A DNA stretch of 64,000 nt from Actinobacteria bacterium UBA2184 (GTDB lineage: Bacteria > Actinomycetota > Coriobacteriia > Anaerosomatales > Anaerosomataceae). The DNA is taken from contig DCVQ01000027.1 in the NCBI GenBank assembly GCA_002328745.1, forward strand, positions 3,753 through 67,752, read 5' to 3'. Positions 1-64,000 of this stretch are shown piece after piece; the first letter of the stretch is position 1; every line of letters begins with the position of its first letter. A program made the translations under genes and the position numbers. Under the pieces are notes generated by a model that was not told where the DNA came from, did not search any database, and worked only from the letters and a program-made list of their open reading frames with translations.

Positions 1-1
1 G

Positions 2-277
2 AGCGCGATCGTCTCCGAGATGACAGAGGCGCACGGTGCCGTGCTGACCGATGCCGAGAAGGCCGCGGTCGTCGAGTTCCTCGGCAGCCGTGAGCTTACC
101 GAGGGCGAGAAGGTGGTCGCCGGCAAGTGTGGCGACTGCCACGATGCACAGCGCATCTACGAACAGGGAGACGCGGCCGACTGGGCCGCCATCGTCCAGC
201 AGATGACCGAAGTCCACGGTGCCGTGCTGACCGAAGCGGAGAAAGCGGCCGCTGTCGAGTTCCTCGAGGGACTGTAA
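2..277 (+). CDS. c-type cytochrome-like protein, C-terminal fragment (5' end outside window)
   Basis: Frame is open to the window edge. One CGDCH (CxxCH) haem-binding motif is flanked by two copies of MTE[AV]HGAVLT[DE]AEKAA.VEFL. TAA stop at 275-277 is followed by a hairpin. Confidence 0.6.
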   Translation, partial: SAIVSEMTEAHGAVLTDAEKAAVVEFLGSRELTEGEKVVAGKCGDCHDAQRIYEQGDAADWAAIVQQMTEVHGAVLTEAEKAAAVEFLEGL

Positions 278-284
278 GCAAGTC

Positions 285-324
285 GGCCGGATGGCGGCGC
301 CCGTGCGGGTGCCACCATCCGGCC
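285..324 (+). terminator. GC-rich imperfect hairpin after the edge gene
   Basis: GGCCGGATGG (285-294) pairs with CCATCCGGCC (315-324), with inner GCCCG/CGGGT pairing. It starts 8 nt after the stop. No clear U-tract. Confidence 0.4.
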
Positions 325-521
325 ATAGAAGTCGGGCCGATACCGCGTCGGCGGTCCGCGACGTGACCGGACCCGTCCAGGAGCCACCTCGCCCTGAAGT
401 CGCGACCCGGAAGCCGAGTGCCATCGAACACGAACTCATGCCGGAGAGCGTGTACATCTCCTTGGGGCACTCGGGCCACACCCCTTACCCGCGTGATGGG
501 TCTGCCGACGAGGGCATGTGG

Positions 522-549
522 GGGGCCGGGCCTATTCAGGCCCGGCCCC
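522..549. terminator. perfect 11-bp hairpin GGGGCCGGGCC-tattca-GGCCCGGCCCC
   Basis: Read directly. It lies about 90 nt downstream of the stop of the minus-strand gene 637..837. No U-tract on either strand. Confidence 0.3.
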
Positions 550-636
550 GCTTATCAGTGCTTCAGGTGCCCGGGCGGTTCGCTGCGATGAGAAGCATCA
601 GGCGGGATGCCGCACCACCATGCGCGGACACCGGCC

Positions 637-837
637 CTAGCCCACGCCGTGCTTCTTGGCATGTGCCCGGCCGCCGACGATCAGGCGGTCGTTGCGGAGG
701 TGCTCCTTCTGGGAGGCACGCGCTATCGCCCGGGCGTTCTTGCGCTCGAGCGCAGCACGAAACTTCGCAGCCTGGTCATCTCCGCCGGTGCCTTGCTGGA
801 ACGGCCAATGGCCGGACGTCTCCTTCTTGTCTGACAT
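637..837 (-). CDS. small basic conserved protein, DUF5302-like
   Basis: 66 aa. MSDKKETSG...AKFRAALERKNA...HAKKHGVG resembles small actinobacterial DUF5302 proteins (from memory, not searched). AAGGAGG lies 8 nt upstream of ATG 837. Confidence 0.6.
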   Translation of the reverse strand: MSDKKETSGHWPFQQGTGGDDQAAKFRAALERKNARAIARASQKEHLRNDRLIVGGRAHAKKHGVG

Positions 838-951
838 GACACTCGCCTCCTTGTCGTGGCGCGTGCTACGCCGGTACCGGGTATGTACCCGCCCTCGGGG
901 CGGGCCCTCGCTTCGGCCGTGTTCACGCGGGGCAGGAGGGTGCCTGCGGTT

Positions 952-1110
952 CTAGCCGAACACCACGCCCAGGTAGTACGGCCACACGAGCAGGCCGAGC
1001 ACGCCCTGCCAGAAGCCGAGGTTCGCGAACCCGATGGTGAACAGCCAGCCGATGAACCAGATGATGCCCATGCCGGTGTCGACCTTGACCTGCGTGCTCT
1101 GCGGTGCCAT
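952..1110 (-). CDS. 52-aa hydrophobic membrane peptide (below the ORF-track size cutoff)
   Basis: Own translation: MAPQSTQVKVDTGMGIIWFIGWLFTIGFANLGFWQGVLGLLVWPYYLGVVFG*. GGGAGGA lies just upstream of ATG 1110. Two hydrophobic helices. Confidence 0.55.
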   Translation of the reverse strand: MAPQSTQVKVDTGMGIIWFIGWLFTIGFANLGFWQGVLGLLVWPYYLGVVFG

Positions 1111-1179
1111 GGAATCCTCCCTCGATCGGTCAGTACACCCATACCCCGCAGCCCCCGAACCCGGGGGCGCGTCGTCCTC

Positions 1180-1611
1180 TCAGGCGCAGAACACCCGGAC
1201 GTTGTCGCCGTTTGCCGCCTGAACGTTGACCTCCATCTCCCGGAGGCTCGTGATGATCTCCTCGATGTCTTCCGGCTTGAGGTTGTTGAAGTCGATGGAC
1301 ATCCCGTGCTCGCTCATGGACCTGTTGATCTCGTCCATCGCCTGCGACGGGATGAGCGACGTGAGCTTGAGCCCCGCCCGAAGAAGGGAGAGCGGCACCT
1401 TCACGTCCACCGTGTCCTTGCCGGTGACTTTCACGTACATGAACTTCGGCGCGCCGCTCGCCGAGGGCCCCTTCGGCCAGCTTGCGCCGGGCGCCGGTGC
1501 CGTTGACGGCTCCTCGGCCGACCCGAGCGCATCGAGCAGCGTCTCGGCGTCGGCCGGCGTGATCTTGCCGTCGGCCAGCATCTCGAGGATGCGCTTGCGT
1601 TCCTCACCCAT
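1180..1611 (-). CDS. SHOCT-like domain protein (third gene of the DUF2089 operon)
   Basis: 143 aa from ATG 1611 (GAGAGGAG SD). N-terminal ERKRILEMLADGKITPADAETLLDAL is a SHOCT-like helical motif, followed by a P/A/S linker and a C-terminal globular domain. The track start 1749 is an artefactual extension overlapping the previous gene. Confidence 0.65.
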   Translation of the reverse strand: MGEERKRILEMLADGKITPADAETLLDALGSAEEPSTAPAPGASWPKGPSASGAPKFMYVKVTGKDTVDVKVPLSLLRAGLKLTSLIPSQAMDEINRSMSEHGMSIDFNNLKPEDIEEIITSLREMEVNVQAANGDNVRVFCA

Positions 1612-1627
1612 CGTCGGGCTCCTCTCT

Positions 1628-1912
1628 CTAGTGGATCTCGATGTCGACGAGCTTCCGGTTCCTGTTGATGCGCGCGCTCGTCCCGCGAACGTCGGCGAGC
1701 AGGCGGAGCGAGTGGAGCAGCAGCAGGGAGAAGCGGTGATAGCGCGCACCCGCCAGCAGGAGCACGAAGTCGGCGAGCAGCGTGAAGAGCAGGGCGAGCA
1801 GGGCGAGTACGAGCAGCAGCGGCCACAACAGGAAGAGCGGCAGCGGCACGTGCACGTCGGGGGTTTCGGCGCTGCGAACGCGCACGTTGATGAAGGCCGG
1901 TGGCAGTACCAT
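1628..1912 (-). CDS. small Leu-rich membrane protein
   Basis: 94 aa. ATG 1912 lies 1 nt after the DUF2089 stop (TGACATG). Central hydrophobic hairpin LPLFLLWPLLLVLALLALLFTLLADFVLLLA. Confidence 0.6.
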   Translation of the reverse strand: MVLPPAFINVRVRSAETPDVHVPLPLFLLWPLLLVLALLALLFTLLADFVLLLAGARYHRFSLLLLHSLRLLADVRGTSARINRNRKLVDIEIH

Positions 1913-1913
1913 G

Positions 1914-2285
1914 TCAGCCCCTCAGTCTCTCTGCGGCCTCTGCGGCGGTGATGTCGCCGGACTCGAGCAGGTCGAGGATCGCCGACGGGTCCTCGGGTGT
2001 GGGCTCCACCTCGATCTGCACCACCTGAAGCTGGTCTGCGATGCGGTTGAGACGGTTCTTGATCGTGGGGTAGCTCACGCCGAACGCCTTCTCCATGTGC
2101 TTGATGGAGCCATGGCAGCGGACGAACTCACCCACGAAGATCTGGTCCTCGGAACGAAGCCCGGCGAGGAAGGGGAGTTCGAACTCGCCCTCGATGGCCA
2201 CGTCGCTCTCCTTCAGGCGGACTCTCGTGACCACGAACTCACGGTCTCCCGTGAGGTCGGTGAGGTTGTGCCACTCATGCGTCAT
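1914..2285 (-). CDS. DUF2089 family HTH protein
   Basis: 123 aa from ATG 2285 (AAGGAGG SD). FVGEFVRCHGSIKHMEKAFGVSYPTIKNRLNRIADQL matches the DUF2089 HTH signature. The track start 2375 runs into the AT-rich promoter. Confidence 0.75.
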   Translation of the reverse strand: MTHEWHNLTDLTGDREFVVTRVRLKESDVAIEGEFELPFLAGLRSEDQIFVGEFVRCHGSIKHMEKAFGVSYPTIKNRLNRIADQLQVVQIEVEPTPEDPSAILDLLESGDITAAEAAERLRG

Positions 2286-2326
2286 GTGAACCTCCTTCTT
2301 GATTCTGACGAACATGATGTACCCAG

Positions 2327-2366
2327 AAATCAAGAAAATCAATACGTCAATCAAATAAGTCAAGAG
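2327..2366 (-). promoter_or_regulatory. AT-rich promoter region with iterated TTGAYT motifs upstream of the DUF2089 operon
   Basis: Minus strand reads CTTGACTTATTTGATTGACGTATTGATTTTCTTGATTT, with five TTGA(C/T/T) repeats. This is the only AT-rich patch for kilobases. The exact -35/-10 boxes are not resolved. Confidence 0.4.
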
Positions 2367-2414
2367 CGGGGGCATGCTCGCCGATTCGAGAGCGGTCGTC
2401 GCGGTGACCGGACT

Positions 2415-2466
2415 GATGCGGCGGGGGGCGGGGCGGATGCGGCGGACCGTCCGCGGGCCCTATACT
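2415..2466 (+). promoter_or_regulatory. candidate promoter: two GATGCGGCGG direct repeats plus TATACT -10
   Basis: GATGCGGCGG at 2415-2424 and 2436-2445 (21-nt period). TATACT at 2461-2466, about 50 nt upstream of GTG 2515. Confidence 0.3.
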
Positions 2467-2514
2467 CGGGCGTAGGCGGGACGGTCACGGTCGGACTCGC
2501 GGAGGGCGGTCACA

Positions 2515-2859
2515 GTGCAGAGCGCGGATGCGGCGTCTCCGGTCAAGGCGAAGGCGCTCATCGTGGATCCGGAGTCGATGACGGTGCTGTGGATGAACGA
2601 AGCGGTCGCGCAGTCGCAGGCGGGCGCCGGGAGCGGTCCCTCCGTCGGCGCGGCGCTCACGGAAGTGCTCCCGGTCGCGGTGACGCTGGGCGTCCCCGAT
2701 GCCGTTCGGGCGGTCGCGGCTACGGGGAGCGCGCGGCACCTGCGCGCCGACCTCGTCTCGACCTCGGAAGGGAGCATGGCGCTTGCGGCCTCGGTCTATG
2801 CCCTGCCCGACGGCACCGTGCTCGTGCTGATGGAGAACTCCTGGCGTTCGGGCCGCTGA
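2515..2859 (+). CDS. small PAS-like hypothetical protein
   Basis: 114 aa. GTG start with GGAGGG 8 nt upstream. PAS-like pattern (ALIVDPESMTVLWMNEA ... LPDGTVLVLMEN). No cofactor motif recognised. Confidence 0.55.
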   Translation: MQSADAASPVKAKALIVDPESMTVLWMNEAVAQSQAGAGSGPSVGAALTEVLPVAVTLGVPDAVRAVAATGSARHLRADLVSTSEGSMALAASVYALPDGTVLVLMENSWRSGR

Positions 2860-2967
2860 GGGACGGGTATAGATAGGTGGTTGCCCGCGAGCGATCTCGC
2901 GGGTCAGCGAGGGTGCCATGAAACGCCGGGCTGAATCGGTCACCTGATGACCCGGCGCGGAGCGAAC

Positions 2968-2997
2968 GGTGAGACCGGCCTCAGGGCCGGTCTCACC
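2968..2997 (+). terminator. perfect 13-bp hairpin GGTGAGACCGGCC-tcag-GGCCGGTCTCACC followed by TCGTTTCGGG
   Basis: Read directly. It lies 109 nt after the 2859 stop, has a partial T-tract, and abuts the SD of the next gene. Confidence 0.45.
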
Positions 2998-3022
2998 TCG
3001 TTTCGGGAGGGAGCGTGCAGCG

Positions 3023-3403
3023 ATGAAGGCCGCTGCGATCGTGGTGTTCGTGTTCGTGGTGCTGTTGGCGGGCGTCGCCATCGGACAGGAGTACGTGCCG
3101 TGGGAGACCGGGGGCCAGATCTGCCCCGACCGGGTGCTCGCGGAGCGTCTGAGGTGCGGACTCGTGGTGGACGGGTCGTACCTTCCGTACTCGCCCGACG
3201 CCGAGTACGCGTTCGGCTGCATGATCGGCCAGATCTGCCCCGAGCGGGCGCTCGCCAGCCGGCTTGCCGCGGGCCCGGAGTACTTCGCCGAGTACCTGCC
3301 GTACACCGCGTACACCCACTACGCGCCGGATTGCGTGACGGGGCAGGTGTGCCCGGAGCGTGCGCTCGCCGAGCGCGTGGCGTGCGGGATGTGTGGACAC
3401 TAG
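3023..3403 (+). CDS. secreted Cys-rich repeat protein (hypothetical)
   Basis: 126 aa from ATG 3023 (GGGAGGGAG SD). Signal-like MKAAAIVVFVFVVLLAGVAIG. Three copies of GQ[IV]CP[DE]R.LA.R[LV]. 8 Cys in total. Confidence 0.6.
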   Translation: MKAAAIVVFVFVVLLAGVAIGQEYVPWETGGQICPDRVLAERLRCGLVVDGSYLPYSPDAEYAFGCMIGQICPERALASRLAAGPEYFAEYLPYTAYTHYAPDCVTGQVCPERALAERVACGMCGH

Positions 3404-3428
3404 GCCGTGAGAGCGACCGGAGCATGCG

Positions 3429-4634
3429 TTACGGGATGACGCCCATGCGCTTCCCGACGCGCGTGAACGCGTCCACGGCGAGGTCGAGCTGCTCGTCGGT
3501 GTGCGCCGCCGAGATCTGCACGCGGATGCGCGCCGCTCCCTTCGGCACGACCGGGTAGCTGAAGCCGATGACGTAGATGCCCTCGGCAAGCAGCTCGTCG
3601 GCCATGCGGTGCGCGAGCGCCTCCTGGTAGAGCATCACCGGCACGATCGGGTGCTCGCCGGGACGGATGTCGAAGCCCGCCGCGGTCATCCGGTCGCGGA
3701 ACGAGCGCGTGCTCGTCTCGAGCCGGTCCCGGAGTTCCGTCGTCTCCGACAACAGGTCGATCACCGCGACCGTCGTGGCCGCGACGACCGGCGCGAGCGT
3801 GTTGGAGAACAGGTACGGCCGGCTCTTCTGGCGCAGCCACTCCACGATCTCGGCCCGGCCGCTGAGGCACCCGCCCGACGCACCGCCGAGCGCCTTGCCG
3901 AACGTGGTGGTGATGACGTCCACGCGGTCGGCGACGCCGCAGAGCTCGGGCGTGCCGCGGCCGGTGGGCCCCACGAAGCCGGTGGCGTGCGAGTCGTCCA
4001 CCATCACGAGGGCGCCGTACTCGTCGGCCAGGTCGCAGATCGCCGCGAGGTCGGCGATGTCGCCATCCATCGAGAAGACGCCGTCGGTGGCGATCACCCG
4101 GAAGCGGGCGTCGCGGGCCTCCGCGAGCTTGGCGCGCAGGTCGTCCATGTCCGAGTGCGCGTAGATGAGGCGCTTCGCCTTGGTGAGCCGCACGCCGTCG
4201 ATCACCGAAGCATGGTTGAGCGCGTCGGCCACGATCGCGTCCTCGGGACCGAAGAACGGCTCGAAGAAGCCGCCGTTCGCGTCGAAGCACGACGAGTAGA
4301 GGATCGTGTCCTCCATGCCGAGGAACTCGCTCATGCGCCGCTCGAGTTCTTTGTGCACGCCGAATGTGCCGCAGATGAACCTCACCGAGGACGTGCCGAA
4401 TCCCCAGCGATCGAGCGCCTCGTGCGCCGCCGCGACCACGCGCGGGTCGGCGGCCAGGCCCAGGTAGTTGTTCGCGCAGAAGTTGACCACCTCGCGTGGC
4501 GCCCCGGCGCCCGGCACATCGACGTGGATGTCCGGTCCCTGCGGCGAGACGATGACTCGCTCGGCTTTGTAGAGGCTCGCCTCGTGGAGCGCGTCGATCT
4601 CGGCACGGAGCGTCTCTCTCATGTCGCGAAACAT
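3429..4634 (-). CDS. kbl: 2-amino-3-ketobutyrate CoA ligase (glycine C-acetyltransferase)
   Basis: 401 aa, collinear with E. coli Kbl ([43 protein letters not shown]-Lys, SRPYLFSN). GGAGG SD before ATG 4634. Confidence 0.93.
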
Positions 4635-4665
4635 CACTGGCCTCCGATTCGTGCGGTCACGCGTG

Positions 4666-5709
4666 TCAGTCGTCCGGCGCAAGCTCCAGCAACACCTTGC
4701 CGCTTTGCCCGCTGATCATCGCCTCGAAACCGGCCTCGTACTCGTCGAACGGCAGCTCGTGAGTGATCACGGGCGAGATGTCGAGACCGCTTTGCAGCAT
4801 GGTCTGCATCTTGTACCAGGTCTCCCAGATCTCCCGGCCGTAGATGCCTTTGATGGTGAGGCCGCGGAAGACCACCTCGTCCCAGTCGATGCGCACCGGG
4901 CCGGGCGCGATGCCGAGCAGCGCGATGCGGCCGCCGTTGTACATGCTCTCGAGCATCGTCTCGAACGCGTCGCCGTTGCCGCTCATCTCGAGTCCGACGT
5001 CGAAGCCGATCATGCCGAGCTCGTGCATCACGTCGGCCACGGACTCGCGCGTGACGTTCACCGTTCGGGTCGCGCCCATGCGGGCGGCAAGGCCGAGGCG
5101 GTAGTCGTTGACGTCGCTGATCACGATGTTGCGCGCCCCGACATGCCGGGCGATGGCCGCCGCTATGATGCCGATCGGCCCGGCTCCGGTGATGAGCACG
5201 TCCTCGCCGACGAGATCGAAGGAGAGTGCGGCGTGGGTGGCGTTGCCGTACGGGTCGAAGATCGCCGCGATCCGCGAGGGAATCGAGTCCGTGATGTGCC
5301 ACGCGTTGGCGGCGGGTATCGCCAGGTACTCGGCGAAGCAGCCGTCGCGGTTCACGCCCACGCCGATCGTGTTGGTGCACAGGTGGCGGCGTCCCGCCCG
5401 GCAGCTGCGGCATACCCCGCACACGATGTGGCCCTCGCCCGAGACGCGCTCGCCGAGCGCGAAGCCGCTCACGCCCTCGCCTATGCGGGCGATGCGGCCC
5501 ACGAACTCGTGGCCGAGGATCTGCGGGGGCCTGACGGTGTGCTGCGCCCATTGGTTCCACTCGTAGATATGGACGTCGGTGCCGCAGATGGCGACCGTGT
5601 CGATGGCGATGAGCAACTCGCCGGGACCGATACGCGGCACCGGCACCTCGAGGAGCGAGACGCCGGGCGCTGCGGTACTCTTCACCAGGGCCTTCATCGT
5701 GTCGCGCAT
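4666..5709 (-). CDS. tdh: L-threonine 3-dehydrogenase
   Basis: Collinear with E. coli Tdh ([43 protein letters not shown]). Homologues begin at MKAL, so the true start may be ATG 5697. Confidence 0.93.
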
Positions 5710-5833
5710 CGCACCATCCGTTCCGGGAGCATGCAGGGCCTGCGACAGTGAGATACCCGGAACGCCCCATCAGGCGACGGCCGTTGTGGGCATAACCATC
5801 TGGGACGTCAACATCGGATGCGGGGGAGACGCC

Positions 5834-6556
5834 GTGGCAGCGGTACCGTCCGACATGCCGGTCGTGAGGATCCGCGACCTCGTCAAGGTCTACGACACAG
5901 GAGAAGTGCCGTTCACCGCGCTCAAGGGCGTGGACCTCGACGTGTACTCGGGTGAGTTCATCGGCATCATCGGCAAGTCGGGGAGCGGCAAGACCACGCT
6001 CATCAACATGATCACCGGCATCGACCACCCCACCTCGGGCGAGGTCGTCATCGGCGACACGCCGGTTCACGCGCTCGGCGAGAACGCGCTCGCCAAGTGG
6101 CGCGGGCTCAACGTGGGCGTCGTGTTCCAGTTCTTCCAGCTGCTGCCTACGCTCACCATCCTCGAGAACGTGCTGCTCCCGATGGACTTCTGCTCCACGT
6201 ACCCGATGCGCGAGCGGGTTCCGCGTGCGATGGCCCTCCTCGAGGCCGTGGAGCTGGCCGATCAGGCCAACAAGTTGCCGGCGGCCCTCTCCGGCGGCCA
6301 GCAGCAGCGCGCGGCCATCGCGCGAGCGCTTGCCAACGACCCGCCGATACTCGCGGCCGACGAACCCACGGGCAACCTCGACTCGAAGACCGCCGAGGCG
6401 GTGTTCGGCCTGTTCGAGCGCCTGGTCGAGCAGCATAAGACCATCATCATGGTCACCCACGACAACGACCTCGCGTCGCGCGTGCGGCGGGCGCTCCACG
6501 TGGCCGACGGCGAGATCATCGAGGAGCGCGTGCACCGCGAACGGCATACGGGCTGA
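5834..6556 (+). CDS. ABC transporter ATP-binding protein (MacB/LolD-type)
   Basis: Walker [10 protein letters not shown], signature LSGGQQQR, Walker [10 protein letters not shown]-loop VTHD. GTG 5834 has GGGGGAG 5 nt upstream; the alternative is ATG 5855. The track start 5579 is an extension. Confidence 0.88.
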
Positions 6557-6560
6557 TGGC

Positions 6561-8945
6561 ATGAGACCGCGCTGGCGCAAGGTCTTCCGCGACCTCTTCT
6601 CGCACCGGTTCCGCACGATGCTGGTGGTGCTCTCGATCGCCATCGGCATCTTCGCGGTCGGCGTCGTGCTGGGCACGCGAGAGGTCCTGGTGCGCGAGTT
6701 CGATGTCGACTACCGATCGTCCTTCGCCGCGAACGTCACGTACTTCTCGGAGGACTTCGACGAGGACCTCGTCCGCCGGGCGGAGGCATCGCCCGGGGTG
6801 GCGGCGGCGCAGGCGCGCCGAAGCGCGACCGTGCGCTACCGATGGAACGGGAGCGCCGAGGATCGCACGCTCTCGCTCGAGGCGTTCAGGGACTACGACG
6901 ACATCAGGGTGGACAAGGTAGTCCCCGTCGGGAACGCCCAGTGGCCGCCCGGGCGTGGTGAGGTCGTGCTGGAGGCGGCGGCGAAGCAGGTCGGCGACTA
7001 CGCCGTCGGCGACGTGCTTCGAGTCGAGCGGGCCGATGGCGAGACCGTCGAGCTCCGCGTGGCGGGTTTCGCGCATGACATCAACGCGGTGCCAGCCCAG
7101 TTCGTGGGCTACGAGACGGGCTACGTCTCCTTCGACACGCTCGGGGATCTCGGCGAGGAGCCGGTGTACAACAGGCTCTCGCTGGTCTTTGCGGACGAGG
7201 ACATCTCCTGGGGCGACGCATCGCGCAAGGCGAGCGCGCTGCGGGAGGATCTTTTCGAGTCGGAGGGGCTGCTCGTTCGCTACACGAACGTTCCGGAGCC
7301 GGGCAGTCACTTCCTCGGCGACATCTTCAAGGCGGTCTCGCTTCTCCTGCTGGCCCTCGGCGTGCTCGCGCTGGGTCTCTCGGCATTCCTGGTGGTCAAC
7401 ACCATCTCGGCGATCATGGCGCAGCAGGTTCGCCAGGTCGGGATCATGAAGGCCGTTGGAGCGAGCGCGCTGCAGCTTGACTGGCTCTACGTGTTCACGG
7501 TTGCGGTGTACGGTGCGGCCGCAGTCGCGGTGGGCCTGCCGGCAGCCGCCGCGGGCGCTCGCTGGTTCACCGACTATGCCGCCGAGATACTCAACTTCCG
7601 GGTGAGCAGCTACTGGCTGCCGTGGTGGGTGGTGATCGTCGAGATCACGGTCGGGCTGCTCGTACCGCTCCTTGCCGCGGCCGGCCCGATCCGGCGGGGC
7701 GTGCGCATGAGCGTGGTGCGAGCGCTGAACGCAAGCGGCATGAGCGAAGGGAAGTTCGGCAACCGGCTTGCGGACAGGGTGCTGGGCGCGATTCGCGGTC
7801 TTCCGCGGCCTGTCGCGCTGTCACTGCGCAACACGTTCCGGCGCAAGGGGCGTCTCGCCCTCACGCTTTCCACGCTCACGCTCGCCTCGGCGGTGGTGAT
7901 ATCGGTCTGGAGCGTCCAGACGTCGATCGAGCGCACGGTCGACGATCTCGAATCGTGGTGGCAGTACAACGTGCAGATCTCGTTCGCGCTTCCGCTCGAT
8001 GCCGGGGCGGTCGAGGCCGAGGTTGCGGACGTGGCCGGGGTGGCCGAGACCGAGACCTGGCTGGGGGTGGGCGCGACCGTCATCCGGTCGGACGGCAGCG
8101 AGAACGAGTCGTTCAGCATGGTCGGGATGGATCCGGCAAGCGAGTTCGTCGGGCCGATCGTGGTGGAAGGGCGTTGGCTCGAGCCGGGCGACACCGATGC
8201 GGTCGTCGTGAACACCGACGCGCAGAACGAGGAGCCGTCACTCCGGGTCGGCAGTGTCGTCACATTCGACGTTCAGGGTGTCAGAGATACCTGGAAGGTC
8301 GTCGGTGTGGTGAAGGGCCAGCTCGGCGGCCCCGCCGTCTTCTGCGACGCCGGGCAGCTCGGCTCGCTGCTTGGCAATCCGGGCATCACCCGGCTTGTCG
8401 TGCGGGGCACGGACCCCGACCCCGACGCCGAGCAGGCCCTTCTGGAGGCGGTCGAGGACAGGCTCGTGGAGGGTGGTTACCAGGTCACCAACGCGCGAAC
8501 GCGCAGCGGTCTGTCCGATCAGCTGCGCGAGCAGCTCGGGATCCTGGTGGCGTTCCTGGTCATCATGGCGGTTCTGCTCTCGGCCGTCGGCGTGATCGGC
8601 CTCACCGGCACCATGACCATCAACGTGCTCGAGAGCACGCGCGAGATCGGCGTCATGCGCGCGACCGGCGCCCAGCATCGCTCCATCTACCAGATCTTCG
8701 TGACAGAGGGCATCGTCGTCGGAGCGATCGCGTGGGCGGCCGGGTCGGTGCTTTCGTATCCGTTGAGCCTCGGTCTGGTCCGCATCCTCGCGGAGGCCAT
8801 CGGGCTCCCTTTGAGCTATGGATTCTCGTGGGTCGGCGTGGCGGCGTGGCTCGGGATGATGCTGGCGATCTCGGGGATGGCGAGCATCGCTCCGGCCTTC
8901 CGCGCGTCGCAAGTGAGCGTGCGCGACGCCATCGCGTACGAGTGA
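6561..8945 (+). CDS. ABC transporter permease, FtsX/MacB-type (duplicated FtsX domain)
   Basis: 794 aa from ATG 6561, 4 nt after the ATPase stop. N-terminal [28 protein letters not shown], two 4-TM FtsX blocks and large extracytoplasmic loops. Confidence 0.85.
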
Positions 8946-8995
8946 GGCATCGTTCGGGAGATCGGCCGCCGGACCGCGCTTCCGACACAGCGAAA

Positions 8996-9028
8996 GACCC
9001 GCCGGGGGCGCTGGGCTCCCGGCGGGTC
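8996..9028. terminator. bidirectional hairpin between convergent genes
   Basis: GACCCGCCGGG (8996-9006) pairs with CCCGGCGGGTC (9018-9028). Flanked by AAA on the left and CTTT on the right, giving U-tracts on both strands. Confidence 0.6.
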
Positions 9029-9044
9029 CTTTCCTAGCGGTAGG

Positions 9045-9764
9045 CTAGGCGTCGGTGCTCTTGAGGCTCGCCAGCCGCGCTTCCACCTCGACGTCGGTCT
9101 CCGCCGACTCCAGGTCCTCGAACTGCGCATCCAGCGAGGACGCCGCAAGCTCGGCCGCACCGCGTGCGCGGGCCTCCTCGCGACGGATCTTGTCCTCGAA
9201 ACGGCCGATCTCGCTCGTGGGATCCGTGAGGTCGACGGCCTTGATCGCGTCCTGCACCTGATTCTGCGCGTCGGCTACGCGCGCACGGGCGACCAGCTCG
9301 TCGCGCTTCGACTTCAGCTCGTCAAGCTTGCCCTTCATGCCGTCGAGACCGGCGCGAAGCTTGTCGACGACCACCGTCTGAGAATCGACCGTCGGCTTGA
9401 GCGACGCCTTCTCGTTTTCGAAGTCGATCTGCTTCTTGATCGCAAGGCGCGCGAGATTGTCGAACTTCTCCGCCTCGACGGTCTGCCCGCTCGCGCGCAT
9501 CTCGTCGGCCTTCGCGCTCGCCGCCTTGGCCTTGCTGCCCCACTCGGCCGCCGCGCGCTCGTCCTCACGCATGTCCTCTTCCATGAGGCGGAGTCCGCCG
9601 AGGGTCTGCGCCACCGCAGCTTCGGCTTCCCGGATGCTCTCGGTGTAGTCCCGGATCATCTGGTCGAGCATGATCTGCGGGTCCTCCGCAGCGTCGATCA
9701 GGTTGTGGATGTTGGCCCGCGCAAGTTGCGCGATCCTGCCGAGAATGGATTGCTGCGATGCCAT
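9045..9764 (-). CDS. pspA: PspA/IM30 family protein
   Basis: 239 aa from ATG 9764 (GGAGGGG SD). MASQQSILGRIAQLARANIHNLIDAAEDPQIMLDQMIRDY is the canonical PspA N-terminus, followed by coiled coil throughout. Confidence 0.88.
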   Translation of the reverse strand: MASQQSILGRIAQLARANIHNLIDAAEDPQIMLDQMIRDYTESIREAEAAVAQTLGGLRLMEEDMREDERAAAEWGSKAKAASAKADEMRASGQTVEAEKFDNLARLAIKKQIDFENEKASLKPTVDSQTVVVDKLRAGLDGMKGKLDELKSKRDELVARARVADAQNQVQDAIKAVDLTDPTSEIGRFEDKIRREEARARGAAELAASSLDAQFEDLESAETDVEVEARLASLKSTDA

Positions 9765-9810
9765 CGTGTCCCCTCCGTTTCGTGTCGCGGGGCTGGTGCC
9801 CCGTGATCTC

Positions 9811-11904
9811 CTAGAATCGGCCCTTCCCGCCTCGTCGTCCGCTCGAGGAGCGATTGCTGCTCGTTCTTCTCGAGCCCGACGAACTGCTCGTCGAGCGGCT
9901 GGAACCCGACGACCCGCCACCGGTCCGGCGGGACGAGGAACCTCCGAAGCTCGATCCGGCGGACGCGCCGCCGCTCATCCACGCCGCTGGTGGACGGTGC
10001 GAGGACTCGGCCCTGCCCGCCGCGGGGGCTACGGTCCCGCCCGACGCCGCGACGTCGCCCCGCGCGTAGCGGAGCGCGGACTCCGCGTACTGCTGAGCGG
10101 CCTGCGCCGCTGCGAGCGCGGCGGCCGGATCCGCAGCGATCAGCTGCACCGCCTGAGCCAGTCGCGACCTAGATTCAACCAGGCTCGAGCGCGCCTGGGC
10201 GTCCACGGCGCGAGCGCGTGTCGAGATGAACGACTCCGCCGTGACGATGCGGTCGCGCGCCGTCGACATCGTCGCATTCGCCGAGGAACGGGCGGCTGCG
10301 GCGCGCTCGGCCTCGTCGCGGGCCTCTGCGAGCACAACATCCACCTTGCCGGCGACCTCTCGGATCTTCGCGAGGTGCGCGGGCGGATCGAGCGGCGGCG
10401 ACGCGAGCGCGGCGCGGGCCGCGGCGACCGCCTCGCGGGCGCTCGCGACGAGGTCGGCGTGCGCTCCGCCACCGACCTGCGAGGCGGCGGCCTCGAGCTT
10501 CGCGGCCTCATCGGCTAGCGCCGTCTGTGCCGCCTTGAGCTGGTCGCCGGTCGTCGCGACCGCTGTGAGCAGCTGCTCCGCGGTGGCGGCGCCCTCCTCG
10601 GCGGCGCGGGCCGAGAGCGCCGCGGCGTTGCGGTCGCCCTTCGCGATCGCGTCGGTGCCCTTCGCGACGGCCTCGCGCGCGGCCGCCACGAGTGCGGCCG
10701 CCTCCTCGTCGTCATCGGCGACCTCGCCGAGCGCGTCGGCGAGGTACGCCTTCTTGAGCGCAGCGAGCGCATCGCGGGTCTTGGGGACCTCGGCTTCGAT
10801 CCGGTCAAGGCGCGTGGTTACCGCCGCGAGCACCTCATCCGCGCGGCCGGCGAGGTTGCGCAACCGGGAGAAGTTCTCGGCCTTCTCGTCGAGCCGCGCG
10901 TCCGCGGCGCCTGCGAGTTCGATGATCTTCTTGAGCAGGTTCCGACGATCGGCATCGGACTTCGGCTCGGAGTCGTAGAGCTTATGCTGCAGCCGGAAGG
11001 CCCCGGCGGCGTCGCGCCGGGACTCCTCCAACGCCGAGCGGAACTCGCCGATGGCCGCCGCGCCGAACTCGGCCTCGGCGAAGCCGAGCTCCTGCTCCGA
11101 CGTGCGCAGCGCGTCGTCGATTTCCACGAGGAGCTTCCCGGCGGTGGTCTCGAGCTCCTTGGTGCTCGGCTCGCCGGCCGGACCCGCGCCGCCGCCGCGC
11201 TTCTTGCGGCGCGAAGCGAAGAAGGCGGCCACGCCGCCGCCCGCGGCGAGAAGCCCGCCGGGGATCAGGCAGCTCCAGGGCGAGGAGCCGCCCGAGCCGT
11301 CCGACGTGGAGGCACCGGCACCCTCATCGGCCGCCTCGTCGAGCGCCGTGCGGAAGCCGTCTGCCGCGGCGGTCACCGCACCGGCCCACTCCTCATCGCG
11401 GAGCTTCGGTTCGATATCATCGCTCGCGATCGCCGCAAGCTGGCTGTCGGTGAGCGGGAAGTCACCGTCGACCGACCACGCGTACTGCCCGTCTCCCACG
11501 GCGACGGCGATCAGCACGTCCTTCACGCCGAGGCCATTGATGGAGGCGGCCTCGTCGGCCCAGTCGTTGGAGTCCATCCCGTCGAACGACCGCACGAACA
11601 CGACGAAGAGCTGCACGCCGTGCTCGCCCTCCAGGCGTTCGAGCGCCTCGTCCATCGCCTCGGTGTCGCTGCCGAGCACGCCGGCGTCATCGGTCACGAG
11701 GCCCGGGTCGAGGGACAACGGAGGCGCCGCGAGGGCCGCGCCGAAGGAGGACGTCCACACGATCGCCGCGCCGCACGCGACCAGGAAGACACGTAGCAGG
11801 GCCGCGCGGTGCGGAAGAGCACGCCGTAGCTGCTCCAATTCGAGCCACCTCCGTTGCAGTGAGCGAGGATCACGCGCGGACCGCGTTGTTCGCTTTGTAC
11901 CCAT
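9811..11904 (-). CDS. TPM-domain membrane protein with long Ala-rich coiled-coil and Ser/Gly/Arg tail
   Basis: Signal/TM, then a TPM phosphatase-like domain (VTDDAGVL...GVQLFVVFV...DVLIAVAVGDGQYAW), a TM segment, about 330 aa of helical repeats and an S/G/R-rich C-terminus. An alternative TTG start at 11838 is preceded by GGAGG. Confidence 0.75.
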   Translation of the reverse strand: MGTKRTTRSARDPRSLQRRWLELEQLRRALPHRAALLRVFLVACGAAIVWTSSFGAALAAPPLSLDPGLVTDDAGVLGSDTEAMDEALERLEGEHGVQLFVVFVRSFDGMDSNDWADEAASINGLGVKDVLIAVAVGDGQYAWSVDGDFPLTDSQLAAIASDDIEPKLRDEEWAGAVTAAADGFRTALDEAADEGAGASTSDGSGGSSPWSCLIPGGLLAAGGGVAAFFASRRKKRGGGAGPAGEPSTKELETTAGKLLVEIDDALRTSEQELGFAEAEFGAAAIGEFRSALEESRRDAAGAFRLQHKLYDSEPKSDADRRNLLKKIIELAGAADARLDEKAENFSRLRNLAGRADEVLAAVTTRLDRIEAEVPKTRDALAALKKAYLADALGEVADDDEEAAALVAAAREAVAKGTDAIAKGDRNAAALSARAAEEGAATAEQLLTAVATTGDQLKAAQTALADEAAKLEAAASQVGGGAHADLVASAREAVAAARAALASPPLDPPAHLAKIREVAGKVDVVLAEARDEAERAAAARSSANATMSTARDRIVTAESFISTRARAVDAQARSSLVESRSRLAQAVQLIAADPAAALAAAQAAQQYAESALRYARGDVAASGGTVAPAAGRAESSHRPPAAWMSGGASAGSSFGGSSSRRTGGGSSGSSRSTSSSSGSRRTSSNRSSSGRRGGKGRF

Positions 11905-12042
11905 ACGCGCGCTCGCGCGGGCGCGCTCTCGGCCGCGGGCGCGGCACGCACTCGGATTCTGGGCGCGGGGCGATGTTCCCTGCGTCTGGTCGCGTGCTTG
12001 TCATGGACCCAAGTCGGGTAACTAGGCGCCGGAGGGATATGC

Positions 12043-12741
12043 GTGCGACAGGGGGAGGCGATGATGCGTACCTTTCGTACGTTCGCGGTTCTCGTCGTGC
12101 TCGGGGGCGTGCTGTTGTTGCCGGCAGCGACCGCCTTCGGCGAGGACGCCGACGGAGCCGGACCGGCGGGCCGGTACAGCGGCTCCGCGGTCGGTGGCAA
12201 GGGCAAGCCGTTCGCGGTCACCGTCTACGTCAGCGAGGCAGGTGGTGATGACGTCGAAGTCACCGTCGTCACGCCCAAGGTGCCCATACCGATCAGCGTG
12301 ACGTCGGAGGCCAAGGTCGTGCCCGGCGGGTTCGATATCCCGGTGAGCATCTCGATCGATGCGGTCAAGCTCTCGGGTGACGGCGTGATCAGGCTGCGCC
12401 AGCGTGATGGCGGCGACTGGGTGCTCTACGGCAGCGGCTCCGGAAGCTTCGAGGGCAAGAGCGGCAAGGGAACCGCTTCGGCCAAGCGGACGGGCGCGTC
12501 GGCGAGCACGGGCGAGCAGGTGATCGGCGCGATCGAGGGGTTCTTGAGCTTCGGGGAGCCTGCGGCCGAGACCGTCAGGCGTCCAGAGCCCTACGACGAA
12601 GCCGACTGGGTCCGGACCGATGACGGCGCGGGCGAGTCGGAAGTGGGAGCCACCGAAGAATCCCAGCCGGTCGATCTCGTCGAACTCGGCATGATCATCG
12701 CCAGTCTGATCCTGCTCCTGGTCATCTTCTCTCTCCTGTAA
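12043..12741 (+). CDS. secreted, C-terminally membrane-anchored hypothetical protein
   Basis: 232 aa. GTG 12043 with GGAGGG 6 nt upstream (alternative ATG 12061/12064). Signal-like FAVLVVLGGVLLLPAATAFG and a terminal TM segment LGMIIASLILLLVIFSLL. Confidence 0.6.
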   Translation: MRQGEAMMRTFRTFAVLVVLGGVLLLPAATAFGEDADGAGPAGRYSGSAVGGKGKPFAVTVYVSEAGGDDVEVTVVTPKVPIPISVTSEAKVVPGGFDIPVSISIDAVKLSGDGVIRLRQRDGGDWVLYGSGSGSFEGKSGKGTASAKRTGASASTGEQVIGAIEGFLSFGEPAAETVRRPEPYDEADWVRTDDGAGESEVGATEESQPVDLVELGMIIASLILLLVIFSLL

Positions 12742-12752
12742 GGAGGTCAGCC

Positions 12753-13334
12753 GTGGACAACGCTGCAGTCATCTTGTACTGGGTGCGGTTCGGCATCGTC
12801 ATGCTCGTGCTGCTGTCGGCGCTGATCTCGCTGTTCAGGAGATCGCGCCGCAAGGCCGCCCGCCACGATCTCGTCGTGGGCCTCATCGGCGTTCTGCTCG
12901 TCGGCGGCGCCACGTACGTGGGTCGCGCTTCCGCGGACTACGTGCTGTCGGGCATCGGCGCCGGCGTCGGTCTGGTGATCGGGCTCGGGCTTGGCCGGAT
13001 GCGGCCGGTCGCCGCGCTGCTTGCGGCGCTCGCGTCTGTCTTCGCCGCGATCATGATCCTGTTCGGAGAGCCGGAGGCGGTCGGCGTCGGGCTGGCGGCG
13101 CTGGCGATCGCGGCCGTGATACCGCTCGGGCAGGGCATCCGAGGCACCGGCGTGAAGGAGCCGCAGCCACAGCCCGCCCCGCAGCCCGTGCCGCAGCCGC
13201 AACCCGCGCCACAGCCCGCCCCGCAGCCCGCCCCGCAGCCGGAACCCGCCCCGCAGCCCGCCCCGCAGCCGGAACCCGCGCCGGAGCCTGTGGCGGAGCC
13301 GACGCCGCAGCCGGTGCCGCCGCCTGTGGAGTGA
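12753..13334 (+). CDS. polytopic membrane protein with C-terminal (P-Q/A/E)n repeat tail
   Basis: 193 aa. GTG 12753 preceded by AAGGAGG. About 4 hydrophobic helices, then EPQPQPAPQPVPQPQPAPQPAPQPAPQPEPAPQPAPQPEPAPEP. Confidence 0.6.
   Translation: MDNAAVILYWVRFGIVMLVLLSALISLFRRSRRKAARHDLVVGLIGVLLVGGATYVGRASADYVLSGIGAGVGLVIGLGLGRMRPVAALLAALASVFAAIMILFGEPEAVGVGLAALAIAAVIPLGQGIRGTGVKEPQPQPAPQPVPQPQPAPQPAPQPAPQPEPAPQPAPQPEPAPEPVAEPTPQPVPPPVE
13161..13325 (+). repeat. coding low-complexity CCG-CAG-CCN tandem repeat (PQ/PA tail)
   Basis: Iterated ccgcagcccgcc / ccgcagccggaacccgcc units, read directly, inside CDS 12753..13334. Confidence 0.8.
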
Positions 13335-13463
13335 CGCCCTCGGGGCGATCCGGGCCGTCCTGCGTCCGTTCGCGGGCACATCCGCCGCTGACAGTCTGCC
13401 CTGGCGTGTGGGAGAATATGCGCGGTCGTCCGTCTGCCGTCTGACCCGGGGTTCCCATCGCCG

Positions 13464-14876
13464 ATGCTGTTCCCGACTGCTTCGTTTGCGGTGTTCTTCC
13501 TCGCCGTGTTCGTCGGCGGGTGGCTGCTCTTCTCCGGCAGGTCCTCCTGGCGCCTCTTCATGCTCGCGGCCAGCTACCTCTTCTGCGGCCTGTTCGACTG
13601 GGACTTCCTGTGGCTCTTCGCCGCCATCACCCTCGTCGGCTGGCTGTGCATCGTCGCGATCGAGACGCTCGGACCGCGCTCGCGCGGGGCGAGCGCGGTC
13701 GTCACGCTCGGCGTCGTTCTGCATGTGGGCGTGCTCGTCTACTTCAAGCAGCTCGGCTTCTTCGTGAACTCCGCGACCTCGCTCATGAAGACGCTCGGCG
13801 TCGAGACCGGCTGGACCGCGGTGCAGGTCGCTATCCCGGTGGGCATCTCGTATCTCACCTTCCGCGGCATATCGGCGATGGTGGATGTCTACCGCGGCGA
13901 CGCCCCGGCGCCCTCGCTGATCGACCACGCGCTGTTCATGGTCTTCTTCCCGTACGTCGCCGCCGGTCCGGTCGTCCGGCTCCGGGAGGTCGTGCCGCAG
14001 TGGCTCAAGCAGCGCTCCCCGTCGCGCATCCTCGCGACGCAGGGGTTCCTGCTGATCGCCGGCGGCCTCGTGAAGAAGATGCTCATAGCCGACTACCTCG
14101 CGCGGGTGGCGGTCGATGAGGTCTTCGCGATGCCGACGCTGTTCGGGTCGGTGGACGTGCTCGCCGGCGTCTACGCCTACGCGGCCCAGATCTACTGCGA
14201 CTTCTCGGGTTACACCGACATGGCGATCGGTATCGCGCTGCTGCTCGGCATCTCGCTGCCCCAGAACTTCGACGCGCCGTACGCGGCGCTCTCCATCCAG
14301 TCGTTCTGGCGGAAGTGGCATATCACGCTGTCGAGCTTCATCCGCGACTACATCTACATCCCGTTGGGCGGCAGTCGGAAGGGCGAGGCCCGCACGTACG
14401 TGAACCAGGTGGCCGCGATGGTCGTCGCAGGGTTGTGGCACGGCGCCGGTCTCACGTTCGCGATATGGGGCCTTCTGCACGGGGTCGGCCTGGCCACGGA
14501 GCGGTGGCTGCGCGTGCGCTTCGGCTCGAAGGACCGCCCGCTGTTGCCGGGGCCGGTCGCGTGGTTCGTGACGCTGCAGTTCGTCTGCCTGGGATGGATC
14601 TTCTTCCGGGCCGATTCGGTAGGGACGGCGTTTGCGGTGATCGGACGGATCTTCACGGCGTGGGACACCCCTGCCCGGCTGCCGGTAGCGGTCTGGGTGT
14701 TCGTTCTCGGCGTGGTCGCGGTCCAATTCATCCCCAAGGCTGCGCGTGCGCTTGGGCGCGAAGCGTTCTGGACGATCCGGCCCGCATGGCAAGGACTCGC
14801 GCTTGCGGTGGTACTGTTCGTGGTGTCCGCACTCGGTCCCGAAGGCCCGACTGCCTTCATCTACGCGGGGTTCTGA
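13464..14876 (+). CDS. MBOAT family O-acyltransferase (AlgI/PatA/DltB-like)
   Basis: 470 aa, polytopic. Signature FWRKWHITLSSFIRDYIYIPLGGSRKG ... GLWHGAG contains the catalytic His region. Confidence 0.88.
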   Translation: MLFPTASFAVFFLAVFVGGWLLFSGRSSWRLFMLAASYLFCGLFDWDFLWLFAAITLVGWLCIVAIETLGPRSRGASAVVTLGVVLHVGVLVYFKQLGFFVNSATSLMKTLGVETGWTAVQVAIPVGISYLTFRGISAMVDVYRGDAPAPSLIDHALFMVFFPYVAAGPVVRLREVVPQWLKQRSPSRILATQGFLLIAGGLVKKMLIADYLARVAVDEVFAMPTLFGSVDVLAGVYAYAAQIYCDFSGYTDMAIGIALLLGISLPQNFDAPYAALSIQSFWRKWHITLSSFIRDYIYIPLGGSRKGEARTYVNQVAAMVVAGLWHGAGLTFAIWGLLHGVGLATERWLRVRFGSKDRPLLPGPVAWFVTLQFVCLGWIFFRADSVGTAFAVIGRIFTAWDTPARLPVAVWVFVLGVVAVQFIPKAARALGREAFWTIRPAWQGLALAVVLFVVSALGPEGPTAFIYAGF

Positions 14877-14878
14877 GC

Positions 14879-15985
14879 ATGCCAGAGAGAATGCCATACT
14901 CGCGCGAGCCGGTCCCTTCTCCCGGGCCGCGGTCGGCGCGCCGATCGCACAAGACACCCGGCGAGCAGTCGCTCGGCATCGTGCTGAGGATCGTTCTGGT
15001 GGCGCTGATCGTGGGCGCGGTGCTCACCGGTGACCGCCTCGGGGCCACTGCCAGGGCGATGGAGTTCGGCCCCGCGCGTACCGTCGCGATGGTGGTGGCC
15101 GCTCCGGCCGAGTGGCTGAACCATCTGCTCGGTATCGACCGCATCCGCGTGGCGATCCGCGAGATCGCGACCGCCAGGCTCGAGCCGCAGCAGTCGCTCG
15201 GCGGCCGCCAGCCCGGGTCGGCCGAGACGACCGGAACGCCCTCGGGCGAGACCACAGGCACCGCGGGGGACACGGTTCCCGGCGAGACCCCGGCGGCGCC
15301 TCCGGTCGTGCCCGCCGGGCCCACGGTCCGCAACCCGAAGCCGACTGCGGAGTACCCGCTGACCGTCATGATTCATGGCGACTCCATGACCGAGGCGTTC
15401 GGCAAGTACCTCAAGAACGATCTCATCGCGACCGGGCTCGCGCAGGCGGTGCACGACTTCCGCTATTCGTCGGGGCTCGCGCGGCCGGACTTCTTCGACT
15501 GGCCGGGCTACCTCACCCAGACGATGGCCGAGCAGAACCCCGACGTGGTGGTGATGATGATCGGTGCCAACGACGGCCAGGACCTCAAGGTGAACGGCGT
15601 GTTCATGGCCTTCGGATCGCCCGAGTGGACCGAGCTGTATTCGACGCGCGTCGGGCAGGCGATGGACATCATGGCGGTGGAGGGCCGGCGCGTGTACTGG
15701 ATAGGCCTGCCGATCGCACGCTCGGAGACGTACTCGGCCAAGATGAAGACCCTCGACGCGGTGTACAAGGCAGAGGCCGACAAGCGGGACCTCGTCGAGT
15801 ACATCGACACCTGGGCGCTCTTCTCCACCGCGAGCGGGCAGTATACGGCCTATCTGCCGGACAGCAGCGGCGCGTCTCAGCTGATGCGTCGGGACGACGG
15901 CATCCACCTCACCGTGGCGGGGGCGACCTTCCTCACCGAGCACGTGATGGGGATCATCGCCGAGGACTACGACCTCACGCCGTAG
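14879..15985 (+). CDS. membrane-anchored SGNH/GDSL-type hydrolase (DUF459-like MBOAT partner)
   Basis: 368 aa from ATG 14879, 2 nt after the MBOAT stop. TM anchor, then SGNH blocks MIHGDSM, MMIGANDG, YWIGLP, DDGIHLT. The track start 14315 is read-through. Confidence 0.8.
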   Translation: MPERMPYSREPVPSPGPRSARRSHKTPGEQSLGIVLRIVLVALIVGAVLTGDRLGATARAMEFGPARTVAMVVAAPAEWLNHLLGIDRIRVAIREIATARLEPQQSLGGRQPGSAETTGTPSGETTGTAGDTVPGETPAAPPVVPAGPTVRNPKPTAEYPLTVMIHGDSMTEAFGKYLKNDLIATGLAQAVHDFRYSSGLARPDFFDWPGYLTQTMAEQNPDVVVMMIGANDGQDLKVNGVFMAFGSPEWTELYSTRVGQAMDIMAVEGRRVYWIGLPIARSETYSAKMKTLDAVYKAEADKRDLVEYIDTWALFSTASGQYTAYLPDSSGASQLMRRDDGIHLTVAGATFLTEHVMGIIAEDYDLTP

Positions 15986-16039
15986 GGCGACTCTCGTCAG
16001 CGGTGCCGGCAGCGTACGCGCCGGCGCCAGGTCACGTCG

Positions 16040-16426
16040 TCAGGCGACCGCCACCTGCACGTACGGGCGCAGGTTCTGGAGCAGCATGTGTCCGGGCTGG
16101 TCTTTCATGATGTAGCCGTCGGCGCCGCAGCTGCGCGTGATCTCGGCGAGGAACGGCTCCGGTTCGGACGAGTAGATGACGATCTTCATGTTCTGGTTGA
16201 TGACGTTGCGCTTCAGGATCGCGCACAGGTCATCGCCCTTGAGAGCGGGCATGTTGTAGTCGAGTAGCACGACGTCGGGCTCCTCGTTGCGTACGGTCGT
16301 GGCCACGCCGGCCCACTGCTCGCACGTGTGCACCTCGTGGCCCGCGTCGCGGAGCACGCGAGCGGTTGCGGCGAGGATGAAGGGCTCGTCGTCAACGAGA
16401 AGGATCTTCGCTTTACCGTTGCGCAT
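16040..16426 (-). CDS. stand-alone CheY-like receiver protein
   Basis: 128 aa from ATG 16426 (GGAGGG SD). KILLVDDEP, VVLLDYNMP (phospho-Asp), IVIYSS, YIMKD. Confidence 0.85.
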   Translation of the reverse strand: MRNGKAKILLVDDEPFILAATARVLRDAGHEVHTCEQWAGVATTVRNEEPDVVLLDYNMPALKGDDLCAILKRNVINQNMKIVIYSSEPEPFLAEITRSCGADGYIMKDQPGHMLLQNLRPYVQVAVA

Positions 16427-16650
16427 TGCAGCCCTCCGTACATCGTCATCGCACGCCGGTCGATGATCGGCTGTCCTATTCTTCGCTCGAAGCATGCCGT
16501 CTGCGCATCGGGGTTTCCCTGATTCGGGGGTGAGGGTTTTCCGACATTCGGAGGCAGGTATGCGCGAGCGGACTGCCGAACCGCCCGAGTGTGTTTCTGA
16601 GCGCACGCGCTATGCTGTGTCGTGGAGGACGGTGCGGACGCCGTGCGAAG

Positions 16651-17316
16651 ATGAGCATCAGGGTAGTGCTGGCCGACGATCACAAGATCATGCGCGACGG
16701 GCTGAAGAGCATGCTCGTCCGCCAGATGGACATCGAAGTCGTGGGCGAGGCGGAGACCGGCCGGGAAGCCCTCGACAAGGCGCGCGAGCTGTCGCCCGAC
16801 GTCGTTGTGATGGACATCGGCATGCGGGAGCTCAACGGCATCGATGCCACCAAGATCATGACTCGCGACCTGCCGAACGTGCGCGTCGTCGCTCTCTCCA
16901 TGCACTCCGACAGGCGTTACGTCTCCGAGATGCTCGCGGCCGGAGCAGCCGCGTACCTGCTCAAGGACAGCGCTTTCGACGAGCTCACCGTAGCCATCCG
17001 TGCTGTAGCGGCCGGGAGAACGTATCTGTCGGCAGGCATCACCGGCGTGGTGGTGGAAGACTACCTGCGACGACTCTCGGGCTCGGAGGGGAGTGTTGCG
17101 CCCGCGGCCGCCCGGGGGCTGTCCGCCCGGGAGCGCGAGGTGCTCCAGCTGATCGCGGAGGGGCTCTCCACCAAGGAGATCGCGGCCAAACTCCACCTGA
17201 GCGTCAAGACCGTCGAGACGCACCGGCGACAGATGATGGACAAGCTCGGCATCTTCAACATCGCGGGCCTCATCAAGTTCGCCGTTCGTGAAGGCCTCGC
17301 GTCCCTTGAAGACTGA
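16651..17316 (+). CDS. NarL/LuxR-family response regulator
   Basis: 221 aa. REC domain (VVLADDH, VVVMDIGM, ALSMHSD, YLLKD) plus LuxR HTH (EREVLQLIAEGLSTKEIAAKLHLSVKTVETHRRQMMDKLG). Confidence 0.9.
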   Translation: MSIRVVLADDHKIMRDGLKSMLVRQMDIEVVGEAETGREALDKARELSPDVVVMDIGMRELNGIDATKIMTRDLPNVRVVALSMHSDRRYVSEMLAAGAAAYLLKDSAFDELTVAIRAVAAGRTYLSAGITGVVVEDYLRRLSGSEGSVAPAAARGLSAREREVLQLIAEGLSTKEIAAKLHLSVKTVETHRRQMMDKLGIFNIAGLIKFAVREGLASLED

Positions 17317-18232
17317 TCCTTCCTGCGCAGCAGCGCCCTCCGTCGGCTGGCGTGCGTGCCTCCAGCGCGCGCGTGCTGCCGCGCTGCACCCGCTTGCCCC
17401 GTTGGCGGTGGTCGCTCCGCTGATCGTGATCTTCTGGATGACCGAATCCTTCGTGCATGTGGTGTTGTTCGACGCGGACTTCTGGGGCCAGGTCTTCCAT
17501 CCGGCGCCGCACGAGTTGTGGATGCGCGGACTGATGACTCTGGTGATGTTGCTGCTTGCGCTTGCGGGAAGTGCTCTCTCGCGGGAGCGCGCGCGGCGCA
17601 TCGAGCAGCTGGAATCGTACCAGCAGCGCCTCCGCGAGCTGACCGCACGTCTGGCGTACGCTGACGGCGACGAGCGTAGGGACCTCGCGAGCAGGCTCCA
17701 CGAAGGGGTGAGCCAGCAGCTTGCGGCGGCCCGCGTCTACCTCGGGAGCGTCGAGGCGACCGATGGCGAAGGACGCGAGGCGCTCGACCGGGCGGGCACG
17801 ATCCTGGAGTCCTCCCTCGCCGAGTGTCGCGAACTGGCCGGTGAGATCGCGCCTCCCGGTCTCGAGCACTACGGTCTGGGGGCCGCCCTCGAAGCGCTTT
17901 CGGCGCGGGTGAGACGCCGGACCGGAGCACGGGTGGAGATCACGGGAGCGGAGTCCGCGTTCCCGCTTGCGGCGGACGTTCAGCGGGTGGCGTTCCAGGT
18001 GATCGCCGAGATCATCGAATCCGCTGTGGCCGACCGGACCGTCCGGGCGCTCGCGCTCGAGTTCCGGCGCGAAGACGGCGCTCTCGCGGTGGGATTCCAC
18101 TGGGACGCACGAGGGCTCACGGACTACTTCTCGGTGCAGGAGCGCATCGGTGCGGTCGGCGGTCGTCTGTGCCTGGAGCCGTCGGGCCCGGACTCGCGCC
18201 TCACGCTGAGGGTGCCGCTCCCGGCCGCCTGA
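17288..18232 (+). CDS. HisKA_3-type sensor kinase homologue with degenerate ATP-binding domain
   Basis: Two N-terminal TM helices. H-box DERRDLASRLHEGVSQQL. The C-terminal domain lacks the N-box Asn and the DxGxG/GxG motifs (reads EIIESAV, FHWDARGL, FSVQERIGAVGG). The start is uncertain; GTG 17288 overlaps the RR gene by 29 nt. Confidence 0.6.
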   Translation: MKASRPLKTDPSCAAAPSVGWRACLQRARAAALHPLAPLAVVAPLIVIFWMTESFVHVVLFDADFWGQVFHPAPHELWMRGLMTLVMLLLALAGSALSRERARRIEQLESYQQRLRELTARLAYADGDERRDLASRLHEGVSQQLAAARVYLGSVEATDGEGREALDRAGTILESSLAECRELAGEIAPPGLEHYGLGAALEALSARVRRRTGARVEITGAESAFPLAADVQRVAFQVIAEIIESAVADRTVRALALEFRREDGALAVGFHWDARGLTDYFSVQERIGAVGGRLCLEPSGPDSRLTLRVPLPAA

Positions 18233-18380
18233 GTCCCGGGCGCGCCTTTCCTTACCACCTCTCGGGGATTCCCTGACGGGGTCGGGGCGTTTTCCGATGC
18301 ACCGCGCCCGGCCGGGCGCCGACCATCGTAGCGGGGAGACTCACTGCCGGCGTGCCGGCACCGCACACGATTGGACCCGG

Positions 18381-20357
18381 ATGTCCGACCGCACAGCCAA
18401 GACGAATGCCTCGCAGCCCGGCGTGTTGCTCGATGCTGCGGCCGAGGCGCTGATCCTTCTCGATACCGGCGACGTCTCGAGCGTGGCCGAGCTCATCGAG
18501 CGCGTGGGCGCGGTCGCGTGTGCGTTCGGCGATACCCTTCCATCCGATCATCCTGCCGAACGCGCACGTGCCGCAGCCGCCGCCCTCGCCGACGGAGACC
18601 TGTCCGCGCTGGCGCCGCTCGAGGCGGCGCTGATCGCGATCAAGGGCGAGATCGACCGGGCGGCTTCCGGCAAGGGCCGGCCCCGCGCCACGAAGCCCCC
18701 TCCGGCGGCCCCGGCCGAACAGGGTGCATCCGCGGCCGATGCCGCGACCGCGGCGACCGAAGCCGGGGCCATGCCGCTCGCCGGCGACGAGGAGCTGCTC
18801 CGTGACTTCGGCGTGCGTGCGGCGGAGCATCTCGACGATGCGGACGAGCGACTCCTCAGGCTCGACGCCGATCCGACCGACCGAGAGTCCATCGACGCGG
18901 TCTTCCGCGCGTTCCATACGATCAAGGGCATGGCCGGCTTCCTCGCGCTCGACGCAATCTCGCACGTTGCCCACGAGGCCGAGGGGATACTCGCCGCCGT
19001 CCGGGCAGAGGGGAACGGTCTCACCGAGCAGGCGGTGCGCGGCCTGCTCATCTCGGTGGACACCATGCGTATCCTCGTCGCCGAGACGAGCGGCGTGGGT
19101 CATACGCGGCCCGACGACGCCCCGGCGACCGGCACGGTCCCCGGCGGCGGGAGCGCTTCCGGGGCGCCCGTCCGCTCGGCAACCGGGGGCACGGTGCGCG
19201 TTGGAGAGGAGCGGCTGGACGCGCTTCTCGACGCGATCGGGGAGCTCGTCATCGGTGAGTCGATGGTCTCGGCGTCGGTTCGCGGCGGTGCGAGCGTGGC
19301 CGAACTCGGGACGCGCCTCGACCAGCTCGACAAGATCACGCGCGAGCTGCAGCAGATGGCCACGTCGCTTCGGATGGTGCCGTTGCGGGCGGTGTTCCGG
19401 CGCATGGCGCGGCTGGTGCACGACGTGTCGGACAAGTCAGGCAAGCGCATCGAGCTGGTCACGACCGGCGAGGACACCGAGCTCGACAAGACCGTGGTCG
19501 ACCGCATCGAGGACCCGCTCGTCCACGCGCTGCGAAACGCCATCGACCACGGCGTCGAGACCGCCGAGGAGCGGCGCGCGGCGGGCAAGCCCGAGGTCGC
19601 CCGCATCGAGCTTCGCGCGTTCCACTCGGCGGGATCCATCCACATCGAAGTCGCCGACGACGGGCGCGGTCTCGACGCCGAGCGCATCCGCGAGCGCGCG
19701 GTGACCGCCGGCGCCATCTCCCCCGACGACGCCCTCGACGGCAGGTCGCTGCTCGACGTGCTGTGCATGCCGGGCTTCTCCACCGCCGAGGTGGTCACCG
19801 ACGTCTCCGGCCGCGGCGTGGGCATGGACGTGGTGCGCCGCACCGTCGAGGAACTGCGTGGCCGCCTCGAGGTGGCCAGCGCTCCGGGCCGGGGCACCAC
19901 GTTCAGCATCCGGCTGCCCGTGACCCTTGCGATCATCGACGGCATGGTGCTGCGCGTCGGCGTCGACCGGTTCATCGTCCCGCTGCTCGCCATCGAGCGC
20001 TCCATCCGGCCGACCGCCGCGCAGATCACCACGATCGCGGGTCGCGGCGAGATGGTCGCCGCCGAGGGCGAGCCGCTGCTCCCGCTGGTGCGCCTGCACC
20101 GGCTCTTCAGCATCCCCGACGCCGAAGAGGACCCGTCCTCGGCCGTTGTGGTGATCGTCAGCGATGGCGGCGTGCGCGCCGGGCTGCTCGCATGCGAGCT
20201 GCTCGGCCAGCAGCAGACCGTCATCAAACCGCTCGGCGACGGGCTTCCGGACATGCCCGGGATCGCCGGCGGTGCCGTCATGCCGGACGGACGCGTGGGG
20301 CTGATCCTCGACGCGGCCGGGATCGTGAGATCCGCCAACGATGGAGGAGGTGAGTGA
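18381..20357 (+). CDS. cheA: chemotaxis histidine kinase CheA
   Basis: Hpt motif FRAFHTIKGMAGF. Dimerisation and HATPase domains (HALRNAIDHG, DDGRGLD, GRGVGMDVV). C-terminal CheW-like domain. About 140 aa of N-terminal extension precede Hpt. The start at ATG 18381 is plausible but not proven. Confidence 0.88.
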   Translation: MSDRTAKTNASQPGVLLDAAAEALILLDTGDVSSVAELIERVGAVACAFGDTLPSDHPAERARAAAAALADGDLSALAPLEAALIAIKGEIDRAASGKGRPRATKPPPAAPAEQGASAADAATAATEAGAMPLAGDEELLRDFGVRAAEHLDDADERLLRLDADPTDRESIDAVFRAFHTIKGMAGFLALDAISHVAHEAEGILAAVRAEGNGLTEQAVRGLLISVDTMRILVAETSGVGHTRPDDAPATGTVPGGGSASGAPVRSATGGTVRVGEERLDALLDAIGELVIGESMVSASVRGGASVAELGTRLDQLDKITRELQQMATSLRMVPLRAVFRRMARLVHDVSDKSGKRIELVTTGEDTELDKTVVDRIEDPLVHALRNAIDHGVETAEERRAAGKPEVARIELRAFHSAGSIHIEVADDGRGLDAERIRERAVTAGAISPDDALDGRSLLDVLCMPGFSTAEVVTDVSGRGVGMDVVRRTVEELRGRLEVASAPGRGTTFSIRLPVTLAIIDGMVLRVGVDRFIVPLLAIERSIRPTAAQITTIAGRGEMVAAEGEPLLPLVRLHRLFSIPDAEEDPSSAVVVIVSDGGVRAGLLACELLGQQQTVIKPLGDGLPDMPGIAGGAVMPDGRVGLILDAAGIVRSANDGGGE

Positions 20358-20890
20358 GCGTGATCCAAACGGAGACGGAGACGGGAGCCCTGGCAGGCAA
20401 GTACCTGACCTTCGCGCTCGCCGATGAGCACTACGGCATCGAGATCCTGCGCGTGCAGGAGATCGTCGGGCTGCTCCCGATCACGCGCGTGCCGCGACTG
20501 CCCGATTTCGTGGCGGGTGTGGTGAATCTGAGAGGCAAGGTCATCCCCGTGGTCGACCTGCGGCAGGCCTTCGGGATGCCCCCGGTCGAGCTCAACGACC
20601 GGACGTGCATCGTCATCGTCCGCACGACGCGGTCTGACGGCCGCACTACCGTCATGGGCGCGCTCGTCGACGAGGTCTCGGAGGTCGCCGACCTGCCGTC
20701 GTCCGCGATCGAGGAGACACCCGAGTTCGGCGTCGGCGTCGATACGTCATTCGTGAAAGCCATCGGACGGCTGGAGGACCGTGTCGTGCTGCTGCTCGAT
20801 GTGGACCTCGTACTGTCCGGTCAGCAACTGGAGATCGTCGAGCGCGCCGCAGCGGCCGCCGAACGAGCGCGTACTGAAGGGGGTTCGTGA
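20354..20890 (+). CDS. cheW: chemotaxis coupling protein CheW
   Basis: 178 aa. [22 protein letters not shown]...[20 protein letters not shown] overlap with the cheA stop, with GGAGGAGG upstream. Confidence 0.9.
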
Positions 20891-22545
20891 TGATCAAGAA
20901 CTGGAGTCTTGGGCTCAAACTGGCAGGCGGGTTCGGCATCGTTGCGCTGCTGCTCGTCATCGTCGGCGGCGCCGCGATGCTCGACATGCGCACGATGAGC
21001 GGCCTCGCGGCCGAGATCACCGAGGATGTCGACATCGCCGACAACATCATGGAGGCGAAGTTCGAGGTGGAGAAGCAGCGGCTGCTGCTGATGGAGGTCA
21101 TCCAGTCGTCGGACGCGGCCGAGATCGAGGCGCTCGCGAGCGATCTCGAGGATTCGAACAAGGTGTTCGACGAGCTGATCGATGCGGCCGTCGCGTCGCT
21201 CGAAGAGGATGCCAGGGGCGATGAGGTGGCCGCCGATGTGCTCCCGCAGGCGCGCGAGGCGGCAGCGGTGCATGACGACGAGCTCGAACCCGTGATCGCG
21301 GAAGCCGTCACGCTCGCGGCGAGCGCCACCACGGAGGAAGCGCGCGACGCTATCGGGGAGCAGCTCGCGGAGCTGGACGAGACGGCCGACGCAGCGGGCG
21401 AGCACATGGTCGGCCTGATGGAGGAAGTCGAGCTCGGCACGGACACGATGGTGGACAACGCGTCCGTCGCGCTCAAGGCGACCACGTCCCGCGCGCTTGC
21501 GCAGTCCATCATCCTGCTCGTGGCCGGCGTTCTTGTCGCCGCAGGTGCCGCGTGGTTCAACACCCGGGCCATCACCTTGCCGATCAACCGCATCATCGCG
21601 GGCCTCACCGCCGGCGCCGAGCAGGTCTCGAGCGCGAGCAATCAGGTGGCCTCCGCAAGCCAGCAGCTGGCCGAAGGCGCGAGCGAGCAGGCCGCCAACC
21701 TCGAGGAGACGTCCTCTTCGCTCGAGGAGATGTCGGGCATGACGCGTCAGAACGCCGACAACTCCCGTCAGGCGGACGCCATCAGCCGCGAGGCGCAGGG
21801 CGCCGCGCAGCGCGGCGTGGACGCGATGAGCCAGATGTCCGCCGCCATCAAGGGCATCAAGGACAGCTCGGACGCCACCGCACGCGTCATCAAGACGATC
21901 GACGAGATCGCCTTCCAGACCAACCTCCTGGCCCTGAATGCGGCCGTTGAGGCCGCTCGCGCCGGAGACGCCGGCAAGGGCTTCGCCGTCGTGGCCGAAG
22001 AGGTCCGCTCGCTCGCGCAGCGCTCGGCAGAGGCCGCCAAGAACACCGCGGTGCTCATCGAAGGCTCGCAGGCAAGCGCCGAGCAGGGCGTCAACGTGAC
22101 CGCCGAGGTCCAGAAGACGCTCGAGCAGATCGTCTCCACCGTCGACCGGGTCACGATGCTCGTGGGCGAGATCGCTGCCGCGAGCCAGGAGCAGGCCCAG
22201 GGCATCGACCAGGTGAACATCGCGGTCGCGCAGATGGACCGGGTGACGCAGGCCAACGCTGCCAACGCCGAGGAGTCCGCCTCCGCGAGCGAGGAACTCT
22301 CGGCCCAGGCTCGCGAGCTCGGCGAGATGGTGACGCTGCTCATCAAGACGGTCCGGGGCGCCAACGCCGCGGTCGGCACGGGGTCCGCGCGGGTTGCCGC
22401 CAGCCCCTCGGCCGGCACGCTCAACCGTGTTCACGCAGCGAGCGCCGGTGCACGCGTGCATGCGGCGGCTGTGGCGCGCAACGCCCGGGCGGTCGACCCC
22501 GAAGAGGTCATCCCGCTCGACGATGAGGACCTGGCCGACTTCTAG
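20887..22545 (+). CDS. methyl-accepting chemotaxis protein (4-helix-bundle sensor)
   Basis: Two TM segments. Hallmark hairpin [43 protein letters not shown]-terminus ...[11 protein letters not shown]. The start overlaps the cheW stop. Confidence 0.9.
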
Positions 22546-22566
22546 GCCGGTGGAAGCGACGAGACA

Positions 22567-23382
22567 GTGCCTGCGATGATGGACATACGGAAGAAGACGT
22601 TCGACCGCCTGGTCGAGATCGTGTACGAGACGAGCGGCATCTCGCTCGGCCCGCGCAAGCAGGCGCTCGTGTGCGCGCGCGTGAGCAAGCGCATGCGGGT
22701 GCTCGGCATCGGCTGCTTCGACGAGTACCTCGCGTATCTCGAGGAACATCGTGGCGAAGTCGTGGGCCTGCTCGACGCGATCTCGACCAACGTGACGAGC
22801 TTCTTCCGCGAGCCGCACCACTTCGACTTCATCGCCGAAGCTGCGGGGCTGTGGTACGAGTCGGGTCAGCGGCGCTTCAGATTCTGGAGCGCCGCGAGCT
22901 CGACCGGCGAGGAGCCGTACTCGCTCGCGATGGTGGTGAAGGAGGCGCTGCCGTTCCCGGATGTGGACCTGCGCATCCTGGCGACCGACATCTCCACCGA
23001 GGCCCTGGCCGTCTGCGAGGACGCCGCCTACGATCTCGGCAGGATGGAACCGGTGCCTGCCGCGCTTCGGGACCGCTGGTTCTCGCCGGTACGCGGCACC
23101 GCGCAGTCGCTGTGGCAGGCGAAGCCCGCGCTGCGCGACGCCGTCGTCTTCCGGCGCATGAACCTCTCGACGCCGCCGTTCCCGATGACGGGGCCGCTCG
23201 ACGCCATCTTCTGTCGCAACGTGATGATCTACTTCGACGACGTGGTGCGGCGCCGCCTCCTCGAGGAGTGCAACCGGCTGCTCAAGCCCGGTGGGTTCCT
23301 CGTCGTGGGACACGCGGAATCGCTTGCGGGCATGATCGCCGACTTCAAGTACGTTCGGCCTTCGATCTATCGCAAGGCATGA
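22567..23382 (+). CDS. cheR: chemotaxis protein methyltransferase CheR
   Basis: 271 aa. TNVTSFFREPHHF, FWSAASSTGEEPYSLAM, IFCRNVMIYF. Confidence 0.9.
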   Translation: MPAMMDIRKKTFDRLVEIVYETSGISLGPRKQALVCARVSKRMRVLGIGCFDEYLAYLEEHRGEVVGLLDAISTNVTSFFREPHHFDFIAEAAGLWYESGQRRFRFWSAASSTGEEPYSLAMVVKEALPFPDVDLRILATDISTEALAVCEDAAYDLGRMEPVPAALRDRWFSPVRGTAQSLWQAKPALRDAVVFRRMNLSTPPFPMTGPLDAIFCRNVMIYFDDVVRRRLLEECNRLLKPGGFLVVGHAESLAGMIADFKYVRPSIYRKA

Positions 23383-23383
23383 A

Positions 23384-23878
23384 GTGGACGTCGTCGTCGG
23401 CATCTCGGAGTACGCGGTGTCGTCCGATCCGGACGACACGCTCATCACGTACTCCCTGGGCAGCTGTGTCGGTCTCGTGCTGCACGATCCCGTGGCGGGC
23501 ATCGGCGGGCTGCTGCACGCGATGATGCCCGTCTCGACCGCCGATCCCGGGAAGGCCGCGATGACGCCGGCGATGTACGTCGACACCGGTGCCGCCCGCA
23601 TGCTGCAGGAGATGTTCGACCGGGGCGCGACGCGGCCGAACCTGTCCGCGTGGGTCGTCGGGGCGGCGAACCAGCTCGATTCCGACAACCTGTTCCGTAT
23701 CGGCGCGCGCAACCACGCCATCGTGCGCAAGGTGCTCTGGAAGAACGGGATCCTCATCGCTGACGAGGAGACCGGTGGGTCGATATCGCGAACGGTCACC
23801 CTCGAGGTGGGGGACGGTCGCGCGTTCGTGAAGTCAAGCGGAGGCGTCCGCGAGCTGCGGCCGCCGAGGACGAGATAG
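23384..23878 (+). CDS. cheD: chemoreceptor glutamine deamidase CheD
   Basis: 164 aa. TYSLGSCVGLVLHD (catalytic Cys), GGLLHAMMP, NIGARN-like FRIGARN. GTG lies 1 nt after the cheR stop. Confidence 0.85.
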   Translation: MDVVVGISEYAVSSDPDDTLITYSLGSCVGLVLHDPVAGIGGLLHAMMPVSTADPGKAAMTPAMYVDTGAARMLQEMFDRGATRPNLSAWVVGAANQLDSDNLFRIGARNHAIVRKVLWKNGILIADEETGGSISRTVTLEVGDGRAFVKSSGGVRELRPPRTR

Positions 23879-23886
23879 GAACGGCG

Positions 23887-25787
<1,901 letters not shown>

Positions 25788-25854
25788 TGCCTCGCGTTCC
25801 CCGCGAGCCTGTTACTCTGGAAGGTAGTCTCGCGCTGATGCGCTAGGAGCGGCC

Positions 25855-27687
25855 ATGGGCCTGAGCGACAAGAAACGCCTCGAGCATCTCGAGTCCATCG
25901 TCAATGCGCTCGACGGCGTCGTCTGGGAGTTCGACTGGTCGACGGGGGCGTTCACCTGGGTGAGCGCAGGGGCGGAGCGTCTGCTCGGCTATCCGCTCGC
26001 CGACTGGCTGGTACCCGGCTTCTGGACCGGGCATCTCCATGATGAGGACCGCGACTTCGCGGTCTCGTACTGCATCGCGGCCACGGAAGACGGGCTCGAT
26101 CACGAATTCGAGTACCGCATGTTCCACGCGGATGGCACCATACGGTGGCTGCGGGATGTGGTGTCGGTAGACCCCGTGCTGCGCATGGACGGCCCGCTAC
26201 GCGGAGTGCTCGTCGACATCACGGCTCAGAAGACCGCCGAGGAGTCGGCGCGGCAGTCGCAAGAGGTCTACCAAACGCTCGTGGAGCTCTCCCCGTACGC
26301 GATCTTCGTGATCGACGCGGGCGAGCGCTTCGTGTACGCAAACGACGCGGCGGCAGAGATGCTGTCCGCGCCCGCGCCCGAGGCGCTCCGGGGTATGCGC
26401 ATCTCGGCGCTCTTCCCCCGCGATGACGAAGGGGCTGCGGCGCTCGAAGAGGCGCGTACCGCCGCTGCGGCGCTGCTTCGGCACACCCCGGGCGACGCGA
26501 CTTCCCGCTCGAAGACGACGCGTGCGCCGATCCTCACGCTCGCCGGCCGCCGGATCGAGATGCAGCGCACGGCGGCCACCATCACCTTCGCAGGCGAGCC
26601 GGCGCTGCTCGTGATCGCACGCGACATCACTCGCGAGCTCGAGGCGGAGCGCGCGCTTCGCGAACAGCACGACTTCCTCGGTCACCTTCTGACGATGCTC
26701 GATTCTGGCGTCGTGGTGCTCTCCGGCGAACCACCGCTCGTCGTGCAGATCAACGAGCCTGCCGAGCGGCTGCTCGGCTGGGAGCCGGGCGAGCTCGTCG
26801 GCGAGAGCGCGCGGGTCCTGTTCAGCGGCGATGACGACTGGCGCGACTTCAACGAAAGGCTCCGACACGATGACCTGCCCGTGGGCGGCATCGCGGCTGA
26901 GACGCCGATGGCGCGCCAGGACGGCTCGTGTTTCGATGCCGAGATCGCGGTGCGCCCGCTCGGGATCAGGCCGGGAGAGTACATCGCCATCTTCCGTGAC
27001 GTGACCGAGAGGCTCGCGATGGAGCGGGAGGAGCGCGAGCACCAGAAGCGCCTGAGCGCGCTCATGGCCGAGGTGACCGATGCCGAGGACCGGCAGAGAC
27101 GTCAGCTGGCCGAGGAGCTGCACGATAGGGTAAGTCAACCGCTCGCCGTCTCGCGCCTGCACCTGGCGGGAGCCGTGAAGGACGACGGGTCCGCTGATCC
27201 GGCCGCCATCGAAGCGGCATCCGAGATGCTCGAAGAAGCGATCAGTCAGGCGCGCGCACTGACCACGGCTCTCTACCCGCCCGTTCTTCGCGAGCTGGGT
27301 CTTGGGCCTGCGCTGGGGTGGCTTGCCGAGGAGCTCGAGCGGACCTACCGGCTGCAGGTGGAGGTGGCCCTGCCCGAGAAGGAGCCACGGCTCGAGGAGG
27401 AGGCAGCGTCGGTCCTCTTCCGTACCGCGCGGGAGCTGCTTGTGAACGTGGCGAAGCACGCGGGCGCCACACAGGCGTGGATGAGCCTCGACGTGGTCGC
27501 CGGATCGGTGGTCCTCACGGTCGCTGACAACGGCCACGGGTTCGAGTCCGGCGCCGAGACGGGCTTCGGCCTGTTCAGCATCCGGGAACGCCTGCCGCAC
27601 CTCGGCGGCAGCGTCGAGATCGAGAGCGAGCTCGGTTCGGGCGCACGGATCACGGTGTCGGTGCCCGAGCAGGCTCGGGACGCCTGA
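25855..27687 (+). CDS. cytoplasmic triple-PAS sensor histidine kinase (HisKA_3 + HATPase_c)
   Basis: 610 aa with no TM segment. Three PAS-like blocks. H-box LAEELHDRVSQPL. Intact ATPase domain (ELLVNVAKHA, ADNGHGF, GFGLFSIRERL). AGGAG SD. Confidence 0.88.
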   Translation: MGLSDKKRLEHLESIVNALDGVVWEFDWSTGAFTWVSAGAERLLGYPLADWLVPGFWTGHLHDEDRDFAVSYCIAATEDGLDHEFEYRMFHADGTIRWLRDVVSVDPVLRMDGPLRGVLVDITAQKTAEESARQSQEVYQTLVELSPYAIFVIDAGERFVYANDAAAEMLSAPAPEALRGMRISALFPRDDEGAAALEEARTAAAALLRHTPGDATSRSKTTRAPILTLAGRRIEMQRTAATITFAGEPALLVIARDITRELEAERALREQHDFLGHLLTMLDSGVVVLSGEPPLVVQINEPAERLLGWEPGELVGESARVLFSGDDDWRDFNERLRHDDLPVGGIAAETPMARQDGSCFDAEIAVRPLGIRPGEYIAIFRDVTERLAMEREEREHQKRLSALMAEVTDAEDRQRRQLAEELHDRVSQPLAVSRLHLAGAVKDDGSADPAAIEAASEMLEEAISQARALTTALYPPVLRELGLGPALGWLAEELERTYRLQVEVALPEKEPRLEEEAASVLFRTARELLVNVAKHAGATQAWMSLDVVAGSVVLTVADNGHGFESGAETGFGLFSIRERLPHLGGSVEIESELGSGARITVSVPEQARDA

Positions 27688-27703
27688 CGGGACGCAGCCC
27701 GTC

Positions 27704-28006
27704 TCAGTGCCGGATGCGGAAGCCCTGCAGCCCTCCCGGCGCCTCCCACCGCACCTCGACGCTCTCCACGACCGCGTGAGGCGGACCCTCGTGGCACCAG
27801 GCGATGGCGGATTCGACCGCCGCCGCCGGGCCCTCGAACACGGCCTCGACGCCCTGCGCGGTGTTGCGGACCCAACCGGCCAGACCCCGCGAGCTTGCTT
27901 CTCGCGAAGCGCTCGCGCGGAAGTAGACACCCTGCACGCGACCGCCGATATGCACGCGGGCGCGCACTGTCTCGCTGCCCGAAGGACCGCGCTCCGTCTG
28001 TGGCAC
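27704..28006 (-). CDS. acyP: acylphosphatase
   Basis: 100 aa. VHIGGRVQGVYFRASASREASSRGLAGWVRNTAQGVEAVFEG is the acylphosphatase signature. GTG start with GGGAG SD. Confidence 0.85.
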   Translation of the reverse strand: MPQTERGPSGSETVRARVHIGGRVQGVYFRASASREASSRGLAGWVRNTAQGVEAVFEGPAAAVESAIAWCHEGPPHAVVESVEVRWEAPGGLQGFRIRH

Positions 28007-28071
28007 GATGGCTCCCGCGTCCGAATTGGATATCTACTTCCATGTCTACCCGTCAGCGAAGGAGCGCCGCC

Positions 28072-29538
28072 ATGCAGATCACACCGGACACCAGGATCCA
28101 CGACCTTCTGCAGGAGTACCCGTCGATCAAAGCATGGCTGATCGCGTACGCTCCCGCATTCGAGAAGCTCGGCAACCCGGTGGTGTACAACACGGTGGGG
28201 CGCGTGGCCACGCTTGAAGCCGCCGCGAAGATGGGCGACGTCGACGTCGCCGTCTTGATCGACGCGGTCCGCGAGCGGGTGGCTATGGCATCGATCGCCG
28301 CCGAGGAGACCGCGGGCGCGGCCCCGCGACTCGACGACGACGAGCGGGCCCGCCGCCAGCAGGTCCTGAAGGGCCTCATCCGGGAGCTGCACGCGGGCGC
28401 CAGCATCGAGTCGGTCAAGGCGCGCTTCGACGAGCTCGTGCGCGATATCGATGCGGCCGAGGTGGCGATGATGGAGCAAGCGCTGATCGCGGAGGGCATG
28501 CCTGTGAGCGAGGTGCAGCGCCTGTGCGACGTGCACGTCACCGTCTTCAAGGAGTCGCTTGACGCGGGTGAGGCTGCGCCGGTCGCCGCATCGCATCCGA
28601 TCGACGCCTACCTGCGCGAGAACGAGGTCGCCTCGGCCGTCGCCGGTGAGCTGCGGGCGGAGCTGGCCGCACTCGCCGCCGAGCCTGGCGCGCTCGCGCG
28701 TATCGCCGATGGGCTCGTGCGCCTCTCGGAGATCGCGGTCCACTACCGTCGTAAGGAGATGCAGCTGTTCCCGCTGCTCGAGCATCACGGCATCGAAGGG
28801 CCGACCAAGGTGATGTGGGCGCTCGACGACGACATCCTGGCGATGATCGGCCGCGACCGCGAGGCCGCGGAGTCGGGGGACGCGGCTGCCGTCGTGGAGT
28901 CGCTGCCCGCAACGCTCACCGCCGTGGACGACATGGTGTACAAGGAAGAGAAGATCCTCTTTCCGGCCGCCCTGCAAGCGCTCACGGAGGCCGAGTGGGA
29001 GGGGATCGCGGCGGGAGACGGGGAGATCGGCTACGCCTGGATCTCCGGCCCCGAGCGTGGGGAGGCGACGGTCGCGGGAGCGCGCGCGGTGGCGGCCGCG
29101 GCGGCGGGTGACGCGTCGGCGCTGCCGGCGGGTGACGCTCCGATCGTCCTTACCACGGGCGCTCTCACAAGAGAACAGGTCGATCTGATGCTCGGCGTGC
29201 TTCCCTTCGACTTGAGCTACGTGGATGAGAACGACCGGGTGCGGTTCTACTCGGAGGGGGAGCGCATCTTCCCGCGGTCGCCGGCGGTGATCGGGCGCGA
29301 GGTCCGCAACTGCCACCCGCCGGCGAGCGTGCATAAGGTGGAGGAGATCCTCGCCGCGTTCAAGGCAGGCGAGAAGGATACCGCCGATTTCTGGATCCAG
29401 ATGCGTGGTGCGTTCCTGCACATCCGCTACTTCGCGATGCGGGATGCCGACGGCACGTACCGCGGGTGCCTCGAGGTGGTGCAGGACGTCACGCGTATCC
29501 GCGCGCTCGAGGGCGAGCGCCGCATCGTCGATTGGTAG
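28072..29538 (+). CDS. DUF438 protein (DUF1858 + hemerythrin-like + PAS)
   Basis: 488 aa from ATG 28072 (AAGGAG SD). N-terminal ITPDTRIHDLLQEYP (DUF1858/ScdA_N-like). Hemerythrin-like His/Glu-rich helices. C-terminal FYSEGERIFPRSP...RNCHPP...YRGCLEVVQDVT PAS. Confidence 0.8.
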   Translation: MQITPDTRIHDLLQEYPSIKAWLIAYAPAFEKLGNPVVYNTVGRVATLEAAAKMGDVDVAVLIDAVRERVAMASIAAEETAGAAPRLDDDERARRQQVLKGLIRELHAGASIESVKARFDELVRDIDAAEVAMMEQALIAEGMPVSEVQRLCDVHVTVFKESLDAGEAAPVAASHPIDAYLRENEVASAVAGELRAELAALAAEPGALARIADGLVRLSEIAVHYRRKEMQLFPLLEHHGIEGPTKVMWALDDDILAMIGRDREAAESGDAAAVVESLPATLTAVDDMVYKEEKILFPAALQALTEAEWEGIAAGDGEIGYAWISGPERGEATVAGARAVAAAAAGDASALPAGDAPIVLTTGALTREQVDLMLGVLPFDLSYVDENDRVRFYSEGERIFPRSPAVIGREVRNCHPPASVHKVEEILAAFKAGEKDTADFWIQMRGAFLHIRYFAMRDADGTYRGCLEVVQDVTRIRALEGERRIVDW

Positions 29539-29575
29539 GCGCCGGGGTGTCGAGGCGCGCGCCCGGCCCGAAGAA

Positions 29576-29611
29576 GCAGGCACCCGCCCCGAAGCGGGGA
29601 CGGGTGCCTGC
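29576..29611. terminator. bidirectional hairpin between convergent genes
   Basis: GCAGGCACCCG (29576-29586) pairs with CGGGTGCCTGC (29601-29611), with inner CCC/GGG pairing. No strong U-tract. Confidence 0.5.
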
Positions 29612-29652
29612 GGTGTCACGCGTGACCTGAACGCCGGCCGCGCGGCGTGGCG

Positions 29653-32183
29653 CTACTCGTAGCGAAGCGCCCTGATCACGTCGAGCCTGGCCGCCTGTCT
29701 CGCCGGGATGATCGCGGCGAGCACCGCGAACAGCAACCCGACGATCACGGTCACCACGAGGCCGGTCGTGGGCCAGACGAAGTCGAACTCGAGGCCGACC
29801 GCGCCGATCGACCTGACGATCACGTAACCGAGCGGCACGCCGGCCACCAGCCCGGCAGCGGTTCCGACCGCGGCGAGCAGGAACGACTCGGCGACCACGA
29901 GACGCTTCACCTGGCGCCGGGTCGCCCCCACGGCGCGGAGCATGCCGATCTCGCGCGTGCGGGCGAGCACGCCGATGGCCAGCGTGTTCAGAAGCGCGAG
30001 CAGCGACGGGATCGCGAGCACCACCGCGAGCGTGTAGTACACGATCTCCAGCTGGCCGAACAGGTCGTTCTGCACCTGTTGCCAGGCCAGCGCATCGTAG
30101 AGCTTGAAGGACGGGAATCCGTCGATCGTCGCGCCCAGCGACTGGAGCACGGCGGCCTTGTCGGCACCCTCGGTGGCGTTGGCGAGCACCATCACATCGG
30201 CGGTCACTCCCCAGAGGTCGGCGAGTGCCTCTTGCGACACGTACACCGTGGGGAGCTTTGCGTTGATGTAGTCGTTGCCCCCGCCCGCGATGGTGAAGGT
30301 CCTGGCGCCCTCTGGCGTCATGACCTCGACCGTGTCGCCCTTCGCGGTCTTGGTCTGCGCGCGGAAGGACGCGTTCGCGAGGACCATGTCGGGGTCGGCG
30401 AGCTTCGCGAGGTCGGCGTCGGAGCTGCCCTCGCTGTAGCGGAAGCTCGCCACCTTCGCGTACTCCTCGGCATCGATGCCAACCACCTGCACGGTGAGGT
30501 CGCCGACCACAGCTGGCGCGTATCGCAGCGTGGCGACATCGCCCACGCCCTCGGTGGACCGCACGGCCTCGGCCATCTCGGGCCCGGCGCCGACCATGCC
30601 GCCGCTCAGCATGAGGCCCTGGGGGATGACGAGGTAGTCGGTGCCGGTGGCCTTCTCGGCATACTCGGCGTATCCGCCCACCACCGCGGCGGTCATCGTC
30701 ATGATGCCGGTGACGAGTGCGAGGCTGATCATGACGGCCGAGACCGTCACTCCCGCACGGCCCGGGTTGCGCTGCAGGTTCGCGCGGGCGAGCGCTCCCT
30801 CGCGACGGTACACGAGCTCGATCCCCCGTGAGAAGAAGTCGGTGATCGGCTTGACGGCGGCAGACGCGCCGAGCGACATGCCGACGAGCAACAGCAGCCC
30901 GCCCAGGCCGATGAGCCCGTCGTTGCCGGAAAGCAGCATCCCCGCGGCGATCGCCACGAGGGCCAGGCCCACCCAACCGCGCTTCGTCGCGGCCTTCTCG
31001 TACACGTCTCCCAGCTGCGGCCGCATCGCATCGAGCGGCGTGATGCGCGAGGCGGCGATCGCCGGCAGTATCGCCGAGAGCACCGTAGCGCCCATGCCGA
31101 GCGTGATCGCGAGCACCCAGGTGCTCACGCTGAACGAGGTCTCGAACGACTCGATGCGCATCAGGTCGCCGACGAGCTCGCTCATGCCCGCGGCGGTCAC
31201 CGTGGCGAAGCCCCAGCCGGCCAGCAGTCCGAGGCCGGTGCCGAGCACGCCCTGCACCAGGCTCTCGGTGAGGAACAGGCCGAGGATCTGGCGACGCGAT
31301 GCGCCGATGGCCCGCAGCATGCCGATGTCGTGCCGCCGCTCAGCGACGATGGTGCGGAACGTGTTCAGGATGATGAACCCGCCCATGGCGAGCGCGAAGA
31401 GGCCGAGCACGTTGAAGATGGTCCCCGCCACCTCGAAGCCGGCGGCGAGCGTGGAGTCCGCCGTCACGCTGCCGATGACGTAGCCGTCGCCGACCGCGTC
31501 GCCGACCGCCTCCTGCACCGTCTCCTCGTCGGCGCCGCCCTCGAACGCCGCCTCGATCGCCGAAGCGCGCCCGGGTGCGGCGAACATGTCCTGGGCGAGC
31601 GGGAGGCTCACGTAGACTTCGTCGGTTGCGGGCGGGACCGGCGAGTCGAGCGTGCCGACGACCTCGAACGTCATGGCGCCGGAGGCCGCCGGGACCACCA
31701 GCTCATCGCCGACGGCGAGCCCCATCTTCTCGGCGGTCGAGGCGGGGATGACCGCCACCGGGCGTGCGTTCGTGTCGTCGTCGGATGCGGCGAGCATCCT
31801 GCCCTCCGCCACGGGGTAGCTTCGGACGTCAGGCGAGACCACCGGGTCGATGCCGATCACCGTGATCCCGGTGGTGTGGTAGTCGGGCTTCTCGGGCAGC
31901 GTCACGTTGCGGCGCAGGACCGGTGTGGCGGCCGCCACACCGTCCACGGCGGCGACCTTGTCGGCGACACGCTGGTCGAACAGCGCGGAGGACGCGCTCT
32001 GCACGTTCAGGTCGACTTCACCCACCGATGCCAGCATCGACTTGCGCATCCACTCCATCATGCCCGGCAGCGTGCCGTTGAAGCCGAAGATGAGCATCAC
32101 GCCGAGCACGATAGCGAGTGTCGTGAGCGCCGTCCGGAGCTTGCGGCCCGCCATGTAGCGGCGAGCGAGCGTGAACGAGATGC

Positions 32184-32187
<4 letters not shown>
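29653..32187 (-). CDS. ABC transporter permease, FtsX/MacB-type (duplicated)
   Basis: 844 aa from GTG 32187 (GTGA overlap with the ATPase stop). VSISFTLARRYMAGRKLRTALTTLAIVLGVM, two FtsX 4-TM blocks. The track ORF 29653..33237 fuses three genes. Confidence 0.85.
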
Positions 32188-32902
<715 letters not shown>

Positions 32903-32915
<13 letters not shown>

Positions 32916-33544
32916 GTCGGGGTTCCCTTTCGGTTCTCTTCGGGTTGACGTGTTTGTGCGCCGCCTCGCTCCGGGGCGGTCCGTGGAGGACGTCCGCGCC
33001 GCGGTGGCGGGATGTCGGTGGCGGGCAGTCGGCGCATCTCGTGCAGCCGGGCCTCGACCATCTCCAGCCAGCGCAGGTCGGCCTCGATGTGCATGATCGC
33101 CTTGTCGAGCAGCAGCGCCTGGGCGAGCACCTGGACATCGTTGCGGCGGGTGGTGAGTTCGTGCAGGTCGCGGTAGAGGGTCGCGCGCTGCACCCGGACG
33201 ATCGACCCGGCATCTGCGCGCTCGTCGGCGAGCGCAAGCGCGATCTTGAGGAAGACCTCGTCGCGCTGGTGGGTGCTGTGCACGCCCTCGGCGTACCAGC
33301 GGTCCAGTTCGTCGCGGCCCGTGCCGGTGAGTTCGAAGATGTGCTGGTCGGGTCCGCCCATCCGGCGGATGGCGGTCTTCACGACCATGCCAGCCTCCTC
33401 GAGGCGGCCGAGGGTGGTGTAGATCTGCGCCGGGTTAAGCGGCCAGAGGCTGCCGCCGACGATGGCCTGGAACGCGCCGTGCAGCTCGTAGCCATGGCGC
33501 GGCTGCTGTGCGAGCAATCCGAGTATCGCGTGACGTACGGACAC
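32903..33544 (-). CDS. PadR family transcriptional regulator
   Basis: 213 aa. ILGLLAQQPRHGYEL...IYTTLGRLEEAGMV winged helix. GTG start with AGGAGG SD. The 3' end overlaps the ATPase start by 13 nt. Confidence 0.85.
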
Positions 33545-33710
33545 CGTCCGGCCTCCTGTCGTGGTCTACCGACCGAGCATAGCGAAAACTAGAACACAAG
33601 TGAATAGATTTCTGATCGGGCGGCATCTGAGCGACCGTGCGCGACGCGTCGCGCGACGAAGGCGGCCCCCGGACGCCGCCAACGGGGGACCGACCTGCTA
33701 TCCTCGGCGC

Positions 33711-34280
33711 GTGACCCGCGATCGCTTCATCGTGTGCGACGGCGAGCGCATCCCCGTGGAGGTGGTGCGTTCGGATCGACGCACGCTCGCGCTTGTCGTG
33801 GCGCGCGACGGGCGAGTGACCGTGCGGGCTCCGCGCCGCGTTCCGGAGGCCGCGATCGAGGGGCTTCTCGAGGGGCGAGAGGCGTGGGTCGCCGGGAAGC
33901 GGGCGGAGGCGATCGCGCGCTCCGAGGCGCACGCGCGTCTGGCCCTCGGCCCCGCCGAGCTCGCCGCGGCGAGGCGCCTGTTCGCCGAACGTCTCGATGC
34001 TTGCTGGCCGGTCTTCGCGCGGCCCGGCGAGACCAAACCGCAGCTTCGCGTGCGCGTGATGCGCACGCGGTGGGGCAGCCTATCGCCGTCGGGCCGCATC
34101 TGCCTCAACGCCACGCTGCTCCACGCGCCGCGCGCCTGCCTCGACTACGTCATCTTCCACGAGCTCGCGCATCTGCGCGCGCGCGGGCACGGGCCGCGAT
34201 TCTACGCCGAGCTTGCACGGTACGTGCCCGACTGGCGCGAGCGTCGGCGCGAGCTCCACGCATTCCCCGCAGGCGACTGA
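33711..34280 (+). CDS. YgjP-like (DUF45) HExxH metallopeptidase-fold protein
   Basis: RTRWGSLSPSGRICLNATLLHAP...DYVIFHELAHL. GTG 33711 sits 6 nt after a TATCCT -10-like box, so the start may be leaderless. The track start 33561 has no SD and sits in a low-GC spacer. Confidence 0.7.
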   Translation: MTRDRFIVCDGERIPVEVVRSDRRTLALVVARDGRVTVRAPRRVPEAAIEGLLEGREAWVAGKRAEAIARSEAHARLALGPAELAAARRLFAERLDACWPVFARPGETKPQLRVRVMRTRWGSLSPSGRICLNATLLHAPRACLDYVIFHELAHLRARGHGPRFYAELARYVPDWRERRRELHAFPAGD

Positions 34281-34293
34281 GCCCCGCCGGCGC

Positions 34294-36357
34294 CTACACC
34301 GCCTCGTCGAGCGCCTCGGAGAACTGGCTGTTGTAGAGGTCGGCGTAGAAGCCGCCCCGCGCCATGAGCTCCGCGTGCGTGCCCTGCTCGATGATCGCGC
34401 CTTCGTTCATCACGAGGATGAGACCGGCGTCCCGGATGGTCGACAGCCGGTGAGCGATCACGAAGCTCGTGCGCCCCTGCATCAGGCGGGCCATCGCCGC
34501 CTGGATGAGCGCCTCGGTGCGTGTGTCGACCGAGCTCGTCGCCTCATCGAGGATGAGGATCGGCGGGTCGGCCACGAACGCGCGCGCGATCGTCAGCAGC
34601 TGTCGCTGTCCCTGCGAGATGTTGGAGCTGTCGTCGTTGAGCTCGGTCTCGTACGCCTCGGGGAGCGTGCGCACGAAGTGGTCCACGTGCGCCGCGCGCG
34701 CCGCCTCCATGATCTCGTCATCGCCGGCGTCCTCCCGGCCGTACGCGAGGTTCTCGCGGATCGTGCCCTTGAACAGCCACGTGTCCTGCAGCACCATGCC
34801 GAAGGTGCGGCGCAGCTCGTCGCGGGTCATGTCGCGCGTGTCGACGCCGTCGATCAGGATCGCGCCGCCGTCGAGCTCGTAGAACCGCATGAGCAGGTTC
34901 ACGAGCGTGGTCTTGCCCGCGCCGGTGGGGCCGACGATCGCGACGGTCTGCCCCGGCCGGGCCTCGAGATCGAGACCCGCGATGAGCGGCCGATCGGGCG
35001 AGTAGCTGAAGGTGACGTCGCGGAACTCGACGTGGCCCTCGGCGGCGGGAAGGTGCACGGGAGCGGTGGTCTCGGGCACCTCCTCCCCGGCGTCGAGCAG
35101 CTCGAAGACGCGCTCGGCCGAGGCAGCCGCCGACTGCAGGATGTTCGCGGCCGAGGCGGTCTGCACGATCGGCTGCGTGAACTGCCGCGAGTACTGGATG
35201 AACGCCTGGACGTCGCCGAGCGTGAGCGTGCCGCTCGCGACCTTCAGGCCGCCGATGACCGCGACGCCGACGTAGTTGAGGTTGTTGAGGAAGCCGAGCG
35301 ACGGCTGGATGGTGCCCGAGATGAACTGCGCGCGGAACGACGCGTCGTAGAGCCCCTCGTTCTGGGCGTCGAACACCTCGACGGCCTCGTCCTGCCGGCC
35401 GAAGACCTTGACCACGCTGTGGCCCGTGAACATCTCCTCGACATGGCCGTTGAGCGTGCCTGTCCGCTCCCACTGCGCCGCGAACTGCTTCTGCGAACGC
35501 TTCGCGATGAACATCGTCACCACGACCGAGAGCGGTATCACCAGCAGCGAGATGCCCGCGAGCAGCGGGCTGATCCAGAACATCATGCCGAGCACGCCGA
35601 TGATGGTGAGCACCGCCGTGATCACCTGCGTGGCCGACTGCTGGAGGGTCTGCGCGATGTTGTCGATGTCGTTGGTGACGCGCGACAGGGTATCGCCACG
35701 GGCGTTGTCGTCGAAGTACTTGAGGGGCAGCCGGGCGAGCTTCTCGTCCACCTGCTTGCGCAGGCCGTAGATGGTCTTCTGCGTGATACCCGCCATGATG
35801 TAGCCCTGCGCCCAGCCGAAGACCGCTGCGAGGACGTACACGCCGGCGAGGAGCAGCAGCCACCGCGCGATCTCGTCGAAGTCGACGCCCTCGCCGACGG
35901 TGACATCCATGCCCGAGAGCATGTCGGCGAACTGCTCGGCTTTCGCCGCCTCGCCTTCGGCACCCTCGGCCCGCTGCTGTTCGGCGGCGCCCCGCAGCAT
36001 CTCGATCGCCTGCTCCTGCGTGGTGCCGGGCGGGAACTGCTCGCCCATCTGCTGGCCGATGACGCCCTCGAACAGGAGGTTGGTGGCCGTGCCGAGGATG
36101 CGCGGGCCGGCGACGCTCGCCGCGACGCTCGCCACGGTGAGGACGATCACAAGCGCGAGCATGGCCGTGTGCGGCTTGAGGTAGCCGCCGAGGCGCTTGA
36201 GCGATCCCTTGAAGTCCTTGCTCTTGGCGCCGCCGCTCATCAGTCCGTGGCCGCCGGGACCCAGCATCGGGCCGCCGCCACCCGGACCGCGGCCGGGACC
36301 GCCGGGAGGGCCGAAGCCGCGGCCGGGACCGGTGGAGGTGGTGGTCTTCTCGCTCAT
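34294..36357 (-). CDS. ABC exporter, fused TMD-NBD subunit B (MdlB-like)
   Basis: 687 aa from ATG 36357 (ATGA overlap). Gly/Pro-rich N-terminus and 6 TM segments. GPTGAGKTT, ISQGQRQLLTIARA, ILILDEATS. Confidence 0.88.
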   Translation of the reverse strand: MSEKTTTSTGPGRGFGPPGGPGRGPGGGGPMLGPGGHGLMSGGAKSKDFKGSLKRLGGYLKPHTAMLALVIVLTVASVAASVAGPRILGTATNLLFEGVIGQQMGEQFPPGTTQEQAIEMLRGAAEQQRAEGAEGEAAKAEQFADMLSGMDVTVGEGVDFDEIARWLLLLAGVYVLAAVFGWAQGYIMAGITQKTIYGLRKQVDEKLARLPLKYFDDNARGDTLSRVTNDIDNIAQTLQQSATQVITAVLTIIGVLGMMFWISPLLAGISLLVIPLSVVVTMFIAKRSQKQFAAQWERTGTLNGHVEEMFTGHSVVKVFGRQDEAVEVFDAQNEGLYDASFRAQFISGTIQPSLGFLNNLNYVGVAVIGGLKVASGTLTLGDVQAFIQYSRQFTQPIVQTASAANILQSAAASAERVFELLDAGEEVPETTAPVHLPAAEGHVEFRDVTFSYSPDRPLIAGLDLEARPGQTVAIVGPTGAGKTTLVNLLMRFYELDGGAILIDGVDTRDMTRDELRRTFGMVLQDTWLFKGTIRENLAYGREDAGDDEIMEAARAAHVDHFVRTLPEAYETELNDDSSNISQGQRQLLTIARAFVADPPILILDEATSSVDTRTEALIQAAMARLMQGRTSFVIAHRLSTIRDAGLILVMNEGAIIEQGTHAELMARGGFYADLYNSQFSEALDEAV

Positions 36358-38081
36358 GCGACCTCCTCCTCGGTCAGCTGGCTTCTGACGATCTCCCGGT
36401 AGGTCTCGCACGTCCGCATGAGCTCCTCGTGCGTGCCAGAGCCCACGATCGTGCCCTCGTCGAGGACGATGATGGTGTCCGCGCGCATGATCGTGCTCAC
36501 GCGCTGCGCCACGATGATCACCGTGGCGTTGTCGGTGTCCCGCGCGAGAGCCGCACGCAGCGCAGCGTCGGTCTTGAAGTCGAGGGCGGAGAAGCTGTCG
36601 TCGAACACGTAGATCTCCGGACGCTTCACGAGCGCGCGAGCGATGGCGAGCCGCTGGCGCTGACCGCCGGAGACGTTCGCGCCTCCCTGGGCGATGGGCG
36701 CCTCGAGCTGGCCCTCCATGGCCGACACGAACGACTTCCCTTGTGCGATCTCGAGGGCGCGCCACACCTCCTCGTCGGTCGCGCCCGCGCGGCCGTAGCG
36801 GAGGTTGCTCCCCACCGTGCCGCTGAACAGGAACGCTTTCTGCGGGATGAAGCCGATGCGGCTCCAGAGCTCGTCCTGCGTCATATCGCGGACATCCACG
36901 CCGTCGACCAGCAGCGAGCCGCCCGTCACGTCGTAGAAGCGCGGGATGAGGTTGATGAGCGTCGACTTGCCGCTGCCTGTGCTGCCGACGACGGCCGTGG
37001 TCTCTCCGGGCCGGGCGACGAAGGAGACCCCGCACAGCACGGGCTCCTGGGCGCCGGGGTAGCGGAACTCGACGTCACGGAATTCCACCACGCCCCGTGT
37101 CTGCGACGGCGTGATGGGCTCGGACGGGTCGGCGATCTTGGGCTCGATGTCGAGCACCTCGTTGATGCGGTTGGCCGAGGCGGCCGCTCGCGGCACCATC
37201 ACGAACATGAGCGTCGCCATCATCACCGACATGAGGATCTGCATGATGTAGGTGAGGAAGGCGGTGAGGTTGCCTATGGGCATCGCGCCGCTCTCGATGC
37301 GCAGACCGCCGAACCACATCGTCGCGACCAGCGTGAGGTTGAAGATGGCCATGACGGTGGGCATCATGACCGCGAACAGGCGGCCGACGCCGAGCATCGT
37401 CTCCGAGAGCTCCCGGTTGGCAACGTCGAAGCGCCGCTCCTCGTAGTCGCTGCGCACGAACGCGCGGATGACGCGGATGCCGGCGAGTTTCTCGCGCATG
37501 ACCTGGTTCACCCGGTCGATGCGCTTCTGCATGCTCGTGAACAGCGGCATGGCGCGGCGCATGAGCAGCCCGATGATCACCGCGAGCAGCGGGATGACCA
37601 CGGCTATGAGCGTCGAGAGCGGCAGGTCCTGGCGGAGGGCCATGATGATGCCGCCGACGGCCATGAACGGCGCCAGCACCATGATGTTGAGGCCCATCAC
37701 GACCACCATCTGCACCTGCTGCACGTCGTTGGTGGTGCGGGTGATCAGCGATGGCGCACCGAAGGTGTTGAGTTCGGCGAGCGAGAAGCGCTGCACGCGG
37801 TGGAAGATGGCGTGCCGCACGTCGCGCCCGAACGCCATGGCGGTCTTCGATCCCCAGTACACCGAGACGATGGAGACGACACCGAGGCCGAGCGCCACGC
37901 CGAGCATCAGCAGCCCGGAGCGCACGATGTAGTCCGTATCGCCTTTGGCCACGCCTTCGTTGATGATGTCGGCGTTCAGGTCCGGCAGGTAGAGGTTGCC
38001 GATCGCCTGGGCGAGCATGAGCACCATCACGAGCGCCAGCTGTTTCTTGTACGGCGCGAGGTAGCGCAGGATCTTCATCAT
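36354..38081 (-). CDS. ABC exporter, fused TMD-NBD subunit A (MdlA-like)
   Basis: 575 aa from ATG 38081 (ATGA overlap with the marR stop). GSTGSGKST, VSGGQRQRLAIARA, IYVFDDSFS. Confidence 0.88.
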   Translation of the reverse strand: MMKILRYLAPYKKQLALVMVLMLAQAIGNLYLPDLNADIINEGVAKGDTDYIVRSGLLMLGVALGLGVVSIVSVYWGSKTAMAFGRDVRHAIFHRVQRFSLAELNTFGAPSLITRTTNDVQQVQMVVVMGLNIMVLAPFMAVGGIIMALRQDLPLSTLIAVVIPLLAVIIGLLMRRAMPLFTSMQKRIDRVNQVMREKLAGIRVIRAFVRSDYEERRFDVANRELSETMLGVGRLFAVMMPTVMAIFNLTLVATMWFGGLRIESGAMPIGNLTAFLTYIMQILMSVMMATLMFVMVPRAAASANRINEVLDIEPKIADPSEPITPSQTRGVVEFRDVEFRYPGAQEPVLCGVSFVARPGETTAVVGSTGSGKSTLINLIPRFYDVTGGSLLVDGVDVRDMTQDELWSRIGFIPQKAFLFSGTVGSNLRYGRAGATDEEVWRALEIAQGKSFVSAMEGQLEAPIAQGGANVSGGQRQRLAIARALVKRPEIYVFDDSFSALDFKTDAALRAALARDTDNATVIIVAQRVSTIMRADTIIVLDEGTIVGSGTHEELMRTCETYREIVRSQLTEEEVA

Positions 38082-38593
38082 CGGGCGTCCTCCGTCCCGC
38101 GCAGCGTCTCGGCCGCCCGCTCGTTCAGCGCTTCGAGGAGCCGAAGCAGCTCCCTGCGGTCGCTCTCCGGCATGCCGCCGATGGTGGCCGAGATGACGTC
38201 CGCGTGCACCGCGCGCATGCGCCGGGCAAGGTCGTGGCCCTTGGGCGTGAGGTAGAGCCTCGTCACGCGCTGGTCGTGCTCGTCGCTGCGGCGCTCGACC
38301 GTGCCGGCCGCCTCCATCTTCTGGAGCATGGAGGTGACGGTGGGCTTGGACACGTGCAGCATCCCGGCAAGGTCGCTCTGGCTCAGCCCGTCGGTGTGAG
38401 AGAGCACGAGCAGGCACCCCGCCTGCGCGGGATGCGTGTCCTCGGTGGTGAGCCTCGCCATCATCAGGTGGCGATTGAGGATCATCGAGCGCTTGAACGC
38501 ACGAAAGACATCGACCGAGAGGGGGTCGACGCCTTCGAGGACGGGCTCGAAGGGATCGTGGTGCGGGTGCGTGCCCGACGGATGATGCATCAT
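38078..38593 (-). CDS. MarR family transcriptional regulator
   Basis: 171 aa. LSQSDLAGMLHVSKPTVTSMLQKMEAAGTVERRSDEHDQRV winged HTH. First gene of the marR-ABC-ABC operon. Confidence 0.88.
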   Translation of the reverse strand: MMHHPSGTHPHHDPFEPVLEGVDPLSVDVFRAFKRSMILNRHLMMARLTTEDTHPAQAGCLLVLSHTDGLSQSDLAGMLHVSKPTVTSMLQKMEAAGTVERRSDEHDQRVTRLYLTPKGHDLARRMRAVHADVISATIGGMPESDRRELLRLLEALNERAAETLRGTEDAR

Positions 38594-38634
38594 GCGGTCT
38601 CCCGGGTCCCGAGGTGTATACGCGCGCTTTCGAA

Positions 38635-38665
38635 GATTAGCTGGCTAACGGTTAGGTAGCTAATC
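38635..38665. promoter_or_regulatory. 31-nt near-perfect palindrome, candidate MarR operator
   Basis: GATTAGCTggCTAACgGTTAGgtAGCTAATC, read directly. It lies 42-72 nt upstream of the marR start, in the divergent spacer shared with the yqeY-like gene. Confidence 0.55.
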
Positions 38666-38757
38666 TAACGGGTCCGACGAACGCGCGCAAGCCCTTTCGG
38701 CAACGGCTGCGCTACACTCGGACGTGCTGTCCGGTGTCGTCACGGGAGGCGGTCGCC

Positions 38758-39201
38758 ATGAACAAGGAGTTCATCGTGTCGGAGATCACCGCGGCCATGC
38801 GCGCGCATGACAAGCCGCGGCTCTCGATCCTGCGCCAGGTGAAGAACGAGATCGACATCAAGGAGAAGGACGCGAAGCGCGACGTCACCGACGAGGAGGT
38901 CGTCGCGGCGCTGAAGAAGGTGCTGAAGCAGACGGGCGAGACGCTCGAGGGCTCGATCGCGGTCGGCACGAGCGCGGAGCGCACGGCGCTTCTGACCGAA
39001 CAGGTGGCGATGCTCGAGGGCTACCTGCCCGCGCAGGTCGCGGGAGAGGCGCTCGCCGCCGTTGTGGATCGCGTCGTCTCCGCCGGGGGGTTCTCCTCGA
39101 AGCGCGACATGGGTGCGGTCATCGCGCAGGTCACGGCCGAGTGCGGCGGCAACTGCGACAAGGCCGAGGTGGCGCGCCTGGCCGGCGCCCGCCTCGCGTG
39201 A
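38758..39201 (+). CDS. GatB/YqeY domain protein
   Basis: 147 aa. ITAAMRAHDKPRLSILRQVKNEI...MLEGYLP...KRDMGAVIAQV. GGGAGG SD. Confidence 0.8.
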   Translation: MNKEFIVSEITAAMRAHDKPRLSILRQVKNEIDIKEKDAKRDVTDEEVVAALKKVLKQTGETLEGSIAVGTSAERTALLTEQVAMLEGYLPAQVAGEALAAVVDRVVSAGGFSSKRDMGAVIAQVTAECGGNCDKAEVARLAGARLA

Positions 39202-39212
39202 GAGGCGGCGAC

Positions 39213-39590
39213 GTGGATCTGAGGCCACACCACATCGGCATCATCTGCGGGGATCTCGAACGCTCGAAGGCGTTCTACGCCGCCCTCGGCTTCGAGCCCG
39301 TAAGCGAGATGCGGCTTCCGGACAAGACGCTGGTCTTCATGCGTCTCGGCGAGCTGCAGGTGGAGCTCTTCGGCTACCACGCGCCGGTCGCGGAAGCCCC
39401 GGCCGTGGAGAGGGCGCGCGGCTTCAAGCATCTCGCCCTCGAGTGCGAGGACATCGATGCCGCCTATCGCGACCTGCGGGAGGCGGGCGTCATAGGGCCG
39501 GAGATCGAGATGACGATCACGCCGTCGGGCTGGCGCCTGCTGTTCTTCCCCGATCCGGACGGCATGGAGATCGAGATCAAGGAACGCTAG
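39213..39590 (+). CDS. VOC (glyoxalase/bleomycin-resistance) family protein
   Basis: 125 aa. HHIGIICGDLERSKAFY...FKHLALECEDIDAAY...FFPDPDGMEIEI. GTG start. Confidence 0.8.
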   Translation: MDLRPHHIGIICGDLERSKAFYAALGFEPVSEMRLPDKTLVFMRLGELQVELFGYHAPVAEAPAVERARGFKHLALECEDIDAAYRDLREAGVIGPEIEMTITPSGWRLLFFPDPDGMEIEIKER

Positions 39591-39627
39591 GCTGGCCCCC
39601 CGGGCCGGCGAGACGACGGGAGTCGCC

Positions 39628-40419
39628 GTGATGGACATCTCGCAACCCGGCCCGCTTCGCAACGCGACGCTCGATCTTATCGCGCGCCGGCGCTCGACCC
39701 GGACCTACGATGACGCGCCGATCACGCCGGAGGAGAAGCAGGCCGTCCTGCACGCCGCGCTGCGGGCGCCCACGGGCGGCAACATGGTCCTGTACTCGAT
39801 CATCGAGATCGAGGACCCCGCGCTGAAGGAGCGCCTCTCGCACACGTGCGACGAGCAGCCATTCATCGCTCGCGCGCCCTGGGTGCTCGTCTTCGTCGCC
39901 GACTGGCAGAAGTGGACCGACCTGTTCGAGGCGTGCGACGCCCACGACATGCCGGACGTCGCGCACCGGCGCCAGGCCGGCACGGGCGACCTGTTGCTCG
40001 CATGCTGCGACGCGCTGATCGCCGCCCAAACGGCGGTGATAGCGGCCGAGTCGCTCGGCATCGGCTCCTGCTACATCGGCGACGTGCTCGAGAACGGCGA
40101 GACGCACGCCGAGCTGCTCGGGCTGCCTCCTCACACGCTTCCGATCGCGATGCTGTGCTTCGGACGGCCGCGGAAGGCGCAGGAGCCTATCGGGCGCTAC
40201 GGCACGCGCGTGCTGCACACCGACCGGTACGCGCGCATGACGGCGGCCGAGCTGTCGGATGCCGCCGGGGACCTCGCGCTCCTGCATGCGCCGAACGGGC
40301 TGCCCGAGGGCGTGGACAACTACCCGCAGGCCGTCTACCGGCGCAAGTTCGCTTCGGACTTCATGCATGAGATGAACCGGTCGGCGGACTGGTGGATCGA
40401 CCGGTGGCGGCGCGGGTAG
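39628..40419 (+). CDS. nitroreductase family protein
   Basis: 263 aa. RRSTRTYDDAPITPEEKQAVLHAALRAPTGGN, SLGIGSCYIG. Confidence 0.82.
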   Translation: MMDISQPGPLRNATLDLIARRRSTRTYDDAPITPEEKQAVLHAALRAPTGGNMVLYSIIEIEDPALKERLSHTCDEQPFIARAPWVLVFVADWQKWTDLFEACDAHDMPDVAHRRQAGTGDLLLACCDALIAAQTAVIAAESLGIGSCYIGDVLENGETHAELLGLPPHTLPIAMLCFGRPRKAQEPIGRYGTRVLHTDRYARMTAAELSDAAGDLALLHAPNGLPEGVDNYPQAVYRRKFASDFMHEMNRSADWWIDRWRRG

Positions 40420-40428
40420 CGGATCCGT

Positions 40429-41079
40429 CTACTCGACGATGATCCCGATCTCCCAGCGGTCGGCGGAGTCCACGATCGCGTACTGACCCGCGGTCGGTAC
40501 AGCGAGCGTGAGGGTCCCGCCTGCCGAGATGTCCTGCTCCATCTCTTGCCCGGTCTCGAGGGTCACCAGGGTGACGATCGTGCGGGTGCCCTTGCCCGGA
40601 CCGAAGACGAGGTCGAGCGGGATGCCCTCGGCCGCCAGGATGAACGTCGGCTCGAGGCTCACGCCCGAGTCGCTGATCTCCACCGACTGCCGGTCGCCGG
40701 CAGAAGACAGCGTGGCCCGCGTGGCGTACGAGTCGTCCCACAGCAGGTAGCCGTAGAAGACGAGATCGCGCCGTATGGAGGCCTCGGATGCCAGCGCCGA
40801 GTCGTAGCGGATCTCGAGCGTCAGGTCATCGGTGTCGAAGGTCGCCTCGACCGTGCCGGGGATGGCGCCAAGGGTCTCGAAGATGTGGTCCGCCTCGTGT
40901 GCGGCGTCATCACCCTCGAGCAGGACGATGGTCACGGACATCTCCGAGTCGGACTCGCCGGTCGCCAGGACACGCGTGATCTTCGAGGGGTCCTGCAGCA
41001 GCGACTGCGAGACGACCCAGGCGACGACGACGACGAGCACGGCGATGATGATGAGGAGATGTTTGGGCTGGAGCTTCAT
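40429..41079 (-). CDS. membrane-anchored protein with HMA-like and cupredoxin-like folds but no metal ligands
   Basis: 216 aa from ATG 41079. N-terminal TM segment, a ferredoxin-like block (MSVTIVLLEG...IPGTVEATFDTDDLTLEIRY) and a beta-sandwich-like block (EPTFILAAEGIPLDLVF...GQYAIV). No CxxC or His/Cys ligand set. Confidence 0.5.
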   Translation of the reverse strand: MKLQPKHLLIIIAVLVVVVAWVVSQSLLQDPSKITRVLATGESDSEMSVTIVLLEGDDAAHEADHIFETLGAIPGTVEATFDTDDLTLEIRYDSALASEASIRRDLVFYGYLLWDDSYATRATLSSAGDRQSVEISDSGVSLEPTFILAAEGIPLDLVFGPGKGTRTIVTLVTLETGQEMEQDISAGGTLTLAVPTAGQYAIVDSADRWEIGIIVE

Positions 41080-41218
41080 GTAGTCCCCGATCGTGATGAT
41101 GTGGTTCCGGTAGGCAACAGTGTGCCACAGGTGGCACGGTGATGCCTGCGGGAATCGTTGTAGCCCGGCCTGAACGACCGTAGTATGAGCGTACGGACAT
41201 CCGAAGGAGGGGATCGCG

Positions 41219-41920
41219 ATGGGCACGGCAGCATGGTGCGGCGTCTGTCAGCAGTTCGTGTGGGTCGATCCGTCGGGAGCCTGCGTCAACGGGCACCCCG
41301 GGACTGCGCTTTCAGGTCATTACGACACCGACACCGGCCAGCCGATCGTGCCGCCGGTAGCGGTGGCTCCCGCTCCTGCGCCGGTGGCCTCGGCGGAGCC
41401 CGTCGCCACACCCGCACCGCAGGTGGCGGCACAGCCCGCAGCACAGGTGGCGGCACAGCCCGCAGCACAGCCTGCGGCCACACCCGGCACGCGCCTCGGC
41501 CTGCTCGCCGACGTCCTCGAGACCTTCGCGCAGTACCCGGACTACACCGTCGGGTACGGCACTGACACCGACGTCCTCATCCACAACGAGATCGCACGCG
41601 CGAACTGGGGCATCGGCAAGAAGAAGGTCGAGTATCGGGCGATGATGAAGGCCGTCGAGGCCGAGCGCGTCCTCTACTTCTGGGAGATGCTCAAGGAAGA
41701 GGGCGCCGGTTTGAGCTTCGGGGGCGTGGAGACCGAGAACACGACGACCTTCGGCGGGAAGCGCTGGGGCGTCACCAAGGAGAAGATCATCGCTCCGGGC
41801 GGCACGGTCGTCGACTACACCTGGGACTACGCGCAGACACGGCGCATCGTAGAGGCGATCGCCGCCAAGCACGGCTTCGCGGTCAAAGTGGTGCTGCGCA
41901 AGAAGAACGTCACGTACTGA
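41219..41920 (+). CDS. hypothetical protein: N-terminal Cys4/His zinc-ribbon-like motif, Pro/Ala repeat linker, conserved C-terminal domain
   Basis: 233 aa. GGAGGGGA SD. WCGVCQQFVWVDPSGACVNGH, then the linker APQVAAQPAAQVAAQPAAQPAA. The C-terminal domain is not recognised. Confidence 0.6.
   Translation: MGTAAWCGVCQQFVWVDPSGACVNGHPGTALSGHYDTDTGQPIVPPVAVAPAPAPVASAEPVATPAPQVAAQPAAQVAAQPAAQPAATPGTRLGLLADVLETFAQYPDYTVGYGTDTDVLIHNEIARANWGIGKKKVEYRAMMKAVEAERVLYFWEMLKEEGAGLSFGGVETENTTTFGGKRWGVTKEKIIAPGGTVVDYTWDYAQTRRIVEAIAAKHGFAVKVVLRKKNVTY
41420..41467 (+). repeat. exact 24-nt tandem duplication (caggtggcggcacagcccgcagca x2) inside a CDS
   Basis: Read directly. Encodes QVAAQPAA twice. Confidence 0.85.
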
Positions 41921-41962
41921 CGGCGTCTCGTCGGGCGAAGTGGCGGCGGGGAGGCGAGTGCG

Positions 41963-42871
41963 GTGCCGGGGCTTCGGCGCACGGGGTCTCGCATCGGGGC
42001 CATCGCGTGCATGGCGTGCCTGTTGGCGATGCAGGTGGCCTGCGCCGCCGACGGTTCCGGCCGGCAACCCGCCGGCTCGCTCGAGCCGACCTCGTCGGTC
42101 TCCGCCACGGACGTTCCCGGCTCCGTGCCGGTGCCCGGGGGGACACCGCTGGAACCGACCCCCGAGACTCCCGCCACCCCTGAGCCCGCCGACAACACCC
42201 TCCGCAGCTGGTACTACACCCCGAACGCGGGCCACCGCGTGCCGGTCGTGCCTGCCGATGCGGCGGCGCTTCTCGGCGCGCACGGCGGCCGCTACGTGGG
42301 TCCCGACCCTTCAAAGGTGTACCTGACGTTCGACCGGGGTTACGAGAACGGCAACACGCCCGAGATACTCGACGCTCTTGCACGCAACGGCGTGCACGCC
42401 ACATTCTTCGTCACCGCGTCGTACATCAGGGCCAATCCGGCGCTGGTGCGGCGGATGGCCGACGAAGGACACGTCATCGGCAATCACACGAGCACGCACC
42501 CGTCGCTGCCGTCCGTCGCCCGGGACGCCGCGGCGTTCGCCGAGGAGCTGGCCGCAACGGAGCGGGCCTTCGCCGAGACGACCGGCCGGTCGCTCGATCC
42601 GGTCATGCGCCCGCCGATGGGCGAGTACAGCGCGCTCTCGCTGTGGAGAACGCAGCAGCTTGGCTACACGAGCGTGTTCTGGGGGTTCGCGCACCGCGAC
42701 TGGCTCACAGACGATCAGCCGCCGGTGGACGTGACGATCGACCGGATCCTCTCGGGCAGCCACCCCGGCGCCATCTACCTGCTTCACGGCGTATCGACGA
42801 GCGACACGCAGGCGCTCGACGAGGCGATCGCCGGACTCCGCGCGCAAGGGTACGGCTTCGGGACGCTGTGA
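41963..42871 (+). CDS. polysaccharide deacetylase (PdaA-like NodB domain), probable lipoprotein
   Basis: 302 aa. Lipobox-like LLAMQVAC. NodB motifs YLTFDRGYENG, ATFFV, VIGNHTSTHP, RPPMGEY, YLLHG. Confidence 0.82.
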   Translation: MPGLRRTGSRIGAIACMACLLAMQVACAADGSGRQPAGSLEPTSSVSATDVPGSVPVPGGTPLEPTPETPATPEPADNTLRSWYYTPNAGHRVPVVPADAAALLGAHGGRYVGPDPSKVYLTFDRGYENGNTPEILDALARNGVHATFFVTASYIRANPALVRRMADEGHVIGNHTSTHPSLPSVARDAAAFAEELAATERAFAETTGRSLDPVMRPPMGEYSALSLWRTQQLGYTSVFWGFAHRDWLTDDQPPVDVTIDRILSGSHPGAIYLLHGVSTSDTQALDEAIAGLRAQGYGFGTL

Positions 42872-43155
42872 GGATGCACGTCCGTGCGGCGGCCGACCGC
42901 TTCGTCCGTACGATCACTCAGACTCTGTGACGGCGCGATTCCTTCGCACGGGTGTCGCGCGCGTGTCCGCTCGGCTCCGGAGAGCGGCCGCTTGTCGGAA
43001 GGGGCGGGCGAGCGCCCCCGGCACCGGGCCCGGCCCGGGCGCGTCGGGGTATGGACTTCCTAGCGTTCGTGATGCCGTGGACGGACCGGCGCGGCCGCAG
43101 AGCATCTGACGTAGTGGACGGACCGCGAGCGGTCCCTGATCGCAAGGAGGCGCGC

Positions 43156-43740
43156 ATGAGCGTCATGGTCGGGCACGAGGCCCCGGACTTCGAGGCCCCC
43201 GGGCTCCAGAACGGCAAGTTCGGCAAGTTCAAGCTGTCGGACTACAAGGGCAAGTGGGTCGTCATCTGCTTCTACCCGGGCGACTTCACCTTCGTTTGAC
43301 CGACCGAGCTCTCGGCGGTCGCCAGGAGGTACCCGGAGCTTCAGGGTCTCGGTGTCGAGGTCCTGTCCTTCAGCGTCGACAGCGTTCACTCCCATAAGGT
43401 GTGGCAGGAGACCGAGCTCTCCAAGATGGTGGACGGCGGCGTGCCGTTCCCGATGCTCTCCGATGCGGGCGGGAAGATCGGCGAGCTCTACGGCGTGTAC
43501 AACGGCGCCGTGGACGTGCGCGGGCGCTTCCTCATCGACCCGAGCGGCGTCATCCAGGCCATGGAGGTGCTCACGCCTCCGGTCGGCCGCAACCCCGATG
43601 AGCTGATCCGCCAGATCAAGGCGTACCAGCACCAGCAGGCAACCGGCGAGGTCATGCCATCCGGCTGGCAGCCGGGCGATCCGACGCTCAAGCCCACCGA
43701 CGATCTCACCGGGCACGTGTGGGAGGTCTGGAAACCGTAG
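43156..43740 (+). CDS. peroxiredoxin (AhpC/Prx1-type) with in-frame TGA at the peroxidatic-Cys codon, read here as selenocysteine
   Basis: ATG 43156 with [21 protein letters not shown](43297-43299)-PTELS. Both halves are in the same frame and conserved (track ORFs 42952..43299 and 43399..43740). 194 codons. Confidence 0.7.
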
Positions 43741-43786
43741 GTTCCCTTGCTGGCCGCACGAGGCTCCCGTGGCGGAAGGAGACACG

Positions 43787-43966
43787 ATGGATGTGGTCAA
43801 GGAGGTGCTCGACGCGATGAAGGCGGCGGGCGAGCCGGTGGGCGCGGGCAGGATCGCCGAGATGACGGGCCTGGACCGCAAGGACGTGGACAAGGCGTTC
43901 GACGCGCTCAAGAAGTCCGGCACGATCGAGTCGCCGGTGCGCTGCAAGTGGCAGCCGAAGGTCTAG
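43787..43966 (+). CDS. 59-aa winged-helix-like small protein
   Basis: MDVVKEVLDAMKAAGEPVGAGRIAEMTGLDRKDVDKAFDALKKSGTIESPVRCKWQPK. GGAAGGAG SD 5 nt before ATG 43787. Confidence 0.6.
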   Translation: MDVVKEVLDAMKAAGEPVGAGRIAEMTGLDRKDVDKAFDALKKSGTIESPVRCKWQPKV

Positions 43967-44034
43967 CGCCGCAGGAGCGAGAGCCGTCCCGCGTGCGGGA
44001 CGTCACGGGCGGCCGTCCCTACCGGGGCGGCCGC

Positions 44035-44529
44035 TCAGTCTATGGAGGGCGGGAGCGGCCGCTCGTCGGCGAACCACTCGGCCTCGAAATCGCCCTCGGC
44101 GATCGTACCGATCGGCAGACGGAGGTAGCGGCCTTTGGCCTCGACGGCCACGCTGCCGTCGTCGAGCAGTATCTCGCCGCTGCCCTCGAAGATGCGTCCC
44201 GAGTCCTTCGTGATGCGTCCATGTGCGACGATCTCGCCATCGAGCGGCACCGGCTTGCGGTAGCGCACCGTGAGCTCGATGGTGACCCCCCAGGCGTCGG
44301 TGTCGGAGGTGTTGATGGCCCGGCCGATGGTCTCGTCGAGGATGGTCGACGCGATGCCGCCGTGCAGACGGCCCGGGTAGCCCTGGTGCTGTTCGCGTGG
44401 CGTGAAGACGCCGACGAGCTCCCCGTCCTCCAGTTCGAAGAACCGGGCGTGCAGCCCGGCATCGTTCTCCACGCCGCAGACCATGCACATGCGGCTGACG
44501 TTCTGTGCCGAGCGGATCGCGCGCGTCAC
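44035..44529 (-). CDS. PaaI/hotdog-fold thioesterase
   Basis: 164 aa. CMVCG N-terminal motif, GRLHGGIASTILDETIG, hotdog core. GTG start with AAAGGAAAG SD. Confidence 0.8.
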   Translation of the reverse strand: MTRAIRSAQNVSRMCMVCGVENDAGLHARFFELEDGELVGVFTPREQHQGYPGRLHGGIASTILDETIGRAINTSDTDAWGVTIELTVRYRKPVPLDGEIVAHGRITKDSGRIFEGSGEILLDDGSVAVEAKGRYLRLPIGTIAEGDFEAEWFADERPLPPSID

Positions 44530-44642
44530 GGCTTTCCTTTCGTCCGGAGTGCGACCATTGTACGCCGAGGGGGACCGCAGGGCGGGAGCCGCGGCCCTCG
44601 CTCGGGGACAATCCGGGTGACACGCGTTCGAGAGGGGGCCGG

Positions 44643-45113
44643 GTGGGCCACGAGGAACACATGCGGCGCGCGATCGCGCTCAGCCGGGAGAAGATGCGCG
44701 ACGATGAGGGCGGGCCGTTCGGCGCCGTGATCGTGCGCGACGGTGTGATCATCGCCGAGGGCTGGAACCAGGTGACGGGGCACAACGACCCCACGGCGCA
44801 CGGCGAGATCGTCGCGATCCGCGAAGCGTGCCGCGCGCTCGGCACCTTCTCGCTCGAGGGCTGCACCATCTACACCAGTTGCGAGCCGTGCCCGATGTGT
44901 CTCGCCGCCATCTACTGGTCGCGCATCGATCGCGTGTTCTACGCCAACACCGCCGCCGACGCCGCGACGATCGGCTTCGACGACGAGCGGCTCTACCGTG
45001 AGCTGGCGCTGCCGCCCGACGCGCGCAGCCTGCCGTCCGAGCGGCTGCTGGCTGCCGAGGCGCGGGCGGTGTTCGACGAGTGGCTTGCCGACCCCGACCG
45101 GGTGCCGTACTGA
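44643..45113 (+). CDS. CDA-fold nucleoside/guanine deaminase
   Basis: 156 aa. GPFGAVIV, HGEIVAIREA (HAE-type), TSCEPCPMCLAAIYWS (PCxxC). Confidence 0.85.
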   Translation: MGHEEHMRRAIALSREKMRDDEGGPFGAVIVRDGVIIAEGWNQVTGHNDPTAHGEIVAIREACRALGTFSLEGCTIYTSCEPCPMCLAAIYWSRIDRVFYANTAADAATIGFDDERLYRELALPPDARSLPSERLLAAEARAVFDEWLADPDRVPY

Positions 45114-45955
45114 TGGCCATCCCCGACGGCCTGCTGGTCTGTCCGCAGTGTCGCGCCCCGCTCGTCGCCGCCGGCGCCACGATGCGCTGCGCAGCGGGCC
45201 ACGCGTTCGATATCGCACGGCAGGGCTACGTGAACCTGCTGCCGGGCGACGCCCGTCCGGGCACCGCGGACACGCCGGCGATGGTGGCCGCGCGCGCGGC
45301 GTTCCTGTCGTCGGGGCACTTCGGTCCGATCGCGGACGCGGTTGCCGACGCGGTTGCCGCATCGCTCGGCGAGACGCCCGGCTGCATCGCTGATGTCGGA
45401 GCGGGGACCGGCTACTACCTCGCCACGGTCCTCGAGCGGGCGAGCGACCGCACGGGCGTGGCGGTCGACATCTCGAAGCATGCCGCCAGGCGCGCCGCGG
45501 CGGCGCACCCGCGGATCGCTGCGGTCGTCTGCGACGCGTGGGCCTCGCTGCCGCTTCCCGACGCCGCCGCAGCGGTGGTGATGGACATCTTCGCGCCGCG
45601 CAACACGTCCGAGTTCGCGCGGGTGCTGCACCCGGACGGAGCGCTGGTGGTGGTGACTCCGACGGCCGACCACCTGCGCGAGCTCGTGCAAGCGCTCGAC
45701 CTCGTGACGGTCGATCCCGAGAAGGAGGACCGCCTCGAGCGTTCGCTCGGCACGGCCTTCGTACGAACGGGAACCGATTCGGTGGAGGCTCCGCTTGTGC
45801 TTGCCCCGGCCGATATCGCGACAGTGGTCGCGATGGGGCCGAGCGCCCGTCACGTGTCGCCCGACGCCCTCGCTCGTGGCGTCGCGGACCTCGGGGACTG
45901 GATCGAGACCCGGATCGCGGTACGCGTGCGCGTGTGGCGCCGCCGGAACCGATGA
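45113..45955 (+). CDS. RlmA/RrmA-like 23S rRNA (guanine-N1) methyltransferase
   Basis: 280 aa. Zn-ribbon CPQCRAPL...CAAGHAFDIARQGYVNLLP collinear with E. coli RrmA. SAM motif DVGAGTGYY. TGATG overlap with the upstream stop. Confidence 0.8.
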   Translation: MAIPDGLLVCPQCRAPLVAAGATMRCAAGHAFDIARQGYVNLLPGDARPGTADTPAMVAARAAFLSSGHFGPIADAVADAVAASLGETPGCIADVGAGTGYYLATVLERASDRTGVAVDISKHAARRAAAAHPRIAAVVCDAWASLPLPDAAAAVVMDIFAPRNTSEFARVLHPDGALVVVTPTADHLRELVQALDLVTVDPEKEDRLERSLGTAFVRTGTDSVEAPLVLAPADIATVVAMGPSARHVSPDALARGVADLGDWIETRIAVRVRVWRRRNR

Positions 45956-46092
45956 GCGTCGCGGTCTCCACGCGGCACGCTTTCTGCAACGCGTGCAGGG
46001 TGCCCTGCAGACATGCCGTTCGTTCGCCGGATGGTGTCTTGGTCACACAGACGCGATGACGCGACCGTTCGTCGGAAAGAACCGTCCCGGCG

Positions 46093-46121
46093 TTGGGTGA
46101 ACTATCGATTCTTGGTACTAT
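46093..46121 (+). promoter_or_regulatory. candidate sigma70-type promoter (TTGGGT-17 nt-TACTAT)
   Basis: Read directly, in a lower-GC spacer about 50 nt upstream of ATG 46174. Confidence 0.35.
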
Positions 46122-46173
46122 CCGTGCGTTGTCCAGGTGGACTTCCTGCATCCTTCCGGCAAAGGAGCACTCA

Positions 46174-46731
46174 ATGGCGGCATGTCCCCGTGGGGCCGAC
46201 TGTGTCTTTCACCAGACCATCGAGCCCAGTGTCATCAAACGTGTCCGGTACGCGAGCGCGTACGTCTACTGCCGCGGGGGGCGGCACGAGGAGTGCGCGA
46301 TCCATAGCTGCCTCGTACGGGGCGAGCAGGTGTCCCGCAACCTGATGCCCGATGGAGCGATAGGAGACTACATGGATGAGCAGGCCGGCGCAGCGAAGCG
46401 TCGCTTCCTCGTGATCGAAGACTCTCCCGTGTTCGCTGCCCTTGCGGCGAGCACGCTCGCGTCCCACTTCGCCGGCGCCGAGATCGTGCGCCACTCGTCG
46501 TTCACGGCCGCGGCTGAAGATCTTCGCAGCGGCGATCACACCGCCGTGGTCTGCGGCTTCGGCCTTGGCGATGGCAAGACCGCCCATCACGTGCGCGAGC
46601 TCACCAGCGCTCCGATCGTCGTGCTCACCGGTCGCCCGGGCGAGATCGATGCGCCGCGCCGCTCGCAGGTGGTAGCGAAGAGCGCCGGGCCTGAAGCTCT
46701 GGCCGCGGCGCTCCGCGCAGTGCTCGCCTAG
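46174..46731 (+). CDS. Cys/His-rich N-terminal domain fused to a receiver-like domain lacking the phospho-acceptor Asp
   Basis: 185 aa from ATG 46174 (AAGGAG SD). CPRGADCVFH...YCRGGRHEECAIHSC, then FLVIEDS...AVVCGFGLGDG...VVLTG...VAKSAGP. Confidence 0.65.
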   Translation: MAACPRGADCVFHQTIEPSVIKRVRYASAYVYCRGGRHEECAIHSCLVRGEQVSRNLMPDGAIGDYMDEQAGAAKRRFLVIEDSPVFAALAASTLASHFAGAEIVRHSSFTAAAEDLRSGDHTAVVCGFGLGDGKTAHHVRELTSAPIVVLTGRPGEIDAPRRSQVVAKSAGPEALAAALRAVLA

Positions 46732-46738
46732 GCGGTTC

Positions 46739-47953
46739 CTAGCGGCGGCGTCTGCCGCGGCCCCTGCTCGAGCTGTATACCGTCCGCGCAGGGCGCGATG
46801 CCGCGCGTTCCGGATTCGGCACGAGCCGGGCGTCCGAGTAGTCGAAGCCCTCTGCGTCGTGCGTGTGAAGCACGCTGCCGATCTTCACTTCGATCTCGCG
46901 AAGCAGCTCGTGCTCCTCGGGTGCCAGCAGCGACACCGCGGTGCCTGCCTTGCCGGCCCGCGCCGTGCGGCCGATGCGGTGGACGTAGTCCTCGGGCGTA
47001 TGCGGCAGGTCGTAGTTCACGACATGGCTCACGTCATCGATGTCGATGCCGCGTGCCACGACGTCGGTCGCCACGAGCACGCGGCATCGGCCGGCCTTGA
47101 GGTTGTCCAGCGCGCTCTGGCGCTGCGATTGCGAGCGATCACCGTGGATCGCCGCGCTCTTGATGCCGGCCTGATGCAGCACCTTGGCGACGCGATCGGC
47201 GCGGTGCTTGGTGCGGGTGAAGACTATGACCCGGTCGAGGCTCTGCTCGTTGATGAGGTGGACGAGCAGCTGGCCCTTCTGCTGGCCGCCGACCGGATAG
47301 ACGCGCTGGTCGATCAGTTCGATCGGCGTGGCCGCCGGTGCCACTTCGACCCGCACCGGGTCGTGAAGTGTCGAGGCCACGATGCGCATCACCTCGGACG
47401 ACATCGTAGCGGAGAAGAGCAGGTTCTGACGGGCTGCAGGTATCGTCGCGATGATCTTGCGGACCTGCGGCCAGAAGCCCATGTCCAGCATGCGGTCGGC
47501 TTCGTCGAGCACGAGCACCTCGACATTGGAGAGGTTGGCGACCTTGCGCTCCATCAGATCGAGCAGGCGGCCCGGTGTGGCCACCAGCACATCGACTCCG
47601 CGCTTGAGGGCCTTGATCTGCGGCTCGTAGCCCACGCCGCCGTACACCACGGCAACGCGGTGCTTGGTGGACTTGGCCACCTGTGCAGCGACCTCTTCGA
47701 TCTGTTGTGCGAGTTCGCGCGTAGGGGTGACGACCAGCGCACGCGGTCCTCCGGGAGCGGCGGCGATGCGCTGCATCAGGGGGAGGACGAACGCGGCCGT
47801 CTTGCCGGTGCCCGTCTGGGCGCAGCCCACGACGTCACGGCCCTCGAGGACCATAGGGATAGCGTCACGCTGGATGGGGGTCGGGCTGGAGTAGCCCATC
47901 GCGGCCACCGCCTCAAGCAGGCGGGGTGCAAGACCCAGATTGTCGAAACTCAA
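46739..47953 (-). CDS. DEAD-box ATP-dependent RNA helicase (RhlE-like)
   Basis: 404 aa. Q-motif PTPIQ, AQTGTGKT, DEAD, SAT, HGD, HRIGRTARAG. TTG start at 47953 with GGAAGGAG 7 nt upstream. Confidence 0.92.
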   Translation of the reverse strand: MSFDNLGLAPRLLEAVAAMGYSSPTPIQRDAIPMVLEGRDVVGCAQTGTGKTAAFVLPLMQRIAAAPGGPRALVVTPTRELAQQIEEVAAQVAKSTKHRVAVVYGGVGYEPQIKALKRGVDVLVATPGRLLDLMERKVANLSNVEVLVLDEADRMLDMGFWPQVRKIIATIPAARQNLLFSATMSSEVMRIVASTLHDPVRVEVAPAATPIELIDQRVYPVGGQQKGQLLVHLINEQSLDRVIVFTRTKHRADRVAKVLHQAGIKSAAIHGDRSQSQRQSALDNLKAGRCRVLVATDVVARGIDIDDVSHVVNYDLPHTPEDYVHRIGRTARAGKAGTAVSLLAPEEHELLREIEVKIGSVLHTHDAEGFDYSDARLVPNPERAASRPARTVYSSSRGRGRRRR

Positions 47954-48135
47954 GTGGAGTCTCCTTCCTCGTGCGCCATATCAGGTCGCACTGCGGGCAG
48001 ACGCAGCAGTCCCGACACATCACGAGGAGAGCGAAGGACAACCGAGTCTTGGGTGGGCGCCCTTGGTCAAGGGCGCTGTGCTCGGTGCAGTATACGCTAC
48101 CGGCCGATAGAACGCGAATCTCATACAAGCATGCG

Positions 48136-48164
48136 AAGGGGAGGGACCCTCGGGCCCTCCCCTT
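48136..48164 (-). terminator. hairpin AAGGGGAGGG-(a)CCCtcGGG-CCCTCCCCTT after the HAMP gene
   Basis: Read directly. It lies about 50-80 nt downstream of the TGA-TAA double stop at 48215. A second hairpin GGCCGACG-gggcgaag-CGTCGGCC is at 48175-48198. Confidence 0.5.
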
Positions 48165-48214
48165 GTTCGCACGCGGCCGACGGGGCGAAGCGTCGGCCCT
48201 CATCCGTACGGTTA

Positions 48215-49126
48215 TCAGCTGCCTGAGAGCTGCTTCAGCGTGGTCGAAACCACGTGGATGAAGTCCGAGAAGAACTTCTCGAAGGAGCCGATCTCGTCGT
48301 TCGTGCCGTCGGACACGAACTCCGCGCTGAAGTCGCCACCGGCGACCCGCATGGAGATGTCCTGCATGCTCTCGGTCATCCGGCGAAGGCGCCGTAGTAC
48401 GAGCAGGTCCATCATCATGCCGATGATCAGCGTCGAGACCAGCAGTGTGACACCCACCACGGCGAGCGTCGACAGCATCGACCTGTTCGCTCCGTCGGCC
48501 TGGGCCGACACGTCCTCGATGACGTACACAACGCCCAGGGCCTCATCGTCGGCGCCGTACACGGGGAAGACCGCATGCCCCTTGCTCGATGAGTCGGTGC
48601 TCCACTTGATGGTCCAGAAGTCACCCTCGCCGGTCATGCCCTCGTGACAGGTCTTCGTGCACGAACCGATCTCCACACCGATGGCCTGGCTGTTCTCCGA
48701 GACCTCGGTAGCGGGGCGCTCGAACTGCATCTTGTCCGCGGCCGCATCATCTGTCGCGAAGAGGAGGGCGTAGTTCTCGCGCTCTGCCCACGCCGAGCTC
48801 TCGCCGAGCTCCTCGCGCGCTGCCGCGTACGTGCCCTCGTCGGCAACGGCCTTGTCGAGCAGGAAGCCGTACTCGTCGCCGGTGACAGCCTTCATGCCCT
48901 CAAGGATGCGCTGCACTTCCCCGGGGTTCCCGACCGGATCGACCGCTACGCCCTCACCCTTGATCTGCTCCCATGCCGCGAGGCTTTCGACTCCGGCCTC
49001 CGCAGCCGTGGAGTCGATGCTCTTGGAGTACGACTGGTGAAGGTACACCACCACGGCTATCGCGCCCAGAAGATTCACGATAACCACCGTCGCCAGGATG
49101 CGCGTTCTCACTGACATGTTCTTCAT
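48215..49126 (-). CDS. membrane protein: extracytoplasmic CxxCH (haem c) sensor-like domain + TM + HAMP, no output domain
   Basis: 303 aa from ATG 49126 (alternatives 49180 and 49117). TM1, about 190 aa outside with the single motif CTKTCH (48644-48661), TM2, then a HAMP domain (RRLRRMTESMQDISMRVAGGDFSAEF...DEIGSFEKFF). Ends in a double stop. Confidence 0.75.
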   Translation of the reverse strand: MKNMSVRTRILATVVIVNLLGAIAVVVYLHQSYSKSIDSTAAEAGVESLAAWEQIKGEGVAVDPVGNPGEVQRILEGMKAVTGDEYGFLLDKAVADEGTYAAAREELGESSAWAERENYALLFATDDAAADKMQFERPATEVSENSQAIGVEIGSCTKTCHEGMTGEGDFWTIKWSTDSSSKGHAVFPVYGADDEALGVVYVIEDVSAQADGANRSMLSTLAVVGVTLLVSTLIIGMMMDLLVLRRLRRMTESMQDISMRVAGGDFSAEFVSDGTNDEIGSFEKFFSDFIHVVSTTLKQLSGS

Positions 49127-49196
49127 ACGTGCATTCGCCCCCTTGTTCTCGTTCCAACGCCGAATGGCGTGTTTGCCCAACTCTGTTGATGCGACT

Positions 49197-52184
49197 CTAC
49201 GGTGCCAATGTGTGACAACTCAGGCAGATGGATGGCTCGGGCACCGGGCTGCTGTCAGCGCTGCAGGCCGGAGACGTTGACGGCTGCTCGGTATCATCGG
49301 ATTGAGTCGCATCGCTCAGGACAGGTGCTGCTGTCCCTGAGATCTCCGTAGAAACCGCAGAACCGGCCTGCGTATCGGGGGGTGTGTTCGCTGCGATCGA
49401 TGCCGACAGGGTAGGCACGGGTCCTGCGGGGATCACGCACGAAGCCGACCGGCTCGCCGCAGTGCTGTGGCAGTTCGCGACGGATCCGTCGGTGCCGCCG
49501 CATGAGACGGTGAGATGTCCGCCAACGGTGTGACAGCCCGCCTCGGTGCATGCATGCGCGTCGACGGTCGTGGGCGTGTCCGGCGTCGGATCGGGGATGC
49601 TGCGGACATCGAGCGCGGAATAGCCTGGGGGCGGCGATGGGTTGTCATGACAACCGCAGGCACCCTCCTGGGGCAGTCCATCGTTGCCGATCTCAACGCC
49701 CGTGTGGACCGTGGCACTGTCGGGGTGGTAGGTGTCCGGAGGATCGGCCGTCGCCATGTGGCAACTGAGCGTCGGGTCGTTGCCGCCGCATCCGATGATC
49801 ATCGACGGTCCGCCGGCGACATGGCAGCCCGGCGTGCCGTAGCAGCCGCCCACGCCGCTATGGAGCGTCGACAGGCGCGTCGTGGTGTGGCAGCCGGCGG
49901 TGACACAGGTGCCGGGCGTCGGCACGTTGTCGGCGCTGTACTCCACGCCTATGTGGTGGTTCGGGTTCTTCGTGTGGTAGCTGATGCTGCGCAGGTGGCA
50001 GCTGAGTGCCGGGTCGGTGCCGCCGCATCCGATGATCATCGACGGTCCGCCGGCGACATGGCAGCCCGGCGTGCCGTAGCAGCCGCCCACGCCGCTATGG
50101 AGCGTCGACAGGCGCGTCGTGGTGTGGCAGCCGTCCTTCACGCAGGAGCCCGGCGTCGGCACGTTGGCCGTGCTGTACTCCACGCCTATGTGGTGGTTCG
50201 GGTTCTTCGTGTGGTAGCTGATGTTGCGCAGGTGACAGCTTAGGGCAGCGTTATCGGCGTTACCGCCGCAGCCCAGTACGCCGGTCGGCCCGCCCTCGAC
50301 GTGGCAGCCCGGGATCGCGCATCCGACCTCGTGGTGCGTTTCGTAGACGTTGACCGTGACATGACAGCCGTCTTTCACGCAGGAGCCCGGCGTCGGCACG
50401 TTGGCCGTGCTGTACTCCACGCCTACGTGCACGGTCGCGAAGTCGTCGTGCTTGTTGGCATCGCTCGCGGTGTGGCACGCCGGCGTCCCCGCGCCACCGC
50501 CGCACGTCATGTAGGTCGGACCTCCCGCAACGTGGCAGCCCGCCGTGTAGCAGACTCCGACCTCTTCGTGCAGATCGCGCACATCGGCGGTGGCGTGGCA
50601 TCCCGGTCTCACGCATCCGGTCTCAGATACCTGTCCGTCGTGGCCGATCTGCGTGGCTATGTGCGCCGCGTCAGCGGTCGCGTGGCGCGAACTCGCGGTG
50701 TGACACGAGGTGCCCGACTGGTCGTCGGTGCCGCCGCACGTCATCGTGCGCGATCCTCTGATGTCACCCGTGTTCGAGTGGCAGCCGCTGATGGTACAGC
50801 CGATCTCGGCGTGCAGGACGCGCACGTCCGCGGTCGTGTGGCAGCCCGGCTTCGCACAGCCCGTGGACGAGACGTGCCCCTCGTGGTCGATCTGAGTGGC
50901 CACGTGTGCACTGCCGATGGCACCGTGGATCGAGTCCCCGTGGCACGTCGCGCATGCCGCGGCGGTGTCGCTCGCTGGCCAGTCGCCCATGACTGCGGCG
51001 ACGGTCGTCTCGTTCTTGTTGTGGCAGCCGAGGCAGGTATCGCCAGCGATGACCGAGTTCCGCCGGGCGTGCTCGATCCCGATGTCCGTCGTGTGGCACG
51101 ATCCGCACGTCACGCTCACACCGCTCGTGCGATCGGTGTAGGTCGCCGATGCCTGCGAGCGGCTCTCCGGCGCATGCACGACATCGTCGTCGGTGTGGCT
51201 GTATTCGTCGTTGAGATAGTCCGGATGGCAGTTGCCCTCGCCGGTGCCGCACGCGGTGACGACCGGGGTCTTTGGCTCGGCCTCGAAGTCGTGGCATGCG
51301 GGCTCGCCCTCGGCCGCCGAACCCGAGCATGTGGCGGGCTTGTCCGGGTGGAGCGCGTGCAGGTCGTTGCCATCGTGGCATCCTGCGCCGGTCGTGCCGC
51401 AGCTTGCGGTGCCGCTTGCCTCGACCGAGCCGGAGATCACGTCGGAGGCGTGCATCGGCGCGCGCACCGTCTCTTGGTGGCAGTCCTCGCAGCGGTGGTC
51501 CTCCCAGTCGGAGAGGACCTGGTCGAGCGCCCCCGACTGCTCGTCGTTGTGGCACTCGACGCACCCGATCTCGGTGCCGTAGTCGCCTCCGTCGACCTCG
51601 TTCACCACGGAGTGCGCGGTCTTGAGATCGCGCGAGTGGCAATCGGCGCAGGTCGCCTTTGCTTCGCCGTCGGCCGCCGTCCTCACTACCTGTTCGAAGT
51701 CCGTGCCGAGGGCGGTGTGCAGCGATTCGCGGTAGTGTCCCTTGGGCCACGCGTCGGCGAGCGTCACGCAATCGGAGACGCCCTCCATACTGCCGTCGTG
51801 GCACCCGGTGCACTCGTGCTGATTCGGGGCGTGGCAGGGGATGCATCCGACGCCCGTGTAGTCGTGGCACACAGTGCACGCGGTGTCGGGATGGTACTTG
51901 TTGAAGTCGCTCAGGCCCTCATCGAACCCGTGGCAGCCGTCGCCCGAGTTCGTGCAGCCGCTCTCGCGACGCGCGCTGTAGTCGCTGGCGGAGGTGAAGG
52001 TGTGGACGGTCTCGGTGGGAGGGTTCCAGCCTGCGGCAAACGCAAGACCGCCGATCAGGACCACAGCGATCCCGATCTTGCCCTTGCGGGCCCTGATCCA
52101 CTGTGCGAGTCCCTCGCGAGCCGGCTGCGGCGTTCCGGCGCCGTAGGACGCCGTTCCGCCGCTGGGATGCTTCGTGCCCCTCAT
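49197..52184 (-). CDS. N-terminally anchored giant multihaem c-type cytochrome (10 CxxCH + 21 C-x(4-10)-CH motifs)
   Basis: 995 aa. TM anchor KIGIAVVLIGGLAFAAGW. Canonical motifs: CTVCH, CIPCH, CTGCH, CADCH, CVECH, CEDCH, CGSCH, CLGCH, CATCH, CLSCH. The C-terminal half consists of tandem modules. GGGGGG SD before ATG 52184. Confidence 0.85.
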   Translation of the reverse strand: MRGTKHPSGGTASYGAGTPQPAREGLAQWIRARKGKIGIAVVLIGGLAFAAGWNPPTETVHTFTSASDYSARRESGCTNSGDGCHGFDEGLSDFNKYHPDTACTVCHDYTGVGCIPCHAPNQHECTGCHDGSMEGVSDCVTLADAWPKGHYRESLHTALGTDFEQVVRTAADGEAKATCADCHSRDLKTAHSVVNEVDGGDYGTEIGCVECHNDEQSGALDQVLSDWEDHRCEDCHQETVRAPMHASDVISGSVEASGTASCGTTGAGCHDGNDLHALHPDKPATCSGSAAEGEPACHDFEAEPKTPVVTACGTGEGNCHPDYLNDEYSHTDDDVVHAPESRSQASATYTDRTSGVSVTCGSCHTTDIGIEHARRNSVIAGDTCLGCHNKNETTVAAVMGDWPASDTAAACATCHGDSIHGAIGSAHVATQIDHEGHVSSTGCAKPGCHTTADVRVLHAEIGCTISGCHSNTGDIRGSRTMTCGGTDDQSGTSCHTASSRHATADAAHIATQIGHDGQVSETGCVRPGCHATADVRDLHEEVGVCYTAGCHVAGGPTYMTCGGGAGTPACHTASDANKHDDFATVHVGVEYSTANVPTPGSCVKDGCHVTVNVYETHHEVGCAIPGCHVEGGPTGVLGCGGNADNAALSCHLRNISYHTKNPNHHIGVEYSTANVPTPGSCVKDGCHTTTRLSTLHSGVGGCYGTPGCHVAGGPSMIIGCGGTDPALSCHLRSISYHTKNPNHHIGVEYSADNVPTPGTCVTAGCHTTTRLSTLHSGVGGCYGTPGCHVAGGPSMIIGCGGNDPTLSCHMATADPPDTYHPDSATVHTGVEIGNDGLPQEGACGCHDNPSPPPGYSALDVRSIPDPTPDTPTTVDAHACTEAGCHTVGGHLTVSCGGTDGSVANCHSTAASRSASCVIPAGPVPTLSASIAANTPPDTQAGSAVSTEISGTAAPVLSDATQSDDTEQPSTSPACSADSSPVPEPSICLSCHTLAP
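49749..50222 (-). repeat. two tandem 237-nt (79-aa) coding repeat units inside the cytochrome gene
   Basis: 49782-49895 is identical to 50019-50132 (114 nt, compared by eye). The rest of the unit is near-identical. More diverged copies continue to about 50906. Confidence 0.85.
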
Positions 52185-52211
52185 GATGGCCCCCCGGAAG
52201 TTCGGCGACGC

Positions 52212-52415
52212 CTAGTCGAGTCTCAGTCCGAGTATGTCCTGGGCCGCCTGCTGCAGATTCCGAAGCTTCTCGGCGTCATCGGGATCTTCAGGCTTGATGA
52301 GCGTCACGATGAAACCTACGCGCATGGCGATGGCGCCGCGCGTCTTGAACACATCGAGGTTGTTGCGCTGAATGTGCTCCTCGATGCGTTGCGCGTAGTC
52401 GTAGAGCTTCCCCAT
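52212..52415 (-). CDS. 67-aa hypothetical protein, first gene of the cytochrome operon
   Basis: MGKLYDYAQRIEEHIQRNNLDVFKTRGAIAMRVGFIVTLIKPEDPDDAEKLRNLQQAAQDILGLRLD. GGAGGTGGGGA SD before ATG 52415. The stop lies 27 nt before the cytochrome start. Confidence 0.6.
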   Translation of the reverse strand: MGKLYDYAQRIEEHIQRNNLDVFKTRGAIAMRVGFIVTLIKPEDPDDAEKLRNLQQAAQDILGLRLD

Positions 52416-52635
52416 CGATCCCCACCTCCGCAGACCGGATGCATACATGTTCGGCATTCGGGCCCAAAATATTTAGCGAAACGCGCCAGCGCTGCATGCC
52501 GGAGCGCGTGCCTCCCCCGTACCCGCTAATAATCACCGAATCTCGGTCCCAGCGCTAGTGTGGGTGTTCACAAAGCCGAACCGTGGGGAGAAACGGCCCG
52601 GTGTGTGCGCGTGACCGCCGTGATACCGTGCTGCT

Positions 52636-54828
52636 ATGACCATTCGCCACCGCTATGCCGCCCCCTGCCCCAAAGGGGTCGAGCACCTGCTCGCCACGGA
52701 GATCGGTCTCCTCGGCGCCGCCGATGTCCGGGCCGGACGCGCCGTCGTCACGTTCAGCGGCGACCGTGCGGTCGGCTATCGCGTGTGCCTCTGGTCCCGC
52801 ATCGCGAGCCGTGTGCTCCTCACGCTCGCGGAGTTTCCCGCCGCGACGGCCGAGGATCTGTACGCTGGCGTCGCGGCAGTCGCGTGGGAGGACCATATCG
52901 CGCCGGACGGCACGCTCGCGATCGACGTGACGGGCACGACCCCGGGACTCGTCAACACGAAGTTCACCGCGATGAAGGCGAAGGACGCCGTCGTCGATCG
53001 CATGCGCGAGCTCACGGGGACCCGGCCGTCGGTGGAGCTCGACCGGCCTGACGTGCGCCTTTCGGTCCGCCTGCTCCGCGAGCGGGCCACGCTCTCGCTC
53101 GACCTCTCGGGCGAGCCGCTTCACCGTCGGGGATACCGCACGCCGGGCGAGCAGGCCGAGGCTCCGCTCAAGGAGAACCTTGCCGCGGCGATGCTCGTGC
53201 GCGCAGGCTGGCCGGACGTGGCCGCGCGGGGAGGTTCGCTCGTCGACCCGATGTGCGGGTCGGGCACGCTGCTCGTCGAGGGCGCGCTCATCGCATCCGA
53301 CCAGGCGCCGGGACTCCTGCGCGATCATTGGGGCTTCAGCGGATGGCGAGGTCACGACGCGCAGGTGTGGGAGGCGCTGATCGCCGAGGCGGACGACCGC
53401 GCTGAGGCCGGCCGCGAGCGGCTGCCGCGGATCGCGGGGAGCGACGCCGACGCCGCCGCGATCGAACTTGCCAGGACCTGCGCGAAGCGGGCGGGCTTCG
53501 GCACCGCCATCACGCTCGAGGTTGCGGCGCTCGACGCGCTCGAGGCGCCCGACGATGCGGCCCCCGGGCTCGTCGTCACGAACCCGCCGTACGGCGTGCG
53601 GCTCACCGGCGAGCTGCCCGCGCTGTACGCGTCGCTCGGTGAGCGTCTGCTCGCCGGTTTCACCGGGTGGTCGGCGGCCGTGCTCACGCCCGACGCCGAG
53701 CTGGCCCGGTCGACCGGCTTGCGGTCGGATTGGGCGCACACCTTCTATAACGGAGCGATCGAGACGCGTTTGTACCACTTCACCGTCGCGGCCGACCGCG
53801 TCAAGCACGCTGTGGTCGCGGCGCCGGAGCCACGCTCGCCGGGCGCGGAGATCTTCGCCAACCGGCTGCGCAAGAACGCCCGGCACATCGGCACCTGGGC
53901 GCGGCGCGAAGGCGTGACGTGCTACCGCGTGTACGACGCCGATCTGCCCGACTACGCGGTCGCGATCGACCTGTACCGGGGGTCGGGGCCGGATGAGGGA
54001 CGCACCATCGTCCACGTCGCGGAGTACGCGCCGCCGCCCGAGATCGATCCCGCGCGCGCCGAGGCGCGGCTCGCCGAGGCGGTGGAGGTCGCCGCCGAGG
54101 TGCTCGGCGTGGCTCCCGACGACGTCGCGGTGAAGGTGCGAAGGCGCCAGCGCGGGACCTCCCAGTACGAGCGCCAGGCGGAGCGCGGGGAGTTCGTGGA
54201 GGTCGCCGAGGGCGGGTTGCGCTTCCTGGTGAACCCCTACGACTACCTGGACTGCGGGCTCTTCCTCGACCACCGGCCCGTGCGCGAGCTCGTACGCGAG
54301 CTGGCTGCGGGCAGGACCGTCTGCAACCTGTTCGCCTACACCGGGACCGCCAGCGTGTATGCCGCCGCAGGCGGCGCCAGCCGCGTGAACACCGTGGACC
54401 TCTCGGCCACGTACCTCGAGTGGGCGAAACGGAACATGGCGCTCAACGGGTTCGATGGTCCGGCGCACCGCTTCTTCCGAACCGACGCGCTGCGCTGGCT
54501 TGCCGAGGAGCGGGAGCGCGTCGCGGACGGCCGTGCCCGACCGTACGGCCTGGTGTTCTGCGACCCGCCGACGTTCTCCTCGAGCAACGCGATGGGCGAG
54601 CGCACCCTCGACGTGCAACGCGATCACGTCGGGCTCATCACCGACGCGGGTGCGCTCCTCGCGCCCGACGGCGTGCTCGTCTTCTCGACGAACCTGCGCA
54701 CGTTCCGGCTCGACGCCGGGGCGCTGGCCGAGTTCCGCATCGAGGACGTGACGGCCCGCACGATCCCGAAGGACTTCGCGCGCACGCCCCGGGTGCACCA
54801 CTGCTTCCTCGTTCGACGGCGGGCGTAG
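52636..54828 (+). CDS. rlmL: bifunctional 23S rRNA m2G2445/m7G2069 methyltransferase RlmKL
   Basis: 730 aa, collinear with E. coli RlmL (SRIASRVLL, DPMCGSGTLLVEGA, VTNPPYGVRL, YRVYDADLPDY, LDCGLFLDHR, CDPPTFS, DVQRDH). Confidence 0.92.
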   Translation: MTIRHRYAAPCPKGVEHLLATEIGLLGAADVRAGRAVVTFSGDRAVGYRVCLWSRIASRVLLTLAEFPAATAEDLYAGVAAVAWEDHIAPDGTLAIDVTGTTPGLVNTKFTAMKAKDAVVDRMRELTGTRPSVELDRPDVRLSVRLLRERATLSLDLSGEPLHRRGYRTPGEQAEAPLKENLAAAMLVRAGWPDVAARGGSLVDPMCGSGTLLVEGALIASDQAPGLLRDHWGFSGWRGHDAQVWEALIAEADDRAEAGRERLPRIAGSDADAAAIELARTCAKRAGFGTAITLEVAALDALEAPDDAAPGLVVTNPPYGVRLTGELPALYASLGERLLAGFTGWSAAVLTPDAELARSTGLRSDWAHTFYNGAIETRLYHFTVAADRVKHAVVAAPEPRSPGAEIFANRLRKNARHIGTWARREGVTCYRVYDADLPDYAVAIDLYRGSGPDEGRTIVHVAEYAPPPEIDPARAEARLAEAVEVAAEVLGVAPDDVAVKVRRRQRGTSQYERQAERGEFVEVAEGGLRFLVNPYDYLDCGLFLDHRPVRELVRELAAGRTVCNLFAYTGTASVYAAAGGASRVNTVDLSATYLEWAKRNMALNGFDGPAHRFFRTDALRWLAEERERVADGRARPYGLVFCDPPTFSSSNAMGERTLDVQRDHVGLITDAGALLAPDGVLVFSTNLRTFRLDAGALAEFRIEDVTARTIPKDFARTPRVHHCFLVRRRA

Positions 54829-54842
54829 CGGCCGGGCGATCG

Positions 54843-54867
54843 GCGTCTCCGGTCTGCCCGGAGACGC
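54843..54867 (+). terminator. perfect 10-bp hairpin GCGTCTCCGG-tctgc-CCGGAGACGC after rlmKL
   Basis: Read directly. It lies 15 nt after the stop. No U-tract. Confidence 0.45.
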
Positions 54868-55015
54868 GAAGCACTAGCGCGCGCGCGAAGCGTTCGCTTA
54901 CACTCATCGTGGGCCAGAGGAGGCCCGATCGGTCTTGCGGCCCGACACCTGCATGTAGCGGGGGACGAGTCGGTCCGCACAGGTTCTGCCCCGCGGGGCG
55001 AAAGGATGGGTCTGC

Positions 55016-55219
55016 ATGGCAACAGGTACCGTGAAGTGGTTCAACCCGGACAAGGGCTATGGCTTCATCTCGCGTGAGGATGGCGACGATCTGTTCGTCC
55101 ACTTCTCCGAGATCCAGGGCGAGGGTTTCAAGACCCTCGATGAGGGCCAGACCGTCGAGTTCGACGTCACCACCGGGCAGAACGGCAAGATGCAGGCGAG
55201 CAACGTCCGCAAGGTCTAG
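55016..55219 (+). CDS. cspA: cold-shock protein (CspA family)
   Basis: 67 aa. [15 protein letters not shown] (RNP1), DLFVHFS (RNP2). About 150-nt 5' UTR. Confidence 0.95.
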
Positions 55220-55243
55220 GCTCCGAGCGCATACGCCAATCAG

Positions 55244-55271
55244 AGAGGGGCGGCCACATGGCCGCCCCTCT
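55244..55271 (+). terminator. perfect 12-bp hairpin AGAGGGGCGGCC-acat-GGCCGCCCCTCT followed by TGTCTGTCGT
   Basis: Read directly. It lies 25 nt after the csp stop. Confidence 0.65.
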
Positions 55272-55418
55272 TGTCTGTCGTGCAAGGATGCCACCGGTCA
55301 CGAGCGCCATGATGCCTCCCCGCAGGACCCTTCGCGGACCTACGTCCCCGGAGGGAGACTGTCACGCGCGCATGATGGTATCGTGTGCGGACGAACGCTC
55401 GTGTCGAGAGAGGCAGTC

Positions 55419-55784
55419 ATGAACGGTCTACTGGCGGTAGCGGCGGGCGGTGCGATCGGGGCCTCGCTGCGCTACGGCGCGGGCCTGGCTTTCGCGGTGT
55501 CCGGGGCGGTGCCGTGGCACACCCTCGCCGTGAACATCTCCGGATCGTTCGCGCTCGGCCTGCTGATGGCGAAGATGCCGCCCGGCGGGTCTGCCGAGCA
55601 GTGGCGCACGTTCCTCGGCGTGGGCGTGCTCGGCGGCTTCACGACGTTCTCGACCTTCAGCTACGAAGCAGCAGGGCTCATCGAGCGTGGCATGATCGGT
55701 CACGGCGTCGCTTACGCCGTGGGGACTACCGTCGCGTGCGTGATCGCCGCCGGCGCCGGATACGCGCTCGGGCGGGCGCTCTAG
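55419..55784 (+). CDS. crcB: fluoride ion channel CrcB/FluC
   Basis: 121 aa. GGAIGASLRY, GVLGGFTTFSTFS. The track start 55059 is an extension. Confidence 0.88.
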   Translation: MNGLLAVAAGGAIGASLRYGAGLAFAVSGAVPWHTLAVNISGSFALGLLMAKMPPGGSAEQWRTFLGVGVLGGFTTFSTFSYEAAGLIERGMIGHGVAYAVGTTVACVIAAGAGYALGRAL

Positions 55785-55825
55785 CCTCGAGCACCCGCCC
55801 GCGGTCGTGGCCTTGCGCGCTAGGC

Positions 55826-56632
55826 CTACATCTGGCGTGCGGCGTTCGCGAGGATCGCGTCGTGCCAGTAGCGCGCCATGCCTGTGCGCATCTTCTCGTA
55901 GGTCGCCGTGAAGCGCGGATCGGCTATGTACATCTCGGCGAGGTTCACGTGCATGGCGTGCGAGCACGGGTAGAACCACGTGTCGATCTGCAGGCGGGCC
56001 CGCTCCGCGAGGTCCATCACCCGCGGATCGTCGGCCGGCACTCCGGCGTCCATGAGCGCGATCGTGTCCGAGCCGATCTGCTCGCTCTCGGCCTTGAAGC
56101 GCTCCCAGTCCGCCTTCGTGTAGCGCGCGGTGCGGCGGGCCGACTCCTTGTAGGCGTCGGTCTCGCCCCAGCGCTCCTTGACCTCGTCCTCGTGCTCCGA
56201 GGGATCGAAGTCGCCGAAGACCTCGAACATCTCTTCCTTCGTCATGCGGACTCCCGTCCTTTCGGCGTTGATGGCCCGGTCCACCGAAGCGAGGAGCGCC
56301 TCGGTGCGGGCCGCCTTCTGATGAAGCATCTCGCGCTGTAGCTCGAGCGCCGCCTGGCGGTCGAACGCGCCACCCGAAAGCAGCACGGCGATGTCCTCGA
56401 GCGGGATCTCGAGCTCCCGGAACAAGAGGATCTCCTGCAGGCGAGAGAGGTCGTCGGGGCCGTAGAGCCGGTAGCCCGCATCGCTGCGGGCGGAGGGCTC
56501 GAGCAGTCCGATCTCGTCGTAGTGGTGCAGCGTGCGCACGCTTACGCCCGCCAGCCGGGCGACCTCGCTTACCGTGTGTGTCGCCGCGTTTCCGTGCCGG
56601 TGCCCGCTCTTGCGTGTGCTCGTCATCGTCAT
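55826..56632 (-). CDS. MerR family regulator with TipAS-like C-terminal domain
   Basis: 268 aa from ATG 56632 (GGAGG SD). VSEVARLAGVSVRTLHHYDEIGLL, coiled coil, then the C-terminal TipAS-like domain (DPSEHEDEVKERWGETDAY...ADPRF). Confidence 0.85.
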   Translation of the reverse strand: MTMTSTRKSGHRHGNAATHTVSEVARLAGVSVRTLHHYDEIGLLEPSARSDAGYRLYGPDDLSRLQEILLFRELEIPLEDIAVLLSGGAFDRQAALELQREMLHQKAARTEALLASVDRAINAERTGVRMTKEEMFEVFGDFDPSEHEDEVKERWGETDAYKESARRTARYTKADWERFKAESEQIGSDTIALMDAGVPADDPRVMDLAERARLQIDTWFYPCSHAMHVNLAEMYIADPRFTATYEKMRTGMARYWHDAILANAARQM

Positions 56633-56647
56633 CGACCTCCGGCGAGC

Positions 56648-56678
56648 AGCGTAAACCCTCACGTTACGTGAGGGTCAA
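56648..56678 (-). promoter_or_regulatory. MerR-type promoter: TTGACC - 19-nt spacer containing the palindrome CCCTCACGT-N-ACGTGAGGG - TACGCT
   Basis: Read directly on the minus strand. The palindrome is at 56656-56674. The 19-nt spacing is the MerR/TipA hallmark. It lies immediately upstream of the regulator gene. Confidence 0.6.
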
Positions 56679-56833
56679 GCCCTGATCCGCTCCGGCGCGA
56701 AACCGTCCGGGCATGGCCGCGTCGGTTCGCTCGAGGTGGGTATACGTTGTGTCAGCGGTCGCGTTCCCGACTGCTGGCACCGTGCGCGAGCACGACCCGT
56801 GGGGCGGTCGGGCGTCCGGTGCGGGAGGAGGAC

Positions 56834-58195
56834 ATGATGGGCGCGAAGGAAGAGATCATCACGCTCGAGCAGGCGCTCGATCTGGAGCGCGACGACAGCG
56901 TGGCGCTCTACAAGCGACACGTGAACCCGGGGCTGTGCACGCTGCTCGGCATCATCGGGTTCGACCGGCGGTTCGTCGAGGCACACGGCATGACGGTGCG
57001 CGACGACCACGGGAGGGAGTACCTGGACTTCCTCGGGGGGTACGGGGCGCTGAACTTCGGTCACAACCACCCGGAGATCGTCGAGGCGGTGCGCCGGGTG
57101 GAATCCATGCCCAACATCCTCCAGGCCTCCATCGGGTGCCTGGTCGGACCGCTCGGCGCGAGCCTCGCGGCCATCCTGCCCGGCGAGGTGCGCAGGAGCT
57201 TCTTCTGCAGCAGCGGGGCCGAGGCGGTGGAGGGCGCGCTGAAGCTCGCGCGTATCGCCACCGGCCGGACGGACCTGGTGTACGCCGAGGGCTCGTTCCA
57301 CGGCAAGTCGTTCGGCGCCCTGTCGGTCACCGGGCGCGCGAAGTACCAGACGCCCTTCGAGCCGCTGGTGCCCGGGTGCCACATGGTCCCCTATGGCGAC
57401 ATCGAGGCGCTCGAGGCCGCGCTCGCCGCTCGCGAATGCGCCGCGTTCATCATCGAGCCGATCCAGGGTGAGGGCGGCATCGTCGTTCCGCCCGACGGCT
57501 ACTTGAGCGCGGCGGCCGCGGCGTGTCGTGCGACGGGGACGCTGCTCATCGTCGACGAGATCCAGACAGGCCTGGGCAGGACCGGCGCCGTGTTCGCGTC
57601 CGAGCACGAGGATGTCGCGCCCGATATCGTGGCCACCGCGAAGAGTCTCGGCGGGGGCGTGATGCCGGCCGGGGCGTTCTCGGCGACTGCCGAGGTATGG
57701 GACAAGGGGTTCGGCGGCACCGAGAAGTGCACGCTGCACACGTCGACCTTCGGCGGGAACGCGCGGGCGATGGCGGCCGGGCTCAAGTCGATCGAGATCC
57801 TGATGCGCGACGATCTCTCCTCGGCGGCGCGCGAGAAGGGCGAGCGGCTGATGGCCGGGCTCGAGCGCATAGCGTCCGGGAGCGGGCTCATCAAGGAGGT
57901 GCGCGGACGCGGACTGATGATCGGCGTCGAGTTCTACGAGCCGCGCGTGGCCAAGAAGCTCTCCGCGGAGTACCTGGCGGCGTCGGTCGCCGGCCTGCTG
58001 CTGCAAGACCACGGCGTCATCACGGCGTACACCCTCAACAACCCCAACGTGATCCGCCTCGAGCCGCCGCTCATCGTCACCGATGCGCAGATCGACCACC
58101 TGCTCGACGCGTTCGAGCAGGTGGTCAGCAAGCACCACGGGTTCCTCGGCGTGATGGCAGGGCTCGGAAGGACGATGGTCTCCCGGCGCCGGTAG
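56834..58195 (+). CDS. class-III (ornithine/putrescine/GABA-type) PLP aminotransferase
   Basis: 453 aa. GGGAGGAGG SD. FLGGYGALNFGHNHP, DEIQTGLGRTG, ATAKSLGGG (PLP Lys), STFGGN. Confidence 0.85.
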   Translation: MMGAKEEIITLEQALDLERDDSVALYKRHVNPGLCTLLGIIGFDRRFVEAHGMTVRDDHGREYLDFLGGYGALNFGHNHPEIVEAVRRVESMPNILQASIGCLVGPLGASLAAILPGEVRRSFFCSSGAEAVEGALKLARIATGRTDLVYAEGSFHGKSFGALSVTGRAKYQTPFEPLVPGCHMVPYGDIEALEAALAARECAAFIIEPIQGEGGIVVPPDGYLSAAAAACRATGTLLIVDEIQTGLGRTGAVFASEHEDVAPDIVATAKSLGGGVMPAGAFSATAEVWDKGFGGTEKCTLHTSTFGGNARAMAAGLKSIEILMRDDLSSAAREKGERLMAGLERIASGSGLIKEVRGRGLMIGVEFYEPRVAKKLSAEYLAASVAGLLLQDHGVITAYTLNNPNVIRLEPPLIVTDAQIDHLLDAFEQVVSKHHGFLGVMAGLGRTMVSRRR

Positions 58196-58289
58196 GTCCG
58201 CCCGAGATCCGTCGGCCCCGCCCTCGCGGTCGTGGGGCCGGACCGGCCGCCGCGGCATGCGGCGCGCCACCTGCGCTATCCTGAGCGGT

Positions 58290-59150
58290 ATGACCGCCAC
58301 CGTCCTTCTCGCGCTCTCCACTTCGCTGCTCTTCGGAGTCGGCGACTTCCTCGGCGGCGTCGCCACCCGCCGCGACACGCCGTATGCGGTGACGGGCACG
58401 TCGCATCTCGTGGCGATGGGGCTTCTCGTCCTGGCGGTCCTGTTCGTGCTCCCGCCGGCGCATGCTACGGAGCTCGACATCGCGTGGGGCATGCTGTCGG
58501 GCCTGTCGGGGGTCGCCGGCGTGATCTCGCTGTTCACGGCGCTGTCGGTCGGGCGCATGAGCATCGTCGCGCCGATATCCGCGGCGCTCTCGGCGGCGCT
58601 GCCGGCCGTCTACGACCTGGCGAGCGGTACCCGGCTTCCGACGCACACCCTTGCCGGCATCGGGCTCGCGCTCGTCGCCATCGTGATCGTGAGCATCGCC
58701 CCGGACGAGCAGCTGCACGAGCCCGCGCACCCGTACCGGCCGCGGCTCGCGCTCGTGCTCGCGATGCTGTCGGGGGTCGGCTTCTCGGGCGCCTTCATCG
58801 CGTTCTCGCACACCGCGGACGCGAGCGGGCTCGTGCCGGTGCTCGCGGCGCGCGCGGTGTCGATCGCGGTCGCCGTGCTGCTGTCGGTGCGCTTCGGCCA
58901 CGGTTTCCCGGTGGACCGCACCGCGCTCGCGCCGAGTGCCGGAGCCGGACTCACGGACTTTCTCGCCAACATCACGATGATCACCGCCATCAGGCTCGGC
59001 CCGCTCGCCATCGCATCCGTCCTTGGCTCGCTGTTCCCGGTGGTCGTCGTGTTCCTCGCGCGCGTCTTCCTGGGAGAGCGGCTCCACGCGTGGCAGCGCG
59101 TCGGGGTCGTGCTTGCTGTGGCCGCGGTGCTGCTCGCGGCGCTTCCGTAG
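58290..59150 (+). CDS. EamA/DMT family transporter
   Basis: About 10 TM segments and two EamA-like halves. ATG 58290 lies 9 nt after a TATCCT box, so the leader may be very short. The track start is 58257. Confidence 0.75.
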   Translation: MTATVLLALSTSLLFGVGDFLGGVATRRDTPYAVTGTSHLVAMGLLVLAVLFVLPPAHATELDIAWGMLSGLSGVAGVISLFTALSVGRMSIVAPISAALSAALPAVYDLASGTRLPTHTLAGIGLALVAIVIVSIAPDEQLHEPAHPYRPRLALVLAMLSGVGFSGAFIAFSHTADASGLVPVLAARAVSIAVAVLLSVRFGHGFPVDRTALAPSAGAGLTDFLANITMITAIRLGPLAIASVLGSLFPVVVVFLARVFLGERLHAWQRVGVVLAVAAVLLAALP

Positions 59151-59240
59151 CCAGCGGCGGTCCGGGCGGCAGGTAACGGCGACGTTCCCGCGGGCGTGGT
59201 TCGGGTACGCTTATCCCGACGGCGAGCCGAAGGAGACCTC

Positions 59241-59711
59241 ATGCTTCGCGTGGACATTCCGGGGCGCAGGGCGTACGAGTTCGAGAACCTCGTACTCGAC
59301 GTGAATGGCACGATCGCTGAGGGCGGAGCGCTTCTCCCCGGACTCGCAGGGGCGCTCGCGCCCCTGCGCGACACGCTCACGATAGTCGGCGTCACCGCCG
59401 ATGCTCACGGCACCGCCGCCTCGCTTGGCGCCGAACTCGGCATCGAGGTCCGGGTGATCTCGCCCGGCGGGGAGGCCGACCAGAAGCTCGCAGTCATCGA
59501 ATCGCTCGGCGCCGACGCCACGGTGGCGATCGGCAACGGCGCGAACGACGCACTGATGCTCGCCGCCGCGGGGATCGGTATCGCGGTCATCGGTCCCGAG
59601 GGAGCCGCGCGTATCGCGCTCGAGGCGGCCGACGTGGTCGTGACCGATGTCCGTCACGCGCTCGCGATGCTCGCGGACCCGGCCCGGCTCGCCGCGACGC
59701 TGCGCGGTTGA
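59241..59711 (+). CDS. HAD-superfamily hydrolase (soluble P-type-ATPase-like, COG4087-type)
   Basis: 156 aa. AAGGAGA SD. VLDVNGTI, IGNGANDALML. Confidence 0.75.
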   Translation: MLRVDIPGRRAYEFENLVLDVNGTIAEGGALLPGLAGALAPLRDTLTIVGVTADAHGTAASLGAELGIEVRVISPGGEADQKLAVIESLGADATVAIGNGANDALMLAAAGIGIAVIGPEGAARIALEAADVVVTDVRHALAMLADPARLAATLRG

Positions 59712-59721
59712 GGTGGGAGCG

Positions 59722-60627
59722 ATGAGGCCGAGGATCACGGTAGCAGGCGGGGCGAACGGCGACCTGGTCGGCATCCCCGACGGCGGATTCGTGCCGCGCG
59801 ACTCCAATCCGGGGCACGTGAAGGTGAGCGCCGGCGGCGTGGGGCGCAACATCGCCGAGAACCTCGCGCGTCTGGGCGCCGACGTGCGGCTGGTGACGGC
59901 GTTCGGCGATGACGACGGGGCGGCGTCGCTCGCGGAGGGATGCACGGCTGTGGGGATCGACGTCCGTCACAGCATCAGAGCCATCGGCACGCCGTGCTCC
60001 CGCTATCTCGCCGTGCTCGACGAGGCGGGCGATCTTGCCGCCGCGGTCAACGACATGCGCGCGCTCGAAGCGCTCACCCCGACCCGGCTCGACCCGGCGG
60101 CGTTCGAGGGGGCCGAGGTGGTGGTTCTCGACTGCAACCTCTCCCCGGACACGCTCGTACGCGCCGTCGAGCTCGCCGGCACCACGCCGGTCGTGCTCGA
60201 TCCGGTCTCCGTCCCCAAGGCGGCCGGTGCCCTGCCGGTGCTTGAGGGTCTCACGGCGCTCAAGGCCAACGTGAAGGAAGCCGAGGCGCTCACCGGCACG
60301 ACGGGTGCGGAGGCCGCCGCAGACCGGCTGCTGCGGGCAGGGGTGAGACGCGCGTTCATCTCCCTCGGGCCCGATGGTCTGTGGTGCGCGTCCGCCGAAG
60401 GGTCCTTCGCGGTGCCGGCGGTGCCCTCGGCGGTCGCGAACGTCACGGGTGCCGGCGACGCGCTCGCGGCGGGCATCGCCTGGGGGATCGCGACGGGCCT
60501 GGGGATGCGGGAGACCGCACTGGCCGGGGTCGTGCTTGCGGCCATCGCGCTCGAGAGCGAGCGCACCGTGAGCGAACGCGTGAGCCTCGAGGCGCTTCGC
60601 TCGAGGATGAAGGAGGCACAGGCATGA
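59722..60627 (+). CDS. psuK: PfkB-family kinase, pseudouridine kinase-like
   Basis: 301 aa. GGVGRNIAENLARLG, NVTGAGDALAAG. ATGA overlap with psuG. Confidence 0.8.
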   Translation: MRPRITVAGGANGDLVGIPDGGFVPRDSNPGHVKVSAGGVGRNIAENLARLGADVRLVTAFGDDDGAASLAEGCTAVGIDVRHSIRAIGTPCSRYLAVLDEAGDLAAAVNDMRALEALTPTRLDPAAFEGAEVVVLDCNLSPDTLVRAVELAGTTPVVLDPVSVPKAAGALPVLEGLTALKANVKEAEALTGTTGAEAAADRLLRAGVRRAFISLGPDGLWCASAEGSFAVPAVPSAVANVTGAGDALAAGIAWGIATGLGMRETALAGVVLAAIALESERTVSERVSLEALRSRMKEAQA

Positions 60628-61571
60628 GACCGCACCTGAGGGTAGCCCCGGTGGTGGCCGATGCGCTCGCGGCCGGACGTCCGGTGGTGGCGCTGGAGTC
60701 GACCATCATCTCGCACGGCTTCCCGTATCCCGCGAACCTCGAGTGCGCCATCGAGAGCGAGCGCGTGTGTCGCGAGGAGGGGGCGGTCCCGGCCACCATC
60801 GCGGTCATCGGCGGGAAGCTTGCGGTAGGCCTGAGCGACGTCGAGCTCGAACGTCTGGCGGCGGCCCGCGAGACGCCCAAGGCGAGCCGACGCGATCTGC
60901 CGCTGCTCATCGCGCGCGAGAGCGACGGGGCGACCACGGTCGCCGGGACGATGGCGATCGCGGCCATGGCGGGCATCAGCCTGTTCGCGACCGGCGGTAT
61001 CGGCGGCGTGCACCGCGGCGCGGAGCGCTCCTTCGACGTGTCGGCCGACCTCGAGGAGCTTGCCCGCACGAGCGTCGCGGTGGTCTCGGCAGGCGCCAAG
61101 TCAGTGCTCGACCTCGGCCTCACGCTCGAGTACCTGGAGACCCGCGGCGTGCCGGTGATCGGTTATCGCACAGACGCGTTCCCGGCCTTCTACACGCGCG
61201 AGAGCGGGTTCGGCGTGGATGCGCGCCTCGACACCCCCGCCGAGATCGCGGCCGTCTTGAAGGCGAAGTGGGAGACCGGCCTCCCGGGCGGCGTGGTGAT
61301 CGCGAACCCCATCGATGAGGCGCACGCGCTCGACCCTGCCGTCATCGACGACATCATCGATCGCGCCCTCGCCGAGGCGCGCGAGACAGGCGTGCGCGGC
61401 AAGAGCGTCACGCCGTTTTTGCTCGCCCGCATCCACGAGCTCACCGGCGGCCAGAGCGAGGACGCGAACAAGGCGCTCGTGTGGTCCAACGTTCGACTGG
61501 CGGCGCGGATCGCCTCCGCGCTCGGCTCGCGTGGCGGCGCCACGGCCACCTATCCCGGGAGGGAATCATGA
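60624..61571 (+). CDS. psuG: pseudouridine-5'-phosphate glycosidase
   Basis: 315 aa, collinear with E. coli YeiN/PsuG (VVALESTIISHG, ATIAVIGG, GATTVAGTM, FATGGIGGVHRGAE, SAGAKSVLDL). Confidence 0.92.
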   Translation: MRPHLRVAPVVADALAAGRPVVALESTIISHGFPYPANLECAIESERVCREEGAVPATIAVIGGKLAVGLSDVELERLAAARETPKASRRDLPLLIARESDGATTVAGTMAIAAMAGISLFATGGIGGVHRGAERSFDVSADLEELARTSVAVVSAGAKSVLDLGLTLEYLETRGVPVIGYRTDAFPAFYTRESGFGVDARLDTPAEIAAVLKAKWETGLPGGVVIANPIDEAHALDPAVIDDIIDRALAEARETGVRGKSVTPFLLARIHELTGGQSEDANKALVWSNVRLAARIASALGSRGGATATYPGRES

Positions 61572-62299
61572 CCGAGGCTCACAACGGAAAGCGCGCCTGG
61601 GACGACTCGCTGCTCGACATGGTGAACGGCGCCGAGACCGACTTCCTCGCCGGCAAGCGCGGCCATCACGAGAACGTCGAGGGCGCGGTGAGGATCTTCC
61701 TCGAGTTCCTGCGCGGCTTCGAGTTCATGAAGATCGATCGCCCCTGCGTCACCGTGTTCGGGTCGGCGCGCTTTCGCGAGGGGCACCCGCACTACGAGAT
61801 GGCGCGCGCGATGGGGCGCGCGCTTGCGGAGGCGGGCTTCTGCGTGATGACGGGTGGCGGGCCGGGCATCATGGAGGCCGCCAACCGGGGCGCCAAGGAG
61901 GCCGGGGGCCTGTCTCTCGGCGTGAATATCCACCTGCCGCACGAGCAGGAGCCCAACGACTACATCGACCGCTTCATGGAGTTCGAGCACTTCTTCGTGC
62001 GCAAGGTGATGATGGTGAAGTACTCGTGCGCCTTCGTGGTGTGCCCGGGCGGCTTCGGCACGCTCGACGAGGTCTTCGAGACGCTCACCCTCATGCAGAC
62101 CAAGAAGATCGAGGGCTTCCCCGTGGTCACGCTCGGCTCGGCGTTCTGGGAGCCGATGCTCGACTTCTTCCAGAAGCGCATGGTGGCTGAGGGGACGATC
62201 GCGCCCGACGATCTCGACCTGCTGCACGTCACCGACTCGGTCGACGACGCGGTGGAGTTCATCAAGAGCCACCCGTACGGCTGCAAGCACCCGCGGTAG
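61568..62299 (+). CDS. LOG/TIGR00730 family Rossmann-fold nucleotide-binding protein
   Basis: 243 aa. VFGSAR, MTGGGPGIMEAANRGA, PGGFGTLDE. ATGA overlap with psuG. Confidence 0.85.
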   Translation: MTEAHNGKRAWDDSLLDMVNGAETDFLAGKRGHHENVEGAVRIFLEFLRGFEFMKIDRPCVTVFGSARFREGHPHYEMARAMGRALAEAGFCVMTGGGPGIMEAANRGAKEAGGLSLGVNIHLPHEQEPNDYIDRFMEFEHFFVRKVMMVKYSCAFVVCPGGFGTLDEVFETLTLMQTKKIEGFPVVTLGSAFWEPMLDFFQKRMVAEGTIAPDDLDLLHVTDSVDDAVEFIKSHPYGCKHPR

Positions 62300-62346
62300 C
62301 GCTGTTCGCGCTGCGTTCGAGCCGGCCCGCCGGTGCGGTCACGCCC

Positions 62347-63282
62347 TCATCGCCGCTTCAGGTCGCGCGAGACGGCCATCGCCGCGCGAGCACCCTCGCC
62401 CGCTGCGATGATGATCTGCTTGCCGAGCCCGTCGGTCACGTCACCGGCGGCGTAGATGCCGGGCGCCGACGTGGCGCAACGCTTGTCGGTGACGATCTCG
62501 CCCTTCTCGTTGGTCTCCACGAGACCGCCGGTGTACTCGGAGACGGGGATGGAGCCGGTCTCGATGAACACGCCGGTGACCGACAACACCTCTTCGGCGC
62601 CCGTCTTCACGTCTTTGACGGCAAGGCCGGTCACGCGCTCGGCGCCCTCGATCGCGGTGACCTTGAGTCCCTCGCGTACGGTGATCGCGCCGGAAGCGGC
62701 GACCTTCTCGAGCACGGCGCCGTGCGCCTTGAGCGGCGTCTGCGTGACGATCGTGACGGTCGCGTCGAGATCGGCGAGTTCGAGGGCGGCGTCGCAGGCC
62801 GACTCGGTGGAGCCCACCACCGCGACGGGCTGGCCGCGAAAGAACGAGCCGTCGCACGTGGCGCAGTACGAGACGCCCCGGCCGATCATCTCGGTCTCGC
62901 CGGGAACGGCGAGGCGGTTGGGCGCGCGGCCCGTAGCGATGATCACGGCGCGCGTGGGCAAGTGCGTCCCCTCGCGCGTGTAGACGTCGAAGCCGTCTTC
63001 GGCGGGCACGAGGGCGTTCACCAGCTGTCCCTCGAAGCACTTCACGTCGAACTGCGAGACGTGGTCGCGGAACGCCTGCACGAGATCCGCGCCGGTGACG
63101 AGGCGCCAGCCGAGGTAGTTCTCGACCTCGCTCGCCCAGGCGGCCTGGCCACCGACCTCGCCGCCGACGATGGCGGTGGCGAGCCCCTGTCGCGCGGCGT
63201 ACATGCCTGCGGTGAGTCCCGCGGGGCCGGCGCCGATCACGACGACGTCGTAGCGTTCGGGTGAGTGCGTCTCGTCTGCCAT
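62347..63282 (-). CDS. thioredoxin-reductase-like flavoprotein (CATC disulfide) lacking NADPH-binding motifs
   Basis: 311 aa. FAD motif VVVIGAGPAG. Redox centre YCATCDG. It has GSTESA where TrxB has GGGNTA, and VTQTPLKA where TrxB has HRRDxxRA. GAGGAGG SD. Confidence 0.8.
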   Translation of the reverse strand: MADETHSPERYDVVVIGAGPAGLTAGMYAARQGLATAIVGGEVGGQAAWASEVENYLGWRLVTGADLVQAFRDHVSQFDVKCFEGQLVNALVPAEDGFDVYTREGTHLPTRAVIIATGRAPNRLAVPGETEMIGRGVSYCATCDGSFFRGQPVAVVGSTESACDAALELADLDATVTIVTQTPLKAHGAVLEKVAASGAITVREGLKVTAIEGAERVTGLAVKDVKTGAEEVLSVTGVFIETGSIPVSEYTGGLVETNEKGEIVTDKRCATSAPGIYAAGDVTDGLGKQIIIAAGEGARAAMAVSRDLKRR

Positions 63283-63377
63283 CGGGAGCCTCCTCGGGGC
63301 GGCGGTGTGTGAGCACCGCGGACTGTCACCTTTGAATCGTACCCCGCACGGTGATGCCTGAGCTCTTCGAGCGCTGC

Positions 63378-63914
63378 TCAGATCCGGCTTCGGCGGTAGG
63401 CGAATGCGGCGCCCGTCGCCGCGGCGAACAGCGCGGCGGCCGCGAGCAGCGCGAGCTTCCAGGTCTCCGGCGGGTCTTCCACAGCGGCCCCGGGCCTGAT
63501 CACGCGGAGCGCCGTCACGTGGATGTCCATGTCACCGCCGTGCTCGGCGCATGCGGCGTTGAAGGTCCCGCTGACCTCGACCAGGTCGCCACGATGACGG
63601 TAATCGCCGAACACGGTCACCGCTCGGGCCAGCTCCGGGCTCACGACGGCCGCCTGGCCCGAGTTGTAGCCCGAAAGCGCCGCGCCCTCCTCGGTCGTTT
63701 CGCCGGCGTACGCGTCGTCGTTGAGATGCAGCCAGACCTCATCGCCCCGAGTCATCGCTTCGCCGATCGCTTCCCCGGTGAACGTGATCGAGTGCCCGTC
63801 CCACAGCGCAGGGGCCTCGATCAGCCGGGTGCTGGACACAGCCTCCGCCATGGCGGAGGCGGGCAGCGCGAACACGGCGACGGTGAGCGCAAGAGCGAAT
63901 GCCAGACGTCTCAC
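63378..63914 (-). CDS. secreted, C-terminally anchored hypothetical protein (OB/beta-barrel-like)
   Basis: 178 aa from GTG 63914 (GTGA overlap with the upstream stop). Signal LAFALALTVAVFALPASAMA. Terminal TM segment LALLAAAALFAAATGAAFAY. Confidence 0.55.
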   Translation of the reverse strand: MRRLAFALALTVAVFALPASAMAEAVSSTRLIEAPALWDGHSITFTGEAIGEAMTRGDEVWLHLNDDAYAGETTEEGAALSGYNSGQAAVVSPELARAVTVFGDYRHRGDLVEVSGTFNAACAEHGGDMDIHVTALRVIRPGAAVEDPPETWKLALLAAAALFAAATGAAFAYRRSRI

Positions 63915-64000
63915 TGTCCCTTCACCACCGACCACAGCCAGCCGAAGAGCGCGAACACGGCGACGAACTCCATGCGCCCGAGCCACATCGCGAGTACGTA
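63911..64000 (-). CDS. membrane protein, C-terminal 29 codons only (rest outside window)
   Basis: Own translation ...YVLAMWLGRMEFVAVFALFGWLWSVVKGQ*. The stop overlaps the next start. Confidence 0.4.
   Translation of the reverse strand, partial: YVLAMWLGRMEFVAVFALFGWLWSVVKGQ

Follow-up and report, generated by a model that had tools for sequence, protein, structure and literature searches.

Results and discussion

How should a TGA be read when it stands exactly at the codon for the catalytic cysteine of a peroxiredoxin, i.e., as the end of a gene, as the trace of its decay, or as a codon for selenocysteine (Sec)? The question is raised by a locus in the window (the whole stretch of DNA analyzed here, 64 kb in length and with a G+C content of 68.8%), where positions 43156-43740 of the forward strand (+), read directly, make up a single frame of 195 codons including its TAG stop, with TGA 43297-43299 as the sole internal stop. 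The frame opens with ATG 43156-43158, preceded at a distance of 5 nt by the Shine-Dalgarno sequence AAGGAGG (43144-43150 (+)), and closes with TAG 43738-43740; similar purine-rich sequences occupy the equivalent place in four orthologous loci (L001, L011, L263, and L264). An earlier note on this DNA had given the Shine-Dalgarno sequence, the start, the two stops, and a single interruption, all of which match the sequence, and its claim that the two open reading frames 42952-43299 and 43399-43740 share one frame held when checked (it is the frame of the gene discussed here). Read through the TGA, the product is 194 residues long, with Sec at codon 48, and its active-site segment is FYPGDFTFV[TGA]PTE. 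We consider that 43156-43740 is very probably a functional prxU gene, encoding an AhpC/Prx1-type, thioredoxin-fold peroxiredoxin with a peroxidatic selenocysteine.

The locus stood out in a coarse base-composition screen of the window for TGA codons with coding-type flanks on both sides, which gave five sites. Only at the prxU TGA was a full coding-type profile downstream of the codon joined by a product with homology support; the other four were discarded, because their first-position G+C was low, as in antisense frames, or because they marked a genuine gene end. As indirect evidence of Sec decoding, a second selenoprotein gene was sought in the window, in the flanks of its contig, and in the flanks of related contigs, and none was found.

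A peroxiredoxin of the PrxU family

Scored with Cys in place of Sec, the joined product reaches 335.4 bits with the curated equivalog model NCBIfam NF040737 (peroxi_PrxU), whose cutoff is 270 (E 1.9e-100, over profile positions 35-230 of 233), while it remains below the cutoff of the AhpC equivalog TIGR03137 (167 bits vs 272). The Pfam domains AhpC-TSA (PF00578, E 5e-38) and 1-cysPrx_C span both halves of the product. The nearest solved structures are typical 2-Cys peroxiredoxins of the AhpC/Prx1 type, i.e., Ancylostoma AcePrx-1 (PDB 4fh8) and human Prx2 (PDB 1qmv), aligned over residues 4-183 with E ~1e-46. This alignment places the TGA (43297-43299 (+)) on the peroxidatic Cys, as the peroxidatic residue of a P41-x3-T45-x2-U48 motif, Arg122 on the catalytic Arg, and Met167 (43654-43656 (+)) on the resolving Cys; Cys-form homologues (among them P0014, P0029, and P0107, 62-68% identical to the window protein) likewise align their peroxidatic Cys with codon 48. 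The placement of the TGA at the catalytic codon, first proposed from the letters alone, is thereby borne out by both structures and homologues. The window protein thus shares FYPxDFTFV-C/U-PTE and the catalytic Arg with typical 2-Cys peroxiredoxins, but its peroxidatic residue is predicted to be Sec instead of Cys, and the resolving Cys has given way to Met167 (GEVMPSGW where these enzymes have GEVCPAGW), just as the earlier note had read it. The C-terminal resolving Cys is missing from the whole subfamily and not only from the window protein.

Prx is an experimentally verified selenoprotein family, and PrxU from Eubacterium (Peptoclostridium) acidaminophilum is the member on which it was founded (Sohling et al. 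2001, cited by PMC13188914). Twelve members were listed in 2006 (PMC1794560), and by 2016 the count had reached 91 genes in 78 organisms; Prx is among the commonest bacterial selenoprotein families (PMC5029168). With its product above the NF040737 cutoff, the window gene is a regular member of this known family, and the E. acidaminophilum enzyme proves to be an apt precedent for it. Common to the window protein and PrxU (NF040737, the "Prx, TxxU" family) are the AhpC-TSA plus 1-cysPrx_C fold, the PxxxTxxU site with a peroxidatic UGA, the lack of a C-terminal resolving Cys, and a SECIS inside the coding sequence after the UGA. What sets it apart from many relatives is the lack of an N-terminal extension of ~35 residues (missing from its five orthologues too), the lack of an upstream Fur-family gene, and its host, an Anaerosomatales-like member of the Coriobacteriia for which we found no Sec report, whereas the family matches listed come mostly from Chloroflexota, delta-proteobacterial lineages (Desulfobacterota), and Bacillota.

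The extension itself is carried by many PrxU-family proteins in both Sec and Cys forms (e.g., P0002, P0009, P0014, P0029, and P0107). It corresponds to positions 1-34 of the NF040737 profile and contains the motif (D)GC[VI]xPA[KR]GP[IV], and some of the extended members also have a hydrophobic N-terminal leader that resembles a signal peptide. From its conserved Cys motif, the extension might be a resolving-Cys arm.

Conservation of the TGA codon

In a search of 5.8 billion proteins, every match with >90% identity was a C-terminal fragment of 125-134 residues, which indicates that the gene is interrupted at one and the same point in these orthologues. At the DNA level (L001-L011, L263, and L264), a 47-residue AhpC-TSA fragment runs up to a TGA, and the remainder of the gene continues beyond it without a change of frame. 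TGA occupies codon 48 in each of the six orthologues compared (the window, L001, L010, L011, L263, and L264), which are separated by dS values of 0.4-2.1 and show dN/dS ratios of 0.04-0.11 downstream of the TGA and 0.07-0.32 upstream, without frameshifts or additional stops. Both halves of the gene had previously been described as intact and conserved, and purifying selection on each side of the TGA agrees with this description.

The same arrangement extends far beyond the close relatives. An exact-pattern scan of a collection with one genome per species recovered FTFV-TGA-PTE in at least 119 genomes, including Chloroflexota, delta-proteobacterial lineages (Desulfobacterota), Bacillota, Acidobacteriota, Zixibacteria, and Ignavibacteria; among the matches listed, one was from an Actinomycetota genome and the closest was 74% identical. 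In all listed loci but four the frame stays open for ~139-176 codons past the TGA, the four exceptions being loci that reach the end of the retrieved stretch. Among the best 120 protein matches, the active site reads FTFV-W-PTE in 67 and has Cys in 23. The tryptophan forms are most simply explained by gene calling on short contigs with code 4, under which TGA becomes Trp. In two close homologues (P0081 and P0083), the Sec/Cys position is taken by Arg (FTFVRPTE) or Ser (FTFVSATE), residues that may mark an inactive or repurposed protein or may derive from TGA by a single base change (CGA/AGA).

A covarying hairpin downstream of the TGA

Shortly after the UGA, the window RNA can form a small hairpin at 43309-43328 (+), CUCU-C-GGC[GGUC]GCC-A-GGAG, for which we propose the role of a bacterial SECIS. 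Counting the U of UGA as position 1, it consists of a lower stem (13-16/29-32), a C17xA28 mismatch, and an upper stem (18-20/25-27) that carries the apical loop GGUC (43317-43320 (+)), whose G22 and U23 are, from the loop pattern of the family, the presumed SelB contact. Alone, this segment folds as ((((.(((....))).)))) at -7.9 kcal/mol, and the spacing between UGA and loop is 17 nt (positions 4-20). The bacterial SECIS consensus (the Zhang and Gladyshev model, as given in PMC13188914) has a small loop with a G followed by G/U near its start, pairable flanking bases, a distance of 16-37 nt from UGA to loop, and an upper stem of 4-16 bp. The window hairpin agrees with it in loop, G position, and 17-nt spacing; its upper stem, with three contiguous pairs, a C-A mismatch, and four further pairs, falls within 4-16 bp only if the mismatch is tolerated.

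In the SECIS of E. coli fdhF, the loop is likewise GGUC, with G23/U24, and U17 is bulged. Like that element and the bSECISearch model, the window hairpin is small, lies directly 3' of the UGA within the open reading frame, and has a GGUC tetraloop; its stem, however, is shorter and broken by the C-A mismatch. Its G-U presumably sits one nucleotide nearer to the UGA than the G-U of fdhF.

Taken by itself, the stem in the window is no proof of structure, since its codons are also those preferred at a genomic G+C content of 69%. The hairpin (three G-C pairs, a C-A mismatch, and four pairs) is also weaker than the family norm, and when the 74 nt after the UGA are folded with RNAfold, the minimum free energy structure favors a competing hairpin that contains the UGA, with an unremarkable energy (z = -0.52). 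This competing structure is the hairpin drawn in the earlier note (positions 2-24): it exists and is the optimum of RNAfold, but it overlaps the SECIS at 43309-43328, shows no covariation, and is not the conserved element. We rejected it as a functional element, given that its score of 0.084 compares with 0.077 in shuffled alignments (85 of 500 shuffles reach it) and that it includes the UGA itself. A search of the region against Rfam gave no match, whether the gathering threshold was applied or E values up to 10 were admitted, a result that says nothing about the hairpin since Rfam evidently has no model for the prxU SECIS.

The evidence that the earlier note was right to look for a SECIS-like structure after the UGA comes from the family. 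In 122 distinct TGA-containing sequences, the hairpin takes the form of a stem at 15-20/25-30 and a loop at 21-24 that reads GGUC in 55 and AGUU in 52, its GU being near-invariant and its flanking bases complementary. The stem overlies the codons for L-x-A-V-A-x, and the pairs 18:27 and 15:30 each join two synonymous third positions. We compared forms that encode the same peptide, (U/C)-PTE-[LIM]-x-AVA, with 102 Sec forms set against a small control of 8 Cys forms (a metagenome scan yielded mostly other Prx subfamilies, with five usable sequences). Pair 18:27 is paired in 102/102 Sec forms (G-C in 67, A-U in 27, G-U in 5, C-G in 2, and U-A in 1) but in 2/8 Cys forms, and pair 21:24 is Watson-Crick in 100/102 against 1/8. 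The Val codon is GTC or GTT in all but one of the 102 Sec forms, while the 8 Cys forms use GTG, GTC, GTA, and GTT. All six stem pairs are formed in 66 of the 102 Sec forms, and five pairs in 32 more.

Given 36 diverse sequences, RNAalifold picked the columns 15-18/27-30 unprompted, with compensatory changes in all four pairs. Across the six-pair helix, 91.7% of cells are paired (shuffled mean 72.1%), 43 cells are changed on both sides (shuffled mean 12.2), and the covariation score is 0.537 (shuffled mean 0.149), values that none of 500 shuffles reach in any of the three measures; controls in which the helix was slid along the alignment scored at most 0.155.

Some members of the family depart from this pattern. 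A PrxU subclade with the peptide U-PTE-ISHIAVGY (L075, L126, L127, L090, and L027) is without the GGC-GGUC-GCC hairpin and has CAUAGCC-GUG-GGCUAUG ~7 nt further downstream (~21-37 after the UGA), and L051 has GAUAGCG-GUU-CGCUAUC in its place, both of these hairpins having a G-U in the loop. Judging from these sequences, the SECIS appears to have been re-invented or shifted within the PrxU family.

Selenocysteine machinery and the genetic code

We found neither selA, selB, and selD nor a tRNA-Sec gene in the 64-kb window, in the 10 kb past its 3' end, or in the 4 kb before its 5' end (~78 kb of contig in total), and the window has no tRNA gene of any kind. The flanks were reached through proteins near both ends of the window, which match exactly a 136,750-bp contig (ENA ERZ27315072 k141_6433) on which the window covers positions ~3869-67868; window proteins also recur on contigs from several other samples, and the organism is represented in JGI 3300002821, SRR5323318, and SRR1313243 as well. 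As sel genes take up only a few kb of a genome, their absence from ~78 kb is uninformative. Elsewhere in the family, an Anaerolineaceae MAG (L078) has a tRNA-SeC gene with anticodon TCA at 4460-4555 (-), a few hundred bases from its prxU TGA. In a provisional, composition-based list of the window's open reading frames, TGA ends 26 of 47 and is the commonest true stop, and UGA is therefore not reassigned in the source organism. In the literature, we found no report that links OPB41 or Anaerosomatales to selenocysteine.

Alternative explanations

The UGA could be read through without any selenium, either because it is reassigned (to Trp or Gly) or because a near-cognate tRNA (Trp or Cys) decodes it, with the hairpin merely promoting the read-through. 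The full-length "W" proteins that alternative-code gene calls gave for many homologues would fit such a scheme, as would the absence of Sec genes from the ~78 kb of contig read. However, a global reassignment is at odds with the 26 of 47 window reading frames that end in TGA, a peroxidatic Trp would kill an enzyme that is nonetheless under strong purifying selection, the hairpin has the features of a SelB target (its small loop, at a distance of 17 nt from the UGA, contains a G-U), and the family includes a member verified to contain selenium (PMC13188914); we regard this explanation as improbable. Still less credible, in our opinion, is the arrangement that follows the annotation literally, namely a 47-residue peptide and, made separately from an internal GTG or ATG, a C-terminal protein. 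It matches the gene calls of public pipelines, yet these internal starts vary among orthologues (L001 has GTG at VEVL, others have TTG or GTG, and the window has no start there), neither piece would have a complete thioredoxin fold or active site, and protein-level conservation extends over the codons that lie between the TGA and the called starts.

The same split gene calls (47 + 104 or 113 residues in every public annotation of the locus) would also be produced by a pseudogene, i.e., a Cys-peroxiredoxin that suffered a TGY-to-TGA nonsense mutation and is now decaying. The TGA is one base away from TGC or TGT, and no Sec machinery was seen in the ~78 kb read. Against this stand the retention of the TGA in six orthologues that are far from being near-identical strains (dS 0.4-2.1), with no other lesions and with dN/dS of 0.04-0.32, the at least 119 other genomes with the same TGA and an intact downstream frame in all but the four end-cut loci, and a hairpin that covaries in the TGA forms and is largely absent from the eight Cys forms. 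A decaying gene is thus a very improbable reading of the locus. The difference of a single base could also stem from an error of sequencing or assembly, the true codon being TGC or TGT. This, the least probable of the alternatives, is excluded in practice, since the N-terminal fragment of 47 residues recurs unchanged on five contigs from NCBI, JGI, Logan, and ENA assemblies; the TGA is also found in divergent orthologues from other samples. The NF040737 match, the conserved TGA, the purifying selection, the covarying hairpin, and the use of TGA as an ordinary stop elsewhere in the window together favor what the earlier note had suggested, namely that the locus encodes a PrxU-type peroxiredoxin with Sec and is no decayed gene.

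Proposed mechanism and the role of Cys38

For such a selenoprotein, we envisage that translation would start at ATG 43156 and that, once the ribosome arrives at UGA 43297-43299, the downstream hairpin (43309-43328) would present its GGUC loop to SelB. SelB would bring Sec-tRNASec, Sec would be inserted, and translation would go on to TAG 43740 to yield the 194-residue protein. In the P-x3-T-x2-U site, Sec48 would reduce peroxides together with Arg122. Because Met167 replaces the resolving Cys, a thiol reductant such as thioredoxin would have to restore the oxidized selenium directly, or else Cys38 would mediate its recycling. We infer from the family that selenium is incorporated, that the protein acts as a peroxidase, and what its reductant is, and we infer the binding of SelB as well.

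Ten residues ahead of Sec48 stands Cys38 (43267-43269 (+)), the protein's one cysteine, which had been overlooked when the TGA-encoded residue was called the sole redox residue. It is conserved across the clade at this distance from U/C, in Sec and Cys forms alike, whereas other peroxiredoxins have Phe, Tyr, Leu, Met, or Ile at this position. From its conservation, one could speculate that in PrxU proteins without the extension Cys38 acts as the resolving residue, through an intramolecular selenenyl-sulfide with Sec48, although we hold this to be rather unlikely. To our knowledge, a resolving residue at this position has not been described for any class of peroxiredoxin. If Cys38 did play this role, the N-terminal Cys motif of the longer members (GCxxPxxGP) would be an alternative resolving arm.

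Genomic neighborhood

Downstream of prxU lies a gene for a 59-residue, helix-turn-helix-like protein (43787-43966 (+), with weak matches of the HTH type), which follows prxU in most of the loci that extend past it (L001-L004, L006-L008, L010, L011, and L264) and is named "biotin operon repressor" in one source. A Fur-family (PerR-like) gene sits directly upstream of prxU in the closest relatives, namely L001 (9228-9698), L011 (9285-9806), and L263 (2220-2696). No Fur homologue was found in the 64-kb window, where a 284-nt gap (42872-43155) precedes prxU instead.

At a distance of 19 kb from prxU, the window encodes a 311-residue flavoprotein (62347-63282 (-)) that is similar to TrxB or to the C-terminal half of AhpF, carries CATC as its redox motif, and scores below the curated cutoffs of both families. 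From its likeness to these reductases, it is a possible, though unlinked, reductase partner of PrxU. Its nearest named relatives are from Coriobacteriia MAGs (79%) and Anaerosoma tenue (70%), followed by "Actinobacteria bacterium 66_15" (70%) and an Anaerosomatales MAG (66%). The G+C content of cultured Anaerosomatales (66.6-67.7%; PMC9686372) is near the 68.8% of the window.

Several other features of the window were recorded along the way. A c-di-GMP-II riboswitch at 2902-2989 (+), which scores 55.1 bits with Rfam RF03169 (gathering score 40), stands directly upstream of a small open reading frame (3023-3403 (+)) with a hydrophobic N-terminal stretch and three copies of the repeat GQ(I/V)CP(D/E)R..LA.RL. 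A multihaem cytochrome of ~1000 residues with many CxxCH motifs (49197-52211 (-)) adjoins a HAMP/MCP-like gene, and a chemotaxis cluster (18210-24735 (+)) contains CheA, CheW, MCP, CheR, CheD, and CheY-like genes, as read from their translations. Chemotaxis clusters are uncommon in described Coriobacteriia.

Implications

Public gene callers have missed what is, judged by its sequence and that of its relatives, a genuine selenoprotein gene, the prxU described here. In their calls, for this locus and for its orthologues, what would be a working antioxidant enzyme is cut into two meaningless fragments, and consequently both the peroxide defense and the selenium use of the genome are under-reported. 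The window gene leaves knowledge of selenoproteins as such unchanged, and its main value is for annotation. The comparison across the family, on the other hand, offers an unusually clean case of a SECIS kept by covariation at synonymous codon positions, and a family model of sequence plus structure could serve to find prxU genes. For the organism, the gene would imply that an Anaerosomatales-like (OPB41-type) lineage of subsurface or hydrocarbon-associated Coriobacteriia decodes selenocysteine.

Follow-up and report, generated by a model that had tools for sequence, protein, structure and literature searches.

A small protein, a giant cytochrome and a membrane receptor that ends with a HAMP domain are encoded side by side in the DNA studied here, and the question is what such a receptor may do in the putative operon of an electron-conducting protein, and which of the three genes belong together. 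The whole stretch of DNA analysed, 64 kb long, is called the window. The reading that we hold with moderate confidence is that of a haem-based extracytoplasmic redox or ligand sensor with a HAMP-docking adaptor, which is encoded in one operon with a wire for electron export; haem binding, docking and signal are predicted features. The host is an uncultured actinobacterium of soil or groundwater.

Gene organization and composition of the locus

The three genes lie on the minus strand (Table 1) as a first-pass annotation of the sequence had described, and the public gene calls for identical or near-identical proteins likewise give 67, 995 and 303 aa. Short gaps and a Shine-Dalgarno (SD) sequence for each gene had also been described. 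We found gaps of 27 nt between the small and the cytochrome gene and of 70 nt between the cytochrome and the receptor gene (16 nt with the TTG start), and SD-like purine-rich strings (GGAGGTG, GGGGGG and AAGGGGG) ahead of each ATG. Judged from the gene spacing only, the three genes would be co-transcribed.

Table 1. Coordinates of the features of the three-gene locus in the window.
Feature	Position	Strand	Basis or remark
Small protein gene, 67 aa	52212-52415	minus	ATG start; alternative 81-aa start at 52457
Giant cytochrome gene, 995 aa	49197-52184	minus	ORF and public gene calls
Receptor gene, 303 aa	48215-49126	minus	ATG start; TTG alternative at 49180
Divergent intergenic spacer between the small gene (minus) and rlmKL (plus)	52416-52635		GC 0.618
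Two GC-rich hairpins past the TGATAA double stop	48137-48198 (48175-48198, 48137-48163)	minus	Fold energy
Internal tandem repeat of the cytochrome gene, 237 nt (79 aa), 2.8 copies	49758-50429	minus	TRF, 84-93% matches
Insertion of 23 residues in the receptor, residues 154-176, GSCTKTCHEGMTGEGDFWTIKWS	48599-48667	minus	Invariant C156-x3-C160-H161
HAMP domain of the receptor, residues 244-303, no output domain after it	48218-48397	minus	Pfam, NCBIfam, AF2

The divergent spacer upstream is less GC-rich than the whole window (0.618 against 0.688), as had been noticed by eye, and presumably holds the operon promoter. A scan of this spacer for the sigma-70 consensus found none; in several relatives a TGCCGAA string recurs, some 35-45 nt ahead of the start codon of the small gene. 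Downstream, the double stop and the two hairpins of the earlier description were recovered. The hairpin region has a fold energy of -56 kcal/mol (z = -4.25), and 0 of 200 shuffled sequences folded as well. Because no U-tract follows, we call the hairpins putative terminators, which likely mark the end of the transcript.

The last gene had been thought to be less GC-rich than its surroundings, a possible sign of an island. Its GC content is indeed low (0.633), but the deficit sits in codon positions 1 and 2 and its GC3 (0.862) is typical of the window; therefore it gives no sign of a foreign island. The trio has coding-type GC3 values of 0.79-0.86 (0.79, 0.84 and 0.86), close to the 0.875 ± 0.032 of the other genes in the window, so the idea of a foreign island was ruled out, and the low GC of the receptor gene was attributed to amino-acid composition.

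Beside the trio lie genes for a DEAD-box helicase and for RlmKL. STPK or PP2C genes were not found nearby, and there is no other multihaem ORF in the 64-kb window. The locus had been called a self-contained module, but no gene for an enzymatic output, a quinol oxidase or cytochrome maturation is present in or beside the unit, and we do not retain this description.

The 995-aa multihaem cytochrome

The 995-aa protein contains 32 Cys...Cys-His sites, which agrees with the name of giant cytochrome given to it earlier, but just 10 of these sites are canonical CxxCH; nine are Cx4CH and 13 have other spacings. The non-canonical spacings comprise x4, x5, x6, x8-10 and one x1. There are 71 His and 67 Cys in the protein, and 39 of the His lie beyond the sites. 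A single N-terminal transmembrane (TM) segment (residues 36-54) with basic residues before it resembles a signal-anchor. With several CxxCH sites and a predicted export signal, the protein is probably a membrane-anchored multihaem cytochrome c with about 32 candidate haem sites. Each unit of its 79-aa repeat carries three sites, and variants of 916 aa and 995 aa exist on closely related contigs.

Similarity to known cytochromes was low. The window protein showed no match in Pfam, and its counterpart on a public contig, equal in length and position, has a faint precomputed match to Cytochrome_C7. Against all PDB chains the E-values were 0.19 or higher, with no significant match to OcwA/NrfA or another solved cytochrome. 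Sequence searches of PDB chains gave nothing meaningful for any of the trio proteins; matches to designed TIM barrels were discarded as repeats of a short DPD-like string.

Do all these sites carry haem? We regard it as possible, if rather doubtful, that the 995-aa protein is only partly a cytochrome, in which many of the x5-x10 sites bind other metals or form disulfides and a shorter haem chain is combined with structural Cys-rich repeats. This would fit the 22 non-canonical sites among the 32 and the missing Pfam cytochrome match of the window protein. Conservation argues for haem at the long-spaced sites: 17-18 of the 18 orthologs preserve each of the 16 N-terminal sites without change, Cx6CH and Cx10CH with their His among them. 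The 39 further His are possible distal ligands, and three sites per 79 aa is the density of c7/c3-type triheme domains, in line with faint matches to PF14522. Among the haem-binding motifs listed in PMC11492766, CX3CH and CX4CH are described and spacings of x5, x6 and x8-10 are absent, which favours the shorter chain, but even longer motifs (CX11CH, CX15CH and CX17CH) are described there, which speaks against it.

The 303-aa receptor and its CX3CH insertion

The receptor starts with an N-in TM1, followed by a single extracytoplasmic Cache-like domain with the CX3CH motif, TM2 and HAMP, and the protein ends at residue 303, behind the AS2 of the HAMP. The sensor domain covers residues ~31-216, and basic residues lie beside both TM helices on the cytoplasmic side. 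We collected 114 homologs, and nearly all the full-length ones have 302-312 aa. The AF2 model (pLDDT 86) shows a long N-terminal helix and a five-stranded α/β domain, as in a Cache fold. The best Foldseek match was a WalK model (E = 1.2e-7), and weaker matches were to the Cache/PAS sensors erWalK, DctB, CitA and TlpC (E ~0.04-0.14). The sensing role that had been suggested for this haem/HAMP protein fits the predicted Cache-TM-HAMP architecture.

The C-terminal region is very probably a HAMP domain. Pfam HAMP (PF00672) matched the window receptor with E = 0.0023 and 18.7 bits, below the 25-bit cut-off, and 28 of 31 members of the family with a best E of 4.7e-5. In NCBIfam, the matches were to the TM2/HAMP parts of CtpM, WalK and SiaA, and the AF2 model has a helix (207-262), a connector and a second helix (278-301) in this region.

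A haem-c motif had been reported for this protein. A Cys-Cys-His motif is present, but its spacing is CX3CH (C-T-K-T-C-H) and not the canonical CXXCH. It belongs to the 23-residue insertion, which is missing from 16 of 16 aligned haem-less paralogs and is placed by the AF2 model between strands 147-153 and 173-190 (β3/β4), with a short helix at 158-161. The motif reads G-x-C-x3-C-H; C156, C160, H161 and W171 are invariant in 31 sequences, and residue 184 is Arg in the haem-less paralogs and a nearly invariant His in the haem type. By its sequence, the CX3CH motif would hold a covalent c-type haem.

Residues 70-301 of the receptor are homologous to dCache_3-HAMP-only proteins, covering the proximal Cache module, TM2 and HAMP. 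The tblastn matches at loci L043-L067 showed 24-34% identity over residues 70-301 (E = 1e-13 to 8e-28), and one partial match showed 42% identity over residues 186-301. Judging from these alignments, the window receptor is a derived paralog in which the distal Cache module was apparently lost and the 23-residue CX3CH insertion gained. No match to PF11845 was found at E <= 1 among 31 receptor family members, the window protein matching HAMP alone, and the receptor profile found nothing at E <= 1 among PDB chains, which according to PMC12889525 include GSU0582 and Tll0287.

The known sCache_heme domains (DUF3365/Tll0287, PF11845; GSU0582, GSU0935) bind NO and are fused to signalling modules (PMC12889525). 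They also have a short β3-β4 insertion with a small helix and a Cys-Cys-His motif, and both types apparently arose when a short motif-bearing fragment was inserted into an existing Cache scaffold. Their CXXCH is 99% conserved, whereas CX3CH is invariant in the 31 aligned sequences of the window family, which has as parent scaffold the membrane-proximal module of the dCache_3-HAMP-only family. Because there is no PF11845 match, the motif is CX3CH and a dCache_3 parent scaffold can be identified, this looks like a second, independent origin of a haem Cache domain, despite the same topological site.

Distribution of the genes: a conserved pair and a variable third gene

Synteny was analysed with tblastn and ORF scans in 67 loci. 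The trio is syntenic in about 30 genomes of uncultured Coriobacteriia/Actinomycetota, also where the flanks differ. Public gene calls on 23 contigs include the identical 67-aa protein, and its gene occurs, for example, in the samples ERZ27315071 and JGI 3300002703. Of the 35 related loci that can be judged, 31 have a giant multihaem ORF as the immediate upstream neighbour of the haem-HAMP gene. The small gene is present in 30 of 38 haem-type loci; six of the eight loci without it are truncated contigs, and it was not seen at L027 and L031, which have adequate flank. The order of the trio is kept with the same flanks in L001 and with different flanks in L003 and L004, and the gene tables of these three loci contain no kinase. 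Because the block is conserved despite different flanks, a chance neighbourhood was rejected, and the trio stands as a conserved unit, which supports the first-pass annotation on this point.

In haem-less loci, the small gene adjoins the receptor gene in 20 of 25 cases, directly upstream of it save in L045, which has it just downstream; at the window locus, the two are separated by the cytochrome gene. Pairs of a haem-less dCache_3-HAMP-only receptor and the small gene, without any cytochrome, occur in Coriobacteriia and in Anaeromyxobacter (Myxococcota). In Anaeromyxobacter sp. PSR-1 (L057) the small gene lies 16 nt upstream of the haem-less receptor gene, and the Anaeromyxobacter receptor matches Pfam dCache_3 with E = 1.2e-17. 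Four relatives have a secreted tandem rhodanese in the place of the cytochrome beside the pair. Thus the third gene varies: it encodes either a tandem rhodanese or a giant multihaem cytochrome, which in some loci is accompanied by an OcwA-like terminal reductase. The terminal reductase is represented in L004 by a neighbouring 1024-aa cytochrome with CW_binding_2 repeats, which matches OcwA (6I5B) with E = 1.7e-34.

The small domain was also found at the C-terminus of Roadblock/LC7 proteins (P0265, 24.1 bits) and of a FapA protein (P0296), and in proteins with tandem copies (P0259, P0283). In three of the four fusions looked up (L074, L075, L076) the next gene encodes a dCache_3-HAMP-only receptor, and at L073, a Roadblock fusion, the next gene is not a receptor. 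Because the pair also exists without the cytochrome, as fusions, or with the rhodanese, the cytochrome is regarded as a variable associated gene. On these gene neighbourhoods, the conserved functional core is the 67-aa protein with the Cache-TM-HAMP-only receptor and not the trio, since the pair also occurs without haem and without cytochrome.

The two members of the pair diverged together. Genomes with both receptor types have two small paralogs, each beside its own receptor, which are 42-44% identical to each other, and the haem-associated small proteins share a mean identity of 64%. The nearest neighbour of a small protein has the same receptor type in 46 of 51 cases. Distances of small proteins and receptors correlate with r = 0.7-0.85 in a mirror-tree comparison, and the partial correlations gave the HAMP region no preference over the sensor domain, so this result supports co-divergence only and not a specific interface.

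Comparison with known systems

The statement that no described system has this composition is no longer fully true. Two preprints of 2026 (PMC12889525; 10.64898/2026.05.25.727664) describe haem-c Cache domains and output-less Cache_heme-HAMP receptors with a HAMP-docked partner. The closest precedent is the Cache_heme-HAMP (CHH) receptors with a docked Ser/Thr kinase. The CHH receptor of Pseudomonas azotoformans binds a Ser/Thr kinase encoded in its operon, and small helical modules contact each HAMP subunit (10.64898/2026.05.25.727664).

The window receptor shares with CHH receptors the single extracytoplasmic Cache domain, a motif for covalent haem c, two TM helices and a HAMP domain without output. 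In both, the partner is encoded in the same operon; the CHH modules have about 50 residues, one per HAMP subunit, compared with a helical protein of 67 aa here, and in some relatives the small domain is found twice in tandem or forms a C-terminal tether on other domains. In contrast to CHH, the partner here is not a kinase, and an adjacent PknB-like kinase with two helical modules (IGP[LI]AR) is absent. The window receptor does not belong to DUF3365 and has CX3CH in place of CXXCH, the operon adds a giant multihaem cytochrome, and the phylum is Actinomycetota, where sCache_heme is reported to be rare or absent.

For the cytochrome, the systems to compare are Thermincola potens OcwA (6I5B) and the cytochromes of Anaerosomatales (OPB41), which are also membrane- or wall-associated multihaem cytochromes of monoderm bacteria (PMC9686372). 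Fe(III) reduction is known from cultured members of the OPB41 lineage, whose genomes encode 17-18 multihaem cytochromes (PMC9686372). The window cytochrome differs in its mostly non-canonical spacing and gives no significant match to OcwA, and the window has no OcwA-like gene, but a homolog of OcwA with cell-wall-binding repeats adjoins the giant cytochrome in relatives of the window locus.

Af1503-type receptors are membrane sensors with a HAMP domain and no catalytic output after it, and conservons (CvnA-D) are signalling sets of a sensor plus Roadblock/LC7 proteins. As far as their descriptions go, the output-less HAMP resembles Af1503, and the fusion of the small domain to Roadblock proteins is reminiscent of conservons, whereas no GTPase, DUF742 protein or histidine-kinase-like ATPase is encoded at the window locus.

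Proposed mechanism and the sensed signal

In the proposed mechanism, for which sequence and synteny are the starting point, the small, cytochrome and receptor genes form a head-to-tail block that is conserved in OPB41-like Coriobacteriia. Motifs, topology and homologous clusters suggest that the 995-aa protein is exported, is held by its N-terminal helix and carries up to about 32 covalent haems, and as a wire it would conduct electrons from the membrane across the Gram-positive wall. Relatives appear to place an OcwA-like nonahaem terminal reductase with cell-wall-binding repeats beside this wire. The 303-aa protein would be a dimeric receptor with a single Cache module outside, as its modelled fold and its motif suggest. 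In this module, C156-x3-C160-H161 would hold the c-type haem with H161 as proximal ligand, and H184 may be the distal ligand, in place of the Arg of the haem-less paralogs. Electrons could pass between the haem and the neighbouring cytochrome network, or the haem could take up a small ligand, for example NO or a sulfur compound, and a change of its redox or ligand state would be transmitted through TM2 to the HAMP four-helix bundle.

The nature of this signal is the one point on which another explanation departs, since it would share the gene block, the wire, the receptor and the docking of the small protein. It says that the receptor is a sensor of a gas or small ligand like sCache_heme (NO, perhaps sulfide or polysulfide), that the cytochrome or the rhodanese is the detoxifying or respiratory enzyme under its control, and that the redox state of the wire is not the signal. 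The haem motif occupies the β3-β4 site that it also has in NO-binding domains of the sCache_heme type (PMC12889525), and in the CHH receptor the haem ligand state alters the output, which responds to NO and not to the redox state (10.64898/2026.05.25.727664). The rhodanese-linked variant points to sulfur chemistry, and because the haem receptor of four relatives has a rhodanese as its associated gene, what is sensed may be something other than the redox state of the wire. We nevertheless think that a pure ligand sensor is unlikely. The receptor lacks homology to DUF3365, and the nearly invariant His184 could make the haem six-coordinate (bis-His), a state typical of electron transfer or redox sensing. 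The conduit of about 32 haems and the OcwA-like reductase of Fe(III) type in relatives also suggest metal or electrode respiration over NO turnover.

A quite improbable explanation makes the 303-aa protein a monohaem electron carrier anchored in the membrane, or an assembly partner of the giant cytochrome, which feeds the wire with electrons from the membrane and has a vestigial HAMP domain. The receptor gene almost always adjoins the cytochrome gene, the haem motif is on the outside, the polar residues N18 and H30, specific to the haem-type clade, lie within or at the end of TM1, and no other candidate for electron input is found in the operon, all of which would suit a carrier. But HAMP is the best-conserved region of the protein, both within the haem clade and in comparison with the haem-less paralogs, with an invariant AGGDF...DEIGxFExF, and this speaks against a vestige. 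In four genomes the haem-type protein pairs with the rhodanese and no cytochrome, and the small cytosolic partner, which has no evident use to an electron carrier, is kept. Judging by enzymes of the NrfH/CymA type, we know of no quinol-oxidase design in which a single haem sits in a Cache fold at some distance from the membrane.

The 67-aa protein as partner of the receptor

The sensor reading with a docked adaptor needs a partner for the output-less HAMP. The AF2 model of the 67-aa protein (pLDDT 96.5) consists of three helices (residues 3-17, 22-33 and 48-62). The protein has no match in Pfam or NCBIfam, not even to an HTH at E <= 10, and a sequence-profile search of PDB gave no relevant match. 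The mean net charge of the family is -1.4, and an acidic PDDPDD loop and a helix with the sequence FKTRGxIAxxxGF are conserved. Foldseek compared the model with the N-terminal subdomain (residues ~1-65) of Nostoc H-NOX and sGC β (E = 0.1-0.4, TM 0.50-0.58, 19-24% identity) and with HTH domains of the Xre/C-protein type (TM ~0.5, E >= 0.2). Because every Foldseek match was non-significant (E >= 0.1), we adopted neither the H-NOX nor the HTH identity.

We propose that this cytosolic three-helix protein is the cognate partner or adaptor of the HAMP-only receptor. It probably docks on the cytoplasmic face of the receptor, as the conserved adjacency, the co-duplication, the gene fusions and the precedent of the CHH kinase suggest. 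Its binding, release or conformation would then carry the signal to a downstream target, and the most plausible output would be a feedback control of the electron-export capacity. In other bacteria, haem-less members of the receptor family may have Roadblock/LC7 or FapA domains tethered to them by the small domain.

That the 67-aa protein is instead an HTH-like DNA-binding regulator of the operon without direct contact to the receptor is very improbable, although the Xre/C-protein type HTH was matched at TM ~0.5 and the gene stands first in the operon next to the promoter region and persists alone beside rlmKL at L068 (no receptor or cytochrome within 8 kb), as the protein is acidic in charge and loop with no basic surface, has no HTH profile match, scores at least as well with the H-NOX subdomain, is appended C-terminally to Roadblock/LC7 or FapA or occurs in tandem with a receptor gene mostly next to it, and has no conserved palindromic operator in an alignment of the regions upstream of its gene from 15 loci.

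Biological significance

On a wider scale, we tentatively suggest that the 67-aa family and the Cache-TM-HAMP-only receptors may be an unrecognised two-gene transmembrane signalling system of Actinomycetota and Myxococcota, in which a stand-alone HAMP docks a small helical adaptor that occurs by itself, in duplicate or as a fusion to Roadblock/LC7 or FapA effectors. In OPB41-like Coriobacteriia the pair would have convergently gained a CX3CH haem, joined the operons of wall-spanning cytochromes and come to read the redox state of extracellular electron transfer. For the question of how output-less HAMP receptors function, the locus points to a compact partner domain of 67 residues with natural fusions, and the haem-less version has a cultured host in Anaeromyxobacter sp. 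PSR-1.

If the CX3CH motif binds haem, it would be the second independent recruitment of haem c into the Cache fold at the same structural position, which would be a clear case of convergent evolution of sensors. If the long-spaced sites of the cytochrome hold haem, the range of haem-attachment motifs would be wider, and one would have to ask which lyase attaches haem at such sites.

Little is known about the way in which mineral- or electrode-respiring bacteria, above all those of Gram-positive lineages, sense if their extracellular electron pathway is loaded or idle. The locus studied here provides a concrete candidate, a putative haem sensor encoded in the operon of the wire.

Gene organization of the locus

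The small gene, the cytochrome gene and the receptor gene lie in a row on the minus strand, separated by gaps of 27 nt and 70 nt, with a purine-rich SD-like string ahead of each of the three starts. The receptor length is counted from an ATG, which is the start in all orthologs. The GC content of the window is about 69%, so the divergent spacer upstream is less GC-rich than its surroundings, and the next gene beyond the downstream hairpins encodes a DEAD-box RhlE-like helicase. In all these points (three ORFs with short gaps and SD strings, the spacer, the double stop with two hairpins) the first-pass annotation was accurate.

Features of the three-gene locus (window positions)
Feature	Position	Strand	Remark
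Small ORF, 67 aa	52212-52415	-	coding-type third-position GC
Cytochrome ORF, 995 aa	49197-52184	-	coding-type third-position GC
Receptor ORF, 303 aa from ATG	48215-49126	-	coding-type third-position GC
Tandem repeat of 237 nt	49758-50429	-	inside cytochrome gene; 2.8 copies, 84-93% identity
Spacer, 220 nt	5' of small gene, between small gene and divergent rlmKL		GC 0.618
TGATAA double stop, then two stable hairpins	48137-48198, 3' of receptor gene		-56 kcal/mol, z = -4.25

The spacer contains a terminator-like hairpin with a T-rich run (52474-52488, minus strand), which may be chance because the region has three such sites and 1.8 are expected from shuffles. A string TGCCGAA/TGCCGAG is found about 35-45 nt 5' of the small-gene start, both in the window (about 52440-52452, minus strand) and in six loci from other genomes (L005, L006, L017, L034, L038 and L068), although the spacers otherwise do not align; it could serve as a promoter or an operator. 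Elsewhere in the window, a c-di-GMP-II-GAG riboswitch aptamer (RF03169) was detected at 2902-2989 on the plus strand with the full model covered (55.1 bits, gathering score 40); it either precedes ORF 2951-3403 closely or overlaps its start. Convergent with the helicase gene is a 212-aa ORF (46093-46731, plus strand) whose N-terminal part is rich in Cys and His and whose C-terminal part weakly resembles a receiver domain (NCBIfam EpsW and CreB, E about 0.03-0.05). In related genomes it is 55-60% identical and stays with the helicase, not with the trio.

Conservation of the gene block

The receptor family search gave 114 matches with 42-96% identity, all from uncultured Coriobacteriia/Actinomycetota assemblies, and nearly all the full-length ones were 302-312 aa; G-x-C-x3-C-H and the HAMP core AGGDF...DEIGxFE were invariant in the family. 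The one-genome-per-species scan gave 63 loci, and together with the look-up loci L001-L004 a set of 67 was analysed using tblastn, ORF motif counts and a small-protein HMM. Thirty-eight of them carried haem-type receptors, that is receptors with CX3CH. A giant multihaem ORF was directly upstream of the receptor gene in 31 of the 35 loci that could be judged. The 67-aa gene was present at 30 of the 38, mostly 5' of the cytochrome gene, sometimes in the interval between cytochrome and receptor genes and once inverted downstream; six of the eight loci lacking it were truncated contigs. L001 has the block with the same flanks, L003 and L004 have it with unrelated ones; a chance neighbourhood is therefore excluded, and the synteny across relatives on which the first-pass claim depended did hold.

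In locus L037 only a 28-residue remnant of the small gene (1589-1672) is left just 5' of the cytochrome gene, and the complete copy (6520-6708) is found 3' of the receptor gene in reverse orientation. This is a local rearrangement keeping the small gene in the cluster.

The cytochrome and alternative associated genes

One correction to the first-pass description concerns the haem motifs. The 303-aa protein carries CTKTCH, that is CX3CH, and among the 32 Cys...Cys-His sites of the 995-aa protein only 10 are CxxCH, the rest being spaced x4, x5, x6 or x8-10, plus one x1. The cytochrome has one N-terminal signal-anchor (residues 36-54) and a conserved core at about residues 77-495, whose 16 sites, including three Cx6CH, two Cx10CH and two Cx4CH, were all invariant in 17-18 of 18 orthologs. 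After the core comes a variable region of 79-aa units with three sites each, then a Ser/Ala/Pro/Thr-rich linker and a terminal CxxCH. The identity among copies of the tandem repeat means that duplication of this three-site module was recent, and versions of 916 aa and 995 aa on closely related public contigs suggest a repeat-number polymorphism. The cytochrome had no Pfam match and no significant match to any solved structure.

CX3CH, CX4CH and some much longer spacings are described haem motifs, while x5, x6 and x8-10 are absent from the published list (PMC11492766), so the true haem count is uncertain. The long-spaced sites are either new attachment motifs, perhaps needing a special lyase, or not haem sites. 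The missing precedent speaks for the second possibility; against it, the x6 and x10 sites belong to the invariant core, and we consider it rather unlikely that many of them do not bind haem.

Beside the giant cytochrome of L004 stands another one (1410-4484) that has eight or nine CxxCH, and similar ORFs are found in L013, L020, L021, L025, L027, L030, L032 and L035. The L004 protein, the only one tested, matched 6I5B (E = 1.7e-34), the structure of OcwA, which is the terminal reductase on the surface of Thermincola potens. It also has CW_binding_2 cell-wall-binding repeats. Fe(III) reduction is known in cultured OPB41/Anaerosomatales, whose genomes encode 17-18 multihaem cytochromes (PMC9686372). 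Because of this neighbour and these relatives, the predicted electron-export role of the cytochrome is well motivated.

In L015, L017, L034 and L038 the haem-type receptor gene adjoins the small gene, and in place of the cytochrome 5' of the receptor gene there is, 3' of it, a gene for a lipoprotein with two rhodanese domains carrying CYTGHT loops (L017 8971-9993). No cytochrome was found within 8 kb in L017 and L034. Downstream in L017, L034 and L038 are ThiF/MoaD-like and aldehyde:ferredoxin-oxidoreductase-type ORFs, assigned by resemblance to annotated L068 genes. In L068 (GCA_001714665.1) the 67-aa gene is alone (8001-8204): rlmKL is on one side, the helicase region on the other, and neither a receptor nor a cytochrome occurs within 8 kb. 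This points to loss of the partners or to a function of the small protein that does not need them. Because the associated gene varies in this way, the sensor pair is portable, and its companions are extracytoplasmic redox or sulfur proteins of different kinds.

Fold of the receptor and its putative haem-binding insertion

AF2, run with the family alignment, gave a confident receptor model (pLDDT 86). In it the N-terminal TM helix runs on as a long stalk helix; a five-stranded α/β domain comes next, then TM2 and finally a helix-connector-helix. Foldseek gave one strong match, a WalK model (E = 1.2e-7), whereas Cache and PAS sensor domains matched more weakly. Basic residues are located on the N-terminal tail and after TM2, which places the α/β domain, as a topology prediction, outside the cell, where c-type haem attachment occurs. 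The HAMP profile scored 18.7 bits in the window receptor, under the Pfam cut-off of 25, but matched 28 of 31 relatives; NCBIfam matches to CtpM, WalK and SiaA also fall on their TM2/HAMP stretches, and the AF2 model agrees with a HAMP domain.

Compared with haem-less paralogs, haem-type receptors are without the membrane-distal Cache module (about 130 residues) and have a specific 23-residue insertion, in the window receptor GSCTKTCHEGMTGEGDFWTIKWS (residues 154-176). It lies between β3 and β4 with a short helix over the motif, and here the model confidence was lowest, which is what a cofactor left out of the prediction would be expected to cause. Haem is presumably attached at this insertion. 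Residue 184 is Arg in haem-less paralogs and His in 90% of haem-type receptors, and His184 is a candidate distal ligand.

The small protein and the receptor as the core pair

Twenty-five further loci, in Coriobacteriia, Anaeromyxobacter (including cultured strain PSR-1) and other Myxococcota, encode haem-less receptors of 390-405 aa, 24-34% identical to residues 70-301 of the window receptor. They consist of dCache_3, TM and HAMP and then end; the Cys motif is absent, and only in a few cases is a cytochrome gene near. A homolog of the 67-aa gene was found at 20 of the 25, immediately upstream in all but one (gap of 16 nt in PSR-1). Where a genome encodes both receptor types, two small paralogs are present, one next to each receptor. 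They share 42-44% identity, lower than the 64% average for haem-associated small proteins of different genomes, and for 46 of 51 pairs the closest small protein was one of the same receptor type.

The small-protein profile found only 115 relatives among 1.84 billion representative proteins, mostly stand-alone and 65-70 aa. In longer matches the domain is C-terminal: after Roadblock/LC7 in P0265 (above the Pfam cut-off) and, more weakly, P0213 and P0239, after FapA_N and FapA in P0296, and as two tandem copies after another N-terminal domain in P0259 and P0283. The very next gene encoded a dCache_3-HAMP-only receptor of the present family in three of four fusions looked up (L074, L075, L076); the fourth was on a short contig with a convergent protease gene next. 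The small domain is predicted to be the cognate cytoplasmic partner of the receptor, which it probably contacts, because the two genes are neighbours in different phyla, have duplicated together and stay adjacent where the small domain is fused. The conserved core is this pair, so the first-pass unit of three stands as a conserved block but not as a three-gene core.

The receptor N-terminal tail 'M(K)xxSI(R/K)xK(I/L)' (window 49100-49126, minus strand; L043-L067, L074-L076) is shared by the haem-type and the haem-less receptors across phyla. Such conservation is unusual for a short cytoplasmic tail before a TM helix, and the tail may be part of the partner-docking surface.

AF2 predicted a three-helix fold for the small protein with very high confidence (pLDDT 96.5). 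It had no match in Pfam, NCBIfam or PDB sequences and nothing significant in Foldseek, where the top matches were the N-terminal helical subdomain of H-NOX/sGC β (E = 0.1-0.4, TM 0.50-0.58) and Xre/C-protein HTH domains.

Proposed mechanism and comparison with known systems

We slightly favour the following account as a whole. The operon would make a wall-spanning haem wire, and the outside haem of the receptor would report redox poise or a haem ligand. The change would pass via TM2 to HAMP, and the HAMP-docked 67-aa adaptor would relay it onward, probably as feedback on electron-export capacity. The analysis shows the gene order, its conservation, the fold, the insertion and the fusions; the haem attachment, the docking, the signal and the output are predictions of this account. 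That the sensor instead reads a ligand such as NO or sulfur species, which shares most of these steps, seems rather unlikely, and that the receptor is an electron relay and not a sensor is improbable. A DNA-binding role of the small protein is very improbable given the slightly acidic family (mean net charge -1.4), its conserved PDDPDD loop and its use as a C-terminal appendage.

The closest precedent comes from two preprints. In the first, the DUF3365/Tll0287 family (PF11845, including GSU0582 and GSU0935) was reclassified as sCache_heme, with a Cache fold and a β3-β4 insertion that holds a short helix and a CXXCH conserved at 99%. The family is reported to be rare or absent in Actinomycetota, and NO sensing is the behaviour of those versions that are fused to signalling modules (PMC12889525, 2026 preprint). 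In the second, an output-less Cache_heme-HAMP receptor (CHH) binds an operon-encoded Ser/Thr kinase with nanomolar affinity through two C-terminal helical bundles of about 50 residues, one HAMP subunit each, and NO on its haem enhances HAMP phosphorylation (10.64898/2026.05.25.727664, 2026 preprint). The window receptor has the same architecture and insertion site. However, PF11845 matched none of 31 members of its own family, the motif is CX3CH and not CXXCH, and the partner is a free helical domain and not a kinase. Because both family tests failed and the ancestry is visible from the dCache_3 pair, we read it, by analogy, as working like the CHH receptor without belonging to that family, with an independent origin.

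The first-pass observation was thus confirmed and its interpretation as a redox or electron-transfer and sensing module partly supported. Its statement that no system of this composition is described no longer applies to haem-c Cache, output-less HAMP and docked partner, which the two preprints describe. To these systems the present locus adds an undescribed partner family, an apparently convergent acquisition of haem and a link to EET cytochromes.

Follow-up and report, generated by a model that had tools for sequence, protein, structure and literature searches.

HAMP domains normally act as a relay between the sensor and the output of one protein. The HAMP domain of Af1503 from Archaeoglobus fulgidus reportedly gave the first HAMP structure, and this protein has what we take to be the same layout as the receptor described here, namely a first transmembrane segment (TM1), an outside domain, a second transmembrane segment (TM2), a HAMP domain and no output; to our knowledge Af1503 has no haem motif. 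Signalling by a HAMP domain that lacks an output was first explained in 2026, for one proteobacterial family only, in which it proceeds via a bound Ser/Thr kinase. The closest known system to the one studied here is this CHH (Cache_heme-HAMP) receptor with its Ser/Thr kinase partner, described in 2026 preprints. In Pseudomonas azotoformans the HAMP domain of CHH binds a Ser/Thr kinase encoded in the same operon (10.64898/2026.05.25.727664). Both NO sensing and the HAMP contact were shown for CHH, and it is small α-helical modules of the kinase that bind the HAMP domain (10.64898/2026.05.25.727664).

The sensor domain of CHH belongs to the sCache_heme family (DUF3365, PF11845). Haem binding by sCache_heme has been demonstrated experimentally, and its CXXCH motif, which is 99% conserved, is located in a β3-β4 insertion with a short helix; the family is rare or absent in Actinomycetota (PMC12889525). 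Redox roles have been proposed for stand-alone sCache_heme proteins (PMC12889525).

In the present study we analysed a stretch of 64,000 nucleotides of Coriobacteriia DNA, referred to here as the window. A three-gene operon on its minus strand encodes, in order, a 67-aa protein, a multihaem cytochrome of about 1000 aa and, last, a haem-Cache-HAMP-only receptor; the operon is flanked by genes for a DEAD-box helicase and RlmKL. The reading we favour, in which our belief and our doubt are about evenly balanced, is that the receptor serves an envelope electron-transfer system as a haem-based sensor of redox state or of a gas, and that it signals in trans through a presumed contact with the 67-aa protein. 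The locus would then represent a second, unrelated and directly testable solution for an output-less HAMP domain, with one operon encoding the sensor, the 67-aa protein that probably reads it and the cytochrome as the likely origin of the signal.

The two systems have a common architecture, a haem-Cache domain (the haem of the window receptor being putative), transmembrane segments and HAMP with no fused output. In CHH the output is a separate protein of the same operon, and the corresponding candidate in the window is a small three-helix protein. Beyond this the systems diverge. The CHH sensor is a DUF3365/PF11845 domain with CXXCH, whereas the window receptor has the proximal module of a dCache_3 domain with CX3CH. 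The CHH partner is a PknB-like Ser/Thr kinase with C-terminal helical repeats, while the candidate partner in the window consists of 67 aa and has no kinase domain. Furthermore, the window operon, unlike that of CHH, holds a giant multihaem cytochrome, and its host is a Gram-positive member of the Coriobacteriia, in contrast to the proteobacterial host of CHH. NO sensing and HAMP contact are experimental findings for CHH, whereas the window family is known from sequence alone.

The receptor gene occupies positions 48215..49126 (minus strand, as for all features of the operon given below), including the stop codon, with its ATG at 49126, and encodes a protein of 303 aa. Its extent is supported by the open reading frame and sequence, by 114 homologues and by an AlphaFold2 model with a pLDDT of 90, and a Shine-Dalgarno-like AAGGGGG can be read in the DNA 10 nt 5' of the ATG. 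The homologues, which are 42-96% identical to the window protein, come from metagenome-assembled genomes of Coriobacteriia/Actinomycetota.

An earlier note on this DNA had described the receptor as TM1, outside domain, TM2, HAMP and stop, a layout that is borne out by the reading frame, the charge pattern and the AlphaFold2 model. TM1 (approximately residues 9-29; 49040..49102) is a hydrophobic helix in the model. TM2 (approximately residues 217-243; 48398..48478) is part of a continuous modelled helix spanning residues 207-262, with a basic RRLRR stretch on its cytoplasmic side. Because both this stretch and the N-terminus (K2, R7, R9) are basic, the positive-inside rule places residues ~31-215 outside the cytoplasm. 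The model divides into a TM1 helix (6-56), an alpha/beta domain (68-205), TM2 together with the first HAMP helix AS1 (207-262), and the second HAMP helix AS2 (278-301). The HAMP domain itself (48224..48397), delimited by Pfam, partial NCBIfam matches and the model, comprises AS1 at about residues 244-262, a connector with GGDF at 263-266 and AS2 at 278-301, and the protein stops at the end of AS2.

The HAMP domain is genuine, if divergent. The window protein matches Pfam HAMP (PF00672) with an E value of 0.0023 and 18.7 bits, under the 25-bit cut-off; among family members scanned, 95 of 103 match HAMP, the best with an E value of 1.1e-5. Additionally, NCBIfam returned partial matches of the receptor to the TM2-HAMP parts of CtpM, WalK and SiaA. 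The connector and AS2 bear a signature, RVAGGDF...DEIGxFExFF, that is invariant or nearly so across the family. Its core, DE[ILV]G.F[EQ].., occurs in 107 of the 114 family members. Short relatives have it in 37 of 74 cases, and relatives that carry an output in 0 of 39. The claim that the receptor has no output domain is upheld by Pfam scans, in which MCPsignal and HisKA/HATPase_c outputs were absent from the window protein (E<=1) and from 103 homologues. Homologues with fused outputs, which the earlier note had proposed to look for, do exist, though only as remote relatives (HisKA in 9, MCPsignal in 6 and GGDEF in 5 of 100); there are none among the 103 family members.

The extracytoplasmic part of the receptor (residues 31-215; 48482..49036) was assigned as a single Cache-like domain from a profile search, a Pfam scan of relatives and Foldseek. 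A profile of the outside domain alone (residues 31-222) gave 208 matches, and dCache_3 proteins were matched in their membrane-proximal part with E values from 1e-21 to 1e-5. PF14827 (dCache_3) was found in 99 of 100 relatives scanned; the window protein falls short of a match to the PF14827 model, and sCache_3_2 was matched weakly in 5 of 103 family members. Judged by these profile matches, the outside domain is homologous to the membrane-proximal module of dCache_3. The Foldseek search with the full-length model was dominated by the TM-HAMP scaffold; a WalK model ranked first (E 1.3e-8), ahead of PAS, Cache and LOV domains, and no haem-Cache structure was among the best 50 matches. The model contains one alpha/beta module, not a double Cache, and the stretch that precedes this module is 61 residues long in the window protein versus 170-180 in its relatives.

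The nearest of these relatives form a haem-free dCache_3-HAMP-only subfamily of ~385-425 aa, for which we found no description, nor any of its small partner, in the literature searched. Their module, TM2 and HAMP are homologous to those of the window protein, and the two groups have in common the C-terminal ending, the DEIGxFExFF motif and the small partner gene. What sets the window protein apart is the loss of the membrane-distal Cache module and the gain of the CX3CH insertion as well as of H30 and H184. Intermediates with both modules and the insertion exist (P0116, 416 aa; L041, 413 aa).

Which protein, then, might read the receptor? Signalling in trans, one of the suggestions of the earlier note, is the best-supported idea, and CHH with its operon-encoded kinase provides the precedent (10.64898/2026.05.25.727664). 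The partner that had been imagined was another membrane protein, an MCP or a kinase; the conserved neighbours point instead to the 67-aa cytoplasmic protein of the operon. This first gene (52212..52415; MGKLYDY...), identified by synteny, encodes a three-helix protein modelled by AlphaFold2 with a pLDDT of 96.4. It accompanies the receptor gene in most loci of the haem clade, and lies beside 18 of 22 haem-free dCache_3-HAMP-only relatives from Myxococcota and Coriobacteriia, at 24-34% identity. Genomes that have both types of receptor encode two paralogues of the small protein, each next to its own receptor (L039 with L043, L011 with L058). A gene downstream of a DUF4388-Roadblock gene in Anaeromyxobacter-type loci encodes a Roadblock/LC7-like protein that ends in the small domain; the domain to which it is fused is only weakly assigned to Roadblock (Pfam E 0.0035-0.0056, PDB E 0.03-0.35). 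Such a fusion pattern fits an adaptor role. At one syntenic site (L065) the small gene stands alone, with no receptor nearby. On the strength of gene neighbourhood, we consider the 67-aa protein the likeliest reader of the receptor signal, through a putative contact with HAMP.

The small protein matched no Pfam or NCBIfam family, and database searches returned short hypothetical proteins only. A Foldseek search with its model gave nothing significant (best E 0.18), and likenesses to the N-terminal helices of H-NOX and to XRE-type helix-turn-helix domains, all with E>=0.18, were treated as noise. As a lead only, we note that a helix of the CHH kinase, IGP[LI]AR.[LV]V, resembles RGxIA[LM]xxGF of the small protein.

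The favoured reading can be set out as a series of proposed steps. The receptor would be a dimeric, two-pass protein with a single Cache module that has acquired a β3-β4 insertion, and the cytochrome c maturation system of the host would most likely attach one haem c at CX3CH. The redox or ligand state of this sensor haem would shift through electron exchange with the envelope chain or through binding of a diatomic ligand. The change at the haem would alter the Cache domain and be transmitted through TM2 to the HAMP four-helix bundle. Since the receptor has no fused output, the state of HAMP would be read in trans, by the 67-aa protein docked on the family-specific surface (DEIGxFExFF), and the 67-aa protein may pass the signal on to a further target.

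The likely source of the signal is the product of the middle gene of the operon. This gene (49197..52184), which lies upstream of the receptor gene with 70 nt between them, encodes a membrane-anchored multihaem cytochrome c of 995 aa, identified by motif count and synteny, with 10 CxxCH and 9 CX4CH motifs; a PDB search with this protein found no relative. Of 35 informative haem-clade loci, 31 encode a homologous multihaem cytochrome immediately upstream of the receptor gene; among haem-free relatives, 1 of 22 has an adjacent multihaem cytochrome. Four haem-clade loci retain the motif and have no adjacent cytochrome (L015, L017, L034 and L038), the upstream sequence of L015 being only 1.6 kb long; in L017 a tandem-rhodanese lipoprotein takes the place of the cytochrome. 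Thus the link between receptor and cytochrome is frequent, not obligatory. Cultured OPB41/Anaerosomatales relatives include obligate Fe(III) reducers (PMC9686372).

This close association also underlies the alternative that survives best, although we consider it unlikely: the receptor could be a monohaem cytochrome, anchored in the membrane, that passes electrons to the giant cytochrome or docks it, its HAMP-like tail serving as a mere structural stalk. A shared operon in 31 of 35 loci, with 70 nt between the two genes in the window, would suit such a subunit, as would a lone putative haem site near the membrane, the absence of an enzymatic output and an invariant H30 at the TM1 boundary that could help bind the cofactor; the redox roles proposed for stand-alone sCache_heme proteins would be a parallel (PMC12889525). 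However, the nearest kin of the receptor are the haem-free dCache_3-HAMP-only proteins, which have the same HAMP signature and small partner and, as a group, no neighbouring cytochromes, so the ancestral role of the module was not electron transfer. Furthermore, few residues of the protein are as well conserved as those of the HAMP connector and AS2, a degree of conservation that a passive stalk would not need, and the motif is kept in the haem-clade loci that have no cytochrome. Remoter relatives of the sensor module, moreover, bear MCP, HisKA or GGDEF outputs. A sensor remains our preferred reading of the receptor.

Whether that sensor holds a haem depends on the motif C156-T-K-T-C160-H161 (48644..48661), a putative covalent haem c site that was read from the DNA and falls in invariant columns. 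It had been noted previously as a single outside CxxCH; a lone haem-type motif in a PAS/Cache-like domain is indeed present, and it is the spacing that was misread, CTKTCH being C-x3-C-H. All 114 homologues have C-x3-C-H at the same position and none has C-x2-C-H, and in most of them the two motif cysteines are the only cysteines. By this conservation CTKTCH is far from a chance match. The motif is carried by an insertion of ~24 residues (~152-175; 48602..48673; EIGSCTKTCHEGMTGEGDFWTIKW) between β3 and β4, delimited by a MAFFT alignment of haem and non-haem proteins and by the model; in that alignment the insertion and its motif are missing from the haem-free relatives. The model, predicted without cofactor, has strands at 147-153 and 182-190, with the motif covered by a short helix (158-161), and pLDDT drops in the loop 151-170 to 81 and 69 per 10-residue block. 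H30, in YLHQSY at the outer membrane boundary after TM1, is invariant in the family, whereas haem-free relatives have N, R, Q or other residues at this position. Conservation of H30 and H184 is confined to the haem clade, which makes both of them candidate distal haem ligands.

In MtrA homologues, CX3CH reportedly serves as a variant haem site (10.1101/2025.05.29.656830), and non-canonical haem motifs are in use in this lineage, the adjacent cytochrome having 9 CX4CH motifs. From these sequence features, the outside domain probably carries one covalent haem c. A search for the WWD motif and for haem-rich open reading frames found no cytochrome c maturation genes within the window; the neighbouring multihaem cytochrome implies that they are located elsewhere in the genome.

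Alternatively, CX3CH might bind no haem and act, within a Cache domain that binds a ligand, as a thiol/disulfide redox switch or a metal site (Zn, Cu or Fe), which would leave the architecture and the signalling in trans unchanged. We think this rather improbable. The spacing of the motif is non-canonical, no Pfam haem-domain family was matched and pLDDT dips at 151-170, a dip that would fit any missing cofactor equally well. Against these points stand an invariant His straight after the second Cys, which is the signature of a haem c site, and the extracytoplasmic location of the motif, as well as its co-occurrence with multihaem cytochromes that use CX4CH and the precedent of CX3CH haem sites already described. 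Within the fold, the position of the motif also coincides with that of the CXXCH haem site in sCache_heme (PMC12889525).

This positional match raises the question of common descent. The earlier note had likened the outside domain to the PAS-like haem sensors of GSU0582 and GSU0935, which feed an MCP signalling domain that the window receptor lacks. Such kinship did not hold up: neither Pfam nor PDB profile searches gave a match, and the nearest relatives are dCache_3 proteins, so we rejected sequence membership in the GSU0582/GSU0935 family. At E<=1 the window protein had no match to PF11845, HAMP being the only family returned. PF11845 was not among the 25 most-matched of 74 families in a scan of 103 members at E<=10, and a profile search of all PDB sequences at E<=10 gave no match to 3B42, 3B47 or 5B82. 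Both groups have extracytoplasmic Cache folds, and on the model both hold the motif in a helix-bearing β3-β4 insertion that appears to have been added to a pre-existing Cache scaffold. The window family, however, has CX3CH, dCache_3 kin and a distribution in Coriobacteriia/Actinomycetota, as opposed to the CXXCH of sCache_heme, with no detectable sequence similarity between them. Because sequence membership is lacking, a separate origin is likely, and a separate acquisition of the haem site appears to be the most economical reading of the sequences.

It is accordingly quite improbable, in our estimation, that the receptor is a divergent sCache_heme/CHH member (DUF3365, PF11845), one that would sense NO in the periplasm, with a Ser/Thr kinase from another locus reading its HAMP domain. 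The proposal draws on the identical architecture of haem-Cache, TM and HAMP with no output, and on the placement of the motif at the same fold position (10.64898/2026.05.25.727664). In addition to the failed PF11845 and PDB matches just given, 99 of the 100 relatives scanned are dCache_3 proteins, and the CX3CH found here contrasts with a CXXCH that is 99% conserved in a family rare or absent in Actinomycetota (PMC12889525). Nor do kinase genes flank the window operon, and no protein-kinase Pfam domain was present among the called genes of L001-L003.

The last alternative, a truncated MCP or histidine kinase arising from a pseudogene or a 3'-end frameshift, is suggested solely by the unusual ending after HAMP and can be dismissed with near certainty, as 114 homologues from many metagenomes share one end point, the haem-free relatives of 385-425 aa likewise end 16-42 residues past the DEIG motif, a strong hairpin directly follows the stop codon, and the next gene, the helicase gene conserved in synteny, is only ~260 nt away. 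All homologues not cut by a contig end are 288-329 aa long and stop after HAMP/AS2, and this conserved length together with the hairpin led us to reject a pseudogene or frameshift; the receptor gene is intact and conserved. The hairpin is in fact a pair of G+C-rich hairpins (48130..48200, minus strand) found by RNA folding just 3' of the stop codon, a probable operon end, with a folding energy of -57.9 kcal/mol (z = -4.3) that none of 200 shuffled sequences equalled. A simple terminator scan did not flag these hairpins because they have no T-run, and simple promoter and terminator scans of the G+C-rich window DNA gave nothing useful.

A broader interpretation of the locus is possible, and we offer it tentatively. 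The window family may represent a second gain of c-type haem in a Cache domain, independent of sCache_heme and at the same β3-β4 position, and may be part of a widespread, undescribed module that combines a HAMP-only receptor with a HAMP-reading 67-aa adaptor in Actinomycetota, and in Myxococcota, with the adaptor joined there to regulators of the Roadblock/LC7 type. In subsurface Coriobacteria the receptor might report the redox state of the giant envelope cytochrome, i.e. of Gram-positive extracellular electron transfer. The family suggests that haem c was inserted into the Cache scaffold on more than one occasion. In addition, the receptor is a candidate regulator of multihaem cytochrome systems that are still poorly understood in Gram-positive subsurface Coriobacteriia.

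Two further features of the window concern other signalling genes. A 212-aa receiver-like gene (46093..46731) was considered as a specific partner and rejected, since it adjoins the helicase gene also in L065, where there is no receptor. A chemotaxis cluster at ~18.2-24.7 kb, which includes the MCP at 20887..22545, lies ~26 kb from the receptor gene.

The receptor gene (48215..49126, minus strand) is an open reading frame encoding 303 aa. The longest frame opens at a TTG codon at 49180; all homologues share the start MKN(M/L)S(I/V)RT, which matches the ATG at 49126, 10 nt downstream of AAGGGGG. Since the N-terminus and the segment past the second hydrophobic helix are basic, the positive-inside rule predicts that residues about 31-215 face outward. 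The confident AlphaFold2 model (103 homologues as input; pLDDT 90, pTM 0.75) consists of a long helix including TM1 (residues 6-56), an alpha/beta domain (68-205), a continuous helix comprising TM2 and HAMP AS1 (207-262), and a connector leading to AS2 (278-301), where the protein stops. Frame and model both display the topology described in the earlier note, an outside domain between two transmembrane segments followed by HAMP and a stop. The sole correction to that observation concerns the cysteine motif, which had been read as CxxCH: the sequence CTKTCH (48644..48661, minus strand) is C-x3-C-H.

Among 5.8 billion proteins searched, 114 homologues were found (42-96% identity), and the C-x3-C-H occupies an identical position in all 114, most of which have no cysteines beyond its two. 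When a profile of the outside domain was run against 1.84 billion representative proteins, 208 matches were found, and beyond the close family nearly all of these fall on the membrane-proximal sensor half. dCache_3 (PF14827) was present in 99 of the 100 relatives scanned, most of them proteins of 385-425 aa with dCache_3, a transmembrane segment, HAMP and nothing beyond. None of these relatives contains the Cys motif. We aligned the homologues that carry the motif (haem clade) with dCache_3-HAMP-only proteins that lack it (haem-free relatives). The haem clade has an insertion of about 24 residues, ENGxCxxxCH....GEGDYWxVxW, between beta3 and beta4 as numbered in the model, and H30 and H184 are conserved in this clade alone; the membrane-distal Cache module is missing from the window protein. 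Two intermediates, the protein P0116 (416 aa) and that of locus L041 (413 aa), combine the insertion with both Cache modules. In Foldseek the full receptor model matched a WalK model best (E 1.3e-8), followed by PAS, Cache and LOV domains. The invariant motif, its outside location and its position in the fold suggest that haem is attached to the receptor, as do the CX4CH motifs of the cytochrome next to it and the CX3CH haem sites described in the literature.

That cytochrome is a membrane-anchored multihaem cytochrome of 995 aa (49197..52184, minus strand), 70 nt from the receptor gene, which lies downstream. It contains 67 cysteines, with CX4CH (9) almost as numerous as CxxCH (10), and its translation includes the longer spacings CYGTPGCH and CGGTDPALSCH. 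A 237-nt (79-aa) module is repeated in 2.8 copies (49758..50429, minus strand; 93% identity for two copies), and no PDB or Pfam relative of the cytochrome was found. Of the 64 loci examined, 35 from the haem clade are informative, and in 31 of these the gene immediately upstream of the receptor encodes a multihaem cytochrome, with 9-31 haem motifs; such adjacency occurs in only 1 of 22 haem-free relatives. Cultured relatives in OPB41/Anaerosomatales, the order to which MAG labels suggest that the window belongs, encode 17-18 multihaem cytochromes, and an obligate Fe(III) reducer is among them (PMC9686372). In L015, L017, L034 and L038, all of the haem clade, the small gene described below and the receptor are present with no cytochrome adjacent, and the four receptors retain CX3CH, H30 and H184; L015, with only 1.6 kb of upstream sequence, is the weaker case of a missing cytochrome. 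The next gene past the receptor in L017 encodes a secreted tandem-rhodanese protein with two CYTGH active-site motifs (8884..9993, plus strand), beyond which lie ThiF/ThiS-like and aldehyde:ferredoxin oxidoreductase-like frames, judged by likeness to annotated genes of locus L065.

First in the minus-strand order, 27 nt before the cytochrome, is a gene for a 67-aa protein (52212..52415, minus strand). Most haem-clade loci have it together with the receptor gene, directly beside it in some and with the cytochrome in between in others. It likewise occurs with 18 of the 22 haem-free relatives, which belong to Anaeromyxobacter, other Deltaproteobacteria and Coriobacteriia. Since those loci were picked by HAMP patterns alone, the sample is unbiased towards the small gene, and this pairing is more telling than that with the cytochrome. 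Two MAGs encode both receptor types, and each receptor there has a small-gene paralogue of its own (L039 with L043, L011 with L058). The small protein, labelled hypothetical in its database sources, matched no Pfam family; its model is a three-helix unit of very high confidence (pLDDT 96.4) with no significant structural neighbour in Foldseek. In Anaeromyxobacter-type loci the small domain lies at the C-terminal end of a protein of roughly 195 aa whose N-terminal 110 residues are weakly Roadblock/LC7-like (Pfam E 0.0035-0.0056; PDB 7f8m, E 0.03, and 7yh1, E 0.35). A DUF4388 (PATAN)-Roadblock-like gene precedes this fusion and a dCache_3-HAMP-only receptor follows it (L053, 5952..8684), an order repeated in L045, L048-L050, L056, L057 and L060-L062, and the cassette gives a hint that HAMP-only receptors are connected with Roadblock-type regulators. 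The small gene stands alone at the syntenic site, between RlmKL and the DEAD-box helicase, in L065 (8001..8204; GCA_001714665.1, 2.04-Mb contig), with no receptor or cytochrome within 8 kb; it is either a remnant or has a partner encoded elsewhere in the same genome.

The receptor scores 18.7 bits against Pfam HAMP (E 0.0023), below the threshold of 25; 95 of 103 homologues match. Its TM2-HAMP part aligned to CtpM, WalK and SiaA (NCBIfam), and the connector and AS2 residues GGDF and DEIG are invariant among homologues. Of the 114 family members, 107 have the pattern DE[ILV]G.F[EQ].., as do 37 of 74 short relatives and none of 39 output-bearing ones.

The most economical reading is that the receptor would be a haem-based extracytoplasmic sensor and that the 67-aa protein would read its HAMP in trans, a contact we infer from the conserved gene pairing. 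The signal would come from the envelope electron-transfer system that the co-encoded cytochrome represents, either as its redox state or as a haem ligand. The main rival makes the receptor a subunit of the cytochrome that serves in electron transfer or anchoring. It is weakened by how strongly the HAMP domain is conserved, and by the haem-free relatives, whose HAMP signature and small partner are the same but which lack the cytochrome.

The proposed sensor resembles known systems in architecture and probably in logic. In the sCache_heme family (DUF3365/PF11845; GSU0582, GSU0935, Tll0287) a Cache domain carries CXXCH in a beta3-beta4 insertion, and the family is reported to be rare or absent in Actinomycetota (PMC12889525, 2026 preprint). 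The Cache_heme-HAMP (CHH) receptor of P. azotoformans is without an output domain; its HAMP binds an operon-encoded Ser/Thr kinase via small helical modules of the kinase, and NO enhances phosphorylation of the receptor (10.64898/2026.05.25.727664, 2026 preprint). Membership of the family of GSU0582 and GSU0935 was not supported: no PF11845 match was seen for the window protein, its motif is CX3CH instead of CXXCH, and its nearest relatives are dCache_3 proteins. Furthermore, no kinase gene flanks the operon, in contrast to CHH. Thus a Cache domain probably gained a haem site separately from sCache_heme, with a partner of a new type.

That the gene is a truncated MCP or kinase is contradicted by its homologues, which measure 288-329 aa where not clipped by a contig end and carry no output domain (114 found, 103 scanned for domains). 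Fused outputs, which the earlier note proposed to seek, are lacking in the close family and appear in a minority of the 100 scanned relatives (HisKA 9, MCPsignal 6, GGDEF 5, SpoIIE 2). The MAGs that contain the homologues are labelled Coriobacteriia or Actinomycetota. The stop codon is followed by two G+C-rich hairpins (-57.9 kcal/mol, z = -4.3), and a DEAD-box helicase gene begins about 260 nt beyond the receptor, in conserved synteny. In L042 (about 7900..9000), from a long-read MAG, the homologue looks frameshifted past CTAVCH, probably an assembly error and not a true pseudogene.

Elsewhere in the window, the sole Rfam match is a c-di-GMP-II-GAG riboswitch aptamer (2902..2989, plus strand; 55.1 bits, gathering score 40, E 3.7e-8). 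A same-strand run of frames (about 18210..24735, plus strand), separated from the receptor gene by about 26 kb, surrounds a 4HB-type MCP (20887..22545, plus strand; Pfam MCPsignal and 4HB_MCP_1) and looks like a chemotaxis gene cluster, the domain scan having covered the MCP alone. Finally, a 212-aa protein (46093..46731, plus strand) has a Cys/His-rich N-terminus and a weakly receiver-like C-terminal half (NCBIfam E 0.03-0.045), and its gene is kept next to the DEAD-box helicase in related MAGs with or without the receptor.
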